Made by a program: the position numbers and the translations under genes. Below the pieces are notes generated by a model. The model was not told the DNA's origin, did no database searches, and saw nothing but the letters and a program-made list of their open reading frames with translations. From a virus (lineage: Duplodnaviria; Heunggongvirae; Uroviricota; Caudoviricetes), in IMG/VR virus record IMGVR_UViG_3300032241_002220, positions 25,376-89,375 of that record: a stretch of 64,000 bases of DNA. The stretch is one strand, 5' to 3'. How positions within the stretch are numbered: position 1 is the first letter of the stretch; each line of letters starts with the position of its first letter. This document shows positions 1-64,000 of this stretch, piece by piece.

Positions 1-157
1 GGAGAAGAAGCAGGTTTTACAGGTGAAATGCAAGGTAAACGAGTTATGGAATCTTTCGATACTTTATTTGATACTTGGAAACCTAGAGAAAAATTTGAAC
101 TTATCAATACAAATGAAGTAAAAGAAAATGTTGTAAACCACAAATTAGTATATTAAA

Positions 158-889
158 ATGAAATTACTTGATTTATTATTGGAAGTTTATAAAGAAGAAT
201 ATGAATTGAATCTTAAAGAAGGCTTAACTAAAACTACAGAAATAGGTCAAGCAGTCAATATTCTAAAAAAACAATTCCCTGATTGGATATTTCAGTATTA
301 TAAAGGTGATAAGGATTTTACAATAGAAATTTTGAGAATAAAAAATGGTATTAACCTTGATTCTTTTGAAAAATTATTATCTTTATTAAATAATCTAGGT
401 TATTTTATTTCTTATATGGAGATATACGGTGATGATAGAGGCCGACGATTTGAAATTAAGGATAAATATGATGAAAAAATAGTTAAAAATAGTTTTCAAA
501 ATCAAGATATTTATTCCATATATTTAGAATGTGAAGCCAAATTTGATCAAACTGTTAATAAAATACCTGAATTTTTATATCATGTTGCTCCTTTAAAAAA
601 TTGGGAAAAAATCGAAAAAATAGGTTTGGTACCTAAATCAAGATCTAAAAAAGCTTTTCATCCTGATAGAGTATATTTAGGAAAAGATGAAAAAAATACA
701 TTATCTTTAGCTCCAAAATTTTATCAAATTACAGGAATAAAAGAATGGGTATTATTAAAAATAGATACAAAATCTATTCCTGGAGATTATTTTAAATTAT
801 ATTATGATCCTAATTTTAAGTATGGGTTTTATACATTAAACAATATTCCACCTTACGCTATAGAAAAAATAAAAAATATTAATATTTAA
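158..889 (+). CDS. hypothetical protein; C-terminal region weakly resembles KptA/Tpt1 RNA 2'-phosphotransferase motif
   Basis: 243 aa ORF. Segment LYHVAPLKNWEKIEKIGLVPKSRSKKAFHPDRVYL has the same spacing as KptA LYHGT..I..GL...R.YVHL, recalled from memory. Weak. Confidence 0.35.
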   Translation: MKLLDLLLEVYKEEYELNLKEGLTKTTEIGQAVNILKKQFPDWIFQYYKGDKDFTIEILRIKNGINLDSFEKLLSLLNNLGYFISYMEIYGDDRGRRFEIKDKYDEKIVKNSFQNQDIYSIYLECEAKFDQTVNKIPEFLYHVAPLKNWEKIEKIGLVPKSRSKKAFHPDRVYLGKDEKNTLSLAPKFYQITGIKEWVLLKIDTKSIPGDYFKLYYDPNFKYGFYTLNNIPPYAIEKIKNINI

Positions 890-901
890 TTAAAAAGTTA
901 T

Positions 902-2218
902 ATGAACAAACCATTATTTATAATCAGCTCACCTTTTGATACTTTTAGTGGCTATGGAGCTCGTAGTCGCGATATTATTAAGGCAATAATTAACCTAGAC
1001 AAATACGATGTTAAGTTAATCCCACAACGTTGGGGTCAAACACCTTGGGGATTCTGTGATAATAACCCAGAATGGGCATTTTTAAAAGAACACATTCTAA
1101 ATACACCTCAACTTCCAAAACAACCCGAGGTATGGATGCAAATTACAGTACCAAACGAATTTCAACCAATAGGAAAATATAACATTGGTGTTACAGCAGG
1201 TATCGAATCTACTGTTTGTTCTCCTGAATGGATTGAAGGTATCAATAAAATGAATTTAACTTTGGTATCATCAAATCACTCTAAAACAGTATTTGAAAAC
1301 AGTAAATTTGAAAAACGTAATCAACAAACTAATCAGGTTGAAGGAACAATACAACTTCAAAAACCAGTTGAAGTATTATTTGAAGGTGCAGATATTACAA
1401 CCTATTTCCCCTCGGATAATAGCAAAACCACTTATCCAGAACTATGGAATGATTTAAACGATATTAAAGAAGATTTCGCTTATCTTTTTGTAGGACATTG
1501 GATACAAGGTGATATAGGAGAGGACAGAAAAAACGTTGGATTGTTAATTAAAGCATTCTATGAGACATTTAAAAATAAAGCGAAGAAACCGGCCTTAATA
1601 TTGAAAACTGCGCTGGCTGGTTCATCATATGTTGATAGAGAAGAAATACTTAAACGTATTAAACAAATCAAGAAAACAGTTAATTCTAAAAATCTACCAA
1701 ACATTTATCTATTGATGGGTGAATTTTCAGATTCTGAAATGAATGGTTTATATAATCATCCTAAGGTAAAATCAATGGTATGTTTAACTAAAGGTGAAGG
1801 TTTTGGTCGCCCATTACTTGAATTTAGCTTGGTTAAAAAACCTATTATTACTACAAATTGGAGTGGACATACCGATTTCTTGGATAAGGAATTTTGTGTA
1901 ATGCTAGATGGTCAATTAACCAATGTTCATCCAAGTGCCGCTAACCAATTTTTACTTGCTGAAAGTCAATGGTTTTCACCTGATTTAGGACAAGTAGGGT
2001 TTTATTTAAGAGATGTATTTGAAAATTATAAAAAATATACTACTAAAGCCAAACGCCAGGCATATAAAAGCAAAACTGAATTTAGTTGGGATATGATGAA
2101 AGAAAAATTAGATTCAATATTTACACAATATATACCTGAATTTCCTAAAGAAATTGCTTTGAAATTACCTCAAATTAAAAAAATTGAATTACCAAAACTA
2201 AATAAAATAAATGGATAA
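902..2218 (+). CDS. glycosyltransferase family 1 (GT4-like)
   Basis: 438 aa. C-terminal GEGFGRPLLEFSLVKKPIITT matches the GT1 E-x7-E/EGFG motif. Confidence 0.6.
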   Translation: MNKPLFIISSPFDTFSGYGARSRDIIKAIINLDKYDVKLIPQRWGQTPWGFCDNNPEWAFLKEHILNTPQLPKQPEVWMQITVPNEFQPIGKYNIGVTAGIESTVCSPEWIEGINKMNLTLVSSNHSKTVFENSKFEKRNQQTNQVEGTIQLQKPVEVLFEGADITTYFPSDNSKTTYPELWNDLNDIKEDFAYLFVGHWIQGDIGEDRKNVGLLIKAFYETFKNKAKKPALILKTALAGSSYVDREEILKRIKQIKKTVNSKNLPNIYLLMGEFSDSEMNGLYNHPKVKSMVCLTKGEGFGRPLLEFSLVKKPIITTNWSGHTDFLDKEFCVMLDGQLTNVHPSAANQFLLAESQWFSPDLGQVGFYLRDVFENYKKYTTKAKRQAYKSKTEFSWDMMKEKLDSIFTQYIPEFPKEIALKLPQIKKIELPKLNKING

Positions 2219-2678
2219 CTTAACAATTTGTGATAGATGCGGCTCGGATGCTTGCTTTGTAAATGAAATTCCTTCAATAAATAGGGAAATGATCGAAACC
2301 CATCATTGTATGGGTTGTGGTTTTATTACAAACTCATTAATGAAAGAAGGAGAACAATTCCTTGAAGAACAAAAAACAGTTCTTCCTGATCTGTATAAAG
2401 CATTGTTTTACACCGATTCAGAAGGTAAAATATGGATGCCATCTGCTGTGAATCTTCCCCAACAAGGAATGATATTTGCTAATGGTAATAGTGCAGATAA
2501 TTGGAAATGGAGCGCTGTTAAGGCAGTACCCGTTACCGAAGAAGAAAAAACAAAATACCCAATCCCCGGTAAAAAGAACAAATACTACGAATTTAGAATG
2601 GACATGACAACCATGAAACATTTTGAAGAAAGAGAATACATAGACGCCCTAGAATTCATAGGTATTCTTCCAGAGTAG
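2211..2678 (+). CDS. hypothetical Cys-rich (zinc-ribbon-like) protein
   Basis: 155 aa. CDRCGSDAC...HHCMGCG cysteine pairs. Overlaps the previous stop by 8 nt. Confidence 0.5.
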   Translation: MDNLTICDRCGSDACFVNEIPSINREMIETHHCMGCGFITNSLMKEGEQFLEEQKTVLPDLYKALFYTDSEGKIWMPSAVNLPQQGMIFANGNSADNWKWSAVKAVPVTEEEKTKYPIPGKKNKYYEFRMDMTTMKHFEEREYIDALEFIGILPE

Positions 2679-2715
2679 ATTTGGAAATCCAAATACTCTG
2701 TCGTACATTTAATAC

Positions 2716-2979
2716 ATGGAAAAAATAACAAAAGAACAGTATTTAAATTATCTACGAAACGGAGCATTTGATGTTATTGTATTTTATGAATATTATAACG
2801 AATTTAATACTAAACCTGAATATAGTTTTAGTTTAGAAGACTTCAATAATATATTTAGCCATTATGTACAAACCGTAGGTTATAATAATGTTGTTAATAC
2901 TATTAGATCACATTATTCCCGTAAGTTTAATGTGTATGAAGTAACAGATAAAACAGGAAAAATTGTAGGTTATTACTAA
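2716..2979 (+). CDS. hypothetical protein
   Basis: 87 aa ORF, same-strand tight packing. Confidence 0.45.
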   Translation: MEKITKEQYLNYLRNGAFDVIVFYEYYNEFNTKPEYSFSLEDFNNIFSHYVQTVGYNNVVNTIRSHYSRKFNVYEVTDKTGKIVGYY

Positions 2980-2988
2980 AATACAAAT

Positions 2989-3618
2989 ATGAAAATAAGT
3001 TATACTGTAACGGTGTGTAATGAATTTGTAGAAATACAAAAATTATTACCCTACCTTCTAATAAATAAAAGACCACAAGACGAAATTGTAATTTTATATG
3101 ATTCAAAAAACGGTGATGAAGCCGTAGATGAATATTTAAGATCTCAATCAATAGCCAATCCGACTAATTTTTTGTGGGTATCTAGAGAATTCAACAACGA
3201 TTTTGGAGATTGGAAAAACCAATTAAGTGATTTATGTACTGGAGACTATATATTCCAAATAGATGCTGATGAAATACCTAATATATTTCTGATGAACTAT
3301 CTACATGAAGTAATAGAACTAAACCCAGAAATAGATATTTTATTGGTTCCCAGAGAAAATTATGTCAATGGTCTTACCCCAGAACATATTAAAAAATGGG
3401 GATGGAAAGTTGATGAAAATAAAAGAATAAATTGGCCTGATTTACAATGGCGTATTTATAAAAATATACCTGAAATTAAATGGGTAAATAAAGTACATGA
3501 ACGTTTAGAAGGTTTTAAAGTTTATACCCATTTACCTCTTATGTCTGAATGGAGTTTAAATCATACTAAAGACATTAAACGTCAAGAAAAACAAAATAAT
3601 TTTTATGATACTATATAA
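2989..3618 (+). CDS. putative glycosyltransferase family 2-like protein
   Basis: 209 aa. Rossmann-like N-terminus and an acidic DADE motif (FQIDADEIP) typical of GT-A DxD. Confidence 0.45.
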   Translation: MKISYTVTVCNEFVEIQKLLPYLLINKRPQDEIVILYDSKNGDEAVDEYLRSQSIANPTNFLWVSREFNNDFGDWKNQLSDLCTGDYIFQIDADEIPNIFLMNYLHEVIELNPEIDILLVPRENYVNGLTPEHIKKWGWKVDENKRINWPDLQWRIYKNIPEIKWVNKVHERLEGFKVYTHLPLMSEWSLNHTKDIKRQEKQNNFYDTI

Positions 3619-4531
3619 GGAAAAATTATCACATCAAACAAAATTAACGGTTGGAAGGATGTGGTATCAAAAAGGTAGAGAAGCATACTTTGGATTAAAA
3701 CACTTAACTGAATCTTTTCCTAATATAGAATTTGATATCCATCTTATAATTAATGATCATGAATATGTAGATGAATATACTAATAAAATAGATGATTTAA
3801 ATCTTAATATTACATTTTATAAAAAAGATTTCTTTAAAGAATATCTTCAAAAACATTATTTGTTAGATAAAGAAATAATAAATAATATTATTAATTTACC
3901 CCATTTTTATCATATAATAATAGGACATTATTTACGAAGAGTTCATTTAGTTGATTATATGTTAACTTATGAATATGACGTTGTATTTAAAGATACAGAC
4001 TTAAAAGAATTAAAATATTGTTTAGAAAATAAAATTCCTTTTGGTATAACTGAACCCCATAATATAGGATGTGATAAAGGATTATATCAACATTTATGTA
4101 ATTTATTTCAAACTGATTTAAAACAAGGAAACATTAATTCAGTTAACCCTGATTTTTTAGGAATAAATGCTGGATTTCAAGGTATTAATTTAGAATTATT
4201 TGATGAATTTTTATCGGTAAGTAATTTTACCTCTTTATTGAATATATTTGATTTTAAACCAATGATAAATGAAGATGGAACTAAACGACTAGAGGGGTGG
4301 AATCAAACAATGTATGAAACTCAAGAACAATCATTTTATTCTCTTTTAAATCAAGCATACTCTGAAAATTATATAATATTAAATCCGCAAGAATATTATT
4401 TTTGGCCATGTTGGGATGATATTCCTGAATTTGTAGAAAAATCATTACAATCAAAAGTATTACATTTTACAGGTCATAAAAAAAGTAAAGAATGGTATAA
4501 ATTCATGGATGAATACTTAAACGAAAAGTAA
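3605..4531 (+). CDS. hypothetical protein (glycan island)
   Basis: 308 aa ORF contiguous with glycosyltransferase genes. Confidence 0.5.
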   Translation: MILYKEKLSHQTKLTVGRMWYQKGREAYFGLKHLTESFPNIEFDIHLIINDHEYVDEYTNKIDDLNLNITFYKKDFFKEYLQKHYLLDKEIINNIINLPHFYHIIIGHYLRRVHLVDYMLTYEYDVVFKDTDLKELKYCLENKIPFGITEPHNIGCDKGLYQHLCNLFQTDLKQGNINSVNPDFLGINAGFQGINLELFDEFLSVSNFTSLLNIFDFKPMINEDGTKRLEGWNQTMYETQEQSFYSLLNQAYSENYIILNPQEYYFWPCWDDIPEFVEKSLQSKVLHFTGHKKSKEWYKFMDEYLNEK

Positions 4532-5484
4532 TGAAAAATATATATTTAACTACAAGTAATAATGTTATAACTGGAGGGGTAGAAGCTACTTATCAATTAT
4601 ACTATATTTTAAAACAACTAAGATATAATCCTAAACTACTACTCCTAAATCCAGGAATCCACCCTCAATTTCATCTTAATTGGTTGGATTTACATAAACA
4701 ATCTTTTATTAAAAATTATCCTGAAGTATATAAAAAATACAATATTGATGAAAATGATTTGGTTTGTGAAGTAGAAGATATTTCTGATAATTTTTTCTTA
4801 GTACCGGAAATATTTCCAGATATGTTATCTACTTTTAAATATATTCAAAAAGGTATATGGTGGTTGAGTGTAGATAATGGGTTAGGAACAGACCAAAGGA
4901 ATTTTATAATAGAAAGAAATACTCCGGATTTATGGCATTTTTACCAATCGGAATATGCTCATTGGTTTTTAATTAATAATGGAATAACAAAAATATCTAA
5001 ATTATCCGATTTTATATCCTCAGAATACAGAAATCTAAATATAAATTTATCTGAAAAAGAAAATACAATATTATATAATCCTAAAAAAGGAATTGAAATT
5101 ACTCAAAACTTAATTTCATCTAATCCTAATTTTACTTTTATTCCAATTCAAAACATGACTCCTGATCAAATAAAATCATTAATGTTGAGAAGTAAAATAT
5201 ATATTGATTTTGGAAACCATCCCGGTAAGGATAGAATACCACGAGAAGCAGCAATGTGTGGGTGTGTAGTAATAACAGGATTTAAAGGATCATCTATGTT
5301 TTTTGAAGACGTAAACATAAATAATGAGTATAAATTTGATAATATTGATGTATTTGAATTTAAATTATTAGTAGAAGATATATTTTTAAATTTTAAAAAT
5401 CACTATAATAATTTTAATTTTTATCGAAAACAAATTCAAATAGAAGAAGAACAATTTAAATTAGAAATTAAAAAAATATTTTAA
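4531..5484 (+). CDS. hypothetical protein (glycan island)
   Basis: 317 aa ORF; its start overlaps the previous stop. Confidence 0.5.
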   Translation: MKNIYLTTSNNVITGGVEATYQLYYILKQLRYNPKLLLLNPGIHPQFHLNWLDLHKQSFIKNYPEVYKKYNIDENDLVCEVEDISDNFFLVPEIFPDMLSTFKYIQKGIWWLSVDNGLGTDQRNFIIERNTPDLWHFYQSEYAHWFLINNGITKISKLSDFISSEYRNLNINLSEKENTILYNPKKGIEITQNLISSNPNFTFIPIQNMTPDQIKSLMLRSKIYIDFGNHPGKDRIPREAAMCGCVVITGFKGSSMFFEDVNINNEYKFDNIDVFEFKLLVEDIFLNFKNHYNNFNFYRKQIQIEEEQFKLEIKKIF

Positions 5485-5486
5485 TA

Positions 5487-6161
5487 ATGAAAAAAACAAT
5501 AAACGAATCTATTGAATTTTTAAAAACAATAGATTTTAAAAATATATCTCAAGAAGACCTAGAAACTATACTTCCAACATTAGGAATGAATGATGAATGT
5601 ACCCATCAAATGCCAGGAATATTATTAGATTATTTTGGATGGGGGTTAAAATTTTGGCAATACCCTAATCAATTAAGTAAATTAATTAAATTTATTTCTA
5701 CATTAAATATAGATTCTTATACAGAAATAGGATGTAGATGGGGAGGTACATTTGTTATTATTAATGAAGTATTAAAACAACAAAATCCTTATTTAAAATC
5801 TTGGGCCTGTGACTTAATAGATAAATCTGAAGTTCTTAATGAATATTCTAACTATTCTCCTTTTACTTATATCAAAAATAATTCTCATTCTGAAGATTTT
5901 GCATCAATATTTCCTAAAAATATAGATTTTATTTTTATTGATGGTGATCATTCATATGAAGGAGTAAAAGAAGATTATGAAATGATGTTAAAATTTAATC
6001 CTAGATATATGATGTTTCATGATATTTTATGTCCTGATATGGGTGTATATCAATTTTGGAATGAAATTAAAACACAATACAAGCATTACGAATTTACAGA
6101 TCAATATGATATTACAAACAATAAGGGTTTATTAGGAATTGGAGTTATAGAATTAAATTAA
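5487..6161 (+). CDS. class I SAM-dependent O-methyltransferase-like
   Basis: 224 aa. IGCRWGGT...FIFIDGDHSYEGVKEDYE resembles the Methyltransf_24/CmcI-type fold motif. Confidence 0.55.
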   Translation: MKKTINESIEFLKTIDFKNISQEDLETILPTLGMNDECTHQMPGILLDYFGWGLKFWQYPNQLSKLIKFISTLNIDSYTEIGCRWGGTFVIINEVLKQQNPYLKSWACDLIDKSEVLNEYSNYSPFTYIKNNSHSEDFASIFPKNIDFIFIDGDHSYEGVKEDYEMMLKFNPRYMMFHDILCPDMGVYQFWNEIKTQYKHYEFTDQYDITNNKGLLGIGVIELN

Positions 6162-6162
6162 A

Positions 6163-7257
6163 ATGATGTACGATTATATAATAATAGGATCTGGTTTTTA
6201 TGGTTCAATATGTGCTTATGAATTAAATAAAGCAGGATATAAATGTCTTGTTTTAGAAAAAAGAAACCATATTGGTGGAAATTGTTATACTGAAAATAGA
6301 GATGATATTAATATTCATATTTATGGGGCTCACATATTTCATACTTCAAATGAAGAAGTATGGAAATGGATTAATCAATTTGTTTCTTTTAATAATTATA
6401 TTAATTCACCTGTGGCTAATTATAATAATGAAATATATTCTTTACCATTTAATATGTGGACTTTCAGTAAACTATGGAATATTACTCATCCATATCAAGC
6501 TAAAGCAATTATAGAAGAACAAAGTAAAGAAATAAATGAACCAACTAATTTAGAAGAACAAGCAATTAAATTAGTAGGTAGAGACGTATATGAAAAATTA
6601 ATTAAAGGTTACACTGAAAAACAATGGAAAAAACCATGTGTTGATTTGCCTAAAGAAATTATTAAACGTTTACCCGTTAGATTTACGTACAACAATAATT
6701 ATTTTAATGATAAATATCAAGGTATTCCTATTGGTGGTTATACCCAAATATTTGGAAAATTATTAGCAGGTATTGAGGTTAAATTAAATACAGATTATTT
6801 ACAAGATAAAATATATTGGAATAACCAAGCCCGTAAAATAATTTATACTGGTCCTATTGATGCTTATTATAATTATCAATTCGGTGAGTTAGAATACAAA
6901 ACAACTTTTTTTGATCATAAAAAAATTATAACAGATAATTATCAAGGAAATGCAGTAATAAATTTCACAAATAAAGATATTCCTTACACCAGAATAATCG
7001 AACATAAACATTTTGAATTTGGAACTCAACCACATACATGGATATCATTTGAATATCCCGTTGATTACAAAATAGGAAAAACAGAACCATATTATCCGGT
7101 TAATGATAAAGAAAATAATTTAAAATATTCTCAATACAAAGAATTGTCTAATCAAGAAAAAAATATTATATTTGGGGGTCGTTTAGCTGAATATAAATAT
7201 TATGATATGCATCAAGTAATTGAATCTGCTTTAAATACAATTAAAACAATAATATGA
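6163..7257 (+). CDS. glf: UDP-galactopyranose mutase
   Basis: 364 aa. N-terminus YDYIIIGSGFYGSICAYELNKAGYKCLVLEKRNHIGGNCYTE...IHIYGAHIFHT matches the FAD-binding UGM signature closely. Confidence 0.85.
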   Translation: MMYDYIIIGSGFYGSICAYELNKAGYKCLVLEKRNHIGGNCYTENRDDINIHIYGAHIFHTSNEEVWKWINQFVSFNNYINSPVANYNNEIYSLPFNMWTFSKLWNITHPYQAKAIIEEQSKEINEPTNLEEQAIKLVGRDVYEKLIKGYTEKQWKKPCVDLPKEIIKRLPVRFTYNNNYFNDKYQGIPIGGYTQIFGKLLAGIEVKLNTDYLQDKIYWNNQARKIIYTGPIDAYYNYQFGELEYKTTFFDHKKIITDNYQGNAVINFTNKDIPYTRIIEHKHFEFGTQPHTWISFEYPVDYKIGKTEPYYPVNDKENNLKYSQYKELSNQEKNIIFGGRLAEYKYYDMHQVIESALNTIKTII

Positions 7258-7928
7258 AAATAATATACAGAATATCAGATGCTGGTTATAATAAAGTAAA
7301 ACCATATTACATAAACAATGAAAATTGTTTAGAGAATGCTAGTCAAGTATTTGATAAAGCTGATTGGTTAGTAATAGCAGACAATTGTTCCCAATCTACT
7401 TTAGATATTATATCCAAATATCAATCCAATATTATTAAAGTATCAGTAGGTCATGGTGCTGGAACATTTAATTTAGCATTAGATGAAGCACTAAAATATG
7501 ATGATGAAGAAATAATATATTTTGTAGAAAACGATTATTTACATAAACCAGGTTCTCAAGATATATTACTAGAAGGTTTTAACACAGGAGCAAATTATGT
7601 TGCTCTTTATGATCACCCCGATAAGTATATAGATGGAGCAAATCCGGAAGTAATAGATGGAGGAGAAATTACTAGAGTTGTATTAACTAATTCCTGTCAT
7701 TGGAAATTAACTAATTCAACAACAATGACTTTTGCTTCTGAAGTTAAAACATTAAAACAGGATGAAGAAATATTAAGACTTTATACAAAAGGTACTTATC
7801 CTAAAGATTTTGAAATGTTTCTTGCTTTAAGAGATAAAGGAAGAAGTCTTATAACTTCTATACCTGGATATTCTACACATGGTGAAACAGCTTGGTTAAC
7901 CCCTTTAACAAATTGGTCAAGAATATGA
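7254..7928 (+). CDS. hypothetical protein (glycan island)
   Basis: 224 aa ORF between glf and a GT2 gene. Confidence 0.5.
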   Translation: MKIIYRISDAGYNKVKPYYINNENCLENASQVFDKADWLVIADNCSQSTLDIISKYQSNIIKVSVGHGAGTFNLALDEALKYDDEEIIYFVENDYLHKPGSQDILLEGFNTGANYVALYDHPDKYIDGANPEVIDGGEITRVVLTNSCHWKLTNSTTMTFASEVKTLKQDEEILRLYTKGTYPKDFEMFLALRDKGRSLITSIPGYSTHGETAWLTPLTNWSRI

Positions 7929-8677
7929 TATCAGTAATTATTCCAACATATAAATCCCCCGATGCTCTTGATTTATGCCTTAAATCAGCAATTGAGGGAC
8001 AAATAAATAAAAATCAAATTATAGTTGTAGTTGATGGTTTTTATAATTTAAATAAAGATGTACTTGAAAAATATAAAGACAATATTGATATTCTTAATTT
8101 AGAAGAAAATGTTGGATTATGTCGAGGAACTAATTTAGGTGTTTACAATGCTCAATATAATAAAATATTAATTGTAAATGATGATAATGTATTTCCTAAT
8201 AAATGGGATATTACTTTAGAAAAAAATTATAGAGTAGAATGTGTAATATCTCCAAATCAAATAGAACCATATCCAAGTATGTTTAAACAATTTAAAATAC
8301 ATGACTTAGGAAGAGATCCTAAAACATTTGATTTAAAAGCATTTTGGGAAAGAGAAATAAAACTAAGCCAACCTAAGAATGATAATACAGGTTCAACACT
8401 CCCTATATTTATGTCTAAAATAGATTATTTAAGATTAGGTGGTTGGGATGAAAATTATGAGATGGGAATGGTTGCTGATTGGGATTTTTTATTAAAATGT
8501 CAATTATCTGGATTAAAAATGTTAAGAACATATGAATGTCATTTTTACCATTTTGCTTCAATCTCAGTAAATGGAGATAAAAGAAAACAAGCAGAACAAA
8601 ATGGTCACGAATATGCTAGATATAAATGGGGGAATTACATCAAACATAACCCTTATAATAATTTAAAATATTTATAA
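7925..8677 (+). CDS. glycosyltransferase family 2
   Basis: ISVIIPTYKSPDALDLC...VVDGF is the classic GT2 N-terminus. Start moved to the internal ATG at 7925 because the track ORF (7892) overlaps the upstream gene. Confidence 0.6.
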   Translation: MISVIIPTYKSPDALDLCLKSAIEGQINKNQIIVVVDGFYNLNKDVLEKYKDNIDILNLEENVGLCRGTNLGVYNAQYNKILIVNDDNVFPNKWDITLEKNYRVECVISPNQIEPYPSMFKQFKIHDLGRDPKTFDLKAFWEREIKLSQPKNDNTGSTLPIFMSKIDYLRLGGWDENYEMGMVADWDFLLKCQLSGLKMLRTYECHFYHFASISVNGDKRKQAEQNGHEYARYKWGNYIKHNPYNNLKYL

Positions 8678-8836
8678 TTATGAGATACGGCTTTTACTTT
8701 AGAAACGACCCCCACCAAGAAATAATAGATAAAACTATTGCTTTTTCAAGACTATCAGCAGCAAAATTATTTGCTAGTAGAAAAAAATTAGATTTAAAAT
8801 CATTTTTAAAAATATGTGGTGTAAAAAAATTATAAA

Positions 8837-9223
8837 ATGGATATAAGAAAATTTGGCCAACGATTAAAAGTTGAAGAAAATAAGGCCAATAAAACCCTTA
8901 AAGAAAAAGACATATTCATTGAAAATATTACTTTATTAGAGACCTGTATAGAACGTTCTGATAAATTGTTTAATGAAATGATGGTGGATTTTTATATGTA
9001 TGAAGAACCATTCTTGCAAATTATTGAAAATCTACTATTCATGAAATATGGAGAGATAATCAGTGAATTAATAGCATGGTATGTTTATGACCGAAAAGAA
9101 CAAGACGGAACAATTCATCCTTTAGTATTTGAAGAAGAAGGACAAGAACCAAAAGAAATAATAATCAAAACCCCAGAAGAACTGTGGAAATTTATAGATA
9201 AAAATTTAAAATTAAATAAATAA
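8837..9223 (+). CDS. hypothetical protein
   Basis: 128 aa ORF. Confidence 0.5.
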   Translation: MDIRKFGQRLKVEENKANKTLKEKDIFIENITLLETCIERSDKLFNEMMVDFYMYEEPFLQIIENLLFMKYGEIISELIAWYVYDRKEQDGTIHPLVFEEEGQEPKEIIIKTPEELWKFIDKNLKLNK

Positions 9224-9226
9224 GTT

Positions 9227-9544
9227 ATGGAAACAACACGTTATTGTAAATGCGGTGTTCAAATACCTACAGCAAGATTAAAAATTTTACCTAATACTCG
9301 AACTTGTGTTAATTGCTCAGATGCAAAAGCTAAAAAACCAGTTATAGTTCAACGAGGAGAAGGAGATCACACATATACTGAAACAGTAATATTGGAACAT
9401 GATGATTATGTTCATTATATGGAAGAAGAAACCAAGATGAGAAAACGTATGGGTATAGCCACTAAACCAGAATTGTTAGATTTTGAAAACGAATCAACAA
9501 TCCCCGCCAAAATTCCTGATGTAGACTCAGATAAAATAATCTAA
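9227..9544 (+). CDS. TraR/DksA-type C4 zinc-finger protein
   Basis: 105 aa. CKCG..x17..CVNCS C4 arrangement. Confidence 0.4.
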   Translation: METTRYCKCGVQIPTARLKILPNTRTCVNCSDAKAKKPVIVQRGEGDHTYTETVILEHDDYVHYMEEETKMRKRMGIATKPELLDFENESTIPAKIPDVDSDKII

Positions 9545-9545
9545 C

Positions 9546-10193
9546 ATGCCTAAAAGGAGAGATTTTAAAAAGGAAGAGGTCGTTGCGGCTATGGCTAAAA
9601 CCAAGTCTAACCGCGCTGCTGCTAGATACCTAAATTGCTCATATCAACATTATAAAAAATGGGCAAAATTCTATAAGGATGAAAATGGTGTAAGTTTATT
9701 TGATAAACATAAAAACCAATGCGGTAAAGGTATCCCTAAATTTTTAAGCAACTCCCCATTCGGCAGAAAAGAACCAGCACTACTGGACATAATAGAAGGT
9801 AGAATAGACGCGGCCCATTTTAGCCCTCAGAAAATCAAGTACAGGATGCTTGAACAGGGCTATTTAAAGGAAGAGTGTGGTAATTGTGGTTTTCACGAAC
9901 GTCGTGTACTCGATTATAAAGTGCCGTTAATTATGCATTTTAAGGACGGAAACAAACAACACTACAACTTAGGCAACGTCCAACTGTTATGTTACAATTG
10001 CTATTTTTTATACGTTGCTGATATATTTACTGATAAACAAGTAGACCATTTGGAAGATCATGTACCTCACATGGAAAAACAACCTACATGGGAAGTAGAT
10101 GAATATCACCTTAAACGTTTAGAAGAGTTGGGACTTAATGTTTTTGAAAAAGATGATGATGATCCATATAGTCTAGTTAGTAGGAAAAAATAA
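9546..10193 (+). CDS. HNH endonuclease-like protein
   Basis: 215 aa. CGNCGFHE...HFKDGNKQHYNLGNVQLLCYNC shows the His-Asn-His spacing between Cys pairs. Confidence 0.5.
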   Translation: MPKRRDFKKEEVVAAMAKTKSNRAAARYLNCSYQHYKKWAKFYKDENGVSLFDKHKNQCGKGIPKFLSNSPFGRKEPALLDIIEGRIDAAHFSPQKIKYRMLEQGYLKEECGNCGFHERRVLDYKVPLIMHFKDGNKQHYNLGNVQLLCYNCYFLYVADIFTDKQVDHLEDHVPHMEKQPTWEVDEYHLKRLEELGLNVFEKDDDDPYSLVSRKK

Positions 10194-10378
10194 ACAATAT
10201 TTATATGTGATGTCTAATCATAAAAAACATAAAAAATATGATGCTCTTATTCGTGATTATGAGGGACAGAAGGCTAAACATCTTGAAAAATTAGCAACTA
10301 AAATGTTGGAAAATGAAGAAAAGTTTAGTAAATTAAAAGAAAAAGAAACGAGTTTAAAATTTTTAAAGCTTTTTTAAA

Positions 10379-10714
10379 ATGGCTCTGGAACTAACGGTAA
10401 ACAACGCAGACGAATTTCAACACATGGTTGATGAAAAAGATTTCAAAATATCAGAGTCTATAGTAAACGCAATTTTAAAAAACATTAACGGGCGAAAACA
10501 ACATATCCATGTTCTTTCGGTTAATATATTAGAAGATGGTTCTGTAGTAGATATAACGCTTGAACGTAAATTTTTTGTAGAAACCTTGGAGGAAAATTTA
10601 AAATACTTTATTGAAAAGGAAAAATACGAAGAATGTCAACAGATGGTTGAAGCTATTGATAAATTAAAAAAGGTTAAAATAAAAAAAGATAATGGCAAAG
10701 TCAACAGCAAGTAG
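10379..10714 (+). CDS. hypothetical protein
   Basis: 111 aa ORF. Confidence 0.5.
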   Translation: MALELTVNNADEFQHMVDEKDFKISESIVNAILKNINGRKQHIHVLSVNILEDGSVVDITLERKFFVETLEENLKYFIEKEKYEECQQMVEAIDKLKKVKIKKDNGKVNSK

Positions 10715-11004
10715 CGATGCTCATAAAGTAACATTTGGTGTAAGAAAAAAAGGTCAAGCACAAAAAAGTTACAATAAGCATACACCCCGCCCTAAAGCTT
10801 ACAGAAGACAAGGTAGATAATTATGGAAAATATAAGAAAATTCACGGCTTTAGAAGTATTTATGTCTATGCCTGATGATTTACTGGTTGCTATGTTACAA
10901 AGAGACCCAGAAGGTATACAGATAATGTGCCTCGCTCTGGGGATCGAGCTAAGTAATGCCAAAAATGTAGAAAAAATTGAATTTTTTACACCTCTCGCGT
11001 GAGA

Positions 11005-11087
11005 AATGTAATCTCTCGCAAAAAAACGAAAAAGAACGTGGCTACCGTAAGGTAGCTTCGTATATTTACGTATAATAAAATTAAAAC
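11005..11087 (+). promoter_or_regulatory. compound promoter (two CTCTCGC boxes + GCTACC-GTAA-GGTAGC hairpin + -7 TATATTTACG)
   Basis: AATGTAATCTCTCGC box. GTAA-tetraloop hairpin immediately 5' of the -7 element. ATG 11088. Confidence 0.55.
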
Positions 11088-11372
11088 ATGACATTAGCAC
11101 AACAATTAAAAGTTACAGAATTTCCATTTATTGTTAAAGATTCAAAAGGTAACCAAATCTATTTTGAAACTTCAAATGGATATTGGTGCAAATATGAATA
11201 TGATTCAGAGGGCAATAATATATATGAGGAAAATTCAAATAAAGAATGGATGAAACGTGAATTTGATTCAAAACGTTTTGTGATATATTATGAAAATTCG
11301 TACGGATCTATTACAGATAAAAGATCAAAAAGTAATGTTTCTTCTACAAAAACAAAATTGGCTATTCAGTAA
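11088..11372 (+). CDS. hypothetical protein
   Basis: 94 aa ORF directly downstream of a conserved promoter. Confidence 0.55.
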   Translation: MTLAQQLKVTEFPFIVKDSKGNQIYFETSNGYWCKYEYDSEGNNIYEENSNKEWMKREFDSKRFVIYYENSYGSITDKRSKSNVSSTKTKLAIQ

Positions 11373-11408
11373 ATGGTTCGTATATTTACGTAAATAAAAA
11401 TAAAGGTT
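11355..11408 (+). promoter_or_regulatory. Bacteroidetes-type promoter (-33 TTGG, -7 TATATTTACGTAAATAAAAATAAA)
   Basis: Conserved motif TTCGTATATTTACGTAAATAAAAATAAA. ATG 11409. Confidence 0.6.
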
Positions 11409-11864
11409 ATGCCACTTATACAATTTTCAAACAAAAATAAATACGGTACATTACGAACTCGTATTTTATATACCGAATCAATGCCCTTTAGTATTAATCC
11501 TAAAGGATTTGGTGACACTATAATAGTTAAGGTATTTAAATACAAACATGAACATCATTTACCTCCTACCTTATTTATAGATACAAAAGGAAAAAAATAC
11601 ATTTTACCTACTTGGGTTGAAGTAGTACCGGAAACCACTTTATCTGATATAGAATGGACTCAACCTAAATTAAAAGGTGAGGTTAAACAAGTTAAAGTAG
11701 AATCTAATACTTACCGATTTGAATCTAAAAGTGAACCGGGTTCATTTTATACTGTTACTCAAAAAGGTGATAAATTAAAATGTGATTGCCCTGGAACGTG
11801 GAGAGCAAAAAATAGGGAATGTAAACATATTTTAGAAGTAAAATCAAAATTAAACATAAAATGA
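11409..11864 (+). CDS. hypothetical protein with SWIM-type zinc finger
   Basis: 151 aa. KCDCPGTWRAKNRECKH shows the CxCxnCxH pattern. Preceded by a conserved promoter. Confidence 0.5.
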   Translation: MPLIQFSNKNKYGTLRTRILYTESMPFSINPKGFGDTIIVKVFKYKHEHHLPPTLFIDTKGKKYILPTWVEVVPETTLSDIEWTQPKLKGEVKQVKVESNTYRFESKSEPGSFYTVTQKGDKLKCDCPGTWRAKNRECKHILEVKSKLNIK

Positions 11865-12592
11865 AAACAATAATATTAGGAGATACCCATGGTCGTAACT
11901 ATTGGAAAAAAATAATTGAACACGAAAATCCAAATAGAGTAATCTTTATAGGAGACTATTTTGATTCATTCGATATTCCCGGAGTAGACCAAATTCATAA
12001 TTTTAAAGAAATTATTGAATATAAACAAAATACAAAAACAGAAGTAATAATGTTAATTGGTAACCACGATTATCATTATTTCCCAGAAATTGGGGATTGT
12101 GGAACTAGTGGTTATCAAAGAGGTATTGCTCCAAATATTATTCAAGTAATAGATGAAAACAGACATCATCTTCAAATGGCTTACAATTTTGGTGATTTTG
12201 TATTTACTCATGCTGGTGTTAGTGAACAGTTCATGGATCAAACGTTTGGTAAAACAAATTGGAATGTAGAATCAATGGTGGTTGATTTAAACGAAATGTT
12301 TAAATATAAACCCTTAGCATTCATGTTTAATGGATTTAACGCGTATGGAGATGATCTATGGCAAACACCCATTTGGATTAGACCAAAATCATTAATAGAA
12401 GTAAACCGTGATTATTTAAGAAAAGAAATAATCCAAGTTGTTGGACACACCTCAATGAAACAAATAGATATTGAAGGTAAAGCAACAGGTGGTAGATATT
12501 ATTTTATAGATTGTTTGGATACCTCAGGAGAATATCTTATCATTACGGACGGAGAAGTAACTGTTAACTCGTATAAAAATTATGGAAAGTAA
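11861..12592 (+). CDS. calcineurin-like metallophosphoesterase
   Basis: 243 aa. GDTHG...GDYFD...GNHD motifs. Confidence 0.75.
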   Translation: MKTIILGDTHGRNYWKKIIEHENPNRVIFIGDYFDSFDIPGVDQIHNFKEIIEYKQNTKTEVIMLIGNHDYHYFPEIGDCGTSGYQRGIAPNIIQVIDENRHHLQMAYNFGDFVFTHAGVSEQFMDQTFGKTNWNVESMVVDLNEMFKYKPLAFMFNGFNAYGDDLWQTPIWIRPKSLIEVNRDYLRKEIIQVVGHTSMKQIDIEGKATGGRYYFIDCLDTSGEYLIITDGEVTVNSYKNYGK

Positions 12593-12800
12593 AGATTATA
12601 TTTTACGTAGAGATTTTTTAATCAAACAAATGAGAAAACAAAATTTCTATTTGGAAATGGGTCTTTATAACGAAGGTTCTAAGGGTAATAAGCGAGGTCG
12701 AAAACCTGCTCCTTCTAAAAGAATTGAACGTGAAGTTAACACTAAATTATATTCACCAAAAAAATTAACAAACCAGGAAATAGATGAATTTTGGGACTAA
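12582..12800 (+). CDS. hypothetical basic protein
   Basis: 72 aa ORF. Confidence 0.4.
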   Translation: MESKDYILRRDFLIKQMRKQNFYLEMGLYNEGSKGNKRGRKPAPSKRIEREVNTKLYSPKKLTNQEIDEFWD

Positions 12801-14430
12801 TAAATTAAACATTTTAGGTATTATAGGTGGTACCCACTCTTGTGGTGTTGCCTATGTACAACAGGGAGAAGTGATAGCTGTACTTGAAGAAGAACGCTTA
12901 TCAAGAGTTAAACCATGGAAAGATTTTGAATCAGATTTTTGGAGATATCCTCTTCAAGGTTTAATAACATTACATGACCGTTATAATGTTAATTTTGAAG
13001 ATATAGATTATTTTACTAGTTTTCTTGAATATGATGTTATAGCAAATATGTTGAAAGCAACAGTTAGTTATGATTTACCTAAAGAGAAATTTTTCAAAAC
13101 GGAACATCATGAAACACATTGTGCTTTAGCTTATTATCTATCTGGTTTTGAAGATGATACTCTAATTATAGCAATCGATGGTAGTGGAGAATATCACAGC
13201 GCTAAATATTATTTAGGCAGTAAAGGTGAAATGACTTATATTGATGGAATTGGTATTGATAGAAATTCACTAGGGATGTTTTATGCTGCTATAACGGAAC
13301 TATTAGGATTTAAGCGTTTAAAAGATGAAGGTAAAGTAGTTGGAATGGCTGCTCATGGAGTTTATTGGGAAGGTATTTACAAAGCATTCCATAATGTTCT
13401 TCAAATAGAAGATATTCAAACTAATAAATCAACATTCCCCGGAAATGATACAGCAGGTGGAGATGTTTATTTAAATACTTATAAAAATTTCTTTGAAGTA
13501 GTAGGTAGTAAATGTTGGAAAAATCCTCAAGCACTTAAAGATATAGCATATACTGGTCAGTTGGTGTTTGAAGAAAAAATACTTGAATTAATTGATAATC
13601 TTCACAAACGTTATCCTAATGTTAAAAAATTAGCATTATCTGGAGGTATATTTGCCAATGTTAAATTAAATAAACGAATAAATGAATTAAATTGGGTTGA
13701 TGAAGTATTCATTACCCCACCAATGGGCGATGAAGGATTAATGTTAGGTTCGGCCTTACTTGTAATAAAACATTTTAATCCTGAATTTAAACCTGTTCGT
13801 TTATCTGATGTTTATTTTGGTAATGAATACACTGAAGATGAAGTAAATAAAGCAGCTAAATCAATTTTAGGTACTTATAATTATGTTCCTTTTAATTTTG
13901 ATTTTATTATCAGCTTATTATTAAATAAGAAAATATTAGGTTTATATCAAGGTAAAAGTGAACATGGTCCCAGAGCATTAGGTAATAGAACTATTATGTG
14001 TGAGGCGACACATCCTGAAACATATGATATAATCAATGGTAAATTGCAGCGTAACGATTTTATGCCTTTTGCTCCTGCTGTATTGGATGAAGATGCAGAT
14101 CGTTTATTTGAAATTGATAAATCAAAATATACAGCCGAGTTTATGACTATGTTGTACGATACTAAAGATGAATGGGCTGATAAATTACCTACAGTAACTC
14201 ATCCTAAAGATAAAACAGCACGTATCCAAATAGTAAAACAAAATAGTAATCCATTATTTTATCAGATACTTAAGGAATATAAACAAAAAACAGGTGTTGG
14301 ATGTTTAGTAAATACATCTTTCAATATTCATAATGAACCTATTGTGGATAAACCTGAAGAAGCATTTACCCATTTGAAAAATGGAGTTATTGATTATTTA
14401 GTAACACCGTTTGGTGTTTATAGTATATAA
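12784..14430 (+). CDS. NodU/CmcH-family carbamoyltransferase
   Basis: 548 aa. N-terminal ILGIIGGTHSCGVAYV (ASKHA/Kae1-like) and C-terminal GGIFANVKLN...PMGDEGLMLGSAL are typical of carbamoyltransferases. Confidence 0.6.
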   Translation: MNFGTNKLNILGIIGGTHSCGVAYVQQGEVIAVLEEERLSRVKPWKDFESDFWRYPLQGLITLHDRYNVNFEDIDYFTSFLEYDVIANMLKATVSYDLPKEKFFKTEHHETHCALAYYLSGFEDDTLIIAIDGSGEYHSAKYYLGSKGEMTYIDGIGIDRNSLGMFYAAITELLGFKRLKDEGKVVGMAAHGVYWEGIYKAFHNVLQIEDIQTNKSTFPGNDTAGGDVYLNTYKNFFEVVGSKCWKNPQALKDIAYTGQLVFEEKILELIDNLHKRYPNVKKLALSGGIFANVKLNKRINELNWVDEVFITPPMGDEGLMLGSALLVIKHFNPEFKPVRLSDVYFGNEYTEDEVNKAAKSILGTYNYVPFNFDFIISLLLNKKILGLYQGKSEHGPRALGNRTIMCEATHPETYDIINGKLQRNDFMPFAPAVLDEDADRLFEIDKSKYTAEFMTMLYDTKDEWADKLPTVTHPKDKTARIQIVKQNSNPLFYQILKEYKQKTGVGCLVNTSFNIHNEPIVDKPEEAFTHLKNGVIDYLVTPFGVYSI

Positions 14431-14442
14431 AAATAAAAGGTT

Positions 14443-15021
14443 ATGAATAATACAAAATTAAGTTTTTTTAAAAAAATATACTTGTGGTGGAAATTTGAAG
14501 CAAGATATTACCACAAAGATTTTGCACACGGAGTAAAAAACCTAATCCGTTGGTTTCCAGTTATTTGGAAAGACAGGGATTGGGACGATCACTACATTTG
14601 GGAGATATGGAAGAAAAAACTAAGCTTCCAAGCCGAACACATTTACAAACACGGACACCACGTCGATAACGTTTACGATGCTGAAAGGATGAGAATATGC
14701 GTTCGTTTGATGGACGATATACAACACGAATTCTACTCAAGCGAATTCATGGATTATCACGAATCGAAGATGCACTTTATGCCTTCTGAAAAATATCCGG
14801 AATACAGCACGGTAGAAACCACCGAGCTGTGGGAGAAGTTCGATGACTATTTTGCAAAGTATCCCCATGCGTATCGTGAGGTTACAAAAACAAACAGGTA
14901 CATATTCGATAACGATTCGAAACAAAAGATAGCTATGAATATGGGTTACTATCTACACAAGAAAGCAAACAGGATATTATTTAAACTTTTAGAACGCCAC
15001 CTTGAATCTTGGTGGGATTAA
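14443..15021 (+). CDS. hypothetical protein
   Basis: 192 aa ORF, Trp/His-rich. Confidence 0.5.
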   Translation: MNNTKLSFFKKIYLWWKFEARYYHKDFAHGVKNLIRWFPVIWKDRDWDDHYIWEIWKKKLSFQAEHIYKHGHHVDNVYDAERMRICVRLMDDIQHEFYSSEFMDYHESKMHFMPSEKYPEYSTVETTELWEKFDDYFAKYPHAYREVTKTNRYIFDNDSKQKIAMNMGYYLHKKANRILFKLLERHLESWWD

Positions 15022-15025
15022 TATT

Positions 15026-15313
15026 ATGAAAAACATTATTTATATATTATTAGCATTGTTGGTTTTCTCTAGTTGTAGAACACCTAAACATGGTTGTATT
15101 TGTGATGCAAATGAATGGGATCATTTCCTTCATCATCATTCAACTTACAAGGAAAAAATATTTTATAAACCAACTAAAGTTTATAAGTACCATAAACCTG
15201 TTCCTCCTCCTGAACCTAAAATAAAGCAACCTAAAGTTAAAAAGGTAAAAGTTAAACATCACCGTCATCTTAATATAATGACTAAAGTTAAAGTATCATA
15301 TTCTAAAGACTAA
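15026..15313 (+). CDS. putative lipoprotein
   Basis: Signal peptide MKNIIYILLALLVFSSC with lipobox Cys. Start trimmed from the track ORF (15002). Confidence 0.45.
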   Translation: MKNIIYILLALLVFSSCRTPKHGCICDANEWDHFLHHHSTYKEKIFYKPTKVYKYHKPVPPPEPKIKQPKVKKVKVKHHRHLNIMTKVKVSYSKD

Positions 15314-15315
15314 TA

Positions 15316-15588
15316 ATGAATAAAATAGAACTGGTGGATAAATATAGAGACAAGAGGGGTATTAATTATATTGACGGGAAATTATGTTGTTTTATAAGTG
15401 CTGAAAGATATAATAAAGGGGGATATAGTTCTTTTCTTGATATATTTTGCAGTCATACATTTGATATTATCTTCATAGAGAGAGATGTGTATGGGAAGGT
15501 TAGGGAAGATGAACAACTTTGGCAACTGATAATGACTACGTTAGTTACTAAAGGTAAAGATATAAAAGATTGTATATTAGTTTTTTAA
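15316..15588 (+). CDS. hypothetical protein
   Basis: 90 aa ORF. Confidence 0.4.
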   Translation: MNKIELVDKYRDKRGINYIDGKLCCFISAERYNKGGYSSFLDIFCSHTFDIIFIERDVYGKVREDEQLWQLIMTTLVTKGKDIKDCILVF

Positions 15589-15598
15589 AATAAAAAAT

Positions 15599-16918
15599 AT
15601 GAATAAATTAGATAAACAATACCAAGCATTACTCCAAGACATCTTAGATAACGGAGTTAAAAAAACTGACCGCACAGGAACTGGTACTATATCAGTTTTT
15701 GGAAGACAAATACGTCACAAAATGAGTGATGGGTTTCCTTTACTTACAACAAAGAAAATGTACTTTAAAGGAATTGTAACTGAACTATTGTGGTTCTTGC
15801 AAGGTGATACAAATATTAGGTACCTTATAGATAATGGTAATACTATATGGGTAGGAGATGCTTATAAAAATTATTGTAAATTTGAACATTATAATCCTGG
15901 AACGATTATAAAATCTGATGAAAATGAGTTTGAAAGAGAAGTTATAAAGGTTGATTTAACTCAAGACGAATTTATCAACAAAATCAAAACCGATGATGAA
16001 TTTGCTAAAAAATGGGGTGAATTAGGTCCTATATATGGTGCACAATGGAGAAATTGGACTAAATTTAAAGAATATAAAGATGCTTTTGAAGTAGATATTT
16101 TAGAAGAAAATGAAGATTCAATTTCATTTTCAATGGGTACTAGTGGAATGGTTTATAAAATAGACCAAATCCAAAATCTTATTAATGACCTTAAAACAAA
16201 TCCAGATTCAAGAAGATTAATGGTTAATGCTTGGAATGTAGGTGAGTTAGACCAAATGGTTCTTCCACCATGTCATTATGGCTTTCAAGTTTATACAAGA
16301 GAGTTGAGTTTCGAAGAAAGGTGTGATTATGCCATAAAAGCAGGATGGATGTCTCCTTTGGGTGCGTTTGATTTTCCAGAAACACATTACGCATTGGATG
16401 CCTCAAAAACCCCTAAACGAGCAATCTCCCTCATGTGGAATCAACGTTCAGTAGATACATTCTTAGGTTTACCGTTCAACATCGCTTCGTACGGTTTGTT
16501 ACTTGAGATCATTGCTAAAATGGTTAACATGGTACCAGATGAACTCATAGGCAATCTCGGAGACACACACCTATATCTTAACCACATCGAACAGGCAAAG
16601 GAGCAAATCGGTAGAAAGATTTCAATAGATGAAAGAATATCTTTACTAATAAAAGCAATGGGTTATGAATCATATAAAGATGCTGTTTCAAATTTAATAC
16701 CATTTGGTGGTGGTATGAGCGAGTATTTCGAATCGTTTAAAATACCGTATTATACAAGAGAACCATATTCATTACCAAAATTGGTTCATGGTAAAACAGA
16801 TGCCTTTTATAAAACTTTATCTGAAGATTTATCTCTGTTTGGGCATTTAGATCCTGAAAATTTCACTGTGGAGAATTACCAGTCCCATCCAGCAATTAAA
16901 GCACCACTAAGTAATTAA
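15599..16918 (+). CDS. thyA: thymidylate synthase family protein with large insertions
   Basis: 439 aa. DRTGTGT, FPLLTTKK, ELLWFLQGDTN, PPCHYGFQ, LGLPFNIASYGLL and C-terminal HPAIKAPL are all present, but about 50, 30 and 45 aa insertions relative to canonical ThyA. Confidence 0.85.
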   Translation: MNKLDKQYQALLQDILDNGVKKTDRTGTGTISVFGRQIRHKMSDGFPLLTTKKMYFKGIVTELLWFLQGDTNIRYLIDNGNTIWVGDAYKNYCKFEHYNPGTIIKSDENEFEREVIKVDLTQDEFINKIKTDDEFAKKWGELGPIYGAQWRNWTKFKEYKDAFEVDILEENEDSISFSMGTSGMVYKIDQIQNLINDLKTNPDSRRLMVNAWNVGELDQMVLPPCHYGFQVYTRELSFEERCDYAIKAGWMSPLGAFDFPETHYALDASKTPKRAISLMWNQRSVDTFLGLPFNIASYGLLLEIIAKMVNMVPDELIGNLGDTHLYLNHIEQAKEQIGRKISIDERISLLIKAMGYESYKDAVSNLIPFGGGMSEYFESFKIPYYTREPYSLPKLVHGKTDAFYKTLSEDLSLFGHLDPENFTVENYQSHPAIKAPLSN

Positions 16919-16972
16919 AATAAATTTGGAGGAGCAAATAAATATTTATATCATAACCAAAAACATTAAATT

Positions 16973-17482
16973 ATGAAGAAATTAGTAATTTTACTGGGAG
17001 TTTTAGGTATTTGTTACCTGTTTGTAAACGGCAATACTATTGTATCAAGTTTGCGCGAACAGGCACCAAACAACGAAAATATTTACCTAGCATTAAAGAC
17101 ACTCAACGTTAAATATGCCGACGTTGTTTATGCCCAAATAATGCTAGAAAGCGCCAACTTACATAGTAAGTTATTCAAAACAAATAATAATCTAATGGGT
17201 ATGAAACATCCTAAAAGAAGAGAAACTACTTCATTGGGAAGCCGTAAAGGTTATGCTAGGTATGAAGATTGGTATTCATGTGTACAAGATTATTTATTAT
17301 ATCAAAATGATATATTAGAGGATAAACATATGTCTAAAAAACAATACATTGCTTATTTAGGTAAAAAATATGCTACTGATAAACATTATATTGCTAAGCT
17401 TAAAAATAAAATGAAAGAAAATAAAATTCTAGTAACAAAAATAGATTCAGTTTACTCAAATAATTACTTATGCCAAAATTAA
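16973..17482 (+). CDS. secreted glucosaminidase-domain peptidoglycan hydrolase (endolysin candidate)
   Basis: 169 aa. N-terminal signal peptide. AQIMLESANLHSKLFKTNNNLMGMK resembles the FlgJ/glucosaminidase motif (LESg...NNlFGiK). Confidence 0.55.
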   Translation: MKKLVILLGVLGICYLFVNGNTIVSSLREQAPNNENIYLALKTLNVKYADVVYAQIMLESANLHSKLFKTNNNLMGMKHPKRRETTSLGSRKGYARYEDWYSCVQDYLLYQNDILEDKHMSKKQYIAYLGKKYATDKHYIAKLKNKMKENKILVTKIDSVYSNNYLCQN

Positions 17483-17673
17483 AAATAGACATTTACTGCC
17501 ATACCTTATGGAGTAGTGAGTTTAAACAGGTTTATTTACCTAGTTTATGTTTTGTTTTAAACACAATGGATCCTGATGATTGGTTTTTTATAATTGGAGT
17601 TAATTTATTATGTTGGGATTTAGGTTTTGTAATAGGTAAAAGAAAAAACAAATGCGAGGAAGACCACCAGTAA
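17470..17673 (+). CDS. hypothetical small protein
   Basis: 67 aa ORF. Confidence 0.3.
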   Translation: MPKLKIDIYCHTLWSSEFKQVYLPSLCFVLNTMDPDDWFFIIGVNLLCWDLGFVIGKRKNKCEEDHQ

Positions 17674-17915
17674 CCGAAGATAATATTCGTCCAAATAAAT
17701 TTGAGATGCGTTATGAAAATAACGATTCAACAGAGGTATGGAAGTATGATTTGAATAAAAATCCTACTGGTCCTATTGAGGTGATAATCGAATATAAAAA
17801 AGATGTTGTTAAGAATTGGGGAAATAAACTAAAAGAAGCCAAAGCACAGAAAAAAGTGGCTAAGCAAATGAAACAAATTCAATCTAAATCAAAGAAAAAT
17901 GTCCGCAACAAGTAA
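17652..17915 (+). CDS. hypothetical small basic protein
   Basis: 87 aa ORF. Confidence 0.35.
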   Translation: MRGRPPVTEDNIRPNKFEMRYENNDSTEVWKYDLNKNPTGPIEVIIEYKKDVVKNWGNKLKEAKAQKKVAKQMKQIQSKSKKNVRNK

Positions 17916-18108
17916 ACATTATGGTGATGTAGGTATATGGATTGAAAAGATTATTGAATCTTGTAAAACTATAGAACAAGCAAATAATTGTTATACATTA
18001 GTCCATTCATTTTATAAAAAATATCACCAACATAGTGTATATAATCATTTGTATTTTTTAATGGAAAATAAATATAACGATTTATTACATCAAAAATACA
18101 AATTATAA
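17899..18108 (+). CDS. hypothetical small protein
   Basis: 69 aa ORF. Confidence 0.35.
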   Translation: MSATSKHYGDVGIWIEKIIESCKTIEQANNCYTLVHSFYKKYHQHSVYNHLYFLMENKYNDLLHQKYKL

Positions 18109-18128
18109 ATAGTTAACATTTATCGCGC

Positions 18129-18225
18129 GATAAATACAATCTCTCGCGGGTCTTTCGCAAATCTTCATAAAAAATGTGGAGAAGCGAAAGGCCCGTCGTA
18201 TATTTACGTAAATAAAAATAAAAAC
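18129..18225 (+). promoter_or_regulatory. compound promoter: conserved box ATAAATACAATCTCTCGCGG + 11-bp hairpin enclosing the -33 element + -7 TCGTATATTTACGTAAATAAAA
   Basis: GGGTCTTTCGC...GCGAAAGGCCC inverted repeat flanks AAAATGTGGAG. Core motif 20 nt before ATG 18226. Preceded by the 12-bp palindrome TATCGCGCGATA. Confidence 0.6.
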
Positions 18226-18459
18226 ATGACATTTAATTTCACATTTAAGACAGATGAAGAATATGAAGTAAAAAGAGACTCTACTACTTTTTTTGATTAT
18301 AATATAGTAAGAATGATAGTGCAACTAGAAGATGGTAGTACATTAGATTTCCCTTGCCATTCTCAAGAAGATTATGAAAATTGTTCCAAAAGATGGGAAG
18401 GTAGAATCATTGATGTATATGAAGCTGAACACTACTATGAAATGATGTTCGAATATTAA
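18226..18459 (+). CDS. hypothetical protein
   Basis: 77 aa ORF with a conserved promoter 20 nt upstream. Confidence 0.5.
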   Translation: MTFNFTFKTDEEYEVKRDSTTFFDYNIVRMIVQLEDGSTLDFPCHSQEDYENCSKRWEGRIIDVYEAEHYYEMMFEY

Positions 18460-18461
18460 AA

Positions 18462-18517
18462 ATAAGTTTGGTTACCTAAAAAACAGTTCGTATATTTACG
18501 TAAATAAAAATAAAAAC
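18462..18517 (+). promoter_or_regulatory. Bacteroidetes-type promoter (TTTGGTTACCTAAAAAAC-N-TTCGTATATTTACGTAAATAAAAATAAAAAC)
   Basis: -33 TTTGG, 19-nt spacer, -7 TATATTTAcg. ATG 18518. Confidence 0.65.
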
Positions 18518-18832
18518 ATGGCAAAATTATCAAACCAAAGTACAAACGGAACATCATTCCATAGCGACACAGTTACATGCTCTTTAAATGATTTGATAGC
18601 AATAATAGGTAAACCTGTACGTTGTTTCGATGATAAAGTAAATTTTGAATGGACATGCGAAACAGATAAAGGAGATGTATTTACAATTTATGATTGGAAA
18701 GAATATCGTAGTATTCCAGAAAATCAAAACATAGAATGGCATATCGGAGGACACAATTGGGGTGTTACATACCAAGCCAAAATTGAATTAAACGATATGC
18801 TTTATCTAGCTACTAAAGAAGGTAAAATCTAG
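18518..18832 (+). CDS. hypothetical protein
   Basis: 104 aa ORF with a conserved promoter upstream. Confidence 0.5.
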   Translation: MAKLSNQSTNGTSFHSDTVTCSLNDLIAIIGKPVRCFDDKVNFEWTCETDKGDVFTIYDWKEYRSIPENQNIEWHIGGHNWGVTYQAKIELNDMLYLATKEGKI

Positions 18833-19184
18833 ATAATGGATATAAAAGTAGGAGATAAAATCATATTCAAAAATTCTAAAAAAGATGAAGAATATGAAGT
18901 AGCAAAAATAGAAGGTGGATTGATTTGGTATAAAATTAAATACGGAATAGGTCAAACAATAGAATCAAGTATTGAAAAAGTTATTAAACCGAAAAAAAAG
19001 TTTATAAAATGAAAAAGTATAAAGTAGCTTTACTAAATTCATTAGGTGAAACGGTGTTAGAACATTATTTACTAGCAGCAAATGATGAATCAGCAAGAGT
19101 CAAATGTGAAATACTAGTAAAAGAAGCTAAAGATAATTCAGTTGTTGGATATAAATTGTTAAACTAAAAATAAAATTTTATAAA

Positions 19185-19529
19185 ATGGGATTAGATACAT
19201 CACACAATGCATGGCATGGACCTTATAGTTCATTTAATTCGTGGAGAACATTAATTTGTGAAAAAGCCGGATTAGGTTACCTTAGAAACTATATTGGTTT
19301 TGAAGGTGAAAAACAATGGGATGAAAATCATCCATTAGTACCACTATTAAACCATTCAGATTGTGACGGTGAAATTAAATGGGAAGATTGTAAAGGTATA
19401 GCCGTTGCTTTAACTGAAATACTACCTAAATTAGAACCAGAAGATTTGTATAATATTGGTAAAACAGAGGATTTTATTAATGGTTGTATAGATGCTTATA
19501 AGGCACAAGAAAACATTGACTTTCACTAA
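19185..19529 (+). CDS. hypothetical protein
   Basis: 114 aa ORF. Confidence 0.45.
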   Translation: MGLDTSHNAWHGPYSSFNSWRTLICEKAGLGYLRNYIGFEGEKQWDENHPLVPLLNHSDCDGEIKWEDCKGIAVALTEILPKLEPEDLYNIGKTEDFINGCIDAYKAQENIDFH

Positions 19530-19764
19530 AAACAAATATATGCTAAATTTTATTAAACGAAACAAGAAAAGTAACCCAATGCCACCAATGACATTTACAA
19601 CAGTTCATCCGGATACTACTCTAAATTTAGATGAATGGAAACAACATTTGAATGTTAGTGGTAAATTTACATATTTGGAAGATTCAGAATGGCTCCAAAA
19701 AGTAAGAAAAAGAGAAAATCTTTTTGCAAAAACTTGGAAACCCGAAGATGAGTTAGTATGTTGA
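19492..19764 (+). CDS. hypothetical protein
   Basis: 90 aa ORF; start uncertain. Confidence 0.35.
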   Translation: MLIRHKKTLTFTKNKYMLNFIKRNKKSNPMPPMTFTTVHPDTTLNLDEWKQHLNVSGKFTYLEDSEWLQKVRKRENLFAKTWKPEDELVC

Positions 19765-19803
19765 TAGGGTATTAAATAAGTAATCAAATAAAAAGTTATA
19801 GTT

Positions 19804-20037
19804 ATGAGTTATCAAACTAAGGTACGTGCGAATTACCTTAACCGCACAAGTAAATTGTCATTTTTTACAGCCCGCCAACGTCAAGGAGATGTTAATCGTA
19901 TTGCTGAAAACACTGGTTATTCAACCTCCCACATCAGCAATGTATTAGCTGGTCGTCGTTCAGTTCCAGCACCTATGGCTAATGAAATGTATAACATTAG
20001 CCGACGTAGAGAAAAAAATAGCGAAATTTTTGCTTAA
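19804..20037 (+). CDS. hypothetical protein, possible HTH DNA-binding
   Basis: 77 aa. Followed by a GC hairpin terminator. Confidence 0.4.
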   Translation: MSYQTKVRANYLNRTSKLSFFTARQRQGDVNRIAENTGYSTSHISNVLAGRRSVPAPMANEMYNISRRREKNSEIFA

Positions 20038-20052
20038 TTCTTTTCGAAAAAA

Positions 20053-20116
20053 TCGCTATTAGTATTTGGAGGAGCAAAAGCTCCTCCTTATTTTTACCTA
20101 AATAAAACATATAAAA
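20053..20116 (+). promoter_or_regulatory. terminator/promoter hybrid: TTTGG + GGAGGAGC-AAAA-GCTCCTCC hairpin + TTATTTTTACCTAAATAAAAC
   Basis: Perfect 8-bp GC hairpin followed by a T-run (terminator for the 19804 gene) overlapping a promoter-like motif for ATG 20117. Confidence 0.5.
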
Positions 20117-20302
20117 ATGTCAAACAATAACAGCACAAGTAACAGATTAGGATTAGGAACAATATTATTCCTCATATTCCTTATTTTAAAATTAACCAAT
20201 TTAATAACATGGAGTTGGTGGTGGGTATTTTCACCTATTTGGATACCTATTGTAGTATTAGGATTTATGGTATTATTATTACTAATAAAAAATCTACTAT
20301 AA
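20117..20302 (+). CDS. small membrane protein
   Basis: 61 aa with two hydrophobic helices (LGTILFLIFLIL...WIPIVVLGFMVLLLLI). Confidence 0.45.
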   Translation: MSNNNSTSNRLGLGTILFLIFLILKLTNLITWSWWWVFSPIWIPIVVLGFMVLLLLIKNLL

Positions 20303-20562
20303 TGAAGATATTGAGACCAGAGGTATTAAATTATATCTATACACAAACACCAGGTGGTTTGTTTCAGATATTTGATCAGATATATATGCAAGCCCTAAAC
20401 ATAACACCAGATGAATTAGATATTTTAGCCGAAAAAATGAATGATGATGAATTGGAAGATTGGTCACGGTTAACTCAAGAACATCTTCCATTCAGTAAAA
20501 GAAGACAAATAATCAAATTTAGAAACAAACACTTAAATTATTTCTATGAAAAAAGTATATGA
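20302..20562 (+). CDS. hypothetical protein
   Basis: MKILRPEVLNYIY... internal start of track ORF 20209..20562; chosen to avoid overlap. Confidence 0.35.
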   Translation: MKILRPEVLNYIYTQTPGGLFQIFDQIYMQALNITPDELDILAEKMNDDELEDWSRLTQEHLPFSKRRQIIKFRNKHLNYFYEKSI

Positions 20563-20731
20563 GTATTTAGCAGTGGCTTTGGCATTGTTTGGTATGTATA
20601 ATTTATTTACATTAACCGAAGGATGGATACATGGTAAACCAGTAGATGTAGCCAAAGTATGGATATGTGGCGGTTCTACTATTTTAGTATATATAATCAA
20701 TAAAATACTAGAAAAACAAAATAGAAAATAG
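20546..20731 (+). CDS. small membrane protein
   Basis: 61 aa, hydrophobic. Confidence 0.4.
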   Translation: MKKVYEYLAVALALFGMYNLFTLTEGWIHGKPVDVAKVWICGGSTILVYIINKILEKQNRK

Positions 20732-20744
20732 TTGGTTGTTTAAA

Positions 20745-20780
20745 ACAAGGGTTGTATATTTACAACACGGAAAAAATAAT
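20745..20780 (+). promoter_or_regulatory. promoter-like variant (GGTTGTATATTTACAACACGG)
   Basis: ATG 20781. Confidence 0.35.
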
Positions 20781-21464
20781 ATGAAACTAATACTAAATAA
20801 AGGACAACGACTCTGGTTTACGAGCGATACACACTACAACCATTCAAATATCTGTTCAGCTACTACAAAGTGGACTGATGCCGAAGATATGACTCGTGCT
20901 TTTAATTCATTGGAAGATATGAATAAAACATTAGTTGAAAATATAAATTCATGTGTTGAAGTAAATGATGTTTTGATTCATTTGGGCGATTGGTCTTTTG
21001 GTGGTTTTGATATGATTGAAGAATTTAGAAAACAAATCAAGTGCAAAAACATTCATTTGATACTAGGTAATCACGATAATCATATCCAAAACAACAAGAA
21101 TAACGTACAATCTCTGTTTAGTTCTATTCACGAATATTTGTATTTGGATTTGAGAATACCAGCTGGAAAAGAAGTAAACAAATTTAGAATGGTTTGTATG
21201 CATTATCCTCTAGCTAGTTGGAACGGAATGAATGATGGTGTTGTTCACCTTCACGGACACGTTCATCTTCCTAAAGATCTTAGAGTGGCTAAAGGTAAAG
21301 CAATGGATGTTGGTGTTGACGGAAACGATCTATACCCAATTGAATTGTTTCAAATATTGAATATTATGAAAACACAACCGGTTATGAGCTTGTCATTGCC
21401 AAAAGATCATCACGTTAAAAGAGTAGCACCAGTTGAAGAAAAAGGAGGACATTATGGATGTTAA
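20781..21464 (+). CDS. calcineurin-like metallophosphoesterase
   Basis: FTSDTHYNH...HLGDW...LGNHDNH motifs. Start set at MKLILNK after the promoter-like TGTATATTTACA. Confidence 0.6.
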   Translation: MKLILNKGQRLWFTSDTHYNHSNICSATTKWTDAEDMTRAFNSLEDMNKTLVENINSCVEVNDVLIHLGDWSFGGFDMIEEFRKQIKCKNIHLILGNHDNHIQNNKNNVQSLFSSIHEYLYLDLRIPAGKEVNKFRMVCMHYPLASWNGMNDGVVHLHGHVHLPKDLRVAKGKAMDVGVDGNDLYPIELFQILNIMKTQPVMSLSLPKDHHVKRVAPVEEKGGHYGC

Positions 21465-21846
21465 TAAATTAGAAGAATTCCTTAAAAGTGAAGAAGGACA
21501 ACGTTCTATGGATAAATGGGTTATGGATCTTGTAAATAAAAAAGAACATCTAAAACGTTGGGTTGAAAAGTTTAAAAAGTGGGCAGAACCAAATATAGAT
21601 GCTGCTTTAGAAATACTAATCACCAAATATGACTCTTCAGAATATGTTAAACGAGAATATAAAATCGGATATGAACCAAGAGAAGAATTTCTTTGGTTAG
21701 CTTTCGAGTATGCTAGAATATATTGTAAACCTTGTGAAGATGAAAAATATTTTAATATGTTTACAGGAGAGGCTTATTATATAGGTTCATATGTAATTCA
21801 ATCAATGCATGGTCAAGGTTCTGTTATAAGAATTGATAAAATATAA
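21433..21846 (+). CDS. hypothetical protein
   Basis: 137 aa ORF. Confidence 0.45.
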   Translation: MKKKEDIMDVNKLEEFLKSEEGQRSMDKWVMDLVNKKEHLKRWVEKFKKWAEPNIDAALEILITKYDSSEYVKREYKIGYEPREEFLWLAFEYARIYCKPCEDEKYFNMFTGEAYYIGSYVIQSMHGQGSVIRIDKI

Positions 21847-21856
21847 AATTAAAACA

Positions 21857-22279
21857 ATGGATAAAATATTATATCTTACAAGAGGTCTTCCAGGATCTGG
21901 AAAAACAACTCTGGCTCATCAATTAACAAATTCACATTCTATTTGTGAAGCAGATAAATTCTTCTATGATAAAGAAGGTAATTATAATTGGGATGGAGAT
22001 AAACTAAATGAGGCTCATAATTGGTGTGTAAGTGAAGTTAAAGTTCGAATGATGGATAATGCTAGAAATGAACAATTTTATCCTATAATAGTTGTTTCAA
22101 ATACTTTCACTATGGAAAGTGAAATGGAGCCTTACATAGAACTAGCTAAAAAATATGGTTATATAGTAATTTCATTAATATTGGAAAATAGACATGGCTC
22201 TGTATCAAAACATAACGTTCCTATTAAATCTTTGAACAAAATGGAACAAAGATTGCGACAAAATATAAAACTTCGTTAA
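21857..22279 (+). CDS. P-loop nucleoside/polynucleotide kinase-like protein
   Basis: Walker A LTRGLPGSGKTTLA at the N-terminus. Size and layout resemble Pnk-type kinase domains. Confidence 0.5.
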   Translation: MDKILYLTRGLPGSGKTTLAHQLTNSHSICEADKFFYDKEGNYNWDGDKLNEAHNWCVSEVKVRMMDNARNEQFYPIIVVSNTFTMESEMEPYIELAKKYGYIVISLILENRHGSVSKHNVPIKSLNKMEQRLRQNIKLR

Positions 22280-22282
22280 AAA

Positions 22283-22337
22283 AGTTTGGAGGGGCGAATA
22301 CCCCTTCGTACATTTATGTAAGTAAAAATAAAAACAT
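22283..22337 (+). promoter_or_regulatory. promoter: TTTGG + GGGGCGAATACCCC hairpin spacer + TACATTTATGTAAGTAAAAATAAAAAC
   Basis: The hairpin sits in the spacer between -33 and -7. ATG 22338. Confidence 0.6.
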
Positions 22338-23171
22338 ATGATATTAAACCTAGCATATCCTGAAGATTCTCAGGTAAATTTTCAAATATCTCAATTTCCA
22401 GATGGGCAACAATCTTTAACTATCCTTTCAGGTGTAGGACCTGAGGATTGTATTATTATAGGTTCCCATTTAAATTCATTTAAAGATTTAGAATTAATAA
22501 TCTGTGCCAATGTGGCTTTAAAAGAAATGGGAGTTAAAAATATTGAATTGTATGTTCCTTATTTTCTAGGTGCTCGTTCAGATAGGAAATTTGGTGAAGG
22601 TGGATTTAACTATTTAAAAACTGTTATTTGCCCTATAATCAATTCTCAAAATTTTAGTAAAGTAATAGTTTTAGACCCACATTCAGATGTACTTGAGGCT
22701 TGCTTAAATAATTTTGAAAAAAGAAGCAATATAGGAGTTGTATCTCATGCTCTTCAAGGCATTGATGCTGAAAAAGAAGATACAGTAATTATATCTCCTG
22801 ATGCCGGTGCATTAAAAAAGATATACGATATTGCTAAGGTATTTGACTTACCAAATGTAATTACAGCAGGTAAGGTTAGAGATATTCCAACAGGTAAAAT
22901 ATTAAAAACTGAATTGCCTAATATTACTCAATTTGAAGGTAAGAAATTCCTTATCATAGACGATATTTGCGATGGAGGTAGAACGTTTATTGAACTAGCG
23001 AAAGCAATTAAAGAACAACTCCCTGATGCTGAATGTTATTTATGTGTTACTCATGGTATTTTTAACCAGGGATTTGATGAATTATCAACTTATTTTAAAA
23101 AAATCTATTGTACAAATAGTGTAAAAGATTTTAATTGGAAACCTTTTATTAATCAACTAAATGTATTTTAA
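22338..23171 (+). CDS. ribose-phosphate pyrophosphokinase-like (PRPP synthetase family)
   Basis: 277 aa. YVPYFLGARSDRK resembles the Prs PYFGYARQDR motif. FLIIDDICDGGRT is a PRPP-binding loop. Confidence 0.6.
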   Translation: MILNLAYPEDSQVNFQISQFPDGQQSLTILSGVGPEDCIIIGSHLNSFKDLELIICANVALKEMGVKNIELYVPYFLGARSDRKFGEGGFNYLKTVICPIINSQNFSKVIVLDPHSDVLEACLNNFEKRSNIGVVSHALQGIDAEKEDTVIISPDAGALKKIYDIAKVFDLPNVITAGKVRDIPTGKILKTELPNITQFEGKKFLIIDDICDGGRTFIELAKAIKEQLPDAECYLCVTHGIFNQGFDELSTYFKKIYCTNSVKDFNWKPFINQLNVF

Positions 23172-23173
23172 TT

Positions 23174-23599
23174 ATGGACTTAACAAATAAATACGTTACC
23201 CGTCTTAGGAAAGAGTGGGAACAATATGGAAAAATTATAGTTGCAGTAGACTTTGATGACACTATTTCTCCTTGGAAATTTTCAAAAGAAGAACTTCAAG
23301 ACACAGTAGACTTAGTAAAAGAAGTACAACAAACCGGAGCTTATATTGTTATATTTACAGCCTGTTCTCCAGATAGATATGAAGAAATTTCATCTTATGT
23401 TAATTCTTTAGGTATTAAAGTAGATGCTATCAATCAAACACCAATAGAGATACCTTATGGTAATCATAATAAAATCTATGCCAATATCTTTTTAGATGAT
23501 CGCGCAGGACTTGAAGAAGCCAAAAAAATATTGCGAGAATGCATGTATCTTCAAAGAAGCTTTAAAAGATCGCAAATTACTTTGGACGAAGTTGGATAA
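23174..23599 (+). CDS. HAD-like hydrolase (DxDxT)
   Basis: IVAVDFDDTISP motif near the N-terminus. Confidence 0.35.
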   Translation: MDLTNKYVTRLRKEWEQYGKIIVAVDFDDTISPWKFSKEELQDTVDLVKEVQQTGAYIVIFTACSPDRYEEISSYVNSLGIKVDAINQTPIEIPYGNHNKIYANIFLDDRAGLEEAKKILRECMYLQRSFKRSQITLDEVG

Positions 23600-23657
23600 A
23601 AATTTGGCTACCTCAAACATTAGTCGTATATTTACGTAAATAAAAAATTAAAAAATT
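23600..23657 (+). promoter_or_regulatory. Bacteroidetes-type promoter (TTTGGCTACCTCAAACATTAGTCGTATATTTACGTAAATAAAAAATT)
   Basis: ATG 23658 (nadV). Confidence 0.65.
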
Positions 23658-25202
23658 ATGTTTAAACCAGTTAGTTTATTTTACACAGACGGATATAAGA
23701 TTGGCCACAAGAAAATGTTAGCCCCAGGAACTACAAAATTATATGGTACTTGGATTCCTCGTAGCACAAAATATGCTCCTACCGGTGTTACAAAAATAGT
23801 ATCGTTTGGTCAACAGCTTGTAGTTCGTTGGTTAAATGATGAGTTTACAGAACATTTTTTCAACCAACCAAAATCAGTAGCAACCCAATTTGGTAAAGAT
23901 ATGTCAATGTATCTTGGAATGGATTATGATGCTACCCATTTTGAAGCACTTCATGATTTAGGTTATTTACCTATTCGAATCAAAGCATTACCAGAAGGTA
24001 TTGAAACATTACCTAATGTTCCTCATATGACATTCATCAATACAGTAGATGGTTTTGCGTGGTTAACTTTATATTTGGAAACGATTATATCTTCATTAGC
24101 TTGGAAACCTTCAACATCAGCCACTATTGCTCTACAATATCGTAGGAATTTAGTTCAATGGGTTATGAAAACAGATCCGGCTAACGCGTGGTTGATTCCT
24201 TTCCTCGCACACGATTTCTCTGCTCGTGGTTTATCTCCTTGGGACATGTTATCAAGCGGTTTAGGACATGCTACTTCGTTTAGAGGTTCTGATACCATTA
24301 TTTGTATTCCTGGTGCTCGTTATTTTTATAATGAACCTGAAAATGAAGTTTGTATCAATTCGGTAAATGCTTCTGAACATAGCGTTTCAACAACTAAAAT
24401 CTTTACAGTTGGTGAACAACAAATGATTGCAGATTGGTTGGTTGATTTTCCTAAAGGAATATTATCAATTGTATCAGATACGTTTGATTTGTGGAAGTTG
24501 ATTACCGAATACTTACCTGCAAACAAAGAAGCAATCATGGCTCGTGATGGTAAGTTGGTTATCCGTCCTGACTCTGGTGATCCGGTTGATATTATTTGTG
24601 GGTTAAACACTAAAACTAAGGTTGAATATTTTCAAAATGCTGATGCTCCAGATGTTAAAGGTGTAATCGAATTACTTTGGGAAATCTTCGGTGGTACAAT
24701 CAACGAACAAGGTTACAAAGTTCTTGATCCACACATCGGAGCCATTTACGGTGACTCAATTACATTGGAACGTCAAATTCAGATTTATGAAAGGTTAGCG
24801 GCTAAAGGTTTTGCTTCAACTAATATTGTACTCGGTGTTGGTTCTTATACATACCAAATGAATACTCGTGATACTTTAGGTTTTGCTGCTAAAGGTGCCT
24901 GGTTTGAAGTTGAAGAAGAATACGATGCCACTCCAGAAGAACATGGAGAACCAGTTGTTGATTTTTATATACCTGGATTTAATAAAATAGGTTACGACAT
25001 CTACAAAGATCCAGTAACCGATTCAGGTAAAACAAAGAAATCTTTGAAAGGTCTTATCATGGTAGATGAAAATCTTGAAGTACACACCCAATGTACACCT
25101 CAACAAGAGGCTCAAGGTTTATTACAAACCATTTATATGGATGGTAAATTCTACAATCAAACAACATTAACTGAAATTCGCGCTAAACTTGAAAAGCTAT
25201 GA
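23658..25202 (+). CDS. nadV: nicotinamide phosphoribosyltransferase
   Basis: 514 aa. N-terminal LFYTDGYKIGHKKM...TKLYGTWIPRS matches the NAMPT/NadV signature. Size fits. Confidence 0.8.
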   Translation: MFKPVSLFYTDGYKIGHKKMLAPGTTKLYGTWIPRSTKYAPTGVTKIVSFGQQLVVRWLNDEFTEHFFNQPKSVATQFGKDMSMYLGMDYDATHFEALHDLGYLPIRIKALPEGIETLPNVPHMTFINTVDGFAWLTLYLETIISSLAWKPSTSATIALQYRRNLVQWVMKTDPANAWLIPFLAHDFSARGLSPWDMLSSGLGHATSFRGSDTIICIPGARYFYNEPENEVCINSVNASEHSVSTTKIFTVGEQQMIADWLVDFPKGILSIVSDTFDLWKLITEYLPANKEAIMARDGKLVIRPDSGDPVDIICGLNTKTKVEYFQNADAPDVKGVIELLWEIFGGTINEQGYKVLDPHIGAIYGDSITLERQIQIYERLAAKGFASTNIVLGVGSYTYQMNTRDTLGFAAKGAWFEVEEEYDATPEEHGEPVVDFYIPGFNKIGYDIYKDPVTDSGKTKKSLKGLIMVDENLEVHTQCTPQQEAQGLLQTIYMDGKFYNQTTLTEIRAKLEKL

Positions 25203-25597
25203 AAGAACAATTTGTTACATACGAAATAGCTATAATCTTAAAAGAAAAAGGGTTTAATGAAGATTGTTTAGGTGTATATATCGATAAAGAATTAACTATA
25301 GGTTTACCGGAAACTACATTAAATGTAATTACTAAATATTATGATATTCTTGAAAAAGAAGAATATTTATTAGCTCCATTATGGCAACAAGCAATTGATT
25401 GGTTTAGAGAAAAACATCGTTTTATTATAACTATAGATTTTTTAAACAAACAAGAATCATTACACCCTAACGATCCAGAATGGACATCAGAATTATATAA
25501 TATGGATAACTTTCATTATATCATAGCTGAATACGATAGATACTCATACGAAGACGCAAGACAAGTAACTATTGAACATGCCTTAACATTGATTTAA
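25199..25597 (+). CDS. hypothetical protein
   Basis: 132 aa ORF. Confidence 0.45.
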   Translation: MKEQFVTYEIAIILKEKGFNEDCLGVYIDKELTIGLPETTLNVITKYYDILEKEEYLLAPLWQQAIDWFREKHRFIITIDFLNKQESLHPNDPEWTSELYNMDNFHYIIAEYDRYSYEDARQVTIEHALTLI

Positions 25598-25662
25598 TAT
25601 GGTAATAAAAATCTTTATAGCAATAGTAGTAACACTTATACTTTTACCTAATTTTAAAAAAA

Positions 25663-26799
25663 ATGGAAAATAACAATAGCGTTTGCTTCATAGCAAAAAT
25701 AAACGAAATAAAAGAAATACCGGGAGCCGACAATATCGAACAGGCAATGGTAGGCAACTGGTCTTGCATCATCAAAAAAGGAGCTTATGCTGAAGGTGGT
25801 TTAGTGGTTTGTGCTACTACAGACGCTGTTATACCTGAAGACTTGGCCGAAAAGATGAACGTAACAAACTACTTACGTAAGGGCAACCGTGTGCGTACAG
25901 TAAAGCTTCGTGGTGTTTATTCCGAGTGTTTGGTTATACCTTTTGAAATCGGAGACGTTATGACTAAAGACGAGTTACACGAAGGTAAAGACATGATGGC
26001 TATATTGGGTATTATAAAGTTTGAACCTCCCGTAAAGCAAATTCAACTCGCTTCAGGTAAAAAGATACGCTATAGTGAAAATCCAAATTTTCATATATAT
26101 TATAAATTTCCAAATCTTAAAAACGTATCATGTATGTTTACAGAAGAGGACTCGGTTCAAATCACACGCAAGATACACGGCACTTCATCTAGGTATGGTA
26201 TAGTGAAAAAGAATAAATTATCTTTTTGGGATAAATTCAGAAAGTTCTTTAGGATAGCTAATGAATGGATTGATTACGAGTTTGTAGTAGGTTCACATAA
26301 CGTTGAAAAGGGATCCGATTCTCAAGGTTTCTATGATACAAATGTTTGGTATGAAATAGCCAACAAATATAAGATCAAAGAAAAGCTTTGGGATTATGTA
26401 AAAAAGTATATGTCTTTAGAAGAACTAGGTTCTGGTGTTGTAATATATGGTGAAATCTATGGAGCCGGTATTCAAAAGGGTTATGATTATGGTCTTAAGG
26501 ATATTCAATTTGCTGGATTTGATGTTATGGAAAATGGGCAATATTTGAGTGCATTTAATACTCTTCTTGTTTTAAAATGTATGATAGATTTACCTCATGT
26601 CCCTGTATTATACGATGGTCATTGGTCTCAAGAAATTCAAGATAAGTATGTATTTAATAACTTTATTGAAGGTACAAAAGTACCACACGAAGGTATTGTT
26701 ATCAAGCATACTTCAGGTAATCGTTTTAAAGTCGCAAAAGTGATTAATCCAGACTATTTAATTTATGGAGAAAAACATGATATAGGAGACTCACACTAA
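25663..26799 (+). CDS. Rnl2-family RNA ligase
   Basis: 378 aa. Nucleotidyltransferase motif I RKIHGTSSRYG (T4 Rnl2 has EKIHGTN). GEIYGAGIQKGYDYG parallels Rnl2 GEFAGPGIQKNVDY. Confidence 0.75.
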   Translation: MENNNSVCFIAKINEIKEIPGADNIEQAMVGNWSCIIKKGAYAEGGLVVCATTDAVIPEDLAEKMNVTNYLRKGNRVRTVKLRGVYSECLVIPFEIGDVMTKDELHEGKDMMAILGIIKFEPPVKQIQLASGKKIRYSENPNFHIYYKFPNLKNVSCMFTEEDSVQITRKIHGTSSRYGIVKKNKLSFWDKFRKFFRIANEWIDYEFVVGSHNVEKGSDSQGFYDTNVWYEIANKYKIKEKLWDYVKKYMSLEELGSGVVIYGEIYGAGIQKGYDYGLKDIQFAGFDVMENGQYLSAFNTLLVLKCMIDLPHVPVLYDGHWSQEIQDKYVFNNFIEGTKVPHEGIVIKHTSGNRFKVAKVINPDYLIYGEKHDIGDSH

Positions 26800-26809
26800 A
26801 ATTAAGGTT

Positions 26810-27148
26810 ATGTACAGAAAAGATGGTGAACGTGATATGCGTTTTAAAGAAAACAAGGATTGGGCTAGCGGTTTAACAATGCTAGCCTATATCCTTATAA
26901 TAGGGGTTGTATTATATTTAGGTTGGCAAGGTATATTTAAATTATTTTCAAATCGAAAAAATGATGATAGGCCTTTAATAGTAGCCGGTATTCATAGTTT
27001 GATTTTAATAATCATATTTGTGTGTGGATTTGTTACTGACGGAGATACACAAAAATGGTTTATCGGCGCTTTTGTATATTCTATTATGCATAGTATTATA
27101 TTTACGTTAATTGGGTTTGTACTTAATATGGTAATTAAAGATAAATAA
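26810..27148 (+). CDS. membrane protein
   Basis: 112 aa, three predicted TM helices. Confidence 0.45.
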   Translation: MYRKDGERDMRFKENKDWASGLTMLAYILIIGVVLYLGWQGIFKLFSNRKNDDRPLIVAGIHSLILIIIFVCGFVTDGDTQKWFIGAFVYSIMHSIIFTLIGFVLNMVIKDK

Positions 27149-27160
27149 CTACTATTGCGC

Positions 27161-27251
27161 AGATAAATACAATCTCTCGCGGATTTTTTTACAAAAAACG
27201 TGGAAAAGCGTAAAACCCGTCGTACATTTACGTCAATAAAGAATTAAGGTT
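27161..27251 (+). promoter_or_regulatory. compound promoter (box ATAAATACAATCTCTCGCGG + hairpin + -7 TACATTTACG)
   Basis: Same architecture as 18129. CGGATTTTT...AAAACCCG inverted repeat around ACGTGGAAAAG. ATG 27252. Confidence 0.6.
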
Positions 27252-27575
27252 ATGAAACAATATACAATAGAAGAAATCCGCAATTACATTAAATCTCAAG
27301 ACAGTTTAGGTGATGTATTATACAACTTAACAGAGGAAAAAATAGACGAAGCCAACAAAGTGATAGAAATAGTTGGCTGTTTAGAGACTGTAGATAATTG
27401 GGGTAGAGAAGAACAATATGACGCCCAAGAAACATATAAGTTACTAACTAACCCCGATGAATGGACTGATGATCAAAGATTTTATGATGAATGTAATAGA
27501 TGTTTCTTTATTGAAGAATTAATTGGTAAAAAAATTAAAGTAGGTCCATTTACCTTTACCTTAACCGAAGATTAA
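27252..27575 (+). CDS. hypothetical protein
   Basis: 107 aa. Conserved box + promoter upstream. Confidence 0.5.
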   Translation: MKQYTIEEIRNYIKSQDSLGDVLYNLTEEKIDEANKVIEIVGCLETVDNWGREEQYDAQETYKLLTNPDEWTDDQRFYDECNRCFFIEELIGKKIKVGPFTFTLTED

Positions 27576-27589
27576 TATAATATTATTTG

Positions 27590-27638
27590 GTTATTTAAAA
27601 ATAAATTCGTACATTTACGTAAATAAAAAATTAAGGTT
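27590..27638 (+). promoter_or_regulatory. promoter (TTCGTACATTTACGTAAATAAAAAATTAAGGTT)
   Basis: ATG 27639. Confidence 0.55.
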
Positions 27639-28046
27639 ATGAATAAAATTACACTACAACAACAACTCGAAGCATTTGATAAAGGAATCATTTTAGATTT
27701 TGATGGTAATGTAGATGAAAATTATAATTTTTATGATTGGTTTTGTAAAAGAACCTCACTAAAAGCAAAATCGGAAAAACTTTTTAAAATAGTAAAACGT
27801 TGGGCTAAAAATAAAAATATAGATACTACTAAGTTCTATTGTTTTTTTAAAAATAACTGCCCTCTTAACGGACCATTATACGATGATTTTAGAATATGTG
27901 ATATTGAAACAGGTGACGTTATGTGGACTGTAATTCCTAAAAGTGGATTTACAAATCAAGCAGAAATTTGGGGTTATCCAAACGATTTTAAAGGCCCTAT
28001 TGTTACAGGTAAAAATATGAACGAAATCTTTAAACAATCCTTTTAA
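27639..28046 (+). CDS. hypothetical protein
   Basis: 135 aa. Conserved promoter upstream. Confidence 0.5.
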   Translation: MNKITLQQQLEAFDKGIILDFDGNVDENYNFYDWFCKRTSLKAKSEKLFKIVKRWAKNKNIDTTKFYCFFKNNCPLNGPLYDDFRICDIETGDVMWTVIPKSGFTNQAEIWGYPNDFKGPIVTGKNMNEIFKQSF

Positions 28047-28047
28047 T

Positions 28048-28425
28048 ATGAAATTTGAATCAGGAAAAGAATACGCTAAAGCATTAGTTAATGGTATAGT
28101 ACAATCCGAATCAGAAACACCAGCCGAATCAAGGATTCCAGATGAATTGTTGGAATATTTTTTCAAAAATATTGAAGATTTATGTGATCAAAAATATTAT
28201 AATTACATAGTTGGTGCCGTTGAAAGTTATATTTTAACAGATACAGAATTGGAAGAAGCGTTTAATAGTGCTAACCAATCATATATTGAAGTAATATTAG
28301 ATGGTTTGGTTGATAAAAATATGCTTGAAGTTTCTGTTGGTGAAGGTGGAGATATACTTTATGGTTTAACTCCTCAAGGTGAACAAGTTGTTAAAAAACT
28401 AAATCAAAATCCTTTGGAAAATTAA
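28048..28425 (+). CDS. hypothetical acidic protein
   Basis: 125 aa ORF. Confidence 0.45.
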   Translation: MKFESGKEYAKALVNGIVQSESETPAESRIPDELLEYFFKNIEDLCDQKYYNYIVGAVESYILTDTELEEAFNSANQSYIEVILDGLVDKNMLEVSVGEGGDILYGLTPQGEQVVKKLNQNPLEN

Positions 28426-28464
28426 AATATTAGTCGTACATTTACGTTAATAAAAAAATAAAAC
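28420..28464 (+). promoter_or_regulatory. promoter (GTCGTACATTTACGTTAATAAAAAAATAAAAC)
   Basis: ATG 28465. Confidence 0.55.
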
Positions 28465-28692
28465 ATGCTCGAAGGTAAAAAAGTAAATTGGGGTAAAAAA
28501 CAAGAAATAGCTGTTGCTACTGCTGAAACAAAGAAATCAGGTACCACAGTTAAAGTATCTAAGCTAATAGATAAACTAGAGGAGTTTCTAGCACTATCTG
28601 AAATAGCTTATGAAAATAAACCAACATCGGAATTATATGGTGTTATTACCTCTACTAGAATTAATTTAGCAGAATTAAATAGATTAAACTAA
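28465..28692 (+). CDS. hypothetical protein
   Basis: 75 aa. Conserved promoter upstream. Confidence 0.45.
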   Translation: MLEGKKVNWGKKQEIAVATAETKKSGTTVKVSKLIDKLEEFLALSEIAYENKPTSELYGVITSTRINLAELNRLN

Positions 28693-28697
28693 ATCAT

Positions 28698-28976
28698 ATG
28701 ATAGTAATATTATTAATTGCCTTATACGTAGCATGCGTTTTGTATATGCGAAATTGGATTAAAATAGCTCATTCTAAAGATAGAAGATTTAAAATAGCTC
28801 ATTCTAAAGATGGAATATTTAGTAATTTAGATGTGGAGTTTATGGATTTCTTTTATACATTTATGCCTATAGCTAATACAGTATGTTCTTTTGTATTTTT
28901 CTTTATATCACCTTATGAAAATAAGCCATATAGAAAACCGATTAATTATAATAAAATTTTTGGAGTTAAAAAATAA
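28698..28976 (+). CDS. small membrane protein with internal tandem duplication
   Basis: 92 aa. KIAHSKDRRF/KIAHSKDGIF duplication encoded by a 26-bp tandem repeat. Confidence 0.4.
   Translation: MIVILLIALYVACVLYMRNWIKIAHSKDRRFKIAHSKDGIFSNLDVEFMDFFYTFMPIANTVCSFVFFFISPYENKPYRKPINYNKIFGVKK
28772..28823 (+). repeat. 26-bp direct tandem duplication
   Basis: AAAATAGCTCATTCTAAAGATAGAAGAT / TTAAAATAGCTCATTCTAAAGATGGAATAT inside the CDS at 28698. Confidence 0.6.
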
Positions 28977-28982
28977 AAGAAT

Positions 28983-29204
28983 ATGACAACACTATTAGTA
29001 ATCGTACTGTACGTTTTAAATGTACTATTGAATCGCTGGATGTATTTTGTACTGTGTAAACACGATGATGATTGGTATCCGAATCCGCCTTTTATATTTA
29101 CCCTGTTTCTCGGTCCTCTCGGAACAGTTGTAGTAGGCATGTTTTTATTAAATTATGCAAAAAATTCATTTTTTACACCACCTCACTTAAGAGATAAAAA
29201 ATAA
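28983..29204 (+). CDS. small membrane protein
   Basis: 73 aa, two TM helices. Confidence 0.4.
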   Translation: MTTLLVIVLYVLNVLLNRWMYFVLCKHDDDWYPNPPFIFTLFLGPLGTVVVGMFLLNYAKNSFFTPPHLRDKK

Positions 29205-29409
29205 AGTTATGAAAAATACCATTATATATTTATTATTGTTTTTTGTAATATTATATCTATTATTTGCTTTTGTGATTAATGATTTTAATTTTACAAAATG
29301 GAGTGAAGAAGCAAGGTTTGGTGTAGCAGCAATTTGGGCATGTTTTACTCCTCTTATAATTGTTTTTGTAAAAGACCATAATTTGTAAAAAACCATAAAA
29401 AATAAAGTT

Positions 29410-29646
29410 ATGAAAAAGATATTATCAATATTATTACTAACGAGTTTAGTAACATCGTGTGGACCAGGAACTTCACTTAGAGATACCTCAAACTATGAAA
29501 TATTAGTCGGCTCGGGAAATTCTATGGTGGTTTATTTTACAAATTCATATACCTTGGATTCAAACAAATGCATTTCGTTTAACGCTTTAGACGAAGGTGG
29601 GTTGGTTAAAATTTGTGGAAGTTATACCCTTTTAACGCTTAAATAA
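29410..29646 (+). CDS. putative lipoprotein
   Basis: MKKILSILLLTSLVTSC signal + lipobox. Confidence 0.45.
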   Translation: MKKILSILLLTSLVTSCGPGTSLRDTSNYEILVGSGNSMVVYFTNSYTLDSNKCISFNALDEGGLVKICGSYTLLTLK

Positions 29647-29663
29647 AATAAAACAATAAAGTT

Positions 29664-30704
29664 ATGTCGATTATTAAACAAGGTAGTCAATACACATTTG
29701 CTGATATCACTGCTAGTTATGAAGTACTGCCTAAGGGAGTGTATTTGATGAAACAGGATCAACAGGGAAACTTCTACCTAACACAGAAAGAGGATTTCGT
29801 TATGCCTAAAAAAATCTATGGCGATCATTCCATCACTAAACGTTGGTTGAAGTCATATAATGAGAACTCTGAAAAGAATATGGGTATTATCTTATCTGGT
29901 ATTAAAGGTTCGGGTAAAACCATTACTGCACAACAGTTTTGTATTCAATCAGGCTTACCAGTTGTTATTATTAATGAACCTTTCTCAGGACAGAATTTTG
30001 TTGATTTTTTAACAAACCCTAAACTTGGTAAATGCGTTATTTTCATTGATGAATTTGAAAAGATATATCCTGATAGTGGTAGGGATTCAACTAACGCAAA
30101 CGAGTTGTTGTCTTTGATGGACGGTAACTTCGCAACGCGCCTTATATTTTTACTTACTGTTAACGAGTTCAGGATAAACGAATACCTTGTAAACCGATTA
30201 AACCGTATCAAGTACCGTAAACACTACGAAGATTTAGATGAAAGCGTGGTTAGTGAAGTAATAGAGGATTTGCTTATAAACAAAGCACATACCGACTCCA
30301 TATACCAATTCTTTGATAGGATAAATATGTGTACTTTTGATTTGCTAGTTAATATAATCAAGGAAATGAACTTATTTGGTGAAGATGCTATATCATGTGG
30401 TAAACATCTAAACCTAAAAAGCGAAAATAAGTATTACGAGGTATTTGAAATATTTAAAGGTAAAGAATATCCATGCAATACTATAAATATGTGTGCTGGT
30501 GAAACTGAATTAGAAATTGAAAGAACAACAACTAATTATCTACCAGAACCTGATAAAGATTACCATTATATAACAATATCATTGATAGATTATCCACTTA
30601 AGAAATTATCAAATAAAACATCTATATTAAAAGCTAAAGATGTTGATGGTAAAGATGTGGAATTTAAATTAAAAGCACGTAGTTTTAATACTATGGTATT
30701 TTAA
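29664..30704 (+). CDS. AAA+ ATPase
   Basis: 346 aa. Walker A GIILSGIKGSGKT, Walker B VIFIDEFEK. Confidence 0.6.
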   Translation: MSIIKQGSQYTFADITASYEVLPKGVYLMKQDQQGNFYLTQKEDFVMPKKIYGDHSITKRWLKSYNENSEKNMGIILSGIKGSGKTITAQQFCIQSGLPVVIINEPFSGQNFVDFLTNPKLGKCVIFIDEFEKIYPDSGRDSTNANELLSLMDGNFATRLIFLLTVNEFRINEYLVNRLNRIKYRKHYEDLDESVVSEVIEDLLINKAHTDSIYQFFDRINMCTFDLLVNIIKEMNLFGEDAISCGKHLNLKSENKYYEVFEIFKGKEYPCNTINMCAGETELEIERTTTNYLPEPDKDYHYITISLIDYPLKKLSNKTSILKAKDVDGKDVEFKLKARSFNTMVF

Positions 30705-30711
30705 TAAGAAT

Positions 30712-30877
30712 AGTCAGGTGGCGGAATGTTAGACGCTATTAATCTTTGTTTTTAGTTCAGACGGATAGGCAAACGTAACATAAGACAGTGGAATATATTC
30801 TAGGATACGAAAGCCAAAGTTACTAGACAAACTGTTAAAAAAAATCTGAACGTGTGGGTTCAAGTCCCACCAGAATG
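30712..30877 (+). ncRNA. tRNA-like element (class II tRNA 5' acceptor/D-arm ... T-arm) with about 110-nt intervening sequence; not a foldable tRNA
   Basis: AGTCAGGTGGCGGAATGTTAGACGC is a canonical Leu/Ser-type acceptor + D-arm. GTGGGTTCAAGTCCCAC is a canonical T-arm 140 nt downstream. No 3' strand complementary to the acceptor. Confidence 0.3.
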
Positions 30878-30912
30878 GCATGAATTAAAAGCTAAAATAG
30901 AAAAATTAGAAA

Positions 30913-31356
30913 ATGAAAATGAAAACATATCAAGGTAAAATAAGGAATTTAGAACCAAACCAAGTATTTTGTTTTGGCTCTAATCCACTCGGAATTAACG
31001 GTTCGTTAAGAACTGGTAAGGGTGGATCAGCTTTATTTGCCTTAAAAAAAGGTTGGGTTAGACAAGGTGAAAGAATGAATAATTGTTTATCTTCTTGTGG
31101 TAAAGCATGGGGTATAGTCACCGTGACTGGACCTGGAAAGAAAAAATCTAAAACTCCGGAACAAATACAAGCGAATATATTAAAATTATATAGACATGCA
31201 GAAGCTAATTTTGGACAAGAGTTTTTAATTGCTTATACTGGAATTAACAATTATAATTTAAATGGGTATTCTAATAAAGAATTAGCAAAAATGTTTTCAA
31301 CTTTTCCAATACCTGATAATATAGTATTTGAAGAAGAATTCAGCACATTATTATGA
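30913..31356 (+). CDS. hypothetical protein
   Basis: 147 aa ORF. Confidence 0.45.
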   Translation: MKMKTYQGKIRNLEPNQVFCFGSNPLGINGSLRTGKGGSALFALKKGWVRQGERMNNCLSSCGKAWGIVTVTGPGKKKSKTPEQIQANILKLYRHAEANFGQEFLIAYTGINNYNLNGYSNKELAKMFSTFPIPDNIVFEEEFSTLL

Positions 31357-31445
31357 GCACCAAAATATACAATGCCGTTAGAATATCTAAAAAACTAGAT
31401 AAAGAAGCAAAAAGTGGGATGAATTAAAATTAAAAATACAACAAT

Positions 31446-31637
31446 ATGAGTGAAGTATTAACAGAATTACTAAAACAACGACAAGATGCTCAAAACAAAC
31501 TATACCAATTGGGTAAAGACGCAGTGCATCAACAACATGAAATAGCAGAAACTATCAAATCAATTGATAAAGCTATTACATCCATAAGCAATCATTCAGA
31601 GTACGATAAAGAATATGACGAAGATATTCACGATTAG
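31446..31637 (+). CDS. hypothetical coiled-coil protein
   Basis: 63 aa ORF. Confidence 0.35.
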   Translation: MSEVLTELLKQRQDAQNKLYQLGKDAVHQQHEIAETIKSIDKAITSISNHSEYDKEYDEDIHD

Positions 31638-31644
31638 TGAAATA

Positions 31645-31747
31645 GATATAATCTCTCGCGGGTTTTGTGTAAATCTCTATAAAAAGTTTGGAGAAACATA
31701 AAACCCGTCGTACATTTACGTCAATAAAGAAATAAAAAATAAACAAA
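31645..31747 (+). promoter_or_regulatory. compound promoter (box ATAATCTCTCGCGGG + hairpin + -7 TACATTTACG)
   Basis: CGGGTTTTGTG...CATAAAACCCG inverted repeat around AGTTTGGAG. ATG 31748. Confidence 0.6.
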
Positions 31748-32008
31748 ATGATACACGAATTAAAAACATTACCACAATATTTTCATCGAGTTTTCACAGG
31801 TGAAAAAACATTTGAAATACGTAAAAACGACAGAGATTTCCAAACAGGGGATGTATTACTTTTACAAGAATATCTACCAGAAGATGAAATATACAGTGGT
31901 CAAACAATCCGTGCTTCAGTAACCTATATCTTACAAGGTGGACAATTTGGAATTGAGCCGGGATATTGCGTTTTAGGAATCAAAGTATTTGGTGTAAATA
32001 AAAAATAA
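31748..32008 (+). CDS. ASCH/PUA-like small protein
   Basis: 86 aa. FEIRKNDRDFQTGD resembles the ASCH/DUF3850 motif. Conserved box + promoter upstream. Confidence 0.4.
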   Translation: MIHELKTLPQYFHRVFTGEKTFEIRKNDRDFQTGDVLLLQEYLPEDEIYSGQTIRASVTYILQGGQFGIEPGYCVLGIKVFGVNKK

Positions 32009-32049
32009 TTCCAAACCAACCGAAATCGGGGTAATTAAAATGATAAACT

Positions 32050-32268
32050 ATGTTTAAAAAGAAATACACAAAATGGATGCCATTAGGTAATTATAGTTGG
32101 GCTGGGGTAGATTTCATAGTCTTTGTACGAAGAAATATGAAAAATGGACTTTGCCAATTCAAAACAATACGAGTTCACACACGTTTTCGATTAGATTTAG
32201 TACCCAACGTATTGCCATCAACTTTAATAGACACTCGTAAAGCATGGAACGAATTAATTAACCAATAA
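32050..32268 (+). CDS. hypothetical protein
   Basis: 72 aa ORF. Confidence 0.35.
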   Translation: MFKKKYTKWMPLGNYSWAGVDFIVFVRRNMKNGLCQFKTIRVHTRFRLDLVPNVLPSTLIDTRKAWNELINQ

Positions 32269-32278
32269 AACATAAACT

Positions 32279-32587
32279 ATGCACAAAGAAATTGATATCG
32301 ATATAGTTGCTAAAGGCGAGGAATTGTACCCAATTGATATACACGGTGTGTCAGCTGATGTTTATGAAGGGCGTGAAGAAGAAATGGATTATAACTTTCA
32401 AGAACGCCAAGCCTACCAACAAGGCGCAATGGATGAACGCCAAAGAATAAATGAAGAAATATCCAAAATAGAAAGTTGGATAACAGAAAATAGACCACAC
32501 TTAACAGGCTTAGGCGCATTAACCGCTATGTTAAAACAAGTTAAGGCAGTTGAAACATTACCTTTACAAATCACTAAATCAAACTAA
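32279..32587 (+). CDS. hypothetical protein
   Basis: 102 aa ORF. Confidence 0.4.
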   Translation: MHKEIDIDIVAKGEELYPIDIHGVSADVYEGREEEMDYNFQERQAYQQGAMDERQRINEEISKIESWITENRPHLTGLGALTAMLKQVKAVETLPLQITKSN

Positions 32588-32597
32588 AATTAAACAT

Positions 32598-32843
32598 ATG
32601 GGATTCAATTACAATTTAGGAGACGACCAAATGCGAATGATTAATAAATTTGGTAAGGTAAGTAAAAATAATAATGATGAAACAGATCGTAACAGTCCAC
32701 GTTTTGATCCAACTACTTTACCTTTAAAAGAACAATTAGAATGGTTTGAGGAAAAGAAAGCAAAAGCCGCAGAAGCAAAATATAAAGCAGCTGCTGAAGC
32801 TAGATCAGCTAAACCAATTGTACGAACTACATTACGTAAATAA
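32598..32843 (+). CDS. hypothetical protein
   Basis: Internal ATG of track ORF 32550..32843 (MGFNYNLGDD...), chosen to avoid overlap. Confidence 0.35.
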   Translation: MGFNYNLGDDQMRMINKFGKVSKNNNDETDRNSPRFDPTTLPLKEQLEWFEEKKAKAAEAKYKAAAEARSAKPIVRTTLRK

Positions 32844-32884
32844 TTACATAATATGAAAGAAAAACTATCGGACAAATTAATGAT

Positions 32885-33091
32885 GTGTTGGATGAATATT
32901 TCCAATTAGATCAACTTAGATTTATTGACAAATGGGTGAGAGACCCTAACAATAAATGGAAACAAGAAAGGGTTGATAAAGCTATTAACCTATTAGACGA
33001 ATATAGAGAAAAACGTGCTAATCTAATCAAAGAAGATAAAGAAAAAAACGGAATGGCAATGGCGGGGCGACTACAAACAATACCACTATAA
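32885..33091 (+). CDS. hypothetical protein
   Basis: 68 aa ORF. Confidence 0.35.
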   Translation: MLDEYFQLDQLRFIDKWVRDPNNKWKQERVDKAINLLDEYREKRANLIKEDKEKNGMAMAGRLQTIPL

Positions 33092-33232
33092 TAAATCCAG
33101 ATACAACCAACGCCCATACACCAAACGAGATAGATAATAAAATAAATCAACTATATACACCGACGAGGAAAACACCCAATGATATAGATGATATAACACG
33201 AGTAAAACGCCCAACTAGTAGATAGATAGCAA

Positions 33233-33321
33233 TAACCGAATGGGTGAGGATCGACGTTGTTTTAGGCCTGTAATGTGTGACCAACGGTGGGGAAACGGGT
33301 GGGTGAATGGGTGGGTGAGGG
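33233..33321. repeat. G-rich short tandem repeats (AATGGGTGAGG, ACGGGTGGGTGA, ATGGGTGGGTGAGGG) with G-quadruplex potential
   Basis: GGTGGGG...GGGTGGGTGAATGGGTGGGTGAGGG: at least 5 GGG runs within 35 nt, inside a 380-bp ORF-free segment. Confidence 0.6.
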
Positions 33322-33399
33322 TATAGTATGTGGAAGTTATATGGCGGAACGTGGAGATGGTGATTTTCGCGGAGATAACCCTTTTTCCTCGCGCATCCA

Positions 33400-33486
33400 A
33401 CCACCTCCGATCGATAAAGTATATACGAGAATCGCGTGGAAATGCGATTTTCTTGTCGTATATTTACGTCAAATAATAAAAAACAT
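33400..33486 (+). promoter_or_regulatory. promoter with AATCGC-GTGGAAAT-GCGATT hairpin over the -33 region + -7 TATATTTACG
   Basis: Same hairpin-over--33 architecture. ATG 33487. Confidence 0.5.
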
Positions 33487-33589
33487 GAAAAAATTAACTG
33501 GATTAGAAATGATTATGTTGGCCTCTATGGTGATAGTTGGAACAGGAGTGCTATGGTTTATAATGTTTCTAATAGCTTTGGTGGGATAA
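33487..33589 (+). CDS. very small membrane protein
   Basis: MKKLTGLEMIMLASMVIVGTGVLWFIMFLIALVG. ATG 20 nt after a conserved promoter. The track ORF 33287 extends upstream into a non-coding G-rich repeat. Confidence 0.4.
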
Positions 33590-33894
33590 TTGCGATTTTC
33601 CCATATCTTCCCATATGTATAACCGATAAGCGAATTCGACTTTGGGATAACGCTGGTTTCCCCAACAAAGTAGCACGGCCTAGGCACGCAAAATGTTATA
33701 GCTTAATATTATCATGAGGTCGGACGGATAAATCCTCACAATAACGTTCAAAGAGAATAGGCAGCTCAACATAATGTCTCAGGAATAGATACCTGGTCAA
33801 ATGCTCTAACGGTAAAAAATTTAAAACTTGCATATAAATGCAGGCTATCATACTGCTCGGCACGATAAATAAACCTTATCACAGAAATATTTGG

Positions 33895-33944
33895 TAAATC
33901 GAAACACCGGTCGTATATTTACGTCAATAAAGAAATAAAGCGAT
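33895..33944 (+). promoter_or_regulatory. promoter (GTCGTATATTTACGTCAATAAAGAAATAAAG)
   Basis: ATG 33945. Confidence 0.55.
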
Positions 33945-34139
33945 ATGAATATACAAGAATTAAAAGAAAAAGTGGTATTAACAGCCGAAGAGCGTGATTT
34001 GGTAAATTCAGTAAACCCGGAATGGGTTGAAGAGTTTTTGTTTCACCATTCATGGAATAACACTTATCTAAATTTATCTGTATATTCAGAAGTTGAACAT
34101 GACCGACGTCAGTTTGAAATGGAAACGGGTATTTTTTAA
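33945..34139 (+). CDS. hypothetical protein
   Basis: 64 aa. Conserved promoter upstream. Confidence 0.45.
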   Translation: MNIQELKEKVVLTAEERDLVNSVNPEWVEEFLFHHSWNNTYLNLSVYSEVEHDRRQFEMETGIF

Positions 34140-34213
34140 AAATAGTTTGGTTACCTGAAGAAATGGTCGTAGATTTAACACATAATAATAATAACAATAA
34201 AAATAAAACAGTT

Positions 34214-34468
34214 ATGAAAAACACAGAAACACAATCAGTAAAACGCGGTCGTCCAGTTAGCACAAATAGTGCTCGTCAAGCAAGATTAGCAGCATGGGAA
34301 GCTAAACGTGCTAGCGGAATGGAAGTAAAACGCGGTCGTCCGGCTAAAGCAAAAACAACAAACGATGCTCCTAAAACACCGGAAATGCCTGTTGCTCGTA
34401 GGAAATCAGCAGTAAACAAAAACACAGATGTGGTAGTGATAGATAATATCAACCCAGAAAATAATTAA
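34214..34468 (+). CDS. AT-hook-like DNA-binding protein
   Basis: Two KRGRP motifs. Start set at the internal ATG after a promoter-like variant. Confidence 0.35.
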   Translation: MKNTETQSVKRGRPVSTNSARQARLAAWEAKRASGMEVKRGRPAKAKTTNDAPKTPEMPVARRKSAVNKNTDVVVIDNINPENN

Positions 34469-34523
34469 AGATACATTCAGTAAGCAGGGGCAAAGTCTGA
34501 ATTAAAACAAAATGTTGCCCATA

Positions 34524-34605
34524 TAGTCAGGTGGTGGAATTGGATAGACACAACCTCGCTCGGAGGTATAAGCGCAAACTTACAGGTTCGAATCCTGTCC
34601 TGACT
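34524..34605 (+). ncRNA. tRNA-like gene (class II architecture) with defective anticodon arm
   Basis: Acceptor AGTCAGG/CCTGACT is perfect. D-arm GTG..CAC. Variable hairpin TAAGCGCAAACTTA. T-arm ACAGGTTCGAATCCTGT. The anticodon stem ACCTC/GAGGT encloses only 5 nt (GCTCG). Confidence 0.4.
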
Positions 34606-34714
34606 ACAGATACTCTAACAGGCGCCAACCTGTCCCTATGGCGGGGCTAAGTAGAGTCAGTATTTTAAAACATAAAAATCAAAAAATAGGGCCTTTGTTT
34701 TTTATTATAATACG

Positions 34715-34870
34715 TTCCGGGCCGGTGCCGGGGTAAGATCTGGTGCCGGCCGTACGGCGTATATATTATGATAGTATTAGGATACCACGCGCGCTGATGT
34801 CCATCGATACGGCGGGCGGTGGAGAAAAGGATTAGATTAAAAGACAGAGCCTCTACAAATCCTCCACCAC
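34715..34870. repeat. GC-rich palindromic island (CCGGGCCGGTGCCGGGG / GGTGCCGGCCG, CGCGCGC, GGTGGAG...CTCCACC long hairpin)
   Basis: About 60% GC over 150 bp in a roughly 30% GC genome. Repeated GGTGCCGG. Non-coding. Confidence 0.55.
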
Positions 34871-34973
34871 CGATTGTATATACCTATATACTACCCCCAT
34901 TCATGGATTGGTTTTTCGAAATGGCAAACTTTTCTAAAATCCACAAAAAACAAAAAGAAAGATCTTTATAAAA

Positions 34974-35025
34974 AATTTGGAAACCACAAAATATATACGT
35001 ATATTTAAGTATAAATTAAAACAAT
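34974..35025 (+). promoter_or_regulatory. promoter variant (TTTGGAAACCACAAAATATATACGTATATTTAAGTATAAATTAAAAC)
   Basis: ATG 35026. Shares the TATATTTAAGTATAA form with the tRNA-array promoters. Confidence 0.5.
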
Positions 35026-35412
35026 ATGAAAAAATTCGATTTACAAACAGCATTAAATCATCCCGAAAAAGTAACAGATAGTTGTAACAATAAATTTGTA
35101 AAATTCTATCTTATTAAAGAATTAAAAAAACAAACCCAATTAATAGGAATACAAGAGGATGGTTGTGGGATGTGGTATACTGAAAAAGGAAATGTATATC
35201 ATAATTCTATATCAAATTTTGATTTATGTATGCGCCCAGAAGAAAAAGTGAGTTATGTAAATGTTTATGAAAATGGTGATACGGGACCAGCCCATGATTC
35301 TATAGAATTAGTTAAAAAAAATATGGCTACGGGAGAGGTTGTGTTATGTATTTTAAAGATCACTATCACAGATGGTAAGGATGTAACTACAGAAATCGTT
35401 CACAAATATTAA
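35026..35412 (+). CDS. hypothetical protein
   Basis: 128 aa. Promoter variant upstream. Confidence 0.5.
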   Translation: MKKFDLQTALNHPEKVTDSCNNKFVKFYLIKELKKQTQLIGIQEDGCGMWYTEKGNVYHNSISNFDLCMRPEEKVSYVNVYENGDTGPAHDSIELVKKNMATGEVVLCILKITITDGKDVTTEIVHKY

Positions 35413-35413
35413 T

Positions 35414-35737
35414 ATGAAAAAACTTATACTAATACCGTTATTGGCTTTATATTCCAGTATTCAAGCCCAGTGTGTGGTTGCTTTACCAACGGCTTTTACG
35501 CCAAATAAAGATGGTTTAAATGATACTTTTAAAGCCATTGGAAGTGGTTATATAGTTCACGATTTTATTATCTTTAACCGTTGGGGAAACAAGGTGTTTG
35601 AATCAACAAACAATATGGGTTGGAATGGTGTAACCAATGGAATAGAACAAGATCCGGGTGTATATATGTACTATCTAGTGTATGATTGTAATGGTGAGGA
35701 AAAATATATAAAGTCAACAGTAAATCTAATTCGATAA
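35414..35737 (+). CDS. secreted protein with T9SS/gliding-motility C-terminal sorting domain
   Basis: 107 aa. Signal peptide. FTPNKDGLNDTF...IFNRWGNKVFEST...WNG matches the Bacteroidetes type-B CTD motif. Confidence 0.55.
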   Translation: MKKLILIPLLALYSSIQAQCVVALPTAFTPNKDGLNDTFKAIGSGYIVHDFIIFNRWGNKVFESTNNMGWNGVTNGIEQDPGVYMYYLVYDCNGEEKYIKSTVNLIR

Positions 35738-35741
35738 AATT

Positions 35742-36191
35742 ATGAACATAGTAGAAACACCAGGGCAATATGGCACTGTTAAAAAATCATACGCAAATGT
35801 TGATTTAAAATATAAAAACTTCGCCAAACAAGTAAGAGTGTTACCAGCACCTTACTTTGACCAGCCCCACGTTTATTTCACCTTAAAAGCGATTCATGAG
35901 CCGGGTGAAAAAGGATGGCCAAAAGGAGGAATTGAGGTTTACAGTGATGGAGGAGGAGTTTATAACTATGAATTAGATCAAGTTATAGTACATCCGTATG
36001 TTTTGGGTGTTAAAAAGTTTGGTCCCGAAAAAGAACCAAAACCGGAAAATACAACAAGCAAATATGTTGCAACCGGTGGTAAAAGAGGTCGTAAACCGTT
36101 GGATCCGGAAACCAAAGCTCAACGCGAAGCCGATAAAGCTCAACGAGCAGCAAAAAGTGGAGGAAAACGCGGTCGTCCTAAAAAGAAATAG
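35742..36191 (+). CDS. hypothetical protein with C-terminal AT-hook-like basic tail
   Basis: GGKRGRKP...GGKRGRPKKK. Confidence 0.45.
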   Translation: MNIVETPGQYGTVKKSYANVDLKYKNFAKQVRVLPAPYFDQPHVYFTLKAIHEPGEKGWPKGGIEVYSDGGGVYNYELDQVIVHPYVLGVKKFGPEKEPKPENTTSKYVATGGKRGRKPLDPETKAQREADKAQRAAKSGGKRGRPKKK

Positions 36192-36213
36192 TAGTCATGT
36201 TTTGTTTTTGAAG

Positions 36214-36235
36214 AGGTCTTTTCTAAGACCTTTTC
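36214..36235 (+). terminator. rho-independent terminator
   Basis: AGGTCTT-ttct-AAGACCT + TTTCG. Confidence 0.5.
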
Positions 36236-36317
36236 GCATCTACCCAATATATACGTATATCTTGCTGTTAGATCAAAATTATTAAAATATTTATATAAGT
36301 AATAAATTAAACCCAGA

Positions 36318-36719
36318 ATGCTTCGTTTATCTAAAACAAAGTTTAGACGCATATCCAATCAAATATTGGATTTATGCCCTCACTATATGGGTTACCCTCA
36401 TATGTCTAAATCTGTGTTTATTTTACCGAAATTAAGCATTCATTATAGTGATGTTCCGTGGTGTGGTGTGTTTCATAATTATGATTTGATTATTAGAATA
36501 TATCCTCGTCGTATCAAATCTAAAATGGATTTGGTTCGAACTATAATACATGAATATACTCATTATGTTCAGATGTATAATTCTCCGAGAATGGATCATA
36601 GATATACAAAATTAAATGATTTGCTGGGATATAAGGATAATCCGTTTGAAATTGAGGCTAGGGAAAATGAGATTAAACATATGCGCAAGGTATATGCAAG
36701 AGTGGCTCATATATTTTAG
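36318..36719 (+). CDS. putative zinc metallopeptidase (HExxH)
   Basis: TIIHEYTHYVQ motif. Confidence 0.35.
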   Translation: MLRLSKTKFRRISNQILDLCPHYMGYPHMSKSVFILPKLSIHYSDVPWCGVFHNYDLIIRIYPRRIKSKMDLVRTIIHEYTHYVQMYNSPRMDHRYTKLNDLLGYKDNPFEIEARENEIKHMRKVYARVAHIF

Positions 36720-36804
36720 TATATACGTATTTAAGTGGAGGGGAGTATGTAATGCAGCATTGCGGGGTTGAAAATATATAATATTTATAATAAAAGAAAA
36801 AATT

Positions 36805-37062
36805 ATGGATTACCCTAAAATTGTAAACGGCGCCCTTACTGTGGTTGCTGAATTTGAAGAAGGATGTTTAGATCCTCTTAGTCTTTATTCTATTGCTTTC
36901 ATTAATGGTGAAGGTGGAATTTCTTTCTATGGTGCAGAAACTGATGCTGAATTTGTAGCTTTGGCTAATCATTTAGGTGGTTCATGTACTGATGTTGCTA
37001 GTGCTACTGCTTATGTACATAGTTTAGGACATAAACCGTTTTTCAACGGTACAGCACTGTAA
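36805..37062 (+). CDS. hypothetical protein
   Basis: 85 aa ORF. Confidence 0.4.
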   Translation: MDYPKIVNGALTVVAEFEEGCLDPLSLYSIAFINGEGGISFYGAETDAEFVALANHLGGSCTDVASATAYVHSLGHKPFFNGTAL

Positions 37063-37083
37063 AGGCTTTTGAAATTTATGGAA

Positions 37084-37136
37084 AAATGTGTGGAGGAGCG
37101 AAAGCTCCTTCGTATATTTACATAAATAAAAAGCTT
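37084..37136 (+). promoter_or_regulatory. promoter: TGTGG + GGAGGAGC-GAAA-GCTCCTTC hairpin + TATATTTACATAAATAAAAAGCTT
   Basis: GNRA-loop hairpin in the spacer. ATG 37137. Confidence 0.55.
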
Positions 37137-37919
37137 ATGAAAAATTTAAATTTTATTCCACTTAACAACGATGTGAACAAATTAATTGCTTTTACACCTT
37201 CATTAGATGGTGGATGGCGGAAAAACCAAAGGATTGAATCTAAACCTTTTTATACTGAAACATTGGATGTTGTAAAAATGTTACAAAAGGAAGGATGGAG
37301 AGTAGATGGTTCGTATGAAAATAGAAATAAAGCATCTCGTAAAATAGGTAAACATTGTGTTCGTTTATCTCATCCTGATTTAGGAATAAAAATTCAGGGT
37401 AAAAATGAAGGTTTTGCTAGTATGTACTTAACTAATAGCTGTAATGGTTCATCTCCATTAAATATGGATTTTGGAATGTATCGCCAAGTTTGTTCAAATG
37501 GTTTAGTTGTTAAAGATATTTATGCTGATTCAAAAATCAAACATACTGAAAAAGATTATAATCGTTTACCTCAAATTATTGCAGGTTTGGAATCTAAGAT
37601 TCAACCTATGTTTCGAAAATTTGAACATTTAAAAAATGTTACTTTAACAGATAAACAAATGAGAGATCTTGCTAAAGAAGCATCACTTATTCGTTTTGAA
37701 CAAGATCATAAAATCAATACAGATCAATTGCTTAGTGTTCGTCGTGTTGAAGATGAAGGAAACAATCTATGGGCTGTTTATAATCGCATACAAGAAAATT
37801 TAACACAGCCTAATATGTTAATAGATGAAAAAGGTAATTTAATTAGTGATATATCTAATCCGTTAGTTGACATTAGTATTAATCAAGGTTTATACGATCT
37901 TGTTGAAGCTTATGCATAG
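37137..37919 (+). CDS. hypothetical protein, paralog A (DUF932-like?)
   Basis: Start placed after the conserved promoter (track ORF 37086 runs through it). Shares LTNSxxG...F..VC.NGLV with the next gene. Confidence 0.5.
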   Translation: MKNLNFIPLNNDVNKLIAFTPSLDGGWRKNQRIESKPFYTETLDVVKMLQKEGWRVDGSYENRNKASRKIGKHCVRLSHPDLGIKIQGKNEGFASMYLTNSCNGSSPLNMDFGMYRQVCSNGLVVKDIYADSKIKHTEKDYNRLPQIIAGLESKIQPMFRKFEHLKNVTLTDKQMRDLAKEASLIRFEQDHKINTDQLLSVRRVEDEGNNLWAVYNRIQENLTQPNMLIDEKGNLISDISNPLVDISINQGLYDLVEAYA

Positions 37920-37937
37920 TTAAAAAACTATGTACAG

Positions 37938-38003
37938 GAAATTTGGTTATCTAAAAAATCGTTCGTATATTTACGTATATTAAAAAATTAAAAAATCAAG
38001 GTT
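37938..38003 (+). promoter_or_regulatory. Bacteroidetes-type promoter (TTTGGTTATCTAAAAAATCGTTCGTATATTTACGTATATTAAAAAATTAAAAAATC)
   Basis: ATG 38004. Confidence 0.6.
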
Positions 38004-38804
38004 ATGTTAAACTTAAACAATTCAGAATTCTTAAATCAAGAACAAATCCGCAAAATCGCTCCAAGCGTATTTACAAAACAAGGTTCAGATACTACCTCAG
38101 AAAAGTATGCTCATATTCCCACTAATCGTATTATCGAAGATATGGAAACCTTGGGTTGGGGTGTTGTTGATGCTAAAGAGGTTAAAGCTCGTAGGCAAAT
38201 AGGATACCAAAAACATTTGGTTGTATTTCGCAATAACGATATTGTTATCGAAGGTTCAGATAATGATACTGTTTATCCTCAAATCTTGTTAACCAATAGC
38301 CATGATGGTAAAAATGCTTTTACTTTCACAGCTGGTTTGTTTCGTATGGTTTGTGAAAATGGTTTGGTTATATCCAGCCAAGAATTCAACGATATGAAGA
38401 TTCGTCACTATGGTTATGATTTTGAAACTCTTCAAAACACAATCAAAGAAATGGTTGAAAAATTGCCTTTGACAGTTGAATCGATGAACAAATTTAAGCA
38501 AACTGAGCTTGATCAAGAAGCTGCTTTGGATTTTGCTAAACGAGCTGTTGGATGTCGTTTTAGTGAAGAAGAAATTGAAAATGTTAAAATCAATTGGGAA
38601 GATTTGTTAACACCAACCCGCGTTGAAGATAAAGGAAACGATCTTTGGAGTGTGTTTAATGTAGTTCAAGAAAAATTAGTTCACGGTATGTTCAATTATA
38701 CCTACGGTAATAAACACCGTAAAGCTCGTAAAATCAAAAACTTCAAACAAGATATGGTTTTGAACGAGAAATTGTATGATTTGGCTTTAGAATACGCTAA
38801 CTAA
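38004..38804 (+). CDS. hypothetical protein, paralog B (DUF932-like?)
   Basis: 266 aa. LLTNSHDGKNAFTFTAGLFRMVCENGLV parallels paralog A. Promoter upstream, terminator downstream. Confidence 0.5.
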   Translation: MLNLNNSEFLNQEQIRKIAPSVFTKQGSDTTSEKYAHIPTNRIIEDMETLGWGVVDAKEVKARRQIGYQKHLVVFRNNDIVIEGSDNDTVYPQILLTNSHDGKNAFTFTAGLFRMVCENGLVISSQEFNDMKIRHYGYDFETLQNTIKEMVEKLPLTVESMNKFKQTELDQEAALDFAKRAVGCRFSEEEIENVKINWEDLLTPTRVEDKGNDLWSVFNVVQEKLVHGMFNYTYGNKHRKARKIKNFKQDMVLNEKLYDLALEYAN

Positions 38805-38812
38805 ACAAACAA

Positions 38813-38841
38813 GGGGCGGTTAACGCCGCCCCACAATTTTT
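38813..38841 (+). terminator. rho-independent terminator
   Basis: GGGGCGG-ttaacg-CCGCCCC + ACAATTTTT. Confidence 0.6.
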
Positions 38842-38846
38842 ATAAT

Positions 38847-39311
38847 ATGAACATTCAAAGAATTACACCCGAAGAAGCTCAACAATATATTAGTTGCAAA
38901 GACGATTTGTTAGGTTACCCTTCAGAATTTTATACTTTGACTCCTTCAATCGAACTGGGTTGGGAAGATGTTACATATTATACCGCTAGAAAGAAAAATA
39001 TGGTTAATCGTGAAGGAGAAGGTAAATATTGGATTTACGTTTTATCTAACGATTCCGTGCCTAATATGATTAAAATTGGATACACGAAGCAATCGCCCGA
39101 AGAACGCGCAAATCAATTATCTGCTGCCACAGGTGTTGCTACTCCATTTAAAGTTGAATATGTTTTTAAATGCCATGAAGGTGAATTTTTAGAATCTGAG
39201 GTGCATAAACATTTAGATGCGTATCGTGTTAGTAACAATAGGGAGTTTTTTACTATTAGTGTAAAAGAAGCACAAGAAATTATTGAAGAACTTGGAAAAA
39301 AATACATTTAA
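38847..39311 (+). CDS. GIY-YIG-like (T5orf172/MUG113-type) domain protein
   Basis: WIYVLSN...IKIGYT...ERANQL...PFKV pattern. Confidence 0.45.
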   Translation: MNIQRITPEEAQQYISCKDDLLGYPSEFYTLTPSIELGWEDVTYYTARKKNMVNREGEGKYWIYVLSNDSVPNMIKIGYTKQSPEERANQLSAATGVATPFKVEYVFKCHEGEFLESEVHKHLDAYRVSNNREFFTISVKEAQEIIEELGKKYI

Positions 39312-39363
39312 AATTTGGAAAATTAAAAAATCGTTCGTATATTTACGTAAATAAAATGATAAA
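39312..39363 (+). promoter_or_regulatory. Bacteroidetes-type promoter (TTTGGAAAATTAAAAAATCGTTCGTATATTTACGTAAATAAAATGATAAA)
   Basis: ATG 39364. Confidence 0.6.
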
Positions 39364-39564
39364 ATGAAAAATATAACATTAAAAATAATACTTCTTTTAC
39401 TAGACATATCATTAATATTGGTTGGTATCAATATTGGGTTTTGGATGATGAATCAAGCAAATACTATATTGTTTATTTTAGGTATAGCTGTAACAGTATT
39501 ATCTATATTAGGGCCTATTGAAATAGCTTATCGTCGTTGGATTTCTAAAAAAATAAAAAAATAA
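39364..39564 (+). CDS. small membrane protein
   Basis: 66 aa, two TM helices. Promoter upstream. Confidence 0.4.
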   Translation: MKNITLKIILLLLDISLILVGINIGFWMMNQANTILFILGIAVTVLSILGPIEIAYRRWISKKIKK

Positions 39565-39568
39565 AAAT

Positions 39569-39808
39569 ATGATTTACTTTTTAATCTTTTACGTTCTACC
39601 TGCTTTCCTTATGTGGAGGTACATTCACGTCAATTTCTCAAAAGGGGGAAGAGAGGAGGGTAAAGAAATACTACCTGTACTTTTGCTTTTTGTTTTCCTA
39701 CCTGTAATTAATTTTTTTGGTAGTGTCTTTTTTTGGTTAACAGAATATCCAAAAAAACGTGCAGGTAGAAACATTGGAGTAGATAAATTCTTTAGAATCA
39801 AAAAATAA
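39569..39808 (+). CDS. small membrane protein
   Basis: 79 aa hydrophobic. Confidence 0.4.
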   Translation: MIYFLIFYVLPAFLMWRYIHVNFSKGGREEGKEILPVLLLFVFLPVINFFGSVFFWLTEYPKKRAGRNIGVDKFFRIKK

Positions 39809-39814
39809 AATATT

Positions 39815-40042
39815 ATGTCTAATACAAAAATGAGATTACTTAGAGCATTATCTGTACCGGCTATTATATTCTTACCTTACTTTGCAGGACAGTTTGTATG
39901 CTCACCAGGTGTACCTAAAATCATAGTGTGGATTGGGGGAGTATTTGTAGTAAGTGTTTCTGCGGGAGTTTTAGCTCTTGTAGTTGCAGTTTTGCATGAT
40001 TTTTTTGAATGGATTTGGTATGGATCAAAAAAAAGATATTGA
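39815..40042 (+). CDS. small membrane protein
   Basis: 75 aa hydrophobic. Confidence 0.4.
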   Translation: MSNTKMRLLRALSVPAIIFLPYFAGQFVCSPGVPKIIVWIGGVFVVSVSAGVLALVVAVLHDFFEWIWYGSKKRY

Positions 40043-40075
40043 TTATTAAAATTAAAAAATAAATAAAAATCAAAA

Positions 40076-40945
40076 ATGAAAAGGTTTACGTATGTGCTAG
40101 CTCTCGCACTTTCTTTGAGCACTATTTTTTCAATGCAATCTTGTGAACGAATTAGTCCTACTGAGGCTGGTTTTAAGATTAGCAATTCAGGAAATTATCG
40201 CGGTATTGATAGTTTACCACTTTTAACAGGTTGGCAATTTTACACTCCCGGTTTTAATTACATTGTAACCATTCCTACAGTAATGCAACATGAAGTTTGG
40301 ACTGATTCCAAAGAGGGTCAAGAGGGTATGAATGCAATTACAATCGCTTGTATGGGTGGTGCCGGTTTTAGGGTTGATGTTGGTCTAAACTACCACGTTG
40401 ATGCAAATAAAGCTTCCCATATTTACCTTAAATGGAGGAATGATGATCTAAACCAGATTACAAACCAGTATATTAAGAATATTGTTCGTGGTTGTATGCA
40501 AGATGTTTCCGGTCATATTACAGTTGATAGTATTCTAACAAATCTACCGGCTTATGAACATGAAGTTGCATCTAATATAACTAAGAAACTAGGTGCTGAT
40601 GGGTTTATTGTAGACGGTTTTAACATTACATCTCAACCACGTCCTACAGATGCTAACTTGGCTGCTTCAATCAACGCTAAGGTAAAAGCAAAACAGGATG
40701 CCGAAACCTCGGTTATGGAACTACAAAAATCAATTGCTGAAGCAAACAAGAAAATTGCTGATGCTCGTGGTGATAGCGCCTCTAAGGTAATCGAATCAGC
40801 TGGTGAAGCCGCAGCTATACGTTTGAAACAACAAGTGGTTACACCAACATATGTTGAGTATATCAAAGCTAGTTCTTGGGACGGTAAATTACCAAGTGTT
40901 ATGACTGGTTCTGGTGGTACAATGTTGAATATAAGTACAAAATAA
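40076..40945 (+). CDS. lipoprotein with SPFH/band-7-like domain
   Basis: 289 aa. Lipobox FSMQSC. Central region resembles prohibitin/stomatin. Ala/Lys-rich coiled-coil C-terminus. Confidence 0.4.
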   Translation: MKRFTYVLALALSLSTIFSMQSCERISPTEAGFKISNSGNYRGIDSLPLLTGWQFYTPGFNYIVTIPTVMQHEVWTDSKEGQEGMNAITIACMGGAGFRVDVGLNYHVDANKASHIYLKWRNDDLNQITNQYIKNIVRGCMQDVSGHITVDSILTNLPAYEHEVASNITKKLGADGFIVDGFNITSQPRPTDANLAASINAKVKAKQDAETSVMELQKSIAEANKKIADARGDSASKVIESAGEAAAIRLKQQVVTPTYVEYIKASSWDGKLPSVMTGSGGTMLNISTK

Positions 40946-40947
40946 TT

Positions 40948-40993
40948 GAATCGACTGGGTTAAAGGGCGGGTTCGACTCCCGCCCCGATTCCA
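40948..40993 (+). ncRNA. tRNA-like minihelix (acceptor + T-arm only) resembling the tmRNA 3' domain
   Basis: GAATCG-ACTGGGTTAAAG-GGGCGGG TTCGACT CCCGCCC-CGATTC-CA. Same T-loop TTCGACT as the tmRNA at 48426. 13 bp coaxial stem. Sits between two genes. Confidence 0.4.
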
Positions 40994-41006
40994 AAAAACA
41001 AATATT

Positions 41007-41327
41007 ATGAAAAAAATATATCATTTAGTAGACTCAAAACTCAAAATTAACGAATATGATTTTGAAGTAGAATCAATAAATTCAGATAGAACAATCTATA
41101 GGTTAAAAAGATCTGAAGTAAAAGAACAATGGACATTACCTGGAGAATTGTTATTAGAGATTGAAGATAATGGAAATGGTTTTGAACTTATAGTTTTTCA
41201 ATTCCCTAATCAATACGATACATTTGCCGAATTATCAGTGTTAATGAATTGTATTAGAGCATTAGATACAGGTATTACTAATACTTTTGAACTTATTGAA
41301 TCAAATCCAATAGCAACAAATTTATAA
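41007..41327 (+). CDS. hypothetical protein
   Basis: 106 aa ORF. Confidence 0.45.
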   Translation: MKKIYHLVDSKLKINEYDFEVESINSDRTIYRLKRSEVKEQWTLPGELLLEIEDNGNGFELIVFQFPNQYDTFAELSVLMNCIRALDTGITNTFELIESNPIATNL

Positions 41328-41348
41328 ACTTTAAAAAATACAAATACA

Positions 41349-41573
41349 ATGGGATTCTTATTATTTTTATTATTTTGGATTAGCGGAATGTGCGTTCAAT
41401 ATGTTAGGGTACACACTACCCATAAAGATTGGTTAGAACAAAGAAAAGAGATAGCTGATGATATAGAGCAACCTTTATTCCTGCCTTATATGGCTATTGC
41501 CCTTTCTTGGTTTGCTTTTCTAGCAATGACAATCAAACGCTTTTTAGACAAAACATTTATAAACAAAAAATAA
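41349..41573 (+). CDS. small membrane protein
   Basis: 74 aa. Confidence 0.4.
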   Translation: MGFLLFLLFWISGMCVQYVRVHTTHKDWLEQRKEIADDIEQPLFLPYMAIALSWFAFLAMTIKRFLDKTFINKK

Positions 41574-41582
41574 ACACATATT

Positions 41583-41771
41583 ATGGCCGACACAATCAAT
41601 GTTCAGAAATCAGATTTGATAAATCAACTTTTCTTTTTAAACGAAATAAAACAAGATCTTTGGGTATTTCATCCAAACAATCCCGAACAAATTAATGTTG
41701 TTCAAGAATATGAAGCTATAGTGGAAGAAATGAAATCTATAGAAGAAAAAATAGAAAGTTTGGAAAATTAA
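41583..41771 (+). CDS. hypothetical protein
   Basis: 62 aa. Confidence 0.35.
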   Translation: MADTINVQKSDLINQLFFLNEIKQDLWVFHPNNPEQINVVQEYEAIVEEMKSIEEKIESLEN

Positions 41772-41990
41772 AAAAACATTTGTATATTTATCGCGGAAAC
41801 AAGAAATTATATATATTTATATTAAACAATTAAAAATGCAATTAATATCATTACATACAAGCTGGCCTATAGAACGTAGAGATACGTTATCGCTAGGGTA
41901 TTGCTTTAGTGCGAATATTAATGTGCAAGGCAAACCAATACCAAACCAGGATACAATGGAAAAAGGGTAAGATATAAATACCAAAACATT

Positions 41991-42022
41991 AGCTCCTGGT
42001 TCAAAAGATCAGGAGCTTTTTT
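41991..42022 (+). terminator. rho-independent terminator
   Basis: AGCTCCTG-gttcaaaagat-CAGGAGCT + TTTTT, just upstream of the tRNA array. Confidence 0.65.
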
Positions 42023-42029
42023 AATTTAC

Positions 42030-42102
42030 GGTGCCTAAGCTAATCTGGTGAAAGCGCTAGACTGAAAATCTAGAGAGATAGGGTCGAAACCTATAGGTAC
42101 CA
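42030..42102 (+). tRNA. tRNA-Phe (GAA)
   Basis: Acceptor GGTGCCT/AGGTACC. Anticodon stem CTAGA/TCTAG with loop CTGAAAA. Confidence 0.75.
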
Positions 42103-42172
42103 CAAAAACATAAAAATGAAACGAAAACAGTAACGCCGCTCTGAAATACGAGTGGCATAATAGAAATAAAAT

Positions 42173-42245
42173 GCGCTCGTAGCTCAATTGGTAGAGTAGC
42201 TGGCTTTTAACCAGCGGGTTGTAGGTTCGAACCCTACCGGGCGCA
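42173..42245 (+). tRNA. tRNA-Lys (TTT)
   Basis: GCGCTCG...TAGCTCAATTGGTAGAG. Anticodon stem GCTGG/CCAGC, loop CTTTTAA. T-arm GTAGGTTCGAACCCTAC. Confidence 0.85.
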
Positions 42246-42263
42246 CTTAAAAATATAACACAG

Positions 42264-42338
42264 ACGCGTGTGTAGCTCAATTTGGTAGAGTGTCGGTCTC
42301 CAAAACCGAAGATGAGGGTTCGAGTCCCTACATGCGTG
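42264..42338 (+). tRNA. tRNA-Trp (CCA)
   Basis: Anticodon stem TCGGT/ACCGA, loop CTCCAAA. T-loop TTCGAGT. Confidence 0.8.
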
Positions 42339-42345
42339 CAAGATT

Positions 42346-42418
42346 GCCTTCATAGTTCAATGGATTAGAACACTTGGCTACGGACCAAGAAATAGGAGTT
42401 CGAATCTCTTTGAAGGTA
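42346..42418 (+). tRNA. tRNA-Arg (ACG)
   Basis: Acceptor GCCTTCA/TGAAGGT. Anticodon stem CTTGG/CCAAG, loop CTACGGA. Confidence 0.8.
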
Positions 42419-42423
42419 CAAAA

Positions 42424-42496
42424 GGTCAAATGGCCGAGATGGCGTAGGCGTATGTCTGCAAAACATACCACAACAGTTCGAATCTGTTTTTGACCT
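42424..42496 (+). tRNA. tRNA-Cys (GCA)
   Basis: Acceptor GGTCAAA/TTTGACC. Anticodon stem TATGT/ACATA, loop CTGCAAA. T-arm AACAGTTCGAATCTGTT. Confidence 0.8.
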
Positions 42497-42506
42497 CTTA
42501 AAAAAA

Positions 42507-42560
42507 ATGTTTGGCTACCTAAAAAAACAGTCGTACATTTAAGTATAAGAAGATCTTTGA
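42507..42560 (+). promoter_or_regulatory. tRNA-array internal promoter (TTTGGCTACCTAAAAAAACAGTCGTACATTTAAGTATAAGAAG)
   Basis: Same -33/-7 architecture, 20 nt 5' of tRNA-Pro. Confidence 0.55.
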
Positions 42561-42579
42561 CATATTGGGATTAATTCAA

Positions 42580-42656
42580 TCGAGAGGTCGGGCAGATGGT
42601 TATACCCGCGTGCTTTGGGAGCACGATATCGCTGGTTCGAATCCAGTTCTCTCGAC
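42580..42656 (+). tRNA. tRNA-Pro (TGG)
   Basis: Acceptor TCGAGAG/CTCTCGA. Anticodon stem CGTGC/GCACG, loop TTTGGGA. T-loop TTCGAAT. Has its own promoter-like motif upstream. Confidence 0.75.
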
Positions 42657-42663
42657 ATAAAAT

Positions 42664-42738
42664 GGGCTGGCATGTTCCAAGGCTTGGCGATTCTCCTTTG
42701 CACGGAGAGTGTGAAGAGTTCGATTCTCTTCTGGTCCA
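42664..42738 (+). tRNA. tRNA-Ala (TGC), atypical D region
   Basis: Anticodon stem TCTCC/GGAGA, loop TTTGCAC. T-arm AAGAGTTCGATTCTCTT. The acceptor needs 3 G-U pairs. Confidence 0.5.
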
Positions 42739-42743
42739 CATTC

Positions 42744-42814
42744 AGTCCCTTAGCTCAACGGAAGAGCGCTTGTTTTACATGCAAGAGGCTGTGATATCGT
42801 AATTCACAGGGACT
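42744..42814 (+). tRNA. tRNA-Val (TAC)
   Basis: Acceptor AGTCCCT/AGGGACT. D-arm GCTC..GAGC. Anticodon loop TTTACAT. T-loop ATCGTAA. Confidence 0.7.
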
Positions 42815-42891
42815 ACTCATGGTTTATTAGTATACAATGTCAATCATAGGAACTAATATTGGAGTTATACCAATTAAAAAATATAACAAAC

Positions 42892-42963
42892 GCAGATATC
42901 GTATAGCGGTTATTACTCTGGTCTTCCAAACCGGAGACGTCGGTTCGATTCCGACTATCTGCT
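42892..42963 (+). tRNA. tRNA-Gly (TCC)
   Basis: Acceptor GCAGATA/TATCTGC. Anticodon loop CTTCCAA. T-arm GTCGGTTCGATTCCGAC. Confidence 0.85.
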
Positions 42964-42968
42964 CTTAT

Positions 42969-43041
42969 AGTCCAATGATGTAACTGGCAACATGGCGTGT
43001 TTTGAGCTCGCTCTTCTAGGTTCGAATCCTGGTTGGACTAC
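42969..43041 (+). tRNA. tRNA-Gln (TTG)
   Basis: Acceptor AGTCCAA/TTGGACT. D-stem ATGT/ACAT. Anticodon loop TTTTGAG. T-arm CTAGGTTCGAATCCTGG. Confidence 0.75.
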
Positions 43042-43045
43042 ATTT

Positions 43046-43135
43046 GGAAGCATAGCCTAATTGGTAAGACAGCAGTCTTGAAAACTGCCGTGTCGGTGAT
43101 GAATCGGCTTATAGGTTCGAGTCCTATTGCTTCCG
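43046..43135 (+). tRNA. tRNA-Ser (TGA), class II
   Basis: Acceptor GGAAGCA/TGCTTCC. Anticodon stem GCAGT/ACTGC, loop CTTGAAA. About 22-nt variable arm. T-arm ATAGGTTCGAGTCCTAT. Confidence 0.85.
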
Positions 43136-43488
43136 CTAAAATAAACTAGACACTGTAAAAACCAGTGGTTGACTTAATAACTATAGGAGTAATTACCTAT
43201 GTATGCGAACAGCAATTAATCCTGACAGCAATGTTTATTTTAATATGGGTCTTTAAGCTTTAAGGTGAAGCGCATGTTTGTGGAGCATGAGAACTCGGTT
43301 CAATACCGTGATGGACCCCAACAAGGAAAGTAAAGCAACGAGGTTGTTGCCACCACCTGCTAAGTGAGTGGATCATTAAATTGATTGTGTTTCGACTACA
43401 CTGCTTTCCGCGAAATCCAATGTGTGCTGCTGCTAGCCGGAGACACAAAACAGAAGTGAAGGAACTGTTCCACATTTGGATTTTTATT

Positions 43489-43561
43489 GGAGATATAGTA
43501 GAATGGTTCAGCACACCTGTCTGATACGCAGGTAATCCAAGTTCGAGTCTTGGTATCTCCA
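43489..43561 (+). tRNA. tRNA-Ile (GAT)
   Basis: Acceptor GGAGATA/TATCTCC. Anticodon loop CTGATAC. T-arm CCAAGTTCGAGTCTTGG. Confidence 0.8.
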
Positions 43562-43571
43562 CTTATAAATT

Positions 43572-43644
43572 GGACTTGTAGCTCAGAGGCAGAGCAGGCG
43601 GCTGTTAACCGTCAGGTCGGTGATTTCGAAATTCCCCAAGTCCG
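43572..43644 (+). tRNA. tRNA-Asn (GTT), degenerate T-arm
   Basis: Acceptor GGACTTG/CAAGTCC is perfect. D-arm GCTC..GAGC. Anticodon loop CTGTTAA. T-stem pairs poorly (GGTGA TTTCGAA ATTCC). Confidence 0.55.
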
Positions 43645-43651
43645 CAAAATT

Positions 43652-43740
43652 GAGAGTAAGGTAACTATTGGTTGGTTATCAACGGCTGTAACCCGTCAGG
43701 CCCAGAAAGGGGGTAGGTTCGATTCCTACTACTCTCACCA
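43652..43740 (+). tRNA. tRNA-Tyr (GTA), class II, CCA encoded
   Basis: Acceptor GAGAGTA/TACTCTC followed by A-CCA. Anticodon loop CTGTAAC. Variable arm CCCAGAAAGGG. T-arm GTAGGTTCGATTCCTAC. Confidence 0.75.
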
Positions 43741-43761
43741 AAATAAAAAAACTTCTTAAAA

Positions 43762-43820
43762 AGAGGTTGGCTTATAGAAATCTTGTTCGTATATTTAGGT
43801 ATAAGAAAAAAGATAAGAAG
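43762..43820 (+). promoter_or_regulatory. tRNA-array internal promoter (TTGGCTTATAGAAATCTTGTTCGTATATTTAGGTATAAGAAAAAAGATAAGAAG)
   Basis: After tRNA-Tyr, before the second tRNA sub-cluster. Confidence 0.5.
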
Positions 43821-43835
43821 CTCTTTGAAAATATT

Positions 43836-43910
43836 GAAACTGTGGTAATAAGTTGAGTTACTTCGTATGGCTTATATAAAATGAACTCACTTAAGCATTC
43901 CCGGTTAAAA
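43836..43910 (+). repeat. conserved hairpin element copy 1 (GTAATAAGTTGAGTTACTTCGT ... AACTCACTTAAGC)
   Basis: A near-identical 22-nt arm recurs at 44622. Stem AAGTTGAGTT/AACTCACTT. Confidence 0.5.
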
Positions 43911-43941
43911 TCATTTAGGTGGTTAATTAGAAAGTTACTTC

Positions 43942-44015
43942 GCACGAATAGTTCAATGGTTGAACATTTTCATATCCAGAAAAAGTAACGGGTTCAATTC
44001 CCGTTTCATGCCCCA
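43942..44015 (+). tRNA. tRNA-like gene with non-standard anticodon loop ATATCCA (anticodon ATC?), CCA encoded
   Basis: Acceptor GCACGAA/TTCATGC (one C-A mismatch) + C-CCA. Canonical D-arm TAGTTCAATGGTTGAAC. Anticodon stem TTTTC/GAAAA. T-arm ACGGGTTCAATTCCCGT. Confidence 0.45.
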
Positions 44016-44067
44016 AAAAAACTTTCTTAAACATTCCCCTAAACTTATTTGATGAATAGTAAGGACC

Positions 44068-44145
44068 AGCGTTACTTCGCGTGCAAGGTGCACATTTAAA
44101 TTTGGCTTTTAAAAATCGCGGTTCAATTCCGCCTGAAACGCTACC
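44068..44145 (+). ncRNA. degenerate tRNA-like element ending in ACCA
   Basis: T-arm GCGGTTCAATTCCGC and a terminal ...GAAACGCTACCA. 5' AGCGTTA pairs with AAACGCT, but the D/anticodon region (GTGCAAGGTGCAC hairpin) does not fold as a tRNA. Confidence 0.3.
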
Positions 44146-44168
44146 AATGTTCTTTCATCATTTTTTAT

Positions 44169-44241
44169 GTTCCTGAGGACAAAATGGTTGAGTCGTCACC
44201 CTTTCAAGGTGAAGGAGCGGGATCGTTACCCGTCAGGAATA
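44169..44241 (+). tRNA. tRNA-Glu (TTC)
   Basis: Acceptor GTTCCTG/CAGGAAT (one G-U). Anticodon stem TCACC/GGTGA, loop CTTTCAA. T-arm GCGGGATCGTTACCCGT. Confidence 0.7.
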
Positions 44242-44247
44242 CAACAA

Positions 44248-44318
44248 GGTCTATTAGTGAATTGGTATCATATCTCACTGTCTATGAGAAGTGCTCGGAT
44301 CGTAACCGTGATAGACCG
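44248..44318 (+). tRNA. tRNA-Asp (GTC)
   Basis: Acceptor GGTCTAT/ATAGACC. Anticodon stem TCTCA/TGAGA, loop CTGTCTA. T-loop ATCGTAA. Confidence 0.7.
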
Positions 44319-44327
44319 CCAACAAAT

Positions 44328-44400
44328 GCTTCTATAGCTCAATGGTCAGAGCAGGACGCTTATATCGTCAAGGCTACAGGTTCGAGTCCTGTTAGAAGTA
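44328..44400 (+). tRNA. tRNA-Ile (TAT) (AUA-reading, UAU anticodon)
   Basis: Acceptor GCTTCTA/TAGAAGT. D-arm GCTC AATGGTCA GAGC. Anticodon loop CTTATAT with U33 and A37. T-arm ACAGGTTCGAGTCCTGT. Confidence 0.65.
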
Positions 44401-44417
44401 CTAAAAACAAAAATAAA

Positions 44418-44609
44418 ATGAAAAAAATAGTAATCTACAAAGATGTAGAAAATGTAAACGGTAAAAAAGAACGTCATATTCTTCGTTCAATCCAGCCTAG
44501 TTATGATTGGCAAGGATATGCGAAAAATAAAAACAGTATGATAGATTCTGAAGTTAGGAATTTAGCACGTGCTTTAGAACCTAGTTTTACAGGATTCTAT
44601 GTAGCATAA
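44418..44609 (+). CDS. hypothetical small protein
   Basis: MKKIVIYKDVENVNGKK... The track ORF 44184..44609 starts inside tRNA genes, so it is trimmed to the first ATG after tRNA-Ile(TAT). Confidence 0.4.
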   Translation: MKKIVIYKDVENVNGKKERHILRSIQPSYDWQGYAKNKNSMIDSEVRNLARALEPSFTGFYVA

Positions 44610-44621
44610 AGATATTTGCTG

Positions 44622-44690
44622 TAGTAATAAGTTGAGTTACTTCGTCTGACTTTTTAATTCATAAATGAAAAAACAACTCACTTAAACTTT
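44622..44690 (+). repeat. conserved hairpin element copy 2 (GTAATAAGTTGAGTTACTTCGT ... AACTCACTTAAAC)
   Basis: Second copy, upstream of the tRNA-Met/Thr/Arg/Leu sub-cluster. Confidence 0.5.
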
Positions 44691-44712
44691 CTCAGTAAAC
44701 TTATTTTAAAAT

Positions 44713-44787
44713 TGTGGGATGCGTAGAAAATGGTTATCTCGTCAGTCTCATAAGCTGAAGTTCCCGGTTCAAGTCCGGGTCCCGCAA
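44713..44787 (+). tRNA. tRNA-Met (CAT)
   Basis: Acceptor TGTGGGA/TCCCGCA (one G-U). Anticodon stem TCAGT/GCTGA, loop CTCATAA. T-arm CCCGGTTCAAGTCCGGG. Confidence 0.7.
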
Positions 44788-44911
44788 CATAAGTCCTTGA
44801 TCAGGAACCGAAGATATGGTCGGCCTCTTGTGTAAACAATGCACACTGCTACCATCTAAACCGTAGGTTAGCACAGTTCACAACTCTGGGGATATTTTAA
44901 AAGTTGTATTT

Positions 44912-44986
44912 GGACGCATAGTTTAGTTGGAAAAACACTTGCCTTGTAAGCATGAGTTCTCGGGTCGGTTCCGGGTGTGTCCTCCA
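44912..44986 (+). tRNA. tRNA-Thr (TGT), CCA encoded, unusual T-loop
   Basis: Acceptor GGACGCA/TGTGTCC + T-CCA. Anticodon loop CTTGTAA (stem has one U-U). T-arm CTCGG GTCGGTT CCGGG. Confidence 0.6.
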
Positions 44987-44991
44987 CGCAT

Positions 44992-45064
44992 GGTTCTATC
45001 GTTCAATGGATTAGGACAATTGCCTTCTAAGCAATTTATGCTGGTTCGAATCCAGCTAGAACTA
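44992..45064 (+). tRNA. tRNA-Arg (TCT)
   Basis: Acceptor GGTTCTA/TAGAACT. Anticodon stem ATTGC/GCAAT, loop CTTCTAA. T-arm GCTGGTTCGAATCCAGC. Confidence 0.85.
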
Positions 45065-45070
45065 CAACCC

Positions 45071-45152
45071 GCTCCGATGGTGTAATTGGCAGCCACGCTA
45101 GACTTAGGATCTAGTGTCGTAAGACGTAAGGGTTCGAGTCCCTTTTGGAGCA
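45071..45152 (+). tRNA. tRNA-Leu (TAG), class II
   Basis: Acceptor GCTCCGA/TTGGAGC. Anticodon stem CTAGA/TCTAG, loop CTTAGGA. Variable hairpin GTCGTAAGACG. T-arm AAGGGTTCGAGTCCCTT. Confidence 0.8.
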
Positions 45153-45162
45153 CTTAACAAAA

Positions 45163-45248
45163 TATTTGGCTAAGCAAAAAATTGGTCTTATATTTACGAC
45201 ATAATAAAGCAATTAAAAATTCTCTAACAATAAAAAATTAGTAGTAAA
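45163..45248 (+). promoter_or_regulatory. promoter for the Ro60-like gene (TTTGGCTAAGCAAAAAATTGGTCTTATATTTACGACATAATAAAG)
   Basis: ATG 45249. Confidence 0.5.
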
Positions 45249-46790
45249 ATGGCACGTTACAATTCAAAAGCAACAACAGTTACTCCAACAGTAACAAACC
45301 ACCAAGGTGGAACAGGGTACAAATACGACCCAAAAACAGAATTAATCTCAATATTAGCAACAGGCTTGGATAACAAGTATTATGAAAAAGTAGGTGAACG
45401 TGAACAACGTTTGGCCAAAGTCATAGAAGAAGTAGCTAAAAAAGACAAACTATTTGCTGCAAAAGCTCTAGTGTATGCTCGTACCGTAATGGGACAAAGA
45501 ACAGTAACACACTTTGGTGCTGTAGAATTAGCTAAAGTATTAGGAGGTGATTCTCTAGGTTCTCGTTTCTTTTCAAAGCGTGAACGTAAACAAAACAAAG
45601 GTGGTATTATCTTCCGTTTGGATGATATGCTTGAAATTGCTGCTTGTTATCAAGCACGTAATGAAGGTAAACCATTTTCAAATGCAATCAAGAAAGGTTT
45701 TAAATCCGCTCTTGAATCAGCAGATGAATATGAATTAGCTAAATATCAAGCTAAAAATCGCGATTTATCTTTAGTTGACATCGTTAACTTAGTACACCCA
45801 AAACCATCACCAAGAATGGCTCCAGTGTTTGCTAAATTGATGAAAGGTGAACTTAAACAGTTTAATACTGTAGAAGATAAAAATACTAAAGCTGGTCAAG
45901 AAGTTGCTGCTAAAGTAAAAGAAGGTAAAATTACTAAAGAAGAAGCAGCAGTTGAATTAGCGCAAGCTAAAGAAGACAACTATGCCGAATTGATTAAAAC
46001 ACGTAAAATCGGTTATTTAGCTTTATTACGTAATTTACGCAATATTCTAAAAACAGGTGCCGATAAAGAAATTATAAACGGTGCTTGTGAACTATTAACT
46101 GATCAAAAGTTAATTAAACAATCTTTAGTGTTTCCACACCAAATAGATTTAGCATTAGAAATAATGTTGGATGAATTTGGTTCAAGTAAAGTTAAACCAT
46201 TTGTTAAAGCATTAAACACCGCTTACGAACTAGCGATACCAAACCTAACAGAATTATTTCCAAATGGCCGCACAGCGGTTGTATTTGACAGTTCAGGTTC
46301 AATGTCAACATCTATTAGTTTAGCTAATAAAAATAATGGTTCAGAATCAGCCATTTCAAAAGCAGCATTAATTGCCGCTACTTTAGCTAAAGGTATTGAA
46401 GCCGATGTTTATCACTTTGCTGATCGTTGTGATGAAATCAAGTTTAACCCACTTGATACAGTTAACACACTTAAGAATCAATTTTTAAATAAACAAGGTT
46501 CAGTTGGTTATGGTACTGCCTTTGCCAGTATTATGAAAAAATTAGGTGATCAATATGACCGTGTGTTTGTAATATCGGATATGCAAGGTAGTGATTATCT
46601 TGAAAGAGCTAATTACAAAAATCTTCACATATATTCAATCGATATTGCCGGTTATGGTACAACAATGTTCAAACCAGGAAACAAAGTTTATTCATTGTTT
46701 GGTTATTCTGCCGATATTTATGAATTGATAAAGAAAGTGGAAATCGATCCAAAAGCGTTAATCGCCGAAATCGAAGCAATAGAAATTTAA
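45249..46790 (+). CDS. rsr: Ro60-like TROVE domain + vWA domain RNA-binding protein
   Basis: 513 aa. N-terminal QGGTGYKYDPKTELISILATGLDNKYYE resembles the TROVE signature. C-terminal TAVVFDSSGSMS is a vWA MIDAS DxSxS. Domain order as in Ro60/Rsr. Confidence 0.6.
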   Translation: MARYNSKATTVTPTVTNHQGGTGYKYDPKTELISILATGLDNKYYEKVGEREQRLAKVIEEVAKKDKLFAAKALVYARTVMGQRTVTHFGAVELAKVLGGDSLGSRFFSKRERKQNKGGIIFRLDDMLEIAACYQARNEGKPFSNAIKKGFKSALESADEYELAKYQAKNRDLSLVDIVNLVHPKPSPRMAPVFAKLMKGELKQFNTVEDKNTKAGQEVAAKVKEGKITKEEAAVELAQAKEDNYAELIKTRKIGYLALLRNLRNILKTGADKEIINGACELLTDQKLIKQSLVFPHQIDLALEIMLDEFGSSKVKPFVKALNTAYELAIPNLTELFPNGRTAVVFDSSGSMSTSISLANKNNGSESAISKAALIAATLAKGIEADVYHFADRCDEIKFNPLDTVNTLKNQFLNKQGSVGYGTAFASIMKKLGDQYDRVFVISDMQGSDYLERANYKNLHIYSIDIAGYGTTMFKPGNKVYSLFGYSADIYELIKKVEIDPKALIAEIEAIEI

Positions 46791-46813
46791 AATTTTCCAA
46801 TAAAGTAAAATGA

Positions 46814-46838
46814 CTGGGTGTTTCTACACCCGGTTTTT
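46814..46838 (+). terminator. rho-independent terminator after the Ro60-like gene
   Basis: CTGGGTG-tttcta-CACCCGG + TTTTT. Confidence 0.65.
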
Positions 46839-47035
46839 ATTTAAAGTTCTTTGAAATATTATACTATAGTAAGGGTTTGTGAGGTACTTCGTATTTATAA
46901 ACTAGCTTAGAAATAAGCATTTTAATTATACACATATCAGATAAAAACCTCGTACTAGGTGCCTCTTGAAAATAACCAACAACAAGAGCAAATAAGTACA
47001 AACTCACCCCAGTAATCTTAGTATATTTTTTTTTT

Positions 47036-47120
47036 GCCTGGGTGTCGTAAAGGTAGCCGAGGTGGACTTAAAATCCACTGAACTGTAAGGTTCGTGCGGG
47101 TTCGATTCCCGCTCCAGGTA
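47036..47120 (+). tRNA. tRNA-Leu (TAA), class II
   Basis: Anticodon stem GTGGA/TCCAC, loop CTTAAAA. Variable hairpin GAACTGTAAGGTTC. T-arm GCGGGTTCGATTCCCGC. Acceptor GCCTGGG/TCCAGGT has G-U at both ends. Confidence 0.75.
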
Positions 47121-47122
47121 CT

Positions 47123-47584
47123 ATGAAAAAAGCAATTTATCTAGACGACGTCAGAACACCAATCAATGGTGATGTTGAATGGATTGTGGTTAGAAATTAT
47201 AATGAATTTGTATCTAAAGTTCAAGAAATTGGATTGGAAAATATTGATGTAATTTCTTTAGATCATGATCTTGGGGATAGTGCTATGAATGAATATTTTA
47301 AAAATGTTGCTCCTAATTATACTTTGGATTACAATAATATTACCGAAAAAACGGGATATGATTGTGCAAAATGGTTAGTTGAATATTTTTATATAAAAAA
47401 TCCTAATTGGAAATATAAAAGTAGAGATGTTAAACAAGGAAGTCTATTTCGATTTCCAAAAGTATTTACCCATTCAGCTAATCCTATAGGTTCAGCTAAT
47501 ATTATGGGTTATATAAATAATTTTTTAATGAATGAAGTTCAAAGCCAAACCTGTGTAAGAGTTCAAATTCAACACACAATTTAA
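47123..47584 (+). CDS. hypothetical protein
   Basis: 153 aa. ATG 3 nt after tRNA-Leu(TAA). Confidence 0.5.
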   Translation: MKKAIYLDDVRTPINGDVEWIVVRNYNEFVSKVQEIGLENIDVISLDHDLGDSAMNEYFKNVAPNYTLDYNNITEKTGYDCAKWLVEYFYIKNPNWKYKSRDVKQGSLFRFPKVFTHSANPIGSANIMGYINNFLMNEVQSQTCVRVQIQHTI

Positions 47585-47595
47585 AAATTTATGAA

Positions 47596-48051
47596 ATGAA
47601 ACAGTTTAAAACATTAAGCGCTCATAGAAAAGTCGACTTAATACCATACATAAGAGAATATGTTGCTAATCATCCAGAAACAGAAGTTTTAATTGGTTGT
47701 GACTCTCAAAACAGAAAAAAAGAAACTGTTTATGCTATTGTGGTAGGTTTATATACACCTGGAAAAGGCGCTCACGTTTTGTATTCTAAATTTTTTATTC
47801 AACGTGAACGAGATAACGTAGTTCGTTTATTAAACGAAGTATGGAATTCTGTTGAAACCGCAGAACAAATTAAAAATGAAATAGGAATAAAAGCAACTTG
47901 GATTGATATTGACTTAAACCCAGATCCAAAATATCGTTCAAACCAAGCACTGGCGAGTGCAGTTGGTGTTGTAACAGGTATGGGTTATAATGTAAGACAT
48001 AAAGGTAATTCACCTGTTATGACTTATGCAGCAGATCATCTTGTTAAATAA
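47596..48051 (+). CDS. hypothetical protein
   Basis: 151 aa. Stop 2 nt before the tmRNA 5' end. Confidence 0.5.
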   Translation: MKQFKTLSAHRKVDLIPYIREYVANHPETEVLIGCDSQNRKKETVYAIVVGLYTPGKGAHVLYSKFFIQRERDNVVRLLNEVWNSVETAEQIKNEIGIKATWIDIDLNPDPKYRSNQALASAVGVVTGMGYNVRHKGNSPVMTYAADHLVK

Positions 48052-48052
48052 C

Positions 48053-48448
48053 GGGGTCGACCGGTTTTGACAGCAATTGAAGTAGAGAAAGATGATGCAG
48101 GCAGTGTTAGTATTGGAAACACTTAAATAACCTATACAAACAATAAACGCAAACGTAGAATTATCTACTTGGACAATCGAAGATGCTTTGGCATTTGTAG
48201 ATGGTGAATTCGCACTAGCTGCCTAGTTCACCCAGGGGCTTCACACACGCGCCTTGCAACAGAAGTGTATTTAAAAAGGAACTAAGAGGCTTACCTTTTC
48301 AAAAAAGAGTACTCGGTAGGTTTTCAGTCCCAATCGTCCGAGAAGCGGAACTGGTATTTTGTCTAGTTAGAAAACGAGACTAAGCCTGTGAATGAGTCGA
48401 TTTAGACTTATTGTTTGGACGGGAGTTCGACTCTCCCCGACTCCACAA
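48053..48448 (+). ncRNA. ssrA: tmRNA (ssrA)
   Basis: 5' GGGGTCG pairs with 3' CGACTCC-A. The 3' tRNA-like domain GGACGGGAGTTCGACTCTCCCCGACTCCAC matches the tmRNA TLD consensus. Internal reading frame 48149-48226 encodes ANVELSTWTIEDALAFVDGEFALAA then TAG, the characteristic ...ALAA-stop tag. No overlapping CDS on either strand. Confidence 0.8.
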
Positions 48449-48452
48449 ATTA

Positions 48453-48481
48453 ACACCAACATTTCTGTTGGTGTTTTTTTA
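48453..48481 (+). terminator. rho-independent terminator after tmRNA
   Basis: ACACCAACA-tttc-TGTTGGTGT + TTTTTTT. Confidence 0.8.
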
Positions 48482-48504
48482 TCTTTATTATATATTTATA
48501 TATA

Positions 48505-48932
48505 TGGACATCAATAAAATTTTCAATTTATTTGACGAAAACAACGATTTAAAAAATGAGGACATACAGATCATTAACTTGTATGAGCAGCCGTTGTTTT
48601 GGGTTGGTATGTTTGAAAAATTGATAAGAAATAATGGTATATTCAAAAAACAACTTTCAAGTTTTTTACAAGAATATGATCCTGAATACAGTAATGAGGT
48701 TATGAAAGAAACAGGTGATCATTTAGTATTCAACAGAGCCTGGATATTTATTAAGCAAATAAATTTAGAAGAAGAATTACATCAAACCGCAATTAAAGCC
48801 AGGGCAAAACACCCTTATTTATCCTCAGCATTAGAAAAAGCATTGGAACATTTTATAATGCTTGAAGAATATGAAAAATGTGCTCATCTTAAAAAAATAC
48901 AAGAATTTATAAAAACAAATTTGGAAGCCTAA
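48505..48932 (+). CDS. hypothetical protein
   Basis: MDINKIFNLFDEN... The track ORF 48411 starts inside the tmRNA/terminator, so it is trimmed. Confidence 0.45.
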
Positions 48933-49049
48933 AATACCTTTATTAACTTCGGAGACGGGGGTTAAGGGGAAAAGGGGGGAATGAGAGATGGGGGATGAGA
49001 CGGGTGATGAGACCGTGGGTATAACAGTTAAAACAATAAAATATATAAT

Positions 49050-49253
49050 ATGGTAAATCGTGAAATTATTAGACGTAAATTAGAGAAAGTTGAGTCTAAT
49101 TTAACAAAATTAGATTTCATTTTGAAACGTACAGGTAATTTAGAAGAATTCCTTAATACAACCTCTGAAATGAAAGAATTAGTGAAAGAATTAAAAGCAT
49201 ATATTGAGTATGAACCTCGTAGTGCTAATGAAATAAATTCATCTGCTCGATAA
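49050..49253 (+). CDS. hypothetical protein
   Basis: 67 aa. Confidence 0.35.
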   Translation: MVNREIIRRKLEKVESNLTKLDFILKRTGNLEEFLNTTSEMKELVKELKAYIEYEPRSANEINSSAR

Positions 49254-49269
49254 AATCAAAATAAAAGTT

Positions 49270-50058
49270 ATGAATATTACTGCTGAACAAATTCAAGAAA
49301 ATTGGGAAAAGTTAATGTTGATGATTGATCAATTTATTACATTCCCACGTAAAGAAAATCTGGTTGCTTTCTATGAAAAATACCAAAGTCGTTTAATGAT
49401 GATGCCTGCATCACATAAAAAGGAATACCATAATGCTTTCCCTGGAGGGTATGTTGATCATGTTCTGAGAGTAATGGAATGTGCTATTCGTTTACATAAA
49501 GTATGGGAAGATATGGGTGTTGATACTAGTACCTATACATTTGAAGAATTGATATTTTCCGCTTTAAATCATGATCTGGGTAAATTAGGTAGTGAAACAG
49601 AAGATGCTTTCATACCTCAGACCGACCAATGGAGAAAGGATAAATTAGGTGAAGATTATATGTTTAATAATAGTATCCCTTTTGCATCTGTTCCCGATCG
49701 TGGTTTATTTTTCCTTCATTCTAATAACATCCAGTACACATTTAATGAAATGGTTGCTATTCAGACTCATGATGGTTTATATGATGAAGCCAATAAGAAA
49801 TATCTTATGGGTTACCTCCCAGAACAAAAACCACGTACAGCCCTACCTCTTATATTACACCAAGCTGATTTAATGGCTGCTCGAATTGAATTTGAAAAAG
49901 AATGGTTACCTAAATTCCAGAAAAATTTGGAAGAACCAAAGAAGAATTTTACCTTGTCAGGAAATAAACCCAACACTAAATCTCCCAATGCTCAAAAAAA
50001 TAAAGCATTAAGTAATATTAAGTCGGAGGGATTAAAAAATCTATTAAATAATATATGA
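49270..50058 (+). CDS. HD-domain phosphohydrolase
   Basis: 262 aa. H...ALNHDLGK...D HD motif. Confidence 0.5.
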   Translation: MNITAEQIQENWEKLMLMIDQFITFPRKENLVAFYEKYQSRLMMMPASHKKEYHNAFPGGYVDHVLRVMECAIRLHKVWEDMGVDTSTYTFEELIFSALNHDLGKLGSETEDAFIPQTDQWRKDKLGEDYMFNNSIPFASVPDRGLFFLHSNNIQYTFNEMVAIQTHDGLYDEANKKYLMGYLPEQKPRTALPLILHQADLMAARIEFEKEWLPKFQKNLEEPKKNFTLSGNKPNTKSPNAQKNKALSNIKSEGLKNLLNNI

Positions 50059-50333
50059 CAACAGTAATAATTGTAATTTTATCGATAATGGTTGTTGTAC
50101 TTGGGTACACAACCTTTAATCTTCTACGAAAAAACGAAAAACAAGAAGACATCTTGATGGGTTATATGACCTATCTAAACAAATTCTCAGAAATAATAGC
50201 ATATTCAGATAAGAAACTAAAAGAAATAGATGCTAAAGGTTCATTTGAAAGCGATGATGAGGTTGGTTTCTTCTTCCAATCGTTGAAAGCTATACAAGAA
50301 ATATTAAATACTTTCAACGTTAAGAATTTATAG
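50055..50333 (+). CDS. hypothetical protein with N-terminal TM helix
   Basis: 92 aa. Confidence 0.4.
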   Translation: MTTVIIVILSIMVVVLGYTTFNLLRKNEKQEDILMGYMTYLNKFSEIIAYSDKKLKEIDAKGSFESDDEVGFFFQSLKAIQEILNTFNVKNL

Positions 50334-50334
50334 A

Positions 50335-51054
50335 ATGGATACAAAAGTAAAGAAAAGAAAGAAAAAAAATTCTAATGTGTATTTTACACAGGAAACAGAA
50401 AATGCTATTGTAGCCTATAATTCTACAAATGATCCTATTGAACGTAATAGATTATATAATGATGAAATACATCATGCCTTTTTCAAATTAACCGAAAATA
50501 TTATTCATACCTTTAAATTTTATTATACTGAGGTAGATAATATTGAGGATTTACAACATGAGGTAATTACGTTTTTACTATCAAAGATACATTTGTTTGA
50601 TCCAAGCAAAGGAGCCAAAGCATTTTCATATTTTGGAACAATAGCAAAACGCTATTTAATTCTATCAAACCAGAAAAACTATAAAAAACGTGTTGAAACA
50701 TCATCTATTACCTCAATTGAAGAAGATGAAAAATTTTCATATCAATTAGATGATTCAAAATCTACATTTGAAACAAATTTATCACGTTTTGTAGACGAAT
50801 ATGTAAATCATTGTACTAATAATATATTTGATTTATTTCCAAAAGAATCAGATGCTCAAGTAGCCGACGCTATTTTGGAATTATTTCGCAAAAGGGAAAG
50901 TCTAGATGTATTTAACAAAAAAGCACTTTATATATACATTCGTGAAATGATAGATGTTAAAACACCTAAAATTACCAAAGTAGCCGATAAATTATATGGT
51001 ATATTTAAAGAAAAATATGTTTTTTATTTAGAACAAGGATATACAAATTTTTAG
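50335..51054 (+). CDS. putative late-transcription sigma factor-like protein
   Basis: 239 aa. Region AFSYFGTIAKRYLI resembles sigma region 2. Sits immediately upstream of the structural module. Confidence 0.35.
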   Translation: MDTKVKKRKKKNSNVYFTQETENAIVAYNSTNDPIERNRLYNDEIHHAFFKLTENIIHTFKFYYTEVDNIEDLQHEVITFLLSKIHLFDPSKGAKAFSYFGTIAKRYLILSNQKNYKKRVETSSITSIEEDEKFSYQLDDSKSTFETNLSRFVDEYVNHCTNNIFDLFPKESDAQVADAILELFRKRESLDVFNKKALYIYIREMIDVKTPKITKVADKLYGIFKEKYVFYLEQGYTNF

Positions 51055-51084
51055 GTACAATATTTATAGTCAAAAATAAAACGT

Positions 51085-51438
51085 ATGAATTCGTTAGAAA
51101 ACGTAGTTTTTGGCAAGAAAACATTTAGTTCTATATTAGAAGAGATATATGACAATCAAAAGAAAAAAGATAAACAAATATCTGCTTTAATATCTGAACT
51201 TAAACCGTTGATTGAAAGTATAGGTGACGCCACTTTAATAGTTCCGCTTATCAAAGAATACTTAGAAATAAGTGTTAAAAATGACGAGCAACTTATTAAA
51301 ATGGCCACCATTATCCAACGTGCTTTAAACTCCTCATCATCTTCGGAAGATGGTGGTTTAGGCATATCGGATGAAGAAAAAGCTCAATTACTTGCTGAAA
51401 TAGATAAAATACACGAGGAGAATAAAAATGGCAACTAA
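51085..51438 (+). CDS. hypothetical protein
   Basis: 117 aa. Confidence 0.45.
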   Translation: MNSLENVVFGKKTFSSILEEIYDNQKKKDKQISALISELKPLIESIGDATLIVPLIKEYLEISVKNDEQLIKMATIIQRALNSSSSSEDGGLGISDEEKAQLLAEIDKIHEENKNGN

Positions 51439-52654
51439 ATACGGGTTTGAAGCCTTTAATAACATAATACAGAACCAAGAAATAACATCTCAGGTATTGG
51501 CTGGTTTTCAACCAACAATAACATCTGTTCGTGTTAAAAGTATTGTATTAGATGCTTCCCATCCTAGATTTAAAGAATTAGGTGAATGGAATGCTTTGGG
51601 TGTTATTGAATATCAATCTATAATAAATCCCCAAGAGTCTACTACCTATCCTATAGCTTATTCCCTTATTCCTAATAATAAAACATTACCCTTAGTAAAC
51701 GAGATTGTTTTTTTATTAGTTTTACCTGATACTAGTATAGGAGAATTACCATCGCCCACAAAATCATATTATTTTACCTCAATTTCATTATGGAATCATC
51801 CCCACCATAATGCCTATCCTTTTGATTCAAATAAATTACCTTCTCCTCAACAAAAAGATTATACCCAAACTCAATTAGGTAGTGTTAGACGTGTAACTGA
51901 TGGTTCTACTGAAATTTATTTAGGTTATACTTTTAAAGAACGTTCAAATATTCATCCACTTTTACCTTTTGAAGGTGATGTTATTCAAGAAGGTAGATGG
52001 GGTAACAGTATAAGATTTGGTTCAACGGTTCAAAATACTCCAAACAACTGGTCAAGTACTGGAACCAATGGTGATCCTATCACTATTATAAGAAATGGTC
52101 AACGTGTAGATGCAAATAGTGAAGGTTGGGTACCTATTACTGAAGATATAAATCAAGACTTATCTTCAATATATGCTACCTCAACTCAACAAATACCATT
52201 AAATGCGGCTTCTACAAATTATACTAGTTATAAAACAGCACCTACTACCCCAAACCAATATTCAGGAAATCAAGTAATTATAAATTCTGGTCGTTTAGTA
52301 TTTAACAGTAGTGCAGATCATATTTTACTTAGTTCAACTAAAACCATTAACTTAAACGCTGTATCTTCTGTAAATATTGATACTCCTACCACTATAATTC
52401 AATCAAATGAGGTATATTTGGGATCAAAAGATGCTACTGAACCTGTATTATTAGGTGATTCAACTGTTAACTTATTACATACTTTAGTTCAAAATTTAAA
52501 AGCATTTACTGATATTTGCAGTACAGTTGTAGGAACAGCTCCTGGAGTACCATTAGGTCCTTTAAACGCTGCTGCCTCTCAATTATCAGTTACATTAGCT
52601 CAATTAGATATAAATTTAGATAGTACAAAATCAAAATACGTTAAAACAGCATAA
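51428..52654 (+). CDS. virion structural protein (baseplate/tail module)
   Basis: 408 aa. Ser/Thr/Asn-rich. First gene of a co-linear structural block. Confidence 0.5.
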   Translation: MATKYGFEAFNNIIQNQEITSQVLAGFQPTITSVRVKSIVLDASHPRFKELGEWNALGVIEYQSIINPQESTTYPIAYSLIPNNKTLPLVNEIVFLLVLPDTSIGELPSPTKSYYFTSISLWNHPHHNAYPFDSNKLPSPQQKDYTQTQLGSVRRVTDGSTEIYLGYTFKERSNIHPLLPFEGDVIQEGRWGNSIRFGSTVQNTPNNWSSTGTNGDPITIIRNGQRVDANSEGWVPITEDINQDLSSIYATSTQQIPLNAASTNYTSYKTAPTTPNQYSGNQVIINSGRLVFNSSADHILLSSTKTINLNAVSSVNIDTPTTIIQSNEVYLGSKDATEPVLLGDSTVNLLHTLVQNLKAFTDICSTVVGTAPGVPLGPLNAAASQLSVTLAQLDINLDSTKSKYVKTA

Positions 52655-53889
52655 TGGCAACACCTCAACAAATAGATGCTCAACGAGCTCAAGAAACAGC
52701 TCAACGTTTATCATCCCAATTAAGAATTGTGGGTGTTAACGCTACAGCTATTCAAAATGCAACTCCGGGAGAACAACAACCTCAAGGAAGTGCTAAGTTA
52801 AGTGTTACTATAACTAATTTAGGTAAAAAAATTATAGTTGGACTTATACCTATCGCTATTGATATGGTCAAACAATTTATTACGGAAATAGTAGAAAATG
52901 AAATAACTAAAGCAAAAGAAAAAGCAATAGCAGAACAACAAAAAATTCAAGACCAAATTAATACTTTAGAGGCTAAACGAAAAAGTGGTACTAAAGGATT
53001 AGATGTACAAATAGGTACATTAATTGCTAAAAAAGAAGCAATACCTGTAGCTACACAAGCTATCGAAGATAATTTACGTGCTCAAATAATAAATTTTGGA
53101 TCTTTTTCATTTGCTGAACTTCCTAAACAAATACCTCCTATATTAAAAACAGTATTTGCTAGTGGTTGTCCTAATCCAAATAGTCCTACTATTAAAAAAA
53201 TTATTACAATTAGGAATGGTTTAGTAGTATCATTAAATTCAATAGGTAATCAATTAAATACTTTAACTATAGCTATTACTGGTTTATCTTCATTTTTAGC
53301 TATATCTGAAACTGTTATATCAGCTTTAGATATTGCTAAAGCACTAATATCAGCAGGATCGAAACTAATACCCTCACCCCCGGGTGTTCCTGGAGCTGTT
53401 ACTTCTAAATTGGCTGATTTAGAAGATACCATAATTAAACTATTATTTGATGATTTAGGACAGCCTAGATTACCTATAATAGCCGGTTCTATTGCTTCTT
53501 CAGCTTTATCCATTTCTATAGTAAATGGGTATATACAACAAATAGTAGCTATACTTGAAGCAATAGATTTAAAATTACAACAATGTGCTCCTGATTTAAC
53601 TAGTCCTACATCTTTACCTGGATTAGTATCTATAAGTTCCGATTTAGTACAAATAGCATTATTACAAACCAAAGCACAACAAACACAAAATCAAGTAACA
53701 TATAAAGGATTTGTAATTGAAATCGAAACAGTACCATATACTCCAACCGTAAATCGTCATAGAGCTGTAGGTAAAAATCAAAGTGGTATAGTTTTAGTTG
53801 AAACCGAATTATCTTTTACAACAGAATTTCAATTACTTATAAATGAACTTAAACTAATTATTGACGCAAACAATTTAAAAGCTTATTAA
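52654..53889 (+). CDS. virion structural protein
   Basis: 411 aa. Ala/Ile/Leu-rich, possible coiled coil. Confidence 0.5.
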   Translation: MATPQQIDAQRAQETAQRLSSQLRIVGVNATAIQNATPGEQQPQGSAKLSVTITNLGKKIIVGLIPIAIDMVKQFITEIVENEITKAKEKAIAEQQKIQDQINTLEAKRKSGTKGLDVQIGTLIAKKEAIPVATQAIEDNLRAQIINFGSFSFAELPKQIPPILKTVFASGCPNPNSPTIKKIITIRNGLVVSLNSIGNQLNTLTIAITGLSSFLAISETVISALDIAKALISAGSKLIPSPPGVPGAVTSKLADLEDTIIKLLFDDLGQPRLPIIAGSIASSALSISIVNGYIQQIVAILEAIDLKLQQCAPDLTSPTSLPGLVSISSDLVQIALLQTKAQQTQNQVTYKGFVIEIETVPYTPTVNRHRAVGKNQSGIVLVETELSFTTEFQLLINELKLIIDANNLKAY

Positions 53890-53908
53890 TTTTAATATTT
53901 ATAATACG

Positions 53909-54268
53909 ATGGACACAAAACAATTTAAAAAAATCATCAAAGAAGCGGTAAAAGAAGTATTTCAAGAAGAAATGCGTGAAATATTGCTAGAAGCTGTAAA
54001 AGCACCTAAAGCAACTATTGTTACTGAAAGTACTAACACCAGTGGTAATAATAGTATGTTACAAACAGGTACATCAACCAAAACATTAACCGCGGCTGAA
54101 CGTAAAGCAATGTTTGGTGGAATGCTTGAAGAAATGCAAAATGGAACTTTATCAGCAACAAGCAACAATATACCTTTTAGACCCGTACCTGGTAGAGACA
54201 CCACAAGTGGCGCTTTACCTCCAGGCGAAGTTGATTTTAGTCAAATAATGGGATTAATGAGTAAATAA
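53909..54268 (+). CDS. hypothetical structural-module protein
   Basis: 119 aa. Confidence 0.45.
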   Translation: MDTKQFKKIIKEAVKEVFQEEMREILLEAVKAPKATIVTESTNTSGNNSMLQTGTSTKTLTAAERKAMFGGMLEEMQNGTLSATSNNIPFRPVPGRDTTSGALPPGEVDFSQIMGLMSK

Positions 54269-54675
54269 TGGCATTCGGAGCGAAAAAAATATTTCCAATA
54301 GATACTAAACCGGGAACTGCGGTTGGAGTATCTATTCCTTTTAATGCCCCTGCTGTATTTTATTCAACATATTTTACTAAGGATGCTATTAGAAATAATT
54401 TATTGAATTTTTTTCTAACTAATCAACCTGAAAGATATTTAAATCCAACATTTGGTGCTAATTTAAGAGCATTCATATTCCAACAAATTACTGATGGTAA
54501 TTTAGAGGGATTAAAAGAAAATGTACAATCGCAACTAGCAACTTATTTTCCAAATGTTATAGTAGCATCCTTGGATATTTTACAAGACCCTGATGATAAT
54601 ACTATTACTATGGTTTTAAAATATAATATAGCAGATACCGGTATAACAGATCAATTACAAATTTCATTTCAATAA
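54268..54675 (+). CDS. baseplate wedge protein, gp25/GPW-like
   Basis: 135 aa. PERYLNPTFGANLRAFIFQ matches the gp25-family ERxxxPxFGxxL..LIFEP motif. Confidence 0.7.
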   Translation: MAFGAKKIFPIDTKPGTAVGVSIPFNAPAVFYSTYFTKDAIRNNLLNFFLTNQPERYLNPTFGANLRAFIFQQITDGNLEGLKENVQSQLATYFPNVIVASLDILQDPDDNTITMVLKYNIADTGITDQLQISFQ

Positions 54676-56540
54676 TGGCTACTACTAATACAGCAAAAAA
54701 CATAACCTATATAAATAAAGACTTTACCGAGTTAAGGGCAAGTTTGATAGATTATGCTAAAACATATTTTCCAACAACTTACAATGACTTTACACCAGCT
54801 TCACCTGGTATGATGTTTATTGAAATGGCAGCTTATGTAGGTGATATCTTATCATTTTATTTAGATAATCAATTCCAGGAAAACTATTTACAATATGCTC
54901 GCCAAACAAATAATTTATTTGAATTGGCTTATATGTTTGGTTATAGACCAAATGTAACTCAAGTAGCGACTACTGAAATTACTTTTTATCAACAAGTACC
55001 TGCTATTTTATCGGGCTCAGTTTATGTTCCCGATTATAGTTATGCTTTATTTATCCCAGCAAATACAACTGTAAGTTCAACTTTAACTAATATACCAACA
55101 TTTTTAGTAGAAGATCCTGTTGATTTTACTGTTTCATCTTCACAAGATCCTACAGTAGCAACAGTATATACTGTATCTGGTGGTAATCCCACATATTATT
55201 TATTAACTAAAACTAGAAAATCAATATCGGCTACTATTAATACTACAACATTTAGTTTTGGAGCTCCGGTTCAATTTTCGACAGTTAATATAAATTCTCC
55301 TCAAATCATTGATATATTAGATATATTCGATTCTAATGGTAACCAATGGTATGAAGTAGATTATTTAGGACAAGAAATGGTTTATACACCTATTAAAAAC
55401 ACAAATCCTAATGATCCTAATTATTATAAAGACCAAGGTAATGCCCCTTATCTTTTAAAATTAGAAAAACAACAACGCAGATTTGCAACTAAATTTATAA
55501 ACTCAGGATCACTACAAATCCAGTTTGGTGCTGGTATAGCAAATGATACTGATGAAAATATAACCCCTAATCCAAATAATGTTGGTATAGGTTTACCTTT
55601 TGAAAAAACAAAATTAACTACAGCTTATTCACCTTCAAATTTCCTATTTACAGGAACTTATGGTATTGCTCCTTCAAATACAACTTTAACAGTTAGATAT
55701 TTGACAGGAGGTGGTGTTGCCTCAAATGTTCAATCTAATGTTTTAAATACATTAAATACTAATCCTACATTTTTAAACGCCAATTTAAATCTAACTACAG
55801 CCAACGCTGTTTTTAATTCATTAGCCGTTACAAATTTAATAGCTGCTGATGGTGGTGGTGATGGAGATACAGTAGACGAAATTAGACAAAATGCAATGGC
55901 TAATTTTGCCTCTCAATTACGTAATGTAACCCAAGACGATTATTTAGTAAGAGCATTATCTATGCCAGCCAAATATGGTGTTGTAGCTAAAGCATATATT
56001 GAATCTACAAAACGCACTTTAGTATCTGAAGGTGAATCTAATTCAGTTTTAGATTTATATATCTTAAGTTATGATGCTAATAAAAATTTACAAACAGCAT
56101 CTAATGCTTTAAAACAAAACCTAACAACATATTTAAGCCAATACAGAATGATTGGTGATGCTGTTAATATTAAAGATGGTTTTGTTATTAATATTGGTGT
56201 AAATTTTGAAATAATAGTATTACCTAATTACAACAATAATGACGTTTTAATTAGATGTATAGCGGCTTTACAAACATATTTTTCAATAGATCAATGGTCT
56301 ATTAATCAACCTATTTTATTGAGAGATTTATATGTTTTATTAGATCAAATACAAGGAGTTCAAACAGTAAAAAACATAACAATAACAAATTTAGTTGGAA
56401 CTAATTTAGGATATAGCCCATATGCTTATGATATTAACGCGGCTACTTCAAACGAGGTAATCTATCCTTCACTTGATCCTTCTATCTTTGAAGTTAAATA
56501 TTTAAATCAAGATATTCAAGGTAAAGTAGTACCATTATAA
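54675..56540 (+). CDS. baseplate J-like (gp6-like) protein
   Basis: 621 aa. Immediately follows the gp25-like gene, as in T4-like baseplate cassettes. Confidence 0.5.
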   Translation: MATTNTAKNITYINKDFTELRASLIDYAKTYFPTTYNDFTPASPGMMFIEMAAYVGDILSFYLDNQFQENYLQYARQTNNLFELAYMFGYRPNVTQVATTEITFYQQVPAILSGSVYVPDYSYALFIPANTTVSSTLTNIPTFLVEDPVDFTVSSSQDPTVATVYTVSGGNPTYYLLTKTRKSISATINTTTFSFGAPVQFSTVNINSPQIIDILDIFDSNGNQWYEVDYLGQEMVYTPIKNTNPNDPNYYKDQGNAPYLLKLEKQQRRFATKFINSGSLQIQFGAGIANDTDENITPNPNNVGIGLPFEKTKLTTAYSPSNFLFTGTYGIAPSNTTLTVRYLTGGGVASNVQSNVLNTLNTNPTFLNANLNLTTANAVFNSLAVTNLIAADGGGDGDTVDEIRQNAMANFASQLRNVTQDDYLVRALSMPAKYGVVAKAYIESTKRTLVSEGESNSVLDLYILSYDANKNLQTASNALKQNLTTYLSQYRMIGDAVNIKDGFVINIGVNFEIIVLPNYNNNDVLIRCIAALQTYFSIDQWSINQPILLRDLYVLLDQIQGVQTVKNITITNLVGTNLGYSPYAYDINAATSNEVIYPSLDPSIFEVKYLNQDIQGKVVPL

Positions 56541-56549
56541 TATTAACCC

Positions 56550-57725
56550 ATGGCAGTATATAAAATATTCCCTACCAAAGACGCAACAATATATTCTCTA
56601 TTTCCTAACATGAATACGGGATTAGATGAAATAATTGAATCAACCCAAACCCAAATTAGCACAGCTAATGATGGTAATCCTCAAGTTAGTCGTTTTTTAG
56701 TACAATTTGATCAAAGTGAAATAGATGATGTTCTACATAATAAAATAGGAATTAGTAGTTCTGCTCAATTATTGAATACATCTTCATGGACAGCTAATCT
56801 ACAATGCTTTGTTGCTACAGCCACTGGTTTAGCACTAAACACAACTTTATACCTATACCCAGCTTATGGTAATTGGGGAATGGGAACAGGACACTATTTA
56901 GATGAACCTGAAATAACAGATGGTACTAGTTGGATTTGGTTAGATTATTCTGGTTCTACAGCATGGTTAACTAATAGTTATCCTACTTGTGTAACTGGTT
57001 CTTATAATACAAATTTTGCTTATGCGGGTGGAGGTAATTGGTGGACAGGTTCAACAGTTTCTTGGTTTAATTCTGATACTTATCCTATTACTCAATCTCA
57101 AACATTTGATTATTTTAGCGATAAGGATATAAATATGGATATATCCAATATTGTTAGAGCATGGTATACTGGTTCTATTTCATCAGATGGTGTTATAATA
57201 AAATTATCAGATGCAACTGAGTGGGTTAACAATATTAATGTTCAACCTGAATTAAAATTCTTTAGTAGAGATACTCACACTATTTATCCTCCTCAACTTC
57301 AATTTAGTTGGATAGATTATTCATATAATACTGGTTCACTTACCGTTTTAAATCAACTACCTGCAACAGTAGTATTGGCTGAAAACCCTGGTTTCTTTTA
57401 TTCTAGTAGTATTAATCAATTTAGAGTAAATGCTAGACCTCAATATCCTGCTCAAACATGGCAAACAGCTTCTGTTTATACTCAAAATTATGCTTTACCT
57501 TCTACTTCATATTATGCTATCAAAGATTTAGATACTAATGAGTATGTAATTAATTTTGATACTAAATTTACACAATTAAGTTGTGATGCTACAGGTAGTT
57601 ATTTTACTTTATATATGAATGGTTTAGAACCTGAAAGATATTATACAATATTAATTCAAACAACTATAGCAGGAACAACAATAGTATATAACGATCAATA
57701 TTCATTTAAAGTCATTAACGGATAA
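56550..57725 (+). CDS. baseplate/tail structural protein
   Basis: 391 aa, Ser/Thr/Tyr-rich. Confidence 0.45.
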   Translation: MAVYKIFPTKDATIYSLFPNMNTGLDEIIESTQTQISTANDGNPQVSRFLVQFDQSEIDDVLHNKIGISSSAQLLNTSSWTANLQCFVATATGLALNTTLYLYPAYGNWGMGTGHYLDEPEITDGTSWIWLDYSGSTAWLTNSYPTCVTGSYNTNFAYAGGGNWWTGSTVSWFNSDTYPITQSQTFDYFSDKDINMDISNIVRAWYTGSISSDGVIIKLSDATEWVNNINVQPELKFFSRDTHTIYPPQLQFSWIDYSYNTGSLTVLNQLPATVVLAENPGFFYSSSINQFRVNARPQYPAQTWQTASVYTQNYALPSTSYYAIKDLDTNEYVINFDTKFTQLSCDATGSYFTLYMNGLEPERYYTILIQTTIAGTTIVYNDQYSFKVING

Positions 57726-58081
57726 TGTCAGACCAAATAGTATTAGTAAAACCTTCGTTTAATAAAAACTCTTACGAGCAAGTAATTAACACTCAATTTA
57801 CACAATTAGTACAACCTGTTACTTCTAGTGTAGTGACCCCTACTATTTCTGTTCAACAATTTTTTGAATATTATCAACAATTGTTTTATATCATCCCTAA
57901 ACTTGGAGATATTAATTCTCATCAGTACCTTGCTCAGACAAGTTTGGATTATATAGGAGCAAACACAACAACCGATGACCTAACACAATCTTTACTTACA
58001 GAAATAAATGATTTAAGACAAGAAAATTTAGGTTTACAACAACAAATATTAAACATCACAACCTCATCTTCAATCGCTTAA
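57725..58081 (+). CDS. structural-module small protein
   Basis: 118 aa. Confidence 0.4.
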   Translation: MSDQIVLVKPSFNKNSYEQVINTQFTQLVQPVTSSVVTPTISVQQFFEYYQQLFYIIPKLGDINSHQYLAQTSLDYIGANTTTDDLTQSLLTEINDLRQENLGLQQQILNITTSSSIA

Positions 58082-58086
58082 TATAG

Positions 58087-61000
58087 ATGGCAGAAATAGT
58101 AAACATACAACAACTAAATCCTACTACTTTTGAATTACAAGAGTATTCTGTCCAAGATATTAGTCTTATTCCTATAACTGATACTTTTGATACTTTTGAC
58201 CCTACTGTAGATCATATCGAATATTTTATATTTGATTTAAATGGTAATACTTTATATTCAAATGTAGTTGGTTATCCTAATTTTAGTTTAATTAACAACA
58301 ATGTTGTAATTGATCCTGAAAATGATTTAAAATCTCAAGGATATACTGAAGGTAATTATAATACATTATATAATTTCCTGAAAAATAGAGTATCATCTTC
58401 TCCTACATTTAAATATTATATACAACAAATTAGCACTGATAGAACTGAGGTTAGATTAAATACTACTTCTATTTCTAATGCTAATGTTATAGCTGGTGCT
58501 ACTGATTTTATAAACTATAGAGCTAGTAGTAGTGTATTTATAGATTTTTATCTTGATTTTGGAAACAACAATTTAGTAATAGCTAATAACATTTTACTAG
58601 ATACTACTAATCCAGACAATGCTACTGTATTAATTAAATTATATGAACCTTTACCTGCTCAATTTGATACAAATTCTCAATGTTGGGTAGTAGAAACAAT
58701 CGCTGTACCTCGCGCGTATAATATTAATATAACTCAAACATTCGATGTTTTAAGCAACAATATACCTTTAAAAGGGCCTAATTTAAATATAGCCGTTAAA
58801 GATCAAATTAACAATTCAACTCCTTTTTACAGTTACAATCAATTAACATCAAATAATTCTTCTTTAGGTACAGGAAGTTTACAATACCAAATTAACAGTA
58901 TATTGGCTGAAAAAGGTATTGAAATTAACATTGACTATTCTGACTATTCTCAATTTGTGTTTTTTGCTTCCTCACAAACACAATTAGAAAATTTCTATTA
59001 TAAATTATCTTTACTTGAACAATACCAATACAGTGCAAGTATAGCAGGTCCAAGCACCATAAATCCCTATATTTCATCAAGTAATAACGTTTGGTTAGAT
59101 CAAATAAATGCTATTATGACTGGATTTAGTGGATATGAATATTACCTATACTACAATTCAGGTAGTACATCTTGGCCTAAAACAAACTCAACTTATCCCT
59201 ATACCAATGCTGGATCTAATTCAGTTGCTGGTTTAGCATTTTTAACTTCTCAATCTATTGTTGCTGAAAATTATGATTCTCAAAACAATAATCGTTTAAT
59301 AAATGCTATTCCTTCATATTTAACCTCTGATCCTTCAAACGACCAATATATGTTGTTTGTGGATATGGTTGGTCAAAATTTTGATAGTGTATGGGTTTAT
59401 TTGAAAGATGTTACAAATAAATTTGATGCAGACAACCGTTTAAATTATGGTGTATCTAAAGATTTAATAGCCGAAATTTTAAGAGATTTAGGTGTTAAAA
59501 TTTACCAAAATAATTTTTCAGTAAACGATTTATACTCTGCTTTCTTAGGTATTACACCTTCAGGTAGTTTATATAATTTACCTTATACAACAGGTTCTTT
59601 ACCTACTCCTCAAGGTTATGAATACATAAACAATTATGTAACAGCTTCTGCAACAGGCTCTTTAATGCCTACCTATGACATTAATGCTGAAACATACAAA
59701 CGTATTTACAACAATTTACCTTACCTACTTAAGAAAAAAGGTACAGTTGAAGGTTTAAGAGCATTGATTACTTTATATGGTGTTCCTGATACTATTTTAC
59801 GTATAAACGAATTTGGTGGTAAAGATAAAAATCCAAATACATGGGATAATTGGCAATACGAATACAATTATGCTTTAGTAAACAATAACCCAAGTTATAG
59901 TAATTCAGCTGTTGTAACTCCATGGCAATTAGATCCCAATTGGAATACTAGTGCTATATATAATAGACCTCAAACCATAGAATTTAGATTTAAACCTACA
60001 AGTTTACAATATGGTATTTCTAATCCAAGTCAAAGCCTATGGGTTCTAGATAATGGAAATAGTCCTGAAGCTCTATTAGCTATACTTTATACAGGTTCAG
60101 GATACACAAGTGGTTCCTATAATGGTTCTATTCCTGATCCTTATAATCAATATGCAAATTTAGTTTTTTATATTGATAATACAACCACAAACACAGCAAG
60201 TGTTTATTTACCATTTTATAATGGTGATTGGTGGTCTGTTGCTGTAACTACAACAGATGGTATTACCTATAATCTATATGCTGGTAATAGCCAATATGAT
60301 GGATTTGATGGAAATATTTTAGGATATTTTGCTTCATCTTCCGTTACATTAGGTGGTATAGCTTCCTCTTGGACTACAGCAACAACATCATCTTTTCTTC
60401 CAGGAAATGGATATGTTGCTCGTGGATATTCATATAGTGGATTTTCTGGTTCTTTACAAGAAATCAGATATTACAACACAGCTTTAAATCCCTTATCTTT
60501 CCAAGACTATATAATGAATTCAGATTCAATAGAGGGAAATGGAATAGATGGGGGTGCAAGTCAAATTGCTTTTAGAGCTGCTTTAGGTGGTGAATTATAT
60601 ACTGGTTCAAAATCAATTCATCCTTATATAACTGGATCTTGGGTTCCAACCCAATCTTTTAGTAATGGTAATAGCAATTTTACTGTTACAAATAGTATAT
60701 TTGTTCCAAATGTAGAAACTCATTTTTATACCCAAGTACCAGCAGGCATTCAAAATGCTATATCTGATAAAATTCAAAACAAAAATATAGTATTACCTTT
60801 TACAAGCAGTAATACAAATTATACAAATATTCCTAACAATAATGTTTTATCTCCATTTATCTCAATACAACAAAATGTAGTAGCAAGTAGTTCTTATACC
60901 GCTAATGTTGATTATGTTGAGGTAGCTTTTTCACCACAAAATGAAATAAATGAAGATATAAACGATTCACTTGGATATTTTAATATAGGTGAATTTATAG

Positions 61001-61857
61001 GTGATCCTAGAGAAATACCTTCACGTAATACTCACTATCCAGAACTAGATGCTCTAAGAGATTATTATTTTGAAAAATACACAAGTAATTATAATATCTG
61101 GGATTATATAAGACTTATCAAATATTTTGATAACTCTTTATTTAAAATGATCCAAGATTGGGTTCCTGCTCACACTGACCTAGCATCCGGTGTTGTTATA
61201 AAACAACATTTACTTGAAAGAAATAGATACCCTTCACCTTTAGTTAACATTCAAACTACCCAATCATATTATGGTAGTGGTAGCAATCCTGGAATATATT
61301 GGGATTCACCAAATACTTTTGAAGATATTACAATTACTGCCTCTATTAGAACCATTCCTGGTATTTTAGATGGACAAAGAATATTTACTTCATCTACTCA
61401 ATACGAATCTTTTCCAATAGAATTAGTAAGTGGTAGTTCTGGAGGTGTAATGCCTGAATTTAATGGTACAGCTTCAACCAATTTATATTCTAATATAGTA
61501 CAGGTTTGGACAGGTTCTACTCCAAGTTTACTTGGACCTGTAGGATTTGTTGAATCATACCAATATGAATTTTTCAATGGTGAATTAAGTGGTTCTATAA
61601 TAACTGTAGATAATGGAAATTTAACAGACCCAGCAAATAGAATTTATTTAAACGCTAGTACAGCTGAAACACCTTATGAAATTATATTTTACAAATCTAC
61701 CAACTTAGGTGGATCAGGAAACGCACAAGCAATATTTTTAAATGCAAATACAGCACCAGGAAATGGTGAAATGTATATTTATTGGGATTCAGGCAGTTAT
61801 TACAGTCCAATACCTTATTATAATCCTGCTAATGTTGCTAATGCTTATCACCCTTAA
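58087..61857 (+). CDS. large tail fibre / baseplate-associated protein
   Basis: 1256 aa. Asn/Ser/Thr/Tyr/Gly-rich, typical of fibre proteins. Confidence 0.55.
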   Translation: MAEIVNIQQLNPTTFELQEYSVQDISLIPITDTFDTFDPTVDHIEYFIFDLNGNTLYSNVVGYPNFSLINNNVVIDPENDLKSQGYTEGNYNTLYNFLKNRVSSSPTFKYYIQQISTDRTEVRLNTTSISNANVIAGATDFINYRASSSVFIDFYLDFGNNNLVIANNILLDTTNPDNATVLIKLYEPLPAQFDTNSQCWVVETIAVPRAYNINITQTFDVLSNNIPLKGPNLNIAVKDQINNSTPFYSYNQLTSNNSSLGTGSLQYQINSILAEKGIEINIDYSDYSQFVFFASSQTQLENFYYKLSLLEQYQYSASIAGPSTINPYISSSNNVWLDQINAIMTGFSGYEYYLYYNSGSTSWPKTNSTYPYTNAGSNSVAGLAFLTSQSIVAENYDSQNNNRLINAIPSYLTSDPSNDQYMLFVDMVGQNFDSVWVYLKDVTNKFDADNRLNYGVSKDLIAEILRDLGVKIYQNNFSVNDLYSAFLGITPSGSLYNLPYTTGSLPTPQGYEYINNYVTASATGSLMPTYDINAETYKRIYNNLPYLLKKKGTVEGLRALITLYGVPDTILRINEFGGKDKNPNTWDNWQYEYNYALVNNNPSYSNSAVVTPWQLDPNWNTSAIYNRPQTIEFRFKPTSLQYGISNPSQSLWVLDNGNSPEALLAILYTGSGYTSGSYNGSIPDPYNQYANLVFYIDNTTTNTASVYLPFYNGDWWSVAVTTTDGITYNLYAGNSQYDGFDGNILGYFASSSVTLGGIASSWTTATTSSFLPGNGYVARGYSYSGFSGSLQEIRYYNTALNPLSFQDYIMNSDSIEGNGIDGGASQIAFRAALGGELYTGSKSIHPYITGSWVPTQSFSNGNSNFTVTNSIFVPNVETHFYTQVPAGIQNAISDKIQNKNIVLPFTSSNTNYTNIPNNNVLSPFISIQQNVVASSSYTANVDYVEVAFSPQNEINEDINDSLGYFNIGEFIGDPREIPSRNTHYPELDALRDYYFEKYTSNYNIWDYIRLIKYFDNSLFKMIQDWVPAHTDLASGVVIKQHLLERNRYPSPLVNIQTTQSYYGSGSNPGIYWDSPNTFEDITITASIRTIPGILDGQRIFTSSTQYESFPIELVSGSSGGVMPEFNGTASTNLYSNIVQVWTGSTPSLLGPVGFVESYQYEFFNGELSGSIITVDNGNLTDPANRIYLNASTAETPYEIIFYKSTNLGGSGNAQAIFLNANTAPGNGEMYIYWDSGSYYSPIPYYNPANVANAYHP

Positions 61858-61867
61858 AATTTAAAAA

Positions 61868-63952
61868 ATGGCAAATACACCATCATATACACAAGGAATT
61901 AAATACATTAAAATATCTAAAAAAGATGCTAATGGAAATGATCAAACAAATGAATTACAAAATTTAAATGATATTAGAGTATTATTTGGTGATATAATTT
62001 CTCCTGTTGATTATTTTGTAGCTTCGATAAATGAATATCCATCCTATTATTTATATGTTATTGCTCCAACAAATGTTACTTCATCTGTTGATGATGAAAT
62101 TTTAAATTATCAAGTTTCTGCTAGTTCAAATACTTTAGATTCTTCTACTGGAAATATTATATCTTATTCTGTAGTATCTAATCCTACAAATTATTTTACA
62201 GCATCTTCGGGTTATTGGACTTTAGGAAATACACCAAATATTTCTCCTTTAAATATAACTTGTTCTATAAGCTTTAGTGTAATTCCTACAGGTTTTGGAA
62301 ATTCATTTTTAGGAGGAGCTATTCTTGCTTCTCTTAATTTACACCAAATATCAAATGGAGTAGACACTATAATAAATTCTTCAACAGTAGGTATATCTTT
62401 AAACCCTTATCCTGGAGCAACTGCTGGACCTTATACTCTAAGTTTAAATTCAGCTTTATATCCTGTTGAAAATTCATCATATTATTTATCTTTTACTCCT
62501 ACTCCTACTGGTTTAAATACATTTACTAGTTATTGTTACATATATAGTGTAAATAATTCCCAATTTCAAGTAACACAATCTATTGCTCCATATACCTCAC
62601 CAGGCAATAACTTGGTAGTATTAGAACCTTATATTGATGGTCAATTTGAAGGAAGTGATGCTAATGTTTTACAAAACAATGTAATAACTAACCAAATAGA
62701 TCCACTATACATGATGGTGGATTATAATAATAATTCTATAATTGCTGAAAACCAAGCCGCTATTTTAAATGGTTCAGCAACAAGAGCTCAAGTTCAGCCA
62801 TGGAATTATACATACGCTTCTCAAATAAGTGGTAGATATATTGGTAGAGAACAAAACGCAATAGCTTACAACACATATACAAGTGCAAGTCAATTTGCAA
62901 CTTCTTCTGCTTTTGGATTCTCTGGTTCTTGGCCTGGTGATACAACATCTCCCTCAGTAAATGGTAGTGTTGTTATTGAACAATTAGACAGTTGTATTTA
63001 CGAAATAAATTGGGGAGGTGGAGGTTATCCTGAAAATTCAAATGGTGGTGGATTTAGTTTAAACAATATTCTTTTAGTAGGATCTAATAAAGATGATGTT
63101 ACTGTAATATCACCGGATAATCCTTTATATTATGATACTATAACTAAAAATCTTCCTTATCTTTCTCAACTTTTAGTTAGACAATATAACCCAACTTCAA
63201 ATTCTACATTAATTGCTACTTCACTTTATCCTGGTATTAGTTTAAATGATGCTGTTTATTGGATACCTTCTGATTATTCTGAAAATTCAGCATATACAGG
63301 CTATTTTTACCCAACAGGGTCTGGATCAATTGTTAATCAACCTCTTATCCAATTATATTCTACAGGAAGTACTGGAAATTATAATTTTATACCTCCCGGA
63401 ACTAGAATTAATGGAGTACAACAAATAGTTCGTCCATATTATCCTATGGATCAAGCTATGATTACTATAAGTAGTAGTTTATCCCCTAGTAATCCGTGGT
63501 TTGCTAGTTTATATTATGGAAGCGGAATTATAGGAGCTTCAGGAAGTATACCTGGATTAGGAGAAATAGCTAGTGGAAGTTCTACATATCAGATAGGTTA
63601 TCCTTTTGAAATAACTTCTATCTATTATGATCCTACTGTTATAGGTCCTAGTAGTCAATCAAAGGCATGGAATATTTTTATAAAAAATGCAAATCCTAAT
63701 TTATTTACTAATTTATCATCTATTAATCCTATAGGAACTAATGGTACTACTGTTTATCAACTTGGTTTAATACTTACTAATGGGAATAACCCAAATACTT
63801 CTATTGTAGTTTATATACCTTCACCTCAAGGTGCATGGAATCAATTTAGTGGTATAGGAACAGGTTACATAACAACCCAATACCCAACAGAAACAATTCA
63901 ACAGAACATAAATTATATTACTAAAAAATATGGTAATAATCCAAACCCTTAA
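61868..63952 (+). CDS. tail fibre protein
   Basis: 694 aa. Ser/Thr/Asn/Gly-rich repetitive composition. Confidence 0.5.
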   Translation: MANTPSYTQGIKYIKISKKDANGNDQTNELQNLNDIRVLFGDIISPVDYFVASINEYPSYYLYVIAPTNVTSSVDDEILNYQVSASSNTLDSSTGNIISYSVVSNPTNYFTASSGYWTLGNTPNISPLNITCSISFSVIPTGFGNSFLGGAILASLNLHQISNGVDTIINSSTVGISLNPYPGATAGPYTLSLNSALYPVENSSYYLSFTPTPTGLNTFTSYCYIYSVNNSQFQVTQSIAPYTSPGNNLVVLEPYIDGQFEGSDANVLQNNVITNQIDPLYMMVDYNNNSIIAENQAAILNGSATRAQVQPWNYTYASQISGRYIGREQNAIAYNTYTSASQFATSSAFGFSGSWPGDTTSPSVNGSVVIEQLDSCIYEINWGGGGYPENSNGGGFSLNNILLVGSNKDDVTVISPDNPLYYDTITKNLPYLSQLLVRQYNPTSNSTLIATSLYPGISLNDAVYWIPSDYSENSAYTGYFYPTGSGSIVNQPLIQLYSTGSTGNYNFIPPGTRINGVQQIVRPYYPMDQAMITISSSLSPSNPWFASLYYGSGIIGASGSIPGLGEIASGSSTYQIGYPFEITSIYYDPTVIGPSSQSKAWNIFIKNANPNLFTNLSSINPIGTNGTTVYQLGLILTNGNNPNTSIVVYIPSPQGAWNQFSGIGTGYITTQYPTETIQQNINYITKKYGNNPNP

Positions 63953-64000
63953 TTAAAAAATTAAATTCTTTATATATTTATAATAAAAATACACTAAAAA

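Follow-up and report, generated by a model that had tools for sequence, protein, structure and literature searches.

In the 64-kb stretch of phage DNA analysed here (hereafter referred to as the window), a calcineurin-like metallophosphoesterase, a P-loop kinase and an RNA ligase are encoded within 6 kb, which raises the question of whether they form a module that heals and seals broken tRNA. Here we report that these three gene types occur together across many diverged loci and are linked beyond chance, with an Rnl1 or an Rnl5 enzyme in the ligase slot. In the reading that we favour, and consider reasonably likely, the region encodes a cassette of three enzymes for healing and sealing broken nucleic-acid ends, interrupted here by an NAD+ salvage cassette. 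The repair cassette probably mends RNA cut by host defence nucleases.

Organization of the locus

The region comprises eight open reading frames on the same strand:

20781-21464, + strand: stand-alone metallophosphoesterase of the aq_1665/COG4186 type (Pfam Metallophos, phrog_547)
21454-21846, + strand: orfX, open from TTG 21433, with a probable ATG at 21454
21857-22279, + strand: predicted minimal stand-alone polynucleotide 5′-kinase, 140 aa (AAA_33, phrog_2071, phrog_505, Foldseek, hhalign)
22338-23171, + strand: PRPP synthetase (ribose-phosphate pyrophosphokinase, Prs; phrog_619, E 4e-66; TIGR01251, E 1.4e-30; Pfam Pribosyltran and Pribosyltran_N)
23174-23599, + strand: small capless HAD-type phosphatase, BT0820-like (NF046079, E 7e-7; PDB 2OBB, E 0.003; phrog_1238, E 3.5e-22)
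23658-25202, + strand: nicotinamide phosphoribosyltransferase (Nampt; phrog_448, E 4e-154; Pfam NAPRTase, E 1.3e-28)
25199-25597, + strand: orfY (phrog_12005, E 2e-8)
25663-26799, + strand: Rnl5-family ATP-dependent RNA ligase (PHA02142 OB-fold and RNA_ligase domains, 5COT, TIGR02306)

The first-pass annotation, made from the sequence alone, had placed the phosphoesterase, kinase and ligase genes correctly, and the ATG starts it picked match the N termini of homologues. It had passed over ~3.3 kb of the 6-kb span (22338-25597), which holds the PRPP synthetase, the HAD phosphatase, Nampt and orfY. The ligase gene thus lies 3.4 kb away from the kinase gene rather than adjoining it. Pfam and PHROG searches placed orfX, which separates the phosphoesterase gene from the kinase gene, in no family; it has homologues near the module in five related loci (L007-L009, L042 and L085), and orfY has them in four (L024, L046, L056 and L081). 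A promoter and terminator scan of the region gave no signal above chance.

A minimal polynucleotide kinase

The kinase matches AAA_33 (E 3.5e-10), phrog_2071 (E 5e-41) and phrog_505, annotated as polynucleotide kinase (E 2e-7). The best Foldseek matches of its AF2 model (pLDDT 82) are T4 Pnk (1ly1, E 2.7e-6) and Clostridium thermocellum Pnk (CthPnk); the Pnks were retrieved at E 3e-6 to 1e-5 with TM scores of 0.65-0.69, whereas adenylate kinase reached just E 4e-4 and TM 0.47. An hhalign comparison with residues 1-143 of T4 PseT covers the entire kinase domain, lid helix included (probability 94.9%, E 4.8e-8), whereas the control against T4 dNMP kinase gave 16%, confined to the P-loop. Both comparisons argue against a dNMP or nucleotide kinase identity and place the protein outside those families. 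When the kinase family profile was searched against PDB sequences, no match was significant (best E 0.065).

The P-loop (G10-K16, with T17), D33 and R112-H113-G114 are invariant among homologues, and D33 directly follows a strand (residues 29-31) predicted in the AF2 model. In the hhalign alignment, R112 pairs with T4 R122 and D33 is out of register with T4 D35; the counterpart of T4 Arg38 is Lys34 or absent, and T4 R126 pairs with a non-conserved residue. Members of the family are fused to HD domains in both orders (HD-kinase in P0143 and P0180, kinase-HD in P0194) and likewise to Rnl1 (Rnl1-kinase in P0159, kinase-Rnl1 in P0164 and P0228). We propose that the window protein is a polynucleotide kinase that heals 5′ ends, as its sequence and predicted fold suggest. 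The family is not confined to the module, because solitary homologues are found amid unrelated genes on Modicisalibacter, Halomonas and Flammeovirga chromosomes.

Two metallophosphoesterases

The product of 20781-21464 scores above the Pfam Metallophos cut-off (E 3e-9), matches phrog_547 (E 3e-43) and contains the motifs of two-metal metallophosphoesterases, with D16-T-H18, G69-D70, G96-N97-H98-D99 and H158-G159-H160-x-H162 invariant among 22 homologues. It belongs to the uncharacterised aq_1665 subfamily, and its sole close structure, 1XM7, is itself without known function. On gene context alone, we propose this enzyme as the 3′-end healer, acting as a 2′,3′-cyclic phosphodiesterase and/or a 3′-phosphatase.

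A second enzyme of this fold, which the first-pass annotation had also picked out, is genuine:

11861-12592, + strand: second metallophosphoesterase (GDTHG...GDYFD...GNHD; Pfam Metallophos, E 1.8e-8)

It matches positions 173-349 of phrog_8238 (E 9e-6), a 737-position profile spanning kinase, phosphoesterase and ligase, on whose corresponding segments the window kinase and both phosphoesterases give weak matches. In 10 loci, a homologue of the second phosphoesterase is found no more than 8 kb from the kinase, and L076 has one immediately between its kinase and Rnl5, replacing the first type. This protein may be an alternative 3′-end healing enzyme loosely associated with the module.

The ligase belongs to the Rnl5 family

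The ligase had been assigned to the Rnl2 family with a KIHGT motif. The motif is present at residues 170-174 and the protein is an RNA ligase rather than a DNA ligase, but its family is Rnl5, the type of Deinococcus DraRnl and Naegleria NgrRnl, which are its best database matches and share its domain layout and motifs. A PHA02142 OB-fold (PF21189, residues 10-93, E 1.4e-15) precedes the RNA_ligase domain (PF09414, residues 164-358), and residues 10-126 align with residues 10-129 of NgrRnl, revealing the N-terminal signature domain of Rnl5. NgrRnl (5COT) is matched at E 4e-17, as compared with E 0.26 for T4 Rnl2. Similarly, TIGR02306 (RNA_lig_DRB0094) matches residues 10-366 at E 5.5e-31, at 108 bits, below the NCBI equivalog cut-off of 151, whereas the Rnl2 model TIGR02307 reaches E 1.6e-3, at 18 bits against a cut-off of 197. 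Positions 5-339 of the 341 in TIGR02306 are accommodated in residues 10-366 of the 378-residue protein, so that only 12 residues are left, with no C-terminal appendage and no Rnl2 C-terminal domain. Motif I is K170-I-H-G, and K170, G173, E215, G263-E264, E343-G344 and K359 are at least 90% conserved among 23 homologues. The window ligase is at most 28% identical to any Rnl5 of cultured phages. Its sequence suggests it as the sealing enzyme of the cassette.

The family assignment matters because characterised Rnl5 enzymes seal 3′-OH/5′-PO4 nicks in duplexes with an RNA 3′-OH strand (PMC4408790, PMC5397189), not single-stranded anticodon loops (PMC4408790). Anticodon loops are therefore no more than a possible substrate of the window ligase. 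The papers on DraRnl and NgrRnl report no physiological substrate or function (PMC4408790, PMC5397189), whereas the window Rnl5 sits among healing enzymes.

Conserved linkage with exchangeable ligases

The 80 viral loci were picked by similarity to the query kinase, and the synteny may therefore be partly inherited rather than selected; among the 86 related loci, 71 have the phosphoesterase close to the kinase, and 69 have an RNA ligase on the same strand no more than 8 kb away. This ligase is of the Rnl1 type in 47 loci and of the Rnl5 type in 26. Clustering of the kinases at 90% identity gave 48 clusters, of which 38 have the phosphoesterase, 39 a ligase and 35 the two together. In many loci the genes directly adjoin one another, separated by 0-6 bp or overlapping at their start and stop codons, in the order phosphoesterase-kinase-Rnl5 or phosphoesterase-kinase-Rnl1. 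The two ligase families alternate in otherwise similar contexts, even around a shared Prs-Nampt insertion (Rnl5 in the window and L008 versus Rnl1 in L022 and L030).

The triad also occurs in cultured phages of other lineages, including Vibrio phage PS17B-2, Cronobacter phage GAP31 and Escherichia phage Bas59, in which we confirmed gene homology locally. The phosphoesterases and kinases of the Vequintavirinae (Bas59, GAP31 and PVP-SE1) and Vibrio phages are homologous to those of the window, with kinase identities of ~44-46% for these four, and the RNA ligase is clustered with both near tRNA genes, as in the window; in Bas59, the triad is ~3 kb from a tRNA cluster. These triads differ in that their ligases are of the Rnl1 type and their genes are ordered differently. 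Existing annotations of such triads in cultured phages already read RNA ligase, polynucleotide kinase (or 'ATPase') and phosphoesterase, and the searchable literature yielded no characterisation of them.

The three genes might be independent accessory genes sharing an early or auxiliary region, as their separation by other genes in the window, the lack of outstanding operon signals and the distance between kinase and Rnl5 homologues in some lineages (~41-46 kb in Pseudomonas Pakpunavirus genomes) could suggest, but we regard this as very improbable, given that the linkage holds at 50-64% kinase identity despite changing gene order and ligase-family replacement, that coding ends overlap and true gene fusions exist, and that, by a rough estimate with no computed control, a random 16-kb segment would hold an RNA ligase only ~10% of the time (for genomes of 100-280 kb that carry one or two such genes).

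Comparison with known repair systems

The linkage, the kinase fusions to Rnl1 and HD domains and the grouping of the kinase with polynucleotide kinases bear out the end-healing and sealing logic that had been suggested for the locus. T4 PseT (Pnkp) and RnlA (Rnl1) share the three chemical steps, namely 5′ phosphorylation, 3′ dephosphorylation and ATP-dependent sealing; the kinase domain of T4 Pnk is homologous to the window kinase, and many related phages pair their kinase with a homologue of RnlA. However, the T4 kinase is fused to a HAD phosphatase, whereas the window kinase is a separate single domain of 140 aa with no fused DxDxT (HAD) 3′-phosphatase, the 3′-healing candidate being a metallophosphoesterase; the T4-type Pnkp architecture was accordingly rejected. 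The window ligase is an Rnl5, and no Rnl1 is present in the window.

The parallel drawn earlier with bacterial PnkP holds for the three enzyme types, as C. thermocellum Pnkp (Pnkp-Hen1) likewise combines a P-loop polynucleotide kinase, a two-metal phosphoesterase and an ATP-dependent ligase. It is an analogy only: Pnkp-Hen1 unites kinase, lambda-phosphatase-like phosphoesterase and Rnl4 ligase in one polypeptide with a Hen1 partner, whereas the window phosphoesterase is unfused and of the aq_1665 type, and we rejected membership of that system. In Runella slithyformis, the stand-alone healing enzyme HD-Pnk, a characterised architecture, is encoded beside an ATP-dependent ligase with overlapping ORFs (PMC6097658). 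The window kinase family likewise has HD fusions; the window differs from the Runella system (HD-Pnk and ligase, with Tpt1) in having a separate metallophosphoesterase instead of HD, and no true Tpt1.

The substrate of the cassette

The surroundings are in keeping with RNA as the probable substrate. The large tRNA array, tmRNA and Ro60 noted in the first pass were all recovered by ARAGORN, Rfam and protein scans: there are ~24 tRNAs (21 from ARAGORN and three more from Rfam), together with the following features:

45249-46790: TROVE/Ro60 protein
48053-48448: tmRNA

The genome also encodes a cREC cyclic-phosphate-processing domain and an RNase H-like protein. Translation and RNA-maintenance components of this kind have been described for phage RNA repair (PMC7824862). 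A Tpt1/KptA-like motif had also been proposed in ORF 158-889, but we found only sub-threshold matches over ~36-75 residues: PF01885 at E 0.004 and 17.6 bits against a cut-off of 26, over model positions 61-134 only, and PDB Tpt1 with the family profile at E 0.06 over 36 residues, around an LYH...GL.P motif. The catalytic tetrad of Tpt1 is Arg-His-Arg-Arg (Arg16, His17, Arg64 and Arg119 in RslTpt1; PMC6097658); across 22 homologues of ORF 158-889, the N-terminal 125 residues contain no invariant Arg or His. This ORF heads a glycosyltransferase cluster, and we rejected the Tpt1/KptA assignment.

We consider it unlikely that the module instead repairs DNA or RNA-DNA junctions, with the kinase and phosphoesterase cleaning 5′-OH and 3′-phosphate ends at nicks in phage DNA, and Rnl5 then sealing nicks with ribonucleotide 3′-OH ends, such as RNA patches or primer junctions. 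The nicked-duplex requirement of characterised Rnl5 enzymes would fit such a role, as would the radiation sensitivity of Deinococcus upon loss of DraRnl (PMC4408790, PMC5397189), the description of HD-Pnk as a DNA/RNA end-healing enzyme (PMC6097658) and the presence of an ATP-dependent DNA ligase in the Vequintavirinae cluster. What weighs against it is the prevalence in the ligase slot of Rnl1, which is classed among the ligases sealing single-strand RNA breaks (PMC4408790) and is found fused to the kinase. In addition, the T4 rnlA record annotates tRNA repair with PseT in restrictive prr hosts, and the genomes abound in tRNA genes.

A nested NAD+ salvage cassette

The PRPP synthetase is the first gene of an NAD+ salvage cassette that splits the kinase from the ligase. 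Nampt scores 414 bits with NF006629, over the cut-off of 405. The HAD phosphatase has a DFDDT (DxDxT) motif; its homologues occur only in the three loci closest to the window and are not conserved with the module. Phages are known to counter host defence by the NARP2 pathway, which reconstitutes NAD+ with Nampt and an NMN adenylyltransferase (bioRxiv 10.1101/2024.02.11.579819). Nampt is common to both, and the PRPP synthetase supplies its co-substrate; the window differs in having no NMN adenylyltransferase among the ORFs scanned and in the nesting of its cassette within an RNA repair module.

This arrangement could suggest that the kinase and phosphoesterase are themselves enzymes of nucleotide or NAD+ metabolism acting with Prs, HAD and Nampt, such as a kinase for nicotinamide riboside and a phosphodiesterase for ADP-ribose or nucleotides, with the ligase as an unrelated neighbour. 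The kinase gene is 59 bp upstream of Prs with the Prs-HAD-Nampt block directly after it, L022, L030 and L068 also have Prs and Nampt close to the module, the triads of GAP31, Bas59 and a Klebsiella phage have NAD-related genes in their vicinity, and phages have fusions of P-loop kinases with NMN adenylyltransferase (PMC7824862). However, Prs is near the kinase in only 10 of the 86 loci and Nampt in 7, as compared with the 69 that have an RNA ligase; the best structural and profile matches of the kinase are polynucleotide kinases, and its fusions involve RNA ligase and HD domains but no NAD enzymes. The absence of an NMN adenylyltransferase from the window ORFs scanned also counts against this explanation, which we regard as quite improbable. 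Most likely, the PRPP synthetase and Nampt act in parallel with the repair cassette and outside its chemistry, restoring NAD+ that host NADases have depleted; a functional coupling of the Prs-Nampt genes to repair, beyond their repeated nesting next to the ligase, is less likely.

Model for end repair by the phage

In the healing-and-sealing model that we favour, host defence ribonucleases would cleave tRNA or other structured RNA, leaving a 2′,3′-cyclic phosphate (or 3′-phosphate) and a 5′-OH. The metallophosphoesterase (20781-21464) would then strip the 3′ phosphate to yield a 3′-OH, and the kinase (21857-22279) would transfer a phosphate from NTP onto the 5′-OH. Finally, the Rnl5 ligase (25663-26799) would self-adenylylate at Lys170, activate the 5′-phosphate and join the ends, and the cassette would thereby counter host defence. 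The catalytic motifs on which these steps would depend are intact in all three proteins.

Such a strategy is already known; the parts that make it up here are an uncharacterised set. We tentatively suggest, as a possibility short of an even chance, that phage Rnl5 is a dedicated sealing partner, interchangeable with Rnl1, of a widespread healing unit composed of an aq_1665-type phosphoesterase and a minimal Pnk. If so, this would be the first biological setting assigned to Rnl5 and the orphan aq_1665 phosphoesterases, namely the repair, during infection, of structured RNA that nucleases have cut.

Gene organization of the putative repair module

The window has a G+C content of ~30% and carries nearly all of its long open reading frames (ORFs) on the + strand. 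Between 20.7 and 26.8 kb, eight + strand ORFs are tightly packed, with spacings ranging from a 4-nt overlap up to 66 nt.

Genes of the 20.7–26.8-kb span
20781–21464, + strand: metallophosphoesterase (Pfam Metallophos, E 3e-9; phrog_547, E 3e-43)
21433/21454–21846, + strand: orfX, unknown ORF with no family match
21857–22279, + strand: P-loop AAA_33 kinase, 140 aa (E 3.5e-10; phrog_2071, E 5e-41)
22338–23171, + strand: PRPP synthetase (Prs; phrog_619, E 4e-66)
23174–23599, + strand: small HAD phosphatase with a DFDDT motif, BT0820-like
23658–25202, + strand: nicotinamide phosphoribosyltransferase (Nampt; phrog_448, E 4e-154; NF006629 above the curated cut-off)
25199–25597, + strand: orfY, unknown ORF (phrog_12005)
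25663–26799, + strand: RNA ligase, 378 aa (PHA02142 OB-fold and PF09414; TIGR02306)

The first-pass annotation had assigned the phosphoesterase, kinase and ligase to a candidate 6-kb module for the healing and sealing of RNA ends. All three genes are real, start codons included, and ~3.3 kb of the span (22338–25597) is a NAD+ salvage cassette plus orfY, which that annotation did not mention. A promoter and terminator scan revealed nothing exceeding the shuffled expectation, and neither supports nor excludes an operon. When the region was compared with 50,697 phage records by megablast, no match was returned, and by this measure the window appears to have no close cultured relative.

The kinase resembles polynucleotide kinases

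Sequence searches of the PDB with the kinase yielded no significant match (best E 0.61 with the single sequence and 0.065 with a family-profile HMM), and its placement therefore required structure prediction and profile–profile comparison. A search of NCBIfam likewise left both the kinase and the first phosphoesterase without a family assignment. An AlphaFold model of the kinase, computed with 24 homologues as input (pLDDT 82), matched T4 Pnk and Clostridium thermocellum Pnk most closely in Foldseek (E 3e-6 to 1e-5, TM 0.65–0.69), followed by PFK-2 kinase domains and Mucorales kinases, with adenylate kinase far weaker. In the profile–profile comparison, the kinase aligned with T4 PseT (sequence from the T4 record) at a probability of 94.9% over T4 residues 1–143, including the lid helix, whereas the control, T4 dNMP kinase, reached 16% and matched at the P-loop only. 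The kinase thus does not fall within the nucleotide or dNMP kinases, a placement that the first-pass annotation had named as speaking against a repair module, and it is predicted to be a polynucleotide-kinase relative. The P-loop is invariant, as are R112 and D33, the latter following strand 2; equivalents of T4 Arg38 and Arg126 are not evident in the PseT profile–profile alignment, in which residue-level equivalence is only partly clear.

The kinase family comprises 5,760 clusters at 50% identity (E < 1e-10) and includes HD–kinase, kinase–HD, Rnl1–kinase and kinase–Rnl1 fusion proteins. HD-Pnk is a characterised end-healing architecture, and its gene adjoins a ligase gene in Runella (PMC6097658). 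Kinase homologues are present in 622 cultured phage records, including phages of E. coli, Pseudomonas, Vibrio and Klebsiella, mostly annotated just as "ATPase" or "hypothetical protein".

The ligase is an Rnl5-type enzyme

The ligase consists of an N-terminal PHA02142 OB-fold domain followed by a PF09414 nucleotidyltransferase domain, exactly the layout that defines the Rnl5 family, in which these two domains occur without a C-terminal appendage (PMC4408790; PMC5397189). In NCBIfam, TIGR02306 (RNA_lig_DRB0094, the Deinococcus DraRnl family) matches residues 10–366 of 378 with an E-value of 5.5e-31, as compared with 1.6e-3 for the Rnl2 model, and the earlier assignment to Rnl2 is not borne out; by sequence, the enzyme belongs to Rnl5. 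Among solved structures, the closest is that of the RNA ligase from Naegleria gruberi (E 4e-17), with T4 Rnl2 at E 0.26. The KIHGT sequence of the window ligase is motif I, with Lys170 as the nucleophile, and is conserved together with the downstream acidic and lysine motifs in 23 homologues. Rnl5 members join nicks in duplexes having RNA as the 3′-OH strand, and phage homologues have been noted; the papers on the characterised enzymes name no physiological substrate for the family (PMC4408790; PMC5397189). Because the characterised Rnl5 enzymes prefer nicked duplexes, we regard tRNA only as a candidate substrate.

Phosphoesterases of the window

The first phosphoesterase has a complete metal site, with all metal-binding motifs invariant in 22 homologues, and belongs to an uncharacterised subfamily; we propose, from gene context alone, that it functions in 3′ healing. 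A second metallophosphoesterase (11861–12592), also claimed at first pass, is real, has no match in the PDB and is loosely associated with the module: at one locus carrying a kinase homologue (L076), its homologue stands in for the first type. The sole PDB match of the HAD ORF is BT0820.

Conserved linkage of the three genes

The strongest evidence for the module is gene context. On contigs of 200–280 kb, kinase homologues are flanked by a homologous phosphoesterase (45–55% identity), and an Rnl1-type ligase comes next, its start codon in some cases overlapping the preceding stop codon. Among 86 loci, of which 80 are from viral contigs and were picked by similarity to the query kinase, the phosphoesterase is present in 71, and 69 have an RNA ligase on the same strand within 8 kb of the kinase (47 with an Rnl1-type enzyme, 26 with an Rnl5-type enzyme and 4 with both). 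When the kinases were clustered at 90% identity, the phosphoesterase was found in 38 of the 48 clusters, the ligase in 39 and both in 35.

Gene-order diagrams revealed eight loci with contiguous phosphoesterase–kinase–Rnl5 genes and four with contiguous phosphoesterase–kinase–Rnl1 genes, as well as an Rnl1–phosphoesterase–kinase order with an extra Rnl5 downstream. The Rnl1 and Rnl5 families therefore occupy the same slot, which we read as replacement in place.

Local searches confirmed the triad in cultured phages of other lineages, namely Vibrio phage PS17B-2, Cronobacter GAP31, whose record notes cite Salmonella PVP-SE1 homologues, and Bas59. In Bas59, a BASEL Vequintavirus, the three genes bear the annotations "RNA ligase", "polynucleotide kinase" and "putative phosphoesterase", and a tRNA cluster lies ~3 kb away. 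In Pakpunaviruses, the kinase and Rnl5 genes are ~41–46 kb apart. Small-kinase homologues (43–49% identity) are also found alone on chromosomes of Halomonadaceae (Modicisalibacter, Halomonas and Phytohalomonas) and Flammeovirga; homologues of the phosphoesterase and the ligase are both absent within 6 kb at all eight of these bacterial loci (L094, L096–L098, L103, L105, L106 and L109), and at the two checked (L094 and L103) the neighbours are unrelated housekeeping genes. The module is real and conserved.

A nested NAD+ cassette

In the window and its 96%-identical relatives (L007–L009), Prs–(HAD)–Nampt genes lie between the kinase and the ligase, and at three further loci (L022, L030 and L068) Prs–Nampt directly abuts an Rnl1 ligase. 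Prs and Nampt are repeatedly nested in the module or touch its ligase; this is seen in three different arrangements of the genes, and alongside Rnl1 as well as Rnl5 ligases. Since Prs is near the kinase in only 10 of the 86 loci and Nampt in 7, we read the cassette and the repair module as two counter-defence units in a shared location. Phages are known to counter host defence by Nampt-based NAD+ reconstitution (bioRxiv 10.1101/2024.02.11.579819), and NAD+ synthesis and RNA repair are both among jumbo-phage conflict systems (Iyer et al., PMC7824862). Near the triad of Bas59, GAP31 and a Klebsiella phage there are further NAD-related genes (for a sirtuin-domain protein, Prs and NMN adenylyltransferase).

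Other genes of the window

The tRNA array, tmRNA and Ro60 gene noted at first pass were confirmed, and a second RNA-maintenance cluster (45249–48448) lies within the array.

Genes of the second RNA-maintenance cluster
45249–46790: TROVE/Ro60 protein
47036–47121: tRNA-Leu
47123–47584: cREC "cyclic-phosphate processing receiver" domain protein (E 1.6e-19)
47596–48051: RNase H-like PF04308 protein
48053–48448: tmRNA

The cREC domain has been discussed as part of both RNA-repair systems and systems centred on NAD+ (Iyer et al., PMC7824862). An Rfam search found no Y-RNA-like partner for Ro60. ARAGORN predicts a tRNA-Asp whose anticodon, ATC, is unusual (43942–44015); a normal tRNA-Asp (GTC; 44248–44321) follows 233 bases downstream, and ORF 44184–44609, which overlaps tRNA genes, is probably spurious.

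The first gene of the window (ORF 158–889), noted at first pass for a Tpt1/KptA-like motif, was rejected as a Tpt1 on score and missing catalytic residues: the match is sub-threshold and limited to the LYH...GL.P motif, and the N-terminal half has no conserved Arg or His. It heads a glycan-modification cluster (902–8677) with several family-2 glycosyltransferases.

Further features of the window
5487–6161: methyltransferase, in the glycan-modification cluster
6163–7257: UDP-galactopyranose mutase (E 3.5e-73), in the same cluster
12784–14430: NodU/CmcH-like carbamoyltransferase, beyond the cluster
37086–37919 and 38004–38804: two tandem DUF932 paralogues
38847–39311: T5orf172/MUG113 domain protein
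40076–40945: SPFH/Band 7 protein

At three loci (L001–L003), the interval from the kinase to Rnl1 likewise contains a Band 7 gene. The thymidylate synthase ORF (15599–16918) is long (439 aa) and may contain an insertion of ~100 aa, because its residues 1–347 span just 246 PHROG profile positions. The GC skew changes sign at ~50 kb, with long ORFs remaining on the + strand, and large ORFs follow past 51 kb, one of them of 1,256 aa (58087–61857).

Discussion

Combinations of a polynucleotide kinase, a phosphoesterase (rarely of the calcineurin-like type) and an ATP-dependent RNA ligase are known from phages (PMC7824862). The best-supported reading of the triad is a putative pathway of three enzymes for healing and sealing RNA ends made by host nucleases, in which the phosphoesterase would generate a 3′-OH and the kinase a 5′-phosphate, and the Rnl5 ligase would join the healed ends via Lys170–AMP. 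Such a pathway would work like T4 Pnkp/Rnl1, but without the HAD fusion, and like bacterial Pnkp–Hen1, but without the single polypeptide, lambda-type phosphatase, Rnl4 and Hen1; the triad belongs to neither system. No paper describing the triad or the Rnl1/Rnl5 exchange was found in the literature searched, which did not extend to Burroughs and Aravind 2016, reportedly a study of RNA repair systems, or to Munir and Shuman 2017, said to concern HD-Pnk.

Repairing tRNA that nucleases have cut is a classic counter-defence of phages, and T4 Pnkp/Rnl1 is, to our knowledge, the only pair understood in detail. The present cassette has different, uncharacterised parts, and it is common. The occurrence of Rnl5 and Rnl1 in one genomic slot turns the physiological substrate of Rnl5 into a testable question, and the Rnl1 version is present in tractable phages, such as the BASEL Vequintaviruses. 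The result would improve annotation for many phage genomes, and may help to predict which phages escape tRNA-cleaving defences.

What the first reader, a model, noticed from the sequence alone, without database searches (positions are those of the whole stretch)
30712..34605. Two related tRNA-like elements outside the array that share a Leu/Ser-type 5' half (TAGTCAGGTGG(C/T)GGAAT)
The elements at 30712 and 34524 start with nearly the same acceptor + D-arm. The 34524 copy is a complete class-II cloverleaf except for a 5-nt anticodon loop. The 30712 copy has a canonical T-arm 140 nt downstream but no 3' acceptor strand. Both lie in intergenic gaps. They could be decayed tRNA genes, intron-containing or permuted tRNAs, or structured regulatory or Y-like RNAs.
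Basis: seen in the sequence. Interest (0 to 1): 0.55.

Follow-up and report, generated by a model that had tools for sequence, protein, structure and literature searches.

The report
Phage tRNA-Leu chassis RNAs, variable cargo
The two elements belong to a large family of phage RNA genes, apparently undescribed, that keep the upper half of a leucine tRNA almost unchanged and replace the anticodon region with a different insert in nearly every copy; one window copy is intact and the other has lost its 3' end.

Summary
The 17-mer TAGTCAGGTGG(C/T)GGAAT occurs exactly twice, at 30711 and 34524.

**Family.** It is the 5' end of a phage-specific family.
- The 5' frame is AGTCAGG-TG-GCGGAAT(T)GGTAGACGC.
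- The 3' frame is U48-ACAGGTTCGAATCCTGT-CCTGACT-A73-C74.
- Both frames are nearly invariant.
- The 17-266 nt between them, called cargo here, fall into 157 unrelated clusters among 199 parsed copies.

**el2 (34525-34606)** is an intact member. It scores 68.7 bits on a family model built without it; the window's real tRNAs score 36 bits or less. ARAGORN's "tRNA-Glu(CUC)" call is an artefact.

**el1 (30712-30870)** is a truncated member. Orthologues in lake metagenomes are 159/160 identical through the T arm and then continue CCTGACTACAA. In the window, homology stops there and a different 517-nt cassette follows.

**What the frame keeps.** It keeps what RNase P, the CCA-adding enzyme and bacterial LeuRS read, and it varies what LeuRS ignores.

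**Best reading (inferred).** This is a natural tRNA scaffold that the host's tRNA enzymes process, possibly leucylated, carrying fast-changing structured RNA cargo of unknown function.

I found no Rfam family, no literature and no copy in GenBank phages.

The parts
34525..34606 (+). el2: an intact member of the phage tRNA-Leu-frame family, from A1 to discriminator A73. T is at -1 (34524) and C74 is at 34607.
   Evidence: It scores 68.7 bits (E 5e-15) over the full length of family model R1, which was built without it. It scores 36.8 bits on Rfam tRNA. ARAGORN labels it 'tRNA-Glu ctc'.
34525..34551 (+). el2 5' frame: acceptor 5' strand AGTCAGG (34525-34531), U8 G9, and D arm GTGG-AATTGGATAG-ACAC (34534-34551). 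It carries the U11-A24 variant of the D-stem pair.
   Evidence: Coordinates are. Pair 11-24 covaries across the family: CG 176, UA 18.
34552..34581 (+). el2 cargo (30 nt). It consists of A26, the stem ACCTC/GAGGT with the 5-nt loop GCTCG (34553-34567), a short AAG/CTT hairpin, and a final U48.
   Evidence: There is no canonical 7-nt anticodon loop with U33. The cargo is unique: it has no exact match in viral contigs.
34582..34606 (+). el2 3' frame: T arm ACAGG-TTCGAAT-CCTGT (34582-34598), acceptor 3' strand CCTGACT (34599-34605) and discriminator A (34606).
   Evidence: It is identical to the family consensus.
34607..34688 (+). Module downstream of el2: hairpin ACTCTA...TAGAGT followed by a U-rich run. 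Together with the 3' frame it is conserved in near relatives. It may be a 3' processing or terminator element.
   Evidence: Window 34578-34688 is 92.8% identical to L289 and L293. The wider region 34607-35025 folds with z = -3.1.
30712..30736 (+). el1 5' frame: acceptor 5' strand AGTCAGG (30712-30718), U8 G9, and D arm GCGG-AATGTTAG-ACGC (30721-30736). This is the 'GTTAGAC' D-loop subfamily, which has U in place of G19.
   Evidence: The same 24-mer occurs in 42 metagenome contigs, most with complete frames and differing cargos.
30737..30853 (+). el1 cargo (117 nt). It includes a domain closed by GTTCAGA (30755-30761) pairing with TCTGAAC (30845-30851), and it ends in U48.
   Evidence: The cargo is conserved almost base for base in L289, L290, L293, L296 and L306.
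30854..30870 (+). el1 T arm GTGGG-TTCAAGT-CCCAC. It is intact.
   Evidence: It is identical in the orthologues, where CCTGACTACAA follows.
30871..31388 (+). Rearrangement junction and window-specific cassette. Homology to relatives ends at 30871, and CAGAATG replaces the acceptor 3' strand CCTGACT. The cassette carries ORF 30913-31356 (147 aa, no Pfam match). Relatives have about 809 nt here instead, holding another family member and a different ORF.
   Evidence: BLAST blocks cover 29643-30871 and then 31389-31754. Sequences are, the 159/160 identity followed by a break is, and the Pfam result is.

Best explanation
**What is shown**
- Both elements are copies of one phage-borne gene family derived from a class-II tRNA-Leu.
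- The family keeps the upper half of the tRNA nearly invariant:
  - the 7-bp acceptor stem AGTCAGG/CCTGACT
  - U8, A14 and A15
  - the Leu-type D arm
  - U48 and the T arm
  - discriminator A73 and an encoded C74
  - U at -1
- The anticodon arm and variable arm are replaced by a cargo of 17-266 nt. The cargo differs in almost every copy and is often a structured RNA in its own right.
- el2 is an intact copy.
- el1 is a copy whose 3' acceptor strand was cut off by a recent cassette replacement. In this genome it is most likely a dead or crippled copy.

**What is inferred**
- The RNAs are transcribed along with the neighbouring genes, or from their own promoters.
- Host RNase P would cut at U-1/A1. 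The 3' end would be trimmed and completed to CCA.
- The result would be a stable L-shaped RNA that presents the cargo where the anticodon arm would be. This is the natural counterpart of the engineered tRNA scaffold used to express recombinant RNAs.
- The conserved positions are the bacterial LeuRS identity set, and the variable part is what LeuRS ignores. Some or all copies may therefore be charged with leucine.
- The cargo is the effector. The copies look like accessory genes of the counter-defence or host-takeover kind, for three reasons:
  - the cargo is extremely diverse
  - genomes carry several copies
  - cargo and copy number differ between very close relatives
- The molecular target is unknown.
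For: **A real, phage-specific family**
Of 135 hits, 118 also carry the 3' frame, which was not part of the query.
- In bacterial genomes only about 10 of 120 hits have the frame. The rest are chance matches in coding DNA.

**It acts as an RNA**
- Stem pairs show compensatory changes:
  - D 11-24: CG 176, UA 18
  - T 49-65: AU 155, GC 22, GU 21
  - T 50-64: CG 182, UA 11
  - T 51-63: AU 180, GC 10
- Single positions are conserved: U-1 86%, A73 85%, C74 94% and U48 89%.
- 161 of 171 copies are intergenic, and 81% point the same way as the nearest ORF.

**It is not a decoder**
- ARAGORN calls only 23 of 115 copies, with scattered anticodons.

**Cargo**
- 199 parsed copies give 157 cargo clusters, 132 of them singletons.
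- Cargo folds better than shuffles: mean z = -0.86, p about 1e-18.
- One cargo subfamily shows compensatory pairs in its long helix.

**el2**
- 68.7 bits on family model R1, against 36 bits or less for the window's tRNAs.

**el1**
- Orthologues are 159/160 identical up to the T arm and then continue CCTGACTACAA. They score 41-42 bits over their full length.
- The window copy gives only fragments of 17 and 11 bits.

**Turnover between close relatives**
- At the el2 locus, relatives keep the 3' frame and the downstream module but have a different D loop and cargo.
- These relatives carry additional members that the window lacks.

**LeuRS logic**
- The review PMC9976931 states that E. coli LeuRS needs A73, A15-U48, G18G19, A20a and the D/T-loop contacts.

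**Partner protein**
- No protein family is enriched near the copies, which points to host factors.
Against: - There is no expression, processing or charging data of any kind. Every step after 'it is a conserved RNA gene' is inference.
- The el1-type subfamily has U instead of G19. In E. coli this would weaken leucylation and the elbow contact.
- The acceptor-stem sequence is far more conserved than RNase P, the CCA-adding enzyme or LeuRS would require. Some other reader of that sequence, or recent spread by recombination, is not excluded. My searches were also seeded on that sequence, which inflates its apparent invariance.
- The structure signal in the cargo is modest on average. Only 39% of cargos have z < -1.
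- No complementarity between cargo and the window was found beyond chance.
Confidence: 0.6

Rival explanations
1. mRNA punctuation only. The conserved upper half is kept solely as an RNase P / RNase Z cleavage signal that cuts polycistronic phage transcripts. The centre is unconstrained leftover tRNA-Leu sequence that drifts and expands. The released RNA has no function of its own.
For: - el1 begins 7 nt after the stop codon of the upstream gene.
- 81% of copies point the same way as the nearest ORF.
- The conserved part is what the tRNA end-processing enzymes read. This rests on general knowledge of those enzymes.
- A separate acceptor plus T-arm minihelix sits right after another gene's stop codon, at 40947-40993.
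Against: - Cargo helices show compensatory changes, and cargos fold better than shuffles.
- Tandem copies occur with no ORF between them, so nothing there needs separating (L011, L262 and L306).
- Positions that matter for LeuRS or the tertiary core but not for cleavage are conserved: A15-U48 and A73.
- Nearly identical flanks can hold wholly different cargos, which looks like exchange rather than drift.
Confidence: 0.17
2. Decoys or sponges for tRNA-directed host factors. The Leu-type body would attract a defence nuclease, a toxin or an enzyme such as LeuRS. The centre would vary to escape or tune recognition.
For: - The pattern is phage-specific, multi-copy and fast-changing, as expected of arms-race genes.
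- The paper listing returned includes an abstract (PMC13096335) reporting that the Septu defence system cleaves the variable loop of tRNA-Tyr.
- The acceptor sequence is conserved beyond structural need.
Against: - Nothing links the family to any defence system.
- A decoy for an anticodon-loop or variable-loop nuclease should mimic that loop, not replace it with unrelated sequence.
- This is one possible function of the scaffold rather than a true alternative to it.
Confidence: 0.12
3. DNA-level elements. The 8-bp inverted ends TAGTCAGG...CCTGACTA and the conserved frames would act as recombination or attachment sites, or as the ends of a small mobile element. The RNA-like features would be ancestry only.
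For: - Both mosaic junctions between the window and its near relatives fall inside the elements. One is just after the el1 T arm at 30871, and the other is just before the el2 T arm at 34578.
- The ends are inverted repeats, read directly from the sequence.
Against: - The T and D stems show RNA-type compensatory changes.
- Single-stranded positions with known tRNA roles are conserved (U-1, U8, A14, A15, U48, A73, C74).
- The copies have a strand bias that follows their neighbours.
- No integrase or transposase is enriched nearby.
- The flanking base profiles show no target-site duplication.
- Crossovers at short conserved sequences are expected in mosaic phages whatever the function of those sequences.
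Confidence: 0.06
4. Genuine decoding tRNAs. el2 would be tRNA-Glu(CUC), or an unusual Leu or suppressor tRNA. el1 would be an intron-containing tRNA.
For: - ARAGORN calls el2 tRNA-Glu(ctc).
- el2 scores 36.8 bits on Rfam tRNA.
- A few family members keep a loop like that of tRNA-Leu(UAA), CUUAAGU.
Against: - The el2 loop is 5 nt long. If opened to 7 nt, it has G at position 33 instead of U.
- A Leu-type body with A73 would not be charged with Glu. This follows from tRNA identity rules (PMC9976931).
- Family copies yield random 'anticodons', and 92 of 115 yield none.
- el1 has no acceptor pairing and gets no intron model at default stringency.
Confidence: 0.03

Closest known systems
Bacterial class-II tRNA-Leu (Rfam RF00005 tRNA)
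   Same: - The acceptor, D and T arms and the tertiary-core nucleotides are the same.
- The D arm GCGGAAUUGGUAGACGC matches my recollection of the E. coli tRNA-Leu D arm.
- The discriminator is A73.
- A few members still carry a Leu(UAA)-type loop.
- el2 passes the Rfam tRNA threshold.
   Different: - Most copies have no anticodon loop.
- The anticodon and variable arms are replaced by unrelated inserts of 17-266 nt.
- The first pair is A1-U72.
- The family occurs essentially only in phages.
Engineered 'tRNA scaffold' for recombinant RNA expression, in which the cargo replaces the anticodon arm (Ponchon and Dardel; cited from my own knowledge)
   Same: The design is the same. A tRNA body is kept so that cellular enzymes recognise and stabilise the RNA, and an arbitrary structured RNA is inserted where the anticodon stem would be.
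   Different: That is a laboratory construct. This would be a natural, evolved and diversified version. Processing and stability are untested here.
tmRNA (RF00023)
   Same: The 5' and 3' ends form a tRNA-like acceptor and T-arm domain around an internal functional module. tmRNA is aminoacylated without an anticodon. The window's phage also encodes a tmRNA (48053-48448).
   Different: - tmRNA has Ala identity through G3-U70, lacks a true D arm and needs SmpB.
- Its internal part is a tag ORF plus pseudoknots.
- The family here has a full Leu-type D arm and short non-coding inserts.
- There is no Rfam tmRNA hit at el1 or el2.
Bacterial Y RNA YrlA (tRNA-mimic module plus Ro-binding module; PMC4201824 appears in the listing but I did not read it, so the layout described here is from my own knowledge)
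   Same: It is a modular non-coding RNA in which a tRNA-like domain is joined to an effector domain.
   Different: - In YrlA the RNA ends form the Ro-binding stem and the tRNA-like part is internal. That is the opposite layout.
- No Rfam Y RNA model appears at E<=10.
- No protein family, Ro/Rsr included, is enriched near family members.
Viral and cellular tRNA-like RNAs released by RNase P/Z: the tRNA-miRNA hybrids (TMERs) of murine gammaherpesvirus 68 and MALAT1 mascRNA (from my own knowledge)
   Same: A virus uses a tRNA-like module so that host tRNA enzymes produce a small RNA.
   Different: Those systems are eukaryotic, with Pol III transcription and RNase Z. Their cargo lies downstream of the tRNA-like part, not inside it.

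Membership tests
Phage tRNA-Leu-frame / variable-cargo family (defined here) | 5' frame: AGTCAGG, UG, and a Leu-type D arm (GCGGAAU(U)GGUAGACGC or a covarying variant) | tested here: met
   Both el1 (30712-30736) and el2 (34525-34551) have it. el2 carries the compensated U11-A24 variant.
Phage tRNA-Leu-frame / variable-cargo family (defined here) | 3' frame: U48, a 5-bp T stem with a UUCRANU loop, then CCUGACU pairing with the 5' strand, then A73 and C74 | tested here: met
   - **el2:** met in full (34581-34607).
- **el1:** U48 and the T arm are present, but the acceptor 3' strand, A73 and C74 are absent in the window. All are present in the orthologues L290, L293, L296 and L306. For el1 as it stands in the window, this feature is not met.
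Phage tRNA-Leu-frame / variable-cargo family (defined here) | Full-length match to a covariance model built from other members | tested here: met
   - **el2:** 68.7 bits, E 5e-15, model positions 1-96.
- **el1 in the window:** only fragments of 17.2 and 11 bits.
- **el1 orthologues:** 41-42 bits over the full length.
Phage tRNA-Leu-frame / variable-cargo family (defined here) | A non-decoding centre, with no canonical 7-nt anticodon loop carrying U33 | tested here: met
   - **el2:** 5-nt loop GCUCG.
- **el1:** a 117-nt insert.
Canonical decoding tRNA | Paired 7-bp acceptor stem | tested here: met
   - **el2:** 7 of 7 Watson-Crick pairs.
- **el1:** only about 3 of 7 positions can pair, one of them G-U, so it is not met for el1.
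Canonical decoding tRNA | Anticodon arm with a 7-nt loop, U33 and a purine at 37, and an anticodon consistent with the body's identity | tested here: not met
   The el2 loop has 5 nt, or 7 nt with G33. The 'CUC' (Glu) reading conflicts with a Leu-type body carrying A73.
Intron-containing tRNA | A valid cloverleaf once a single insert in or next to the anticodon loop is removed | tested here: not met
   ARAGORN with introns of 0-300 nt allowed finds nothing for el1 at default stringency. At 80% stringency it gives a 'tRNA-Gln' model with a mismatched acceptor. Family exons are not conserved next to the insert.
Substrate of bacterial LeuRS (leucine identity) | A73, the A15-U48 pair, G18G19, A20a and intact D/T-loop contacts; anticodon and variable arm not required | tested here: inconclusive
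   - **Sequence determinants in el2:** A73, A15, U48 and G18G19 are all present.
- **Across the family:** A73 85% and U48 89%.
- **el1 subfamily:** lacks G19.
- **Source of the rules:** they come from E. coli work summarised in PMC9976931.
- **Not testable here:** charging itself cannot be tested with these tools.
tmRNA | G3-U70 Ala identity, a tag ORF with resume codon, and pseudoknots | tested here: not met
   Pair 3-70 is U-A. There is no Rfam or ARAGORN tmRNA call at either locus.
Bacterial Y RNA (YrlA) | Terminal Ro-binding stem with an internal tRNA-like domain, and linkage to rsr | tested here: not met
   No Rfam Y RNA model appears at E<=10. The layout is the reverse. No protein family, Ro/Rsr included, is enriched near members.

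The most novel reading that the evidence does not exclude
Uncultivated phages of freshwater Bacteroidota would carry a natural, modular RNA-display system. A tRNA-Leu chassis is matured by the host's own tRNA enzymes, and perhaps leucylated. Hundreds of unrelated small structured RNAs have been slotted into it and are exchanged between close relatives. They would act as aptamer-like or decoy effectors in host takeover or counter-defence.
Probability: 0.35. Interest if true: 0.9.

Novelty: new variant of a known kind. Interest (0 to 1): 0.72.

Why it matters
**If the scaffold reading holds**
- Phages would have arrived at the same solution that RNA engineers use to make foreign RNAs stable in bacteria.
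- They would have used it to field a very diverse library of small RNAs. That would be a large, untapped set of natural functional RNA modules.
- It would also be a new class of phage accessory gene made of RNA rather than protein.
- It would raise a concrete question that can be tested: are anticodon-less RNAs charged with leucine in infected cells, and what for?

**Practical points that hold now**
- tRNA finders label these genes as ordinary tRNAs with arbitrary anticodons. Here el2 is called 'tRNA-Glu CUC'. Such calls contaminate phage tRNA counts and analyses of codon usage or recoding.
- The conserved frames mark crossover points between phage genome modules.

Tried and rejected
**Known RNA families**
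- Rfam gathering-threshold search of the whole window: only the tRNA array and the tmRNA.
- Rfam permissive search of 30500-35000: only tRNA for el2, plus noise.
- Rfam on 28 related loci: no family covers any cargo.

**tRNA models**
- ARAGORN with introns and lowered stringency gives no credible model for el1.

**Cultured or deposited phages**
- The region has no close or distant relative in the GenBank phage collection.
- Neither frame is found there. The best match to the 3' frame is 87% over 30 nt, inside ordinary tRNAs.

**Exact relatives**
- Scans of viral contigs for the el1 3' junction and for the el2 cargo found nothing.
- Look-ups by the flanking proteins returned only contigs identical to the window, from run ERR2848514.

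**Synteny**
- Phages with 31-62% identical AAA-ATPase genes have no element at the el1 position, although some have members nearby.

**Partner protein**
- I clustered 1,047 ORFs lying within 3 kb of family members. The top cluster, which looks like a terminase large subunit, is present in 9 loci.

**Antisense targets**
- The el1 and el2 cargos have no complementarity to the window beyond chance.

**Overall fold of el1**
- It is not more stable than shuffles (z = -0.31).

**Promoter and terminator scan**
- Sigma-70 promoter-like and terminator-like sites around the loci are no more frequent than in shuffles.

**Literature**
- Seven searches, including one for the literal frame sequences, found no description of the family.
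- The catalogue of about 10,000 candidate viral RNAs (PMC10690425) mentions tRNA-like candidates but not this architecture.

Full report
**Setting**

The window is AT-rich, about 30% G+C. Genes run mostly on the + strand. It holds a tRNA array at 42030-47121 and a tmRNA at 48053-48448.

It looks like part of a large phage:
- Protein-level relatives lie on viral contigs of up to 393 kb.
- A gene next to the region carries a CHU_C type IX secretion signal domain, which points to a Bacteroidota host.
- Nothing similar is in the GenBank phage collection.
- Contigs identical to the window come from run ERR2848514.

- TAGTCAGGTGGYGGAAT occurs exactly at 30711 and 34524 and nowhere else, even with three mismatches allowed.
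- el2 (34525-34606) folds as a class-II-like cloverleaf. Its 'anticodon' stem ACCTC/GAGGT closes a 5-nt loop.
- ARAGORN calls el2 tRNA-Glu(CUC) by opening the last stem pair, which puts G at position 33.
- el2 scores 36.8 bits on Rfam's tRNA model.
- el1 has the same acceptor strand and D arm (30712-30736). A perfect T arm follows at 30854-30870. The next seven bases, CAGAATG, cannot pair with AGTCAGG.
- T-arm-like motifs occur 20 times in the window, all on the + strand. About 0.2 are expected in shuffles of the sequence outside the tRNA array and tmRNA, so the el1 T arm is not chance.

**The shared 5' half is the signature of a large family**

Of 135 hits, 118 also carry a 3' frame that was not in the query: ACAGGTTCGAATCCTGT-CCTGACT-ACA. 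Between the two frames lies a segment with no conservation.

With looser criteria, and adding a metagenome scan, I hold 209 distinct copies. In the 199 I could parse:
- The centre is 17-266 nt long, median 58.
- The centres fall into 157 sequence clusters, 132 of them singletons.

Other properties of the family:
- Many contigs carry two to nine copies, each with a different centre.
- Copies often sit in or next to ordinary tRNA arrays.
- In bacterial genomes the same 16-mer is almost always a chance match inside coding DNA. Only about 10 of 120 hits have the frame. These lie on Chitinophagia, Flavobacterium or Sediminibacterium contigs, or on short contigs that are probably mis-binned phage DNA.

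**It is constrained as an RNA, and as a tRNA-Leu**

The stems covary:

| Pair | Counts |
|---|---|
| D stem 11-24 | CG 176, UA 18 |
| T stem 49-65 | AU 155, GC 22, GU 21 |
| T stem 50-64 | CG 182, UA 11 |
| T stem 51-63 | AU 180, GC 10 |

Single positions with known tRNA roles are kept:
- U at -1 in 86% of copies
- discriminator A73 in 85%
- C74 in 94%
- the last base before the T arm is U in 89%, which is U48
- U8, A14 and A15 are nearly invariant

The D arm GCGGAAU(U)GGUAGACGC is of the tRNA-Leu type. A few members still have a CUUAAGU loop, as in tRNA-Leu(UAA).

Most copies cannot decode. ARAGORN recognises 23 of 115, and assigns them scattered anticodons.

According to the identity review PMC9976931, E. 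coli LeuRS depends on A73, the A15-U48 pair, G18G19, A20a and the D/T-loop contacts. It does not read the anticodon or the variable arm, and it still charges tRNA-Leu variants that lack both arms. The family therefore conserves what LeuRS and the end-processing enzymes read, and varies what they ignore. That is a sequence argument, not a demonstration.

**The centre is not just drift**

- Cargos fold better than their shuffles: mean z = -0.86, 39% below -1, p about 1e-18.
- In one six-member cargo subfamily, three pairs of a long helix, standing where the anticodon stem would be, show changes on both sides.
- Another cluster shows CAUGG/CCAUG changing to CAUAG/CUAUG.

**el2 is an intact member**

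A covariance model built from 64 other members scores el2 at 68.7 bits over its full length. The window's real tRNAs score 36 bits or less. el2 has U-1, A73, C74, U48 and the compensated U11-A24 D-stem variant.

**el1 is a truncated member**

A metagenome scan with the el1-type 5' frame found 42 contigs. By their names, most come from freshwater-lake metagenomes. Most carry complete frames with many different cargos, so the AAUGUUAGAC D loop is a normal subfamily variant.

Five contigs carry the el1 cargo itself. In four of them the T arm is followed by CCTGACTACAA. These orthologues score 41-42 bits over their full length.

The window copy is 159/160 identical to the L296 orthologue up to the first base after the T arm. 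Then homology stops.

BLAST shows that the relatives match the window over 29643-30871 and again from 31389. In between:
- The window has 517 nt (30872-31388) holding a 147-aa ORF with no Pfam match.
- The relatives have about 809 nt holding a further family member and a different ORF.

So a cassette replacement removed the acceptor 3' strand. The window copy gives only fragments of 17 and 11 bits on the model.

**Turnover at the el2 locus**

The same relatives keep the el2 3' frame and the 82-nt downstream module, at 92.8% identity over 34578-34688. Their D loop, cargo and upstream flank are different. They also hold further members that the window lacks.

Both mosaic junctions thus fall inside the elements. 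Copy number and cargo change between genomes whose shared genes are about 96-97% identical.

**Context gives no partner**

- 161 of 171 copies are intergenic, and 81% point the same way as the nearest ORF.
- About 13% have a TAnnTTTG motif just upstream. From my own knowledge this is the Bacteroidota -7 promoter element.
- Clustering 1,047 neighbouring ORFs found no enriched family. The top cluster, which looks like a terminase large subunit, occurs in 9 loci.

The RNA therefore most likely works with host factors.

**Interpretation**

Shown:
- This is a conserved, phage-specific, tRNA-Leu-derived RNA gene family with a hypervariable centre.
- el2 is intact and el1 is truncated.

Inferred:
- The RNAs are matured by RNase P, 3' trimming and CCA addition into stable L-shaped RNAs.
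- They display the cargo in the way the engineered tRNA scaffold does.
- They may be leucylated.
- The cargos are fast-evolving accessory effectors.

The main rival is that the frames serve only as transcript-cutting signals. The cargo covariation, and tandem copies with nothing between them, count against it. DNA-level roles and true decoding are unlikely, for the reasons given under the rival explanations.

**Novelty**

- No specific Rfam family matches these elements.
- No copy is in the GenBank phage collection.
- Seven literature searches, including one for the literal sequences, found no description.
- A 2023 catalogue of candidate viral RNAs mentions tRNA-like candidates only in general terms.

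I rate it a new variant of a known kind, namely tRNA-derived non-coding RNAs. The caveat is that subscription-only literature was not searchable.

Noticed in passing
window 40947-40993 (+): An acceptor plus T-arm minihelix sits directly after a gene's stop codon (TAA at about 40943): GAATCG..(12 nt)..GGCGGGTTCGACTCCCGCC-CCGATTC-CA. It has no D arm or anticodon arm. It scores 23.5 bits on the family model as a generic tRNA-like hit. It may be a 3'-end processing or stabilising element.
   Followed up: partly
window 42660-42740 (+): Between tRNA-Pro and tRNA-Val there is a T arm AAGAGTTCGATTCTCTT and an anticodon-like arm TCTCC-TTTGCAC-GGAGA (UGC, Ala-like). The acceptor is poor. ARAGORN and Rfam both miss it.
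   Followed up: no
window 11383, 18201, 18493, 23629, 27099, 27225, 27614, 31713, 33461, 33916, 39340: The near-palindromic motif TATTTACGT(A/C)AA gives 16 pattern matches at these 11 sites. The palindromic sites are counted on both strands. About 0.84 matches are expected by chance. It is probably a phage promoter or operator repeat. Copies at 31713 and 33916 precede gene starts near the two elements.
   Followed up: partly
window 33092-34160 and 34607-35025: These are two G+C-richer stretches with few ORFs around el2. The downstream one folds well beyond shuffles (z = -3.1) and has long GC hairpins, for example at 34716-34760. The upstream one does not (z = -0.16). Neither has an Rfam match.
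   Followed up: partly
L086 275-531, L104 412-649, L258 2792-3050, L027 95-316, L028 2265-2488, L084 16-157: A conserved non-coding RNA candidate of about 230 nt lies next to family members in several phage contigs. Its motifs are ACGTTCCGG..CCGGATAGTATGCC..ACGATGAGAA..GGTAAGTGGCGGTTACTTGGTAACAGCAGG..GGGGACAGCC..TGTAAGTTGGATAGA. It has no Rfam match, and nhmmer does not find it in the window.
   Followed up: partly
L014 from ~5030, L099 6677-6746: These loci hold a second tRNA-like frame with a different acceptor: GGCTATG-TG-GTGGGAGGC ... GGTTCAACTCCTGC-CATGGCC-GCAAAAC. It sits just downstream of members of the first family. This hints that the chassis idea is not limited to one frame.
   Followed up: no
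L038 1477-1884: A GOLLD RNA (298.8 bits on Rfam) lies on the same strand about 1.4 kb from a family member at about 3290-3363.
   Followed up: no
window 42030-42102, 44169-44241, 44720-44787, 43942-44015: Rfam finds three tRNAs in the array that ARAGORN does not report. ARAGORN's tRNA-Asp(atc) at 43942-44015 has an unusual A34 anticodon.
   Followed up: no
window 31748-32008 (+): A small gene between the two elements encodes a DUF3850 / ASCH-domain protein (110 bits on Pfam). From my own knowledge, ASCH is a putative RNA-binding fold. No link to the elements was established.
   Followed up: no
window 30834-30902 (+): One reading frame runs across the el1 T arm and the rearrangement junction and reads ...KKNLNVWVQVPPEWHELKAKIEKLENENENISR*. 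This may be the C-terminal remnant of a gene brought in with the replacing cassette.
   Followed up: no

What the first reader, a model, noticed from the sequence alone, without database searches (positions are those of the whole stretch)
40948..40993. Stand-alone tRNA-like minihelix that copies the tmRNA 3' tRNA-like domain
GAATCG...GGGCGGG TTCGACT CCCGCCC CGATTC-C-A forms a 6-bp acceptor coaxial with a 7-bp T-stem, and its T-loop is identical to that of the tmRNA gene 7.5 kb downstream (TTCGACT). It lies in an intergenic gap after the SPFH lipoprotein gene, followed by A-rich sequence and no T-run, so it is not a simple terminator. It is a candidate RNase P or CCA-adding/aminoacylation substrate, a processing signal, or a decoy.
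Basis: seen in the sequence. Interest (0 to 1): 0.6.

Follow-up and report, generated by a model that had tools for sequence, protein, structure and literature searches.

The report
tRNA-like minihelix punctuating phage genes
The 45-base hairpin after the SPFH gene is real and belongs to a widespread, apparently unannotated family of miniature tRNA look-alikes (acceptor stem, D-loop-like linker, T arm) that sit between genes of many bacterial and archaeal viruses, most likely as cutting signals for the host's tRNA-processing enzymes.

Summary
Window 40948-40991 folds as a 6-bp acceptor-like stem stacked on a 7-bp T stem with the loop TTCGACT. An 11-nt linker (ACTGGGTTAAA) bulges from the 5' strand. 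The element lies between the SPFH gene and the next ORF, on the gene strand.

It is not a copy of the tmRNA tRNA-like domain. A covariance model built only from ten look-alikes in unrelated viruses hits the window element at full length (36 bits, E about 1e-7) and nothing else there. Those ten include Clostridioides difficile phages and the halovirus HCTV-2.

Across 49 family members the stems covary strongly. The T loop, the two innermost G-C pairs and a linker GG are conserved. These are the features that build the tRNA elbow.

Members are intergenic and co-directional with the genes. Some phages carry one after each gene of an operon, for example eight copies in Streptomyces phage Alsaber.

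Relatives of the window phage carry a real tRNA, an odd tRNA, another minihelix or an ordinary terminator at the same spot.

The best reading, which is inferred and not shown, is a "t-element": an RNase P / RNase Z processing signal that segments polycistronic mRNA. Rfam 15 and the searched literature do not describe this family.

The parts
40076..40945 (+). Upstream cistron: SPFH/Band_7 lipoprotein gene; stop codon TAA at 40943-40945, 2 nt before the element
   Evidence: ORF list; Pfam Band_7 E=7.5e-16 and PHROG 200 'lipoprotein' E=1.3e-38
40948..40953 (+). Acceptor-like stem, 5' strand GAATCG. An alternative 5-bp pairing, AATTG 40944-40948 with CGATT, starts inside the stop codon
40954..40964 (+). 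11-nt linker ACTGGGTTAAA: a D-loop-like segment with the conserved ACUGG motif (GG at 40957-40958). It is inferred to dock on the T loop as G18/G19 do in tRNA
   Evidence: The linker motif is conserved across the family. The docking itself is inferred
40965..40971 (+). T stem, 5' strand GGGCGGG
40972..40978 (+). T loop TTCGACT (consensus TTCRAYT)
40979..40985 (+). T stem, 3' strand CCCGCCC
40986..40991 (+). Acceptor-like stem, 3' strand CGATTC
40992..40999 (+). Unpaired 3' tail CAAAAAAC: a discriminator-like C plus an A-rich trailer like those of the phage's tRNA genes. No CCA is encoded
41007..41327 (+). Downstream cistron (106 aa, no family match), starting 15 nt after the helix

Best explanation
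The element is a transcribed mimic of the top half of a tRNA. A 6-bp acceptor-like stem is stacked on a 7-bp T stem (13 bp in all). It carries a canonical T loop and an 11-nt linker that replaces the D arm, the anticodon arm and the variable loop. The linker keeps a D-loop-like ACUGG, so a tRNA 'elbow' can form.

It belongs to a widespread family of such minihelices in tailed viruses of bacteria and archaea. Family members lie between co-directional genes.

Most likely mechanism (inferred): in the polycistronic transcript the element is recognised by the universal tRNA-maturation enzymes.
- RNase P cuts at its 5' edge, predicted at U40947|G40948 or one position in.
- RNase Z, or an equivalent 3' pathway, cuts after the discriminator-like C40991/C40992.
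- This separates the SPFH mRNA from the downstream mRNA and releases a roughly 45-nt minihelix that could receive CCA.

In other words it is a viral 't-element', working by tRNA punctuation. What is shown: the structure, the family membership, the covariation, and the intergenic co-directional placement. What is inferred: cleavage by RNase P and RNase Z, and its consequences.
For: Structure and specificity.

Family membership:
- Model R2 was built from 10 elements of unrelated viruses, with the window excluded. It hits 40948-40992 at full length with 36.0 bits, E about 1.6e-7. The next best hits in the window are tRNA T arms at 17 bits or less.
- R2 also recovers the other minihelix types: those after SPFH genes, the GGTAG types, and the one in Gordonia phage Cafasso. 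It gives 35 hits in 100 further loci.

Covariation:
- In 49 aligned members, 96.6% of cells are paired and 10 of 12 pairs show changes on both sides.
- There are 239 double-change cells against 73 +/- 8 in shuffles. Slid controls are about 50% paired.
- The two innermost T-stem pairs are invariant G-C, as G53-C61 is in tRNA. G-U pairs are present, which points to RNA on this strand.

tRNA-like statistics over 51 distinct descriptor hits: stack of 11-13 bp (mode 12), G at +1 in 31, and A as the most frequent first unpaired 3' base.

Placement:
- Elements are always on the strand of the flanking genes and start 0-25 nt after a stop codon in low-GC members.
- Four copies lie between consecutive ORFs in L215.
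- Eight copies lie in Streptomyces phage Alsaber, all in intergenic gaps of one leftward operon and nowhere else in 48.8 kb.

Same slot, interchangeable occupants. After the SPFH gene, relatives carry:
- a true tRNA-Gln (L020-24);
- odd tRNAs (L005 at 35.7 bits, L054 at 49.3 bits);
- another minihelix (L009, L011);
- an ordinary terminator (L008, L012-14).

Precedent:
- RNase P cleaves acceptor/T-stem/T-loop hairpins, and the T loop sets the efficiency and the site of cleavage (PMC11143913).
- t-elements are processed by RNase P and RNase Z in plant mitochondria (PMC1920247).

The phage's own tRNA genes lack an encoded CCA and have similar A-rich trailers.
Against: - No RNA-end mapping or cleavage data exist for any member, so enzyme recognition is inferred from shape only.
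- The stack in the window element is 13 bp, not the canonical 12.
- The window holds a single copy, so 'punctuation' here concerns one junction.
- In temperate Firmicutes phages (phiCD27 and others) the element sits in a long non-coding leader, 200-400 nt from the nearest ORF, rather than tightly between cistrons.
- Stem sequences are very strongly conserved in one sub-family: AAGATAG...GTAGGGG stays near-invariant while the flanking coding DNA is about 66% identical. That suggests constraints beyond shape, such as a sequence-specific partner.
- An earlier leave-one-out model dominated by that sub-family gave only 12.8 bits, E about 1.3, for the window element.
Confidence: 0.5

Rival explanations
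1. The excised minihelix is itself the product. It would be a stable small RNA, CCA-tailed and possibly aminoacylated, that acts in trans as a mimic of the tRNA top half. Examples: a decoy or sponge for host toxins or defence enzymes that attack tRNA acceptor ends or elbows, or a ligand for a tRNA-binding factor. Processing would then be only the means of producing it. This is not exclusive with the best explanation.
For: - Primary sequence of the stems is strongly conserved in the AAGATAG sub-family, beyond what pairing needs.
- Copies are confined to an operon of small hypothetical genes at one end of the Alsaber genome.
- The window phage invests in tRNA and RNA-repair functions: more than 22 tRNAs, a tmRNA, Ro60/TROVE and an RNA ligase.
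- M. smegmatis YrlA shows that a tRNA-like module can be cut by RNase P and receive CCA in vivo (PMC4201824).
Against: - No partner protein is identified.
- Stems differ freely between copies within one genome, which argues against a sequence-specific target for the family as a whole.
- The 3-70 position never shows G-U, so the alanine identity pair is absent. Identity elements of other synthetases were not examined.
- The tight placement after stop codons is not needed for a decoy.
Confidence: 0.18
2. A 3'-end hairpin that acts without tRNA enzymes. It would be a U-tract-less terminator or attenuator, or a barrier to 3' exonucleases that stabilises the upstream SPFH mRNA.
For: - The element starts 2 nt after the stop codon.
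- In other members it starts 6-12 nt after the stop codon and lies farther from the next start.
- Relatives carry ordinary terminators at the same spot.
- The hairpin is G+C-rich in a 30% G+C genome.
Against: - There is no T-run, while relatives of this phage use canonical hairpin-plus-T-run terminators.
- A terminator role does not explain the invariant TTCRAYT loop, the invariant G-C pairs, the linker GG or the fixed 12-13-bp stack.
- Eight copies in series within one operon cannot all be efficient terminators.
Confidence: 0.14
3. A decaying remnant of a tRNA gene at the edge of the phage's tRNA array. An internal deletion would have removed the D and anticodon arms, leaving no function.
For: - The slot holds full-size or odd tRNA genes in relatives (L005, L054, L020-24).
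- L005 shares the T loop and the outer acceptor pairs AATC/GATT with the window element.
- tRNA arrays in these phages contain other aberrant tRNA-like genes.
Against: - The same compact design recurs in unrelated viruses: a 9-13 nt linker with ACUGG and a 12-13 bp stack, with abundant compensatory changes.
- In one sub-family the element is conserved far better than its flanks.
- Random decay would not give a significant hit to a model built from other viruses.
Confidence: 0.06
4. A copy of the tmRNA tRNA-like domain. It would act as an SmpB or alanyl-tRNA synthetase decoy, or in ribosome rescue.
For: - The T loop is identical to that of the phage tmRNA.
- With one gap allowed, the 3' ends are similar: CCCCGAYTCCA(C/A)AAA.
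- The 5' parts are similar too: TCGACYGG in both.
- A tmRNA-model T-arm hit scores 13.8 bits.
Against: - G3-U70 is absent; the element has A-U, and the pair is never G-U in the family.
- The family occurs in a haloarchaeal virus and in small phages, and no tmRNA gene was found in the fetched stretches around most members. From general knowledge, not tested here, archaea lack tmRNA and SmpB.
- The tmRNA is not the best-matching T arm in the window.
- R2 scores the tmRNA 3' end at 13.7 bits, E 0.33.
Confidence: 0.03
5. A DNA-level site, such as an attP-like copy of a host tRNA 3' end or another recombination or packaging site.
For: Phages often carry tRNA 3'-end sequence in attP (general knowledge). 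Some members lie in prophage-derived contigs.
Against: - The 5' acceptor strand and the linker are present and covary with the 3' strand.
- G-U pairs make the structure strand-specific.
- Several copies can occur per operon.
- The strand always matches that of the genes.
- A scan of 185,579 species genomes for the AAGATAG-type element found only one 3.6-kb contig of a Bacteroidetes MAG.
Confidence: 0.02

Closest known systems
t-elements (tRNA-like processing signals) of plant mitochondria and Haloferax volcanii, and the tRNA punctuation model of mitochondrial transcripts
   Same: Both are non-decoding tRNA-like structures built around an acceptor-like stem and a T arm carrying GGTTCRANYCC. They are embedded in longer transcripts next to coding regions. 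t-elements are reported as substrates of RNase P and RNase Z that define mRNA or rRNA ends (PMC1920247; PMC4326828). The window element matches that T-arm motif (GGTTCGACTCC).
   Different: The present elements are viral, much smaller (about 44 nt), and of a uniform design with a D-loop-like linker and no other arms. They form a sequence and structure family spanning bacterial and archaeal viruses, and they can follow every gene of an operon. No end mapping exists for them.
Synthetic acceptor/T-stem/T-loop 'model hairpin' (minihelix) substrates of RNase P
   Same: Same architecture: acceptor stem stacked on a T stem-loop. The T loop contributes to cleavage efficiency and site choice (PMC11143913).
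   Different: Those substrates are laboratory constructs with a 3' RCCA. The natural elements carry an extra 9-13-nt linker with GG and no encoded CCA.
tmRNA tRNA-like domain
   Same: Both have an acceptor stem plus T arm, with a stem-less D-loop analogue and no anticodon arm. The T loop is identical to that of the phage's own tmRNA.
   Different: The element has no G3-U70, no mRNA-like part and no pseudoknots. The two halves are joined directly by 11 nt instead of about 340 nt. The family is present where tmRNA does not exist.
Bacterial and phage Y RNAs (YrlA) with a tRNA-like module, partners of Ro60/Rsr
   Same: Both are tRNA mimics with a T arm and elbow. M. smegmatis YrlA is cut by RNase P and receives CCA (PMC4201824). 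The window phage encodes a TROVE/Ro60 protein 4.3 kb away.
   Different: YrlA is about 100 nt or more and circularly permuted (T arm, closed acceptor hairpin, D arm), and it has a Ro60-binding helix. There is no such helix here, no Rfam Y-RNA hit, and most family members are in phages whose fetched stretches were not checked for TROVE genes.
mascRNA / MEN-beta tRNA-like elements of MALAT1-type lncRNAs (from general knowledge, not tested here)
   Same: A tRNA-like structure inside a long transcript whose RNase P and RNase Z cleavage creates the 3' end of the upstream RNA and releases a small CCA-tailed RNA.
   Different: Those are eukaryotic, cloverleaf-sized (about 60 nt with an anticodon-like arm), and unrelated in sequence.

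Membership tests
Viral tRNA-like minihelix family defined here (model R2) | Full-length match to a covariance model built from members in unrelated viruses | tested here: met
   36.0 bits, E about 1.6e-7, model positions 1-43 of 43, with the window not in the training set. It scores 28.1 bits with default filters in a 0.9-Mb search.
Viral tRNA-like minihelix family defined here (model R2) | 12-13 bp acceptor/T stack, TTCRAYT loop, and a 9-13 nt linker carrying (A)CUGG | tested here: met
   6+7 bp, TTCGACT, ACTGGGTTAAA.
Viral tRNA-like minihelix family defined here (model R2) | Intergenic, on the same strand as the flanking genes | tested here: met
   The element lies between 40076-40945(+) and 41007-41327(+).
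t-element (tRNA-like processing signal) | Acceptor-like stem plus T arm with the GGTTCRANYCC motif, not a decoding tRNA | tested here: met
   GGTTCGACTCC at 40970-40980. There is no anticodon arm, and neither ARAGORN nor Rfam calls a tRNA.
t-element (tRNA-like processing signal) | Transcript ends coincide with the element's edges; cleavage by RNase P and/or RNase Z | not testable with these tools
   No transcript data were available. This needs end mapping or in vitro assays.
tRNA gene | Cloverleaf with D arm and anticodon arm | tested here: not met
   Only 11 nt lie between the acceptor 5' strand and the T stem. Not called by ARAGORN or by Rfam tRNA.
tmRNA tRNA-like domain | G3-U70 alanine identity pair in the acceptor stem | tested here: not met
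   The corresponding pair is A-U in the window element. In the 49-member alignment this pair is never G-U.
tmRNA tRNA-like domain | Specific similarity to tmRNA beyond generic T-arm features | tested here: inconclusive
   The T loop is identical and the 3' end is similar if a gap is allowed. However, the ungapped match ranks 9th among the window's T arms, only a 17-nt T-arm hit to the tmRNA model is found at 13.8 bits, and R2 scores the tmRNA 3' end at 13.7 bits.
Intrinsic (rho-independent) terminator | G+C-rich hairpin followed directly by a U-tract | tested here: not met
   The hairpin is present, but the tail is CAAAAAAC and the terminator scan does not list it.
YrlA / Y RNA | Ro60-binding helix plus a permuted T-arm / closed acceptor hairpin / D-arm module | tested here: not met
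   The architecture differs (PMC4201824). No Y-RNA family hit in 40850-41100 or 44300-48100.
attP copy of a host tRNA 3' end | Identity with a host tRNA or tmRNA gene 3' end, with an integrase nearby | tested here: inconclusive
   The only genome-collection scan used a pattern that included the 5' part of the AAGATAG sub-family, so host 3'-end identity for the window element was not tested directly. No integrase was seen among the proteins scanned. The covarying 5' strand argues against this reading.

The most novel reading that the evidence does not exclude
The minihelices are excised and accumulate as a new class of viral small RNA: CCA-tailed 'top-half tRNAs' shared by viruses of bacteria and archaea. 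These would act in trans, for example by soaking up host defence toxins or enzymes that recognise the tRNA acceptor end or elbow, or by engaging the translation apparatus. In sub-families where the stop codon overlaps the acceptor stem, RNase P cleavage would in addition strip the stop codon from the upstream mRNA. That would link expression of that gene to polyadenylation or to tmRNA-mediated rescue.
Probability: 0.15. Interest if true: 0.85.

Novelty: new variant of a known kind. Interest (0 to 1): 0.66.

Why it matters
If the inference holds, many tailed viruses of bacteria and archaea use a miniature tRNA mimic to make the host's own tRNA-maturation enzymes cut their polycistronic mRNAs. 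That is the logic of mitochondrial tRNA punctuation and of plant and haloarchaeal t-elements, but in viruses and in a 44-nt format. Three consequences would follow:

- It would add a common, currently unannotated feature to phage genome annotation. The feature is present in cultured C. difficile, Streptomyces and Gordonia phages and in a halovirus.
- It would explain the roughly 80-100-nt gaps between small genes in some operons.
- It would provide a natural minimal substrate for RNase P, RNase Z and CCA-adding enzymes, and a compact part for engineering RNA processing.

It is directly testable in cultured systems.

Tried and rejected
- A nucleotide search of 39800-42100 against 50,697 phage records found no match, so relatives had to be found through the SPFH protein and through DNA patterns.
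- Model R1, built mostly from the AAGATAG sub-family with a mixed stem register, gave only 12.8 bits, E about 1.3, for the window element. It was inconclusive and was replaced by R2.
- MAFFT alignments A3 and A4 mis-registered the acceptor strands of members with 7-bp T stems. They were not used for models.
- An apparent second minihelix in L001 (4896-4934) is the variable arm plus T arm of a normal tRNA-Leu.
- The phi80 M3 RNA, recalled from memory as a classic non-tRNA RNase P substrate, is annotated as an oop-like RNA in the record and is not a member.
- phiC31 was tested because I recalled reports of U-tract-less early terminators in it. It has no member.
- Y-RNA/YrlA was considered after finding a TROVE gene and rejected on architecture and the lack of Rfam hits.
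- Rfam 15 at permissive thresholds gives no family for the window element or for members in five other loci.
- Five literature searches found no description of such phage elements.
It therefore does not test host tRNA 3'-end identity.
- The three large protein-homology searches, structure prediction and fold search were not used, since the feature is an RNA.

Full report
**1. The observation**

The sequence is as described. The SPFH gene (40076-40945) ends with TAA at 40943-40945. Its identity rests on Pfam Band_7 and PHROG 200 'lipoprotein'.

After two T's come, in order:
- GAATCG (40948-53)
- an 11-nt linker ACTGGGTTAAA (40954-64)
- GGGCGGG (40965-71)
- the loop TTCGACT (40972-78)
- CCCGCCC (40979-85)
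- CGATTC (40986-91)
- the tail CAAAAAAC

The next ORF starts at 41007. RNAfold returns this fold as the minimum-energy structure, -19.6 kcal/mol. The z-score against shuffles is modest at -2.24.

The specificity lies in the motif, not the energy:
- The T-arm core GGTTCGAMTCC occurs 14 times in the window against 0.54 expected. Those sites are T arms of called tRNAs, this element, and one 1-mismatch site at 61513.
- A descriptor for the whole architecture hits once in the window and never in 300 dinucleotide shuffles.
- ARAGORN and Rfam at gathering thresholds do not call the element. At a permissive threshold only the 17-nt T arm matches the tmRNA model, at 13.8 bits.

The window is a roughly 30% G+C phage segment. 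It holds more than 22 tRNA genes at 42030-47121 and a tmRNA at 48053-48446. The tmRNA T loop is indeed TTCGACT.

**2. Relatives of the SPFH locus**

The region has no nucleotide match among 50,697 deposited phage genomes. SPFH relatives were therefore fetched from IMG/VR and JGI metagenomes. A 100%-identical contig comes from Trout Bog Lake.

Directly after the SPFH stop codon, relatives carry different things:

| Relative (SPFH identity) | What follows the stop codon |
|---|---|
| L001, L016, L026, L064 (near-identical) | the identical element |
| L005 (84%) | a 75-nt odd tRNA: Rfam tRNA 35.7 bits, 8-bp acceptor, same T loop, same outer acceptor pairs |
| L054 (81%) | a tRNA with a 29-nt insert in the anticodon loop (49.3 bits) |
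| L020-24 (24%) | a hairpin plus a true tRNA-Gln |
| L008, L012-14, L033/34 and others | ordinary hairpin-plus-T-run terminators |
| L009, L011 (about 62%) | a second minihelix of the same layout and size, with entirely different stems: AAGATA-GTTTGGAACGG-GTAGGGG-TTCGATT-CCCCTAC-TATCTT-C |

The slot at the 3' end of the SPFH cistron is therefore conserved, while its occupant varies among devices that all create or mark an RNA 3' end.

**3. A family**

*The L009-type T arm.* An exact scan of IMG/VR for this T arm returned 29 loci. About 24 are minihelices, not tRNAs.
- Some follow SPFH genes of a further clade.
- Others follow an unrelated small gene ending ...RAKISA.
- Contigs whose SPFH gene is followed by a terminator carry the minihelix after the RAKISA gene instead (same contigs: L012/L077, L013/L087, L014/L093, L008/L094).
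- The 5' 15 nt were not part of the query, yet they are near-invariant. Meanwhile the upstream coding DNA is about 66% identical and the downstream DNA about 46%.

*A higher-G+C phage group (L069, L078, L080, L089, L097).* These phages have several copies per locus. The copies have different, mutually compensating stems, a constant TTCGATT loop, and linkers such as ACTGGGAAA or AGCTGGTGCTAA.

Twenty-two of its matches, with unrelated stems, had the minihelix layout.

*Cultured viruses.* All of the following are unannotated in the records:
- C. difficile phages phiCD27, phiMMP02, CDMH1, phiCD505, CDKM9 and phiCD508 share one member at 100% identity.
- Gordonia phage Cafasso.
- Haloarchaeal virus HCTV-2.
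- Streptomyces phages of the Camvirus group.

**4. Is the window element a member?**

A first model (R1) was dominated by the AAGATAG sub-family. It gave a full-length but insignificant hit: 12.8 bits, E about 1.3.

A second model (R2) was built from ten ACTGG-type elements of unrelated viruses, with the window and its near-identical contigs excluded.
- It hits 40948-40992 over all 43 model positions with 36.0 bits, E about 1.6e-7. The calibration is rough.
- The next hits in the window are tRNA T arms at 17 bits or less. The tmRNA 3' end scores 13.7 bits, E 0.33.
- R2 also recovers the AAGATAG, GGTAG and other types.
- It gives 35 hits in 100 further loci, and no ordinary tRNA at full length.

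**5. Structure support**

In the 49-member alignment (48 distinct sequences), 96.6% of cells are paired and 10 of 12 pairs show changes on both sides. There are 239 double-change cells against 73 +/- 8 in shuffles. Slid controls are about 50% paired.

Two caveats apply. The alignment was fitted to the model. Part of the set was found with descriptors that require pairing. However, the acceptor stems of the T-arm-seeded set and the CM-only hits were not selected for pairing.

Conserved features are those of the tRNA elbow and the acceptor end:
- The two innermost T-stem pairs are invariant G-C, as G53-C61 is in tRNA.
- The loop is TTCRAYT.
- The linker keeps a GG in a D-loop-like context (ACUGGUGUUA, compared with the tRNA pattern A14-R-Y-Y-G18-G19-N-A21).
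- Over 51 distinct descriptor hits, the stack is 11-13 bp (mode 12), +1 is G in 31, and the first unpaired 3' base is most often A.

No CCA is encoded. The window phage's own tRNA genes also lack CCA, and their A-rich trailers resemble the element's. G-U pairs occur, so the structure is specific to the RNA of the gene strand.

**6. Placement**

Elements are always co-directional with their neighbours.
- In the AAGATAG and GGTAG sub-families, the last two bases of the upstream stop codon are the first bases of the acceptor stem.
- In the window the gap is 2 nt. An alternative 5-bp pairing, AATTG/CGATT, would start inside the stop codon.
- In L215, four copies separate consecutive ORFs.
- In Streptomyces phage Alsaber, all eight hits in 48.8 kb are on the minus strand. 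They lie in the intergenic gaps of the leftward right-arm operon of small genes gp65-gp76, 6-12 nt after stop codons where the gaps were measured.
- In temperate Firmicutes phages, the single copy lies in a long non-coding region between a regulator gene and the late genes (anti-repressor, terS). It is preceded by a hairpin ending in ACCA.

**7. Mechanism**

Shown: a conserved, strand-specific mimic of the tRNA top half with an elbow, placed between cistrons.

Inferred: it is read by the enzymes that recognise exactly these features. Those enzymes exist in both bacteria and archaea, as the halovirus member requires.
- RNase P cleaves acceptor/T-stem/T-loop hairpins, and the T loop tunes the site and the efficiency (PMC11143913).
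- RNase Z and the CCA-adding enzyme accept such substrates. This rests on general knowledge.
- t-elements are processed by both enzymes in plant mitochondria (PMC1920247) and in Haloferax (PMC4326828).

Cleavage would detach the SPFH mRNA from the downstream message. The downstream message would then start with a short A-rich leader. Cleavage would also free a roughly 45-nt minihelix.

Rivals:
- The free minihelix may be the real product, for example a decoy. This is not excluded and is not exclusive with processing.
- A plain hairpin, terminator or stabiliser role does not explain the tRNA-specific conservation.
- Pseudogene decay does not explain the recurrence and covariation.
- The tmRNA-copy idea fails on G3-U70, on ranking and on phylogenetic spread.
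- A DNA-level site is contradicted by the covarying 5' strand, the G-U pairs and the multiple copies per operon.

**8. What is known**

Rfam 15 has no family for the window element or for five other loci with members. Six full-text searches found nothing on such phage elements.

The concept itself is established: tRNA-like processing signals, minihelix substrates, and tRNA punctuation. To the extent these tools can tell, what is new is a compact, conserved viral family with a D-loop-like linker, spanning viruses of two domains and punctuating operons. I therefore rate it a new variant of a known kind. Interest is about 0.66. The mechanism is untested, and I cannot exclude a description in literature outside the searchable library.

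Noticed in passing
window 45249-48446 and 25663-26799: The phage encodes a TROVE/Ro60 homologue (45249-46790). It is followed by tRNA-Leu, a cREC_REC 'cyclic-phosphate processing receiver' protein (47123-47584), an RNaseH_like PF04308 protein (47596-48051) and the tmRNA. An RNA ligase lies at 25663-26799. Together these look like an RNA-repair and quality-control module. No Y RNA / YrlA family hit was found near the Ro60 gene.
   Followed up: partly
window 30705-30912: A 208-nt intergenic stretch starts like a type-II tRNA (AGTCAGGTGGCGGAATGTTAGACGC) and ends with a T arm GTGGGTTCAAGTCCCAC (30854-30870). The acceptor strands do not pair, and neither ARAGORN nor Rfam calls it. It may be a disrupted or insert-bearing tRNA-like gene, similar to L003 5287-5409, which has an 8+5 bp stack and a 90-nt insert.
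   Followed up: partly
window 42657-42743: The 87-nt gap between tRNA-Pro and tRNA-Val contains a T-arm-like GAAGAGTTCGATTCTCTTC (42704-42732) that no tool calls as a tRNA.
   Followed up: no
window 42030-42102, 44169-44241, 44720-44787, 43942-44015: Three tRNAs are found by Rfam only and not by ARAGORN. ARAGORN reports a tRNA-Asp with the unusual anticodon ATC at 43942-44015. Most tRNA genes of the array, and the tmRNA gene, lack an encoded CCA.
   Followed up: no
L005 4884-4958; L054 571-667; L030 4136-4231; L034 2493-2641: Relatives carry aberrant tRNA-like genes. One has an 8-bp acceptor with a 10-nt anticodon loop. Others have 29-nt or longer inserts (65-116 nt between the acceptor stem and the T stem). 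L005 and L054 lie directly after the SPFH gene.
   Followed up: partly
L217 (phiCD27, NC_011398) 2340-2545: In the C. difficile phages an 8-bp hairpin GAGTGGGG/CCTCACTC followed by ACCA ends one nucleotide before the minihelix. Another T-arm-like GTTAGTTCAATTCTAAC lies about 140 nt upstream. The whole non-coding region before the late genes may be one larger structured RNA.
   Followed up: no
L009 3018-3063, L070, L071, L078, L080, L069 and others: In two sub-families the upstream gene's stop codon (TAA or TAG) overlaps the first bases of the acceptor stem. Cleavage at the 5' edge of the element would therefore remove part of the stop codon, as at mitochondrial mRNA-tRNA junctions.
   Followed up: partly
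L069, L078, L080, L089, L097 (downstream of each minihelix): Each minihelix is followed by a conserved small hairpin (ttCCCCaataGGGG or tCTCCcgcatGGAGa), then GAGGAG and ATG. This makes a composite intercistronic cassette.
   Followed up: no
window 38847-39311 and 38004-38804 / 37086-37919: A T5orf172 / homing-endonuclease-like gene and two DUF932 genes lie just upstream of the SPFH operon. A bidirectional-looking terminator hairpin lies at 38813-38832.
   Followed up: no
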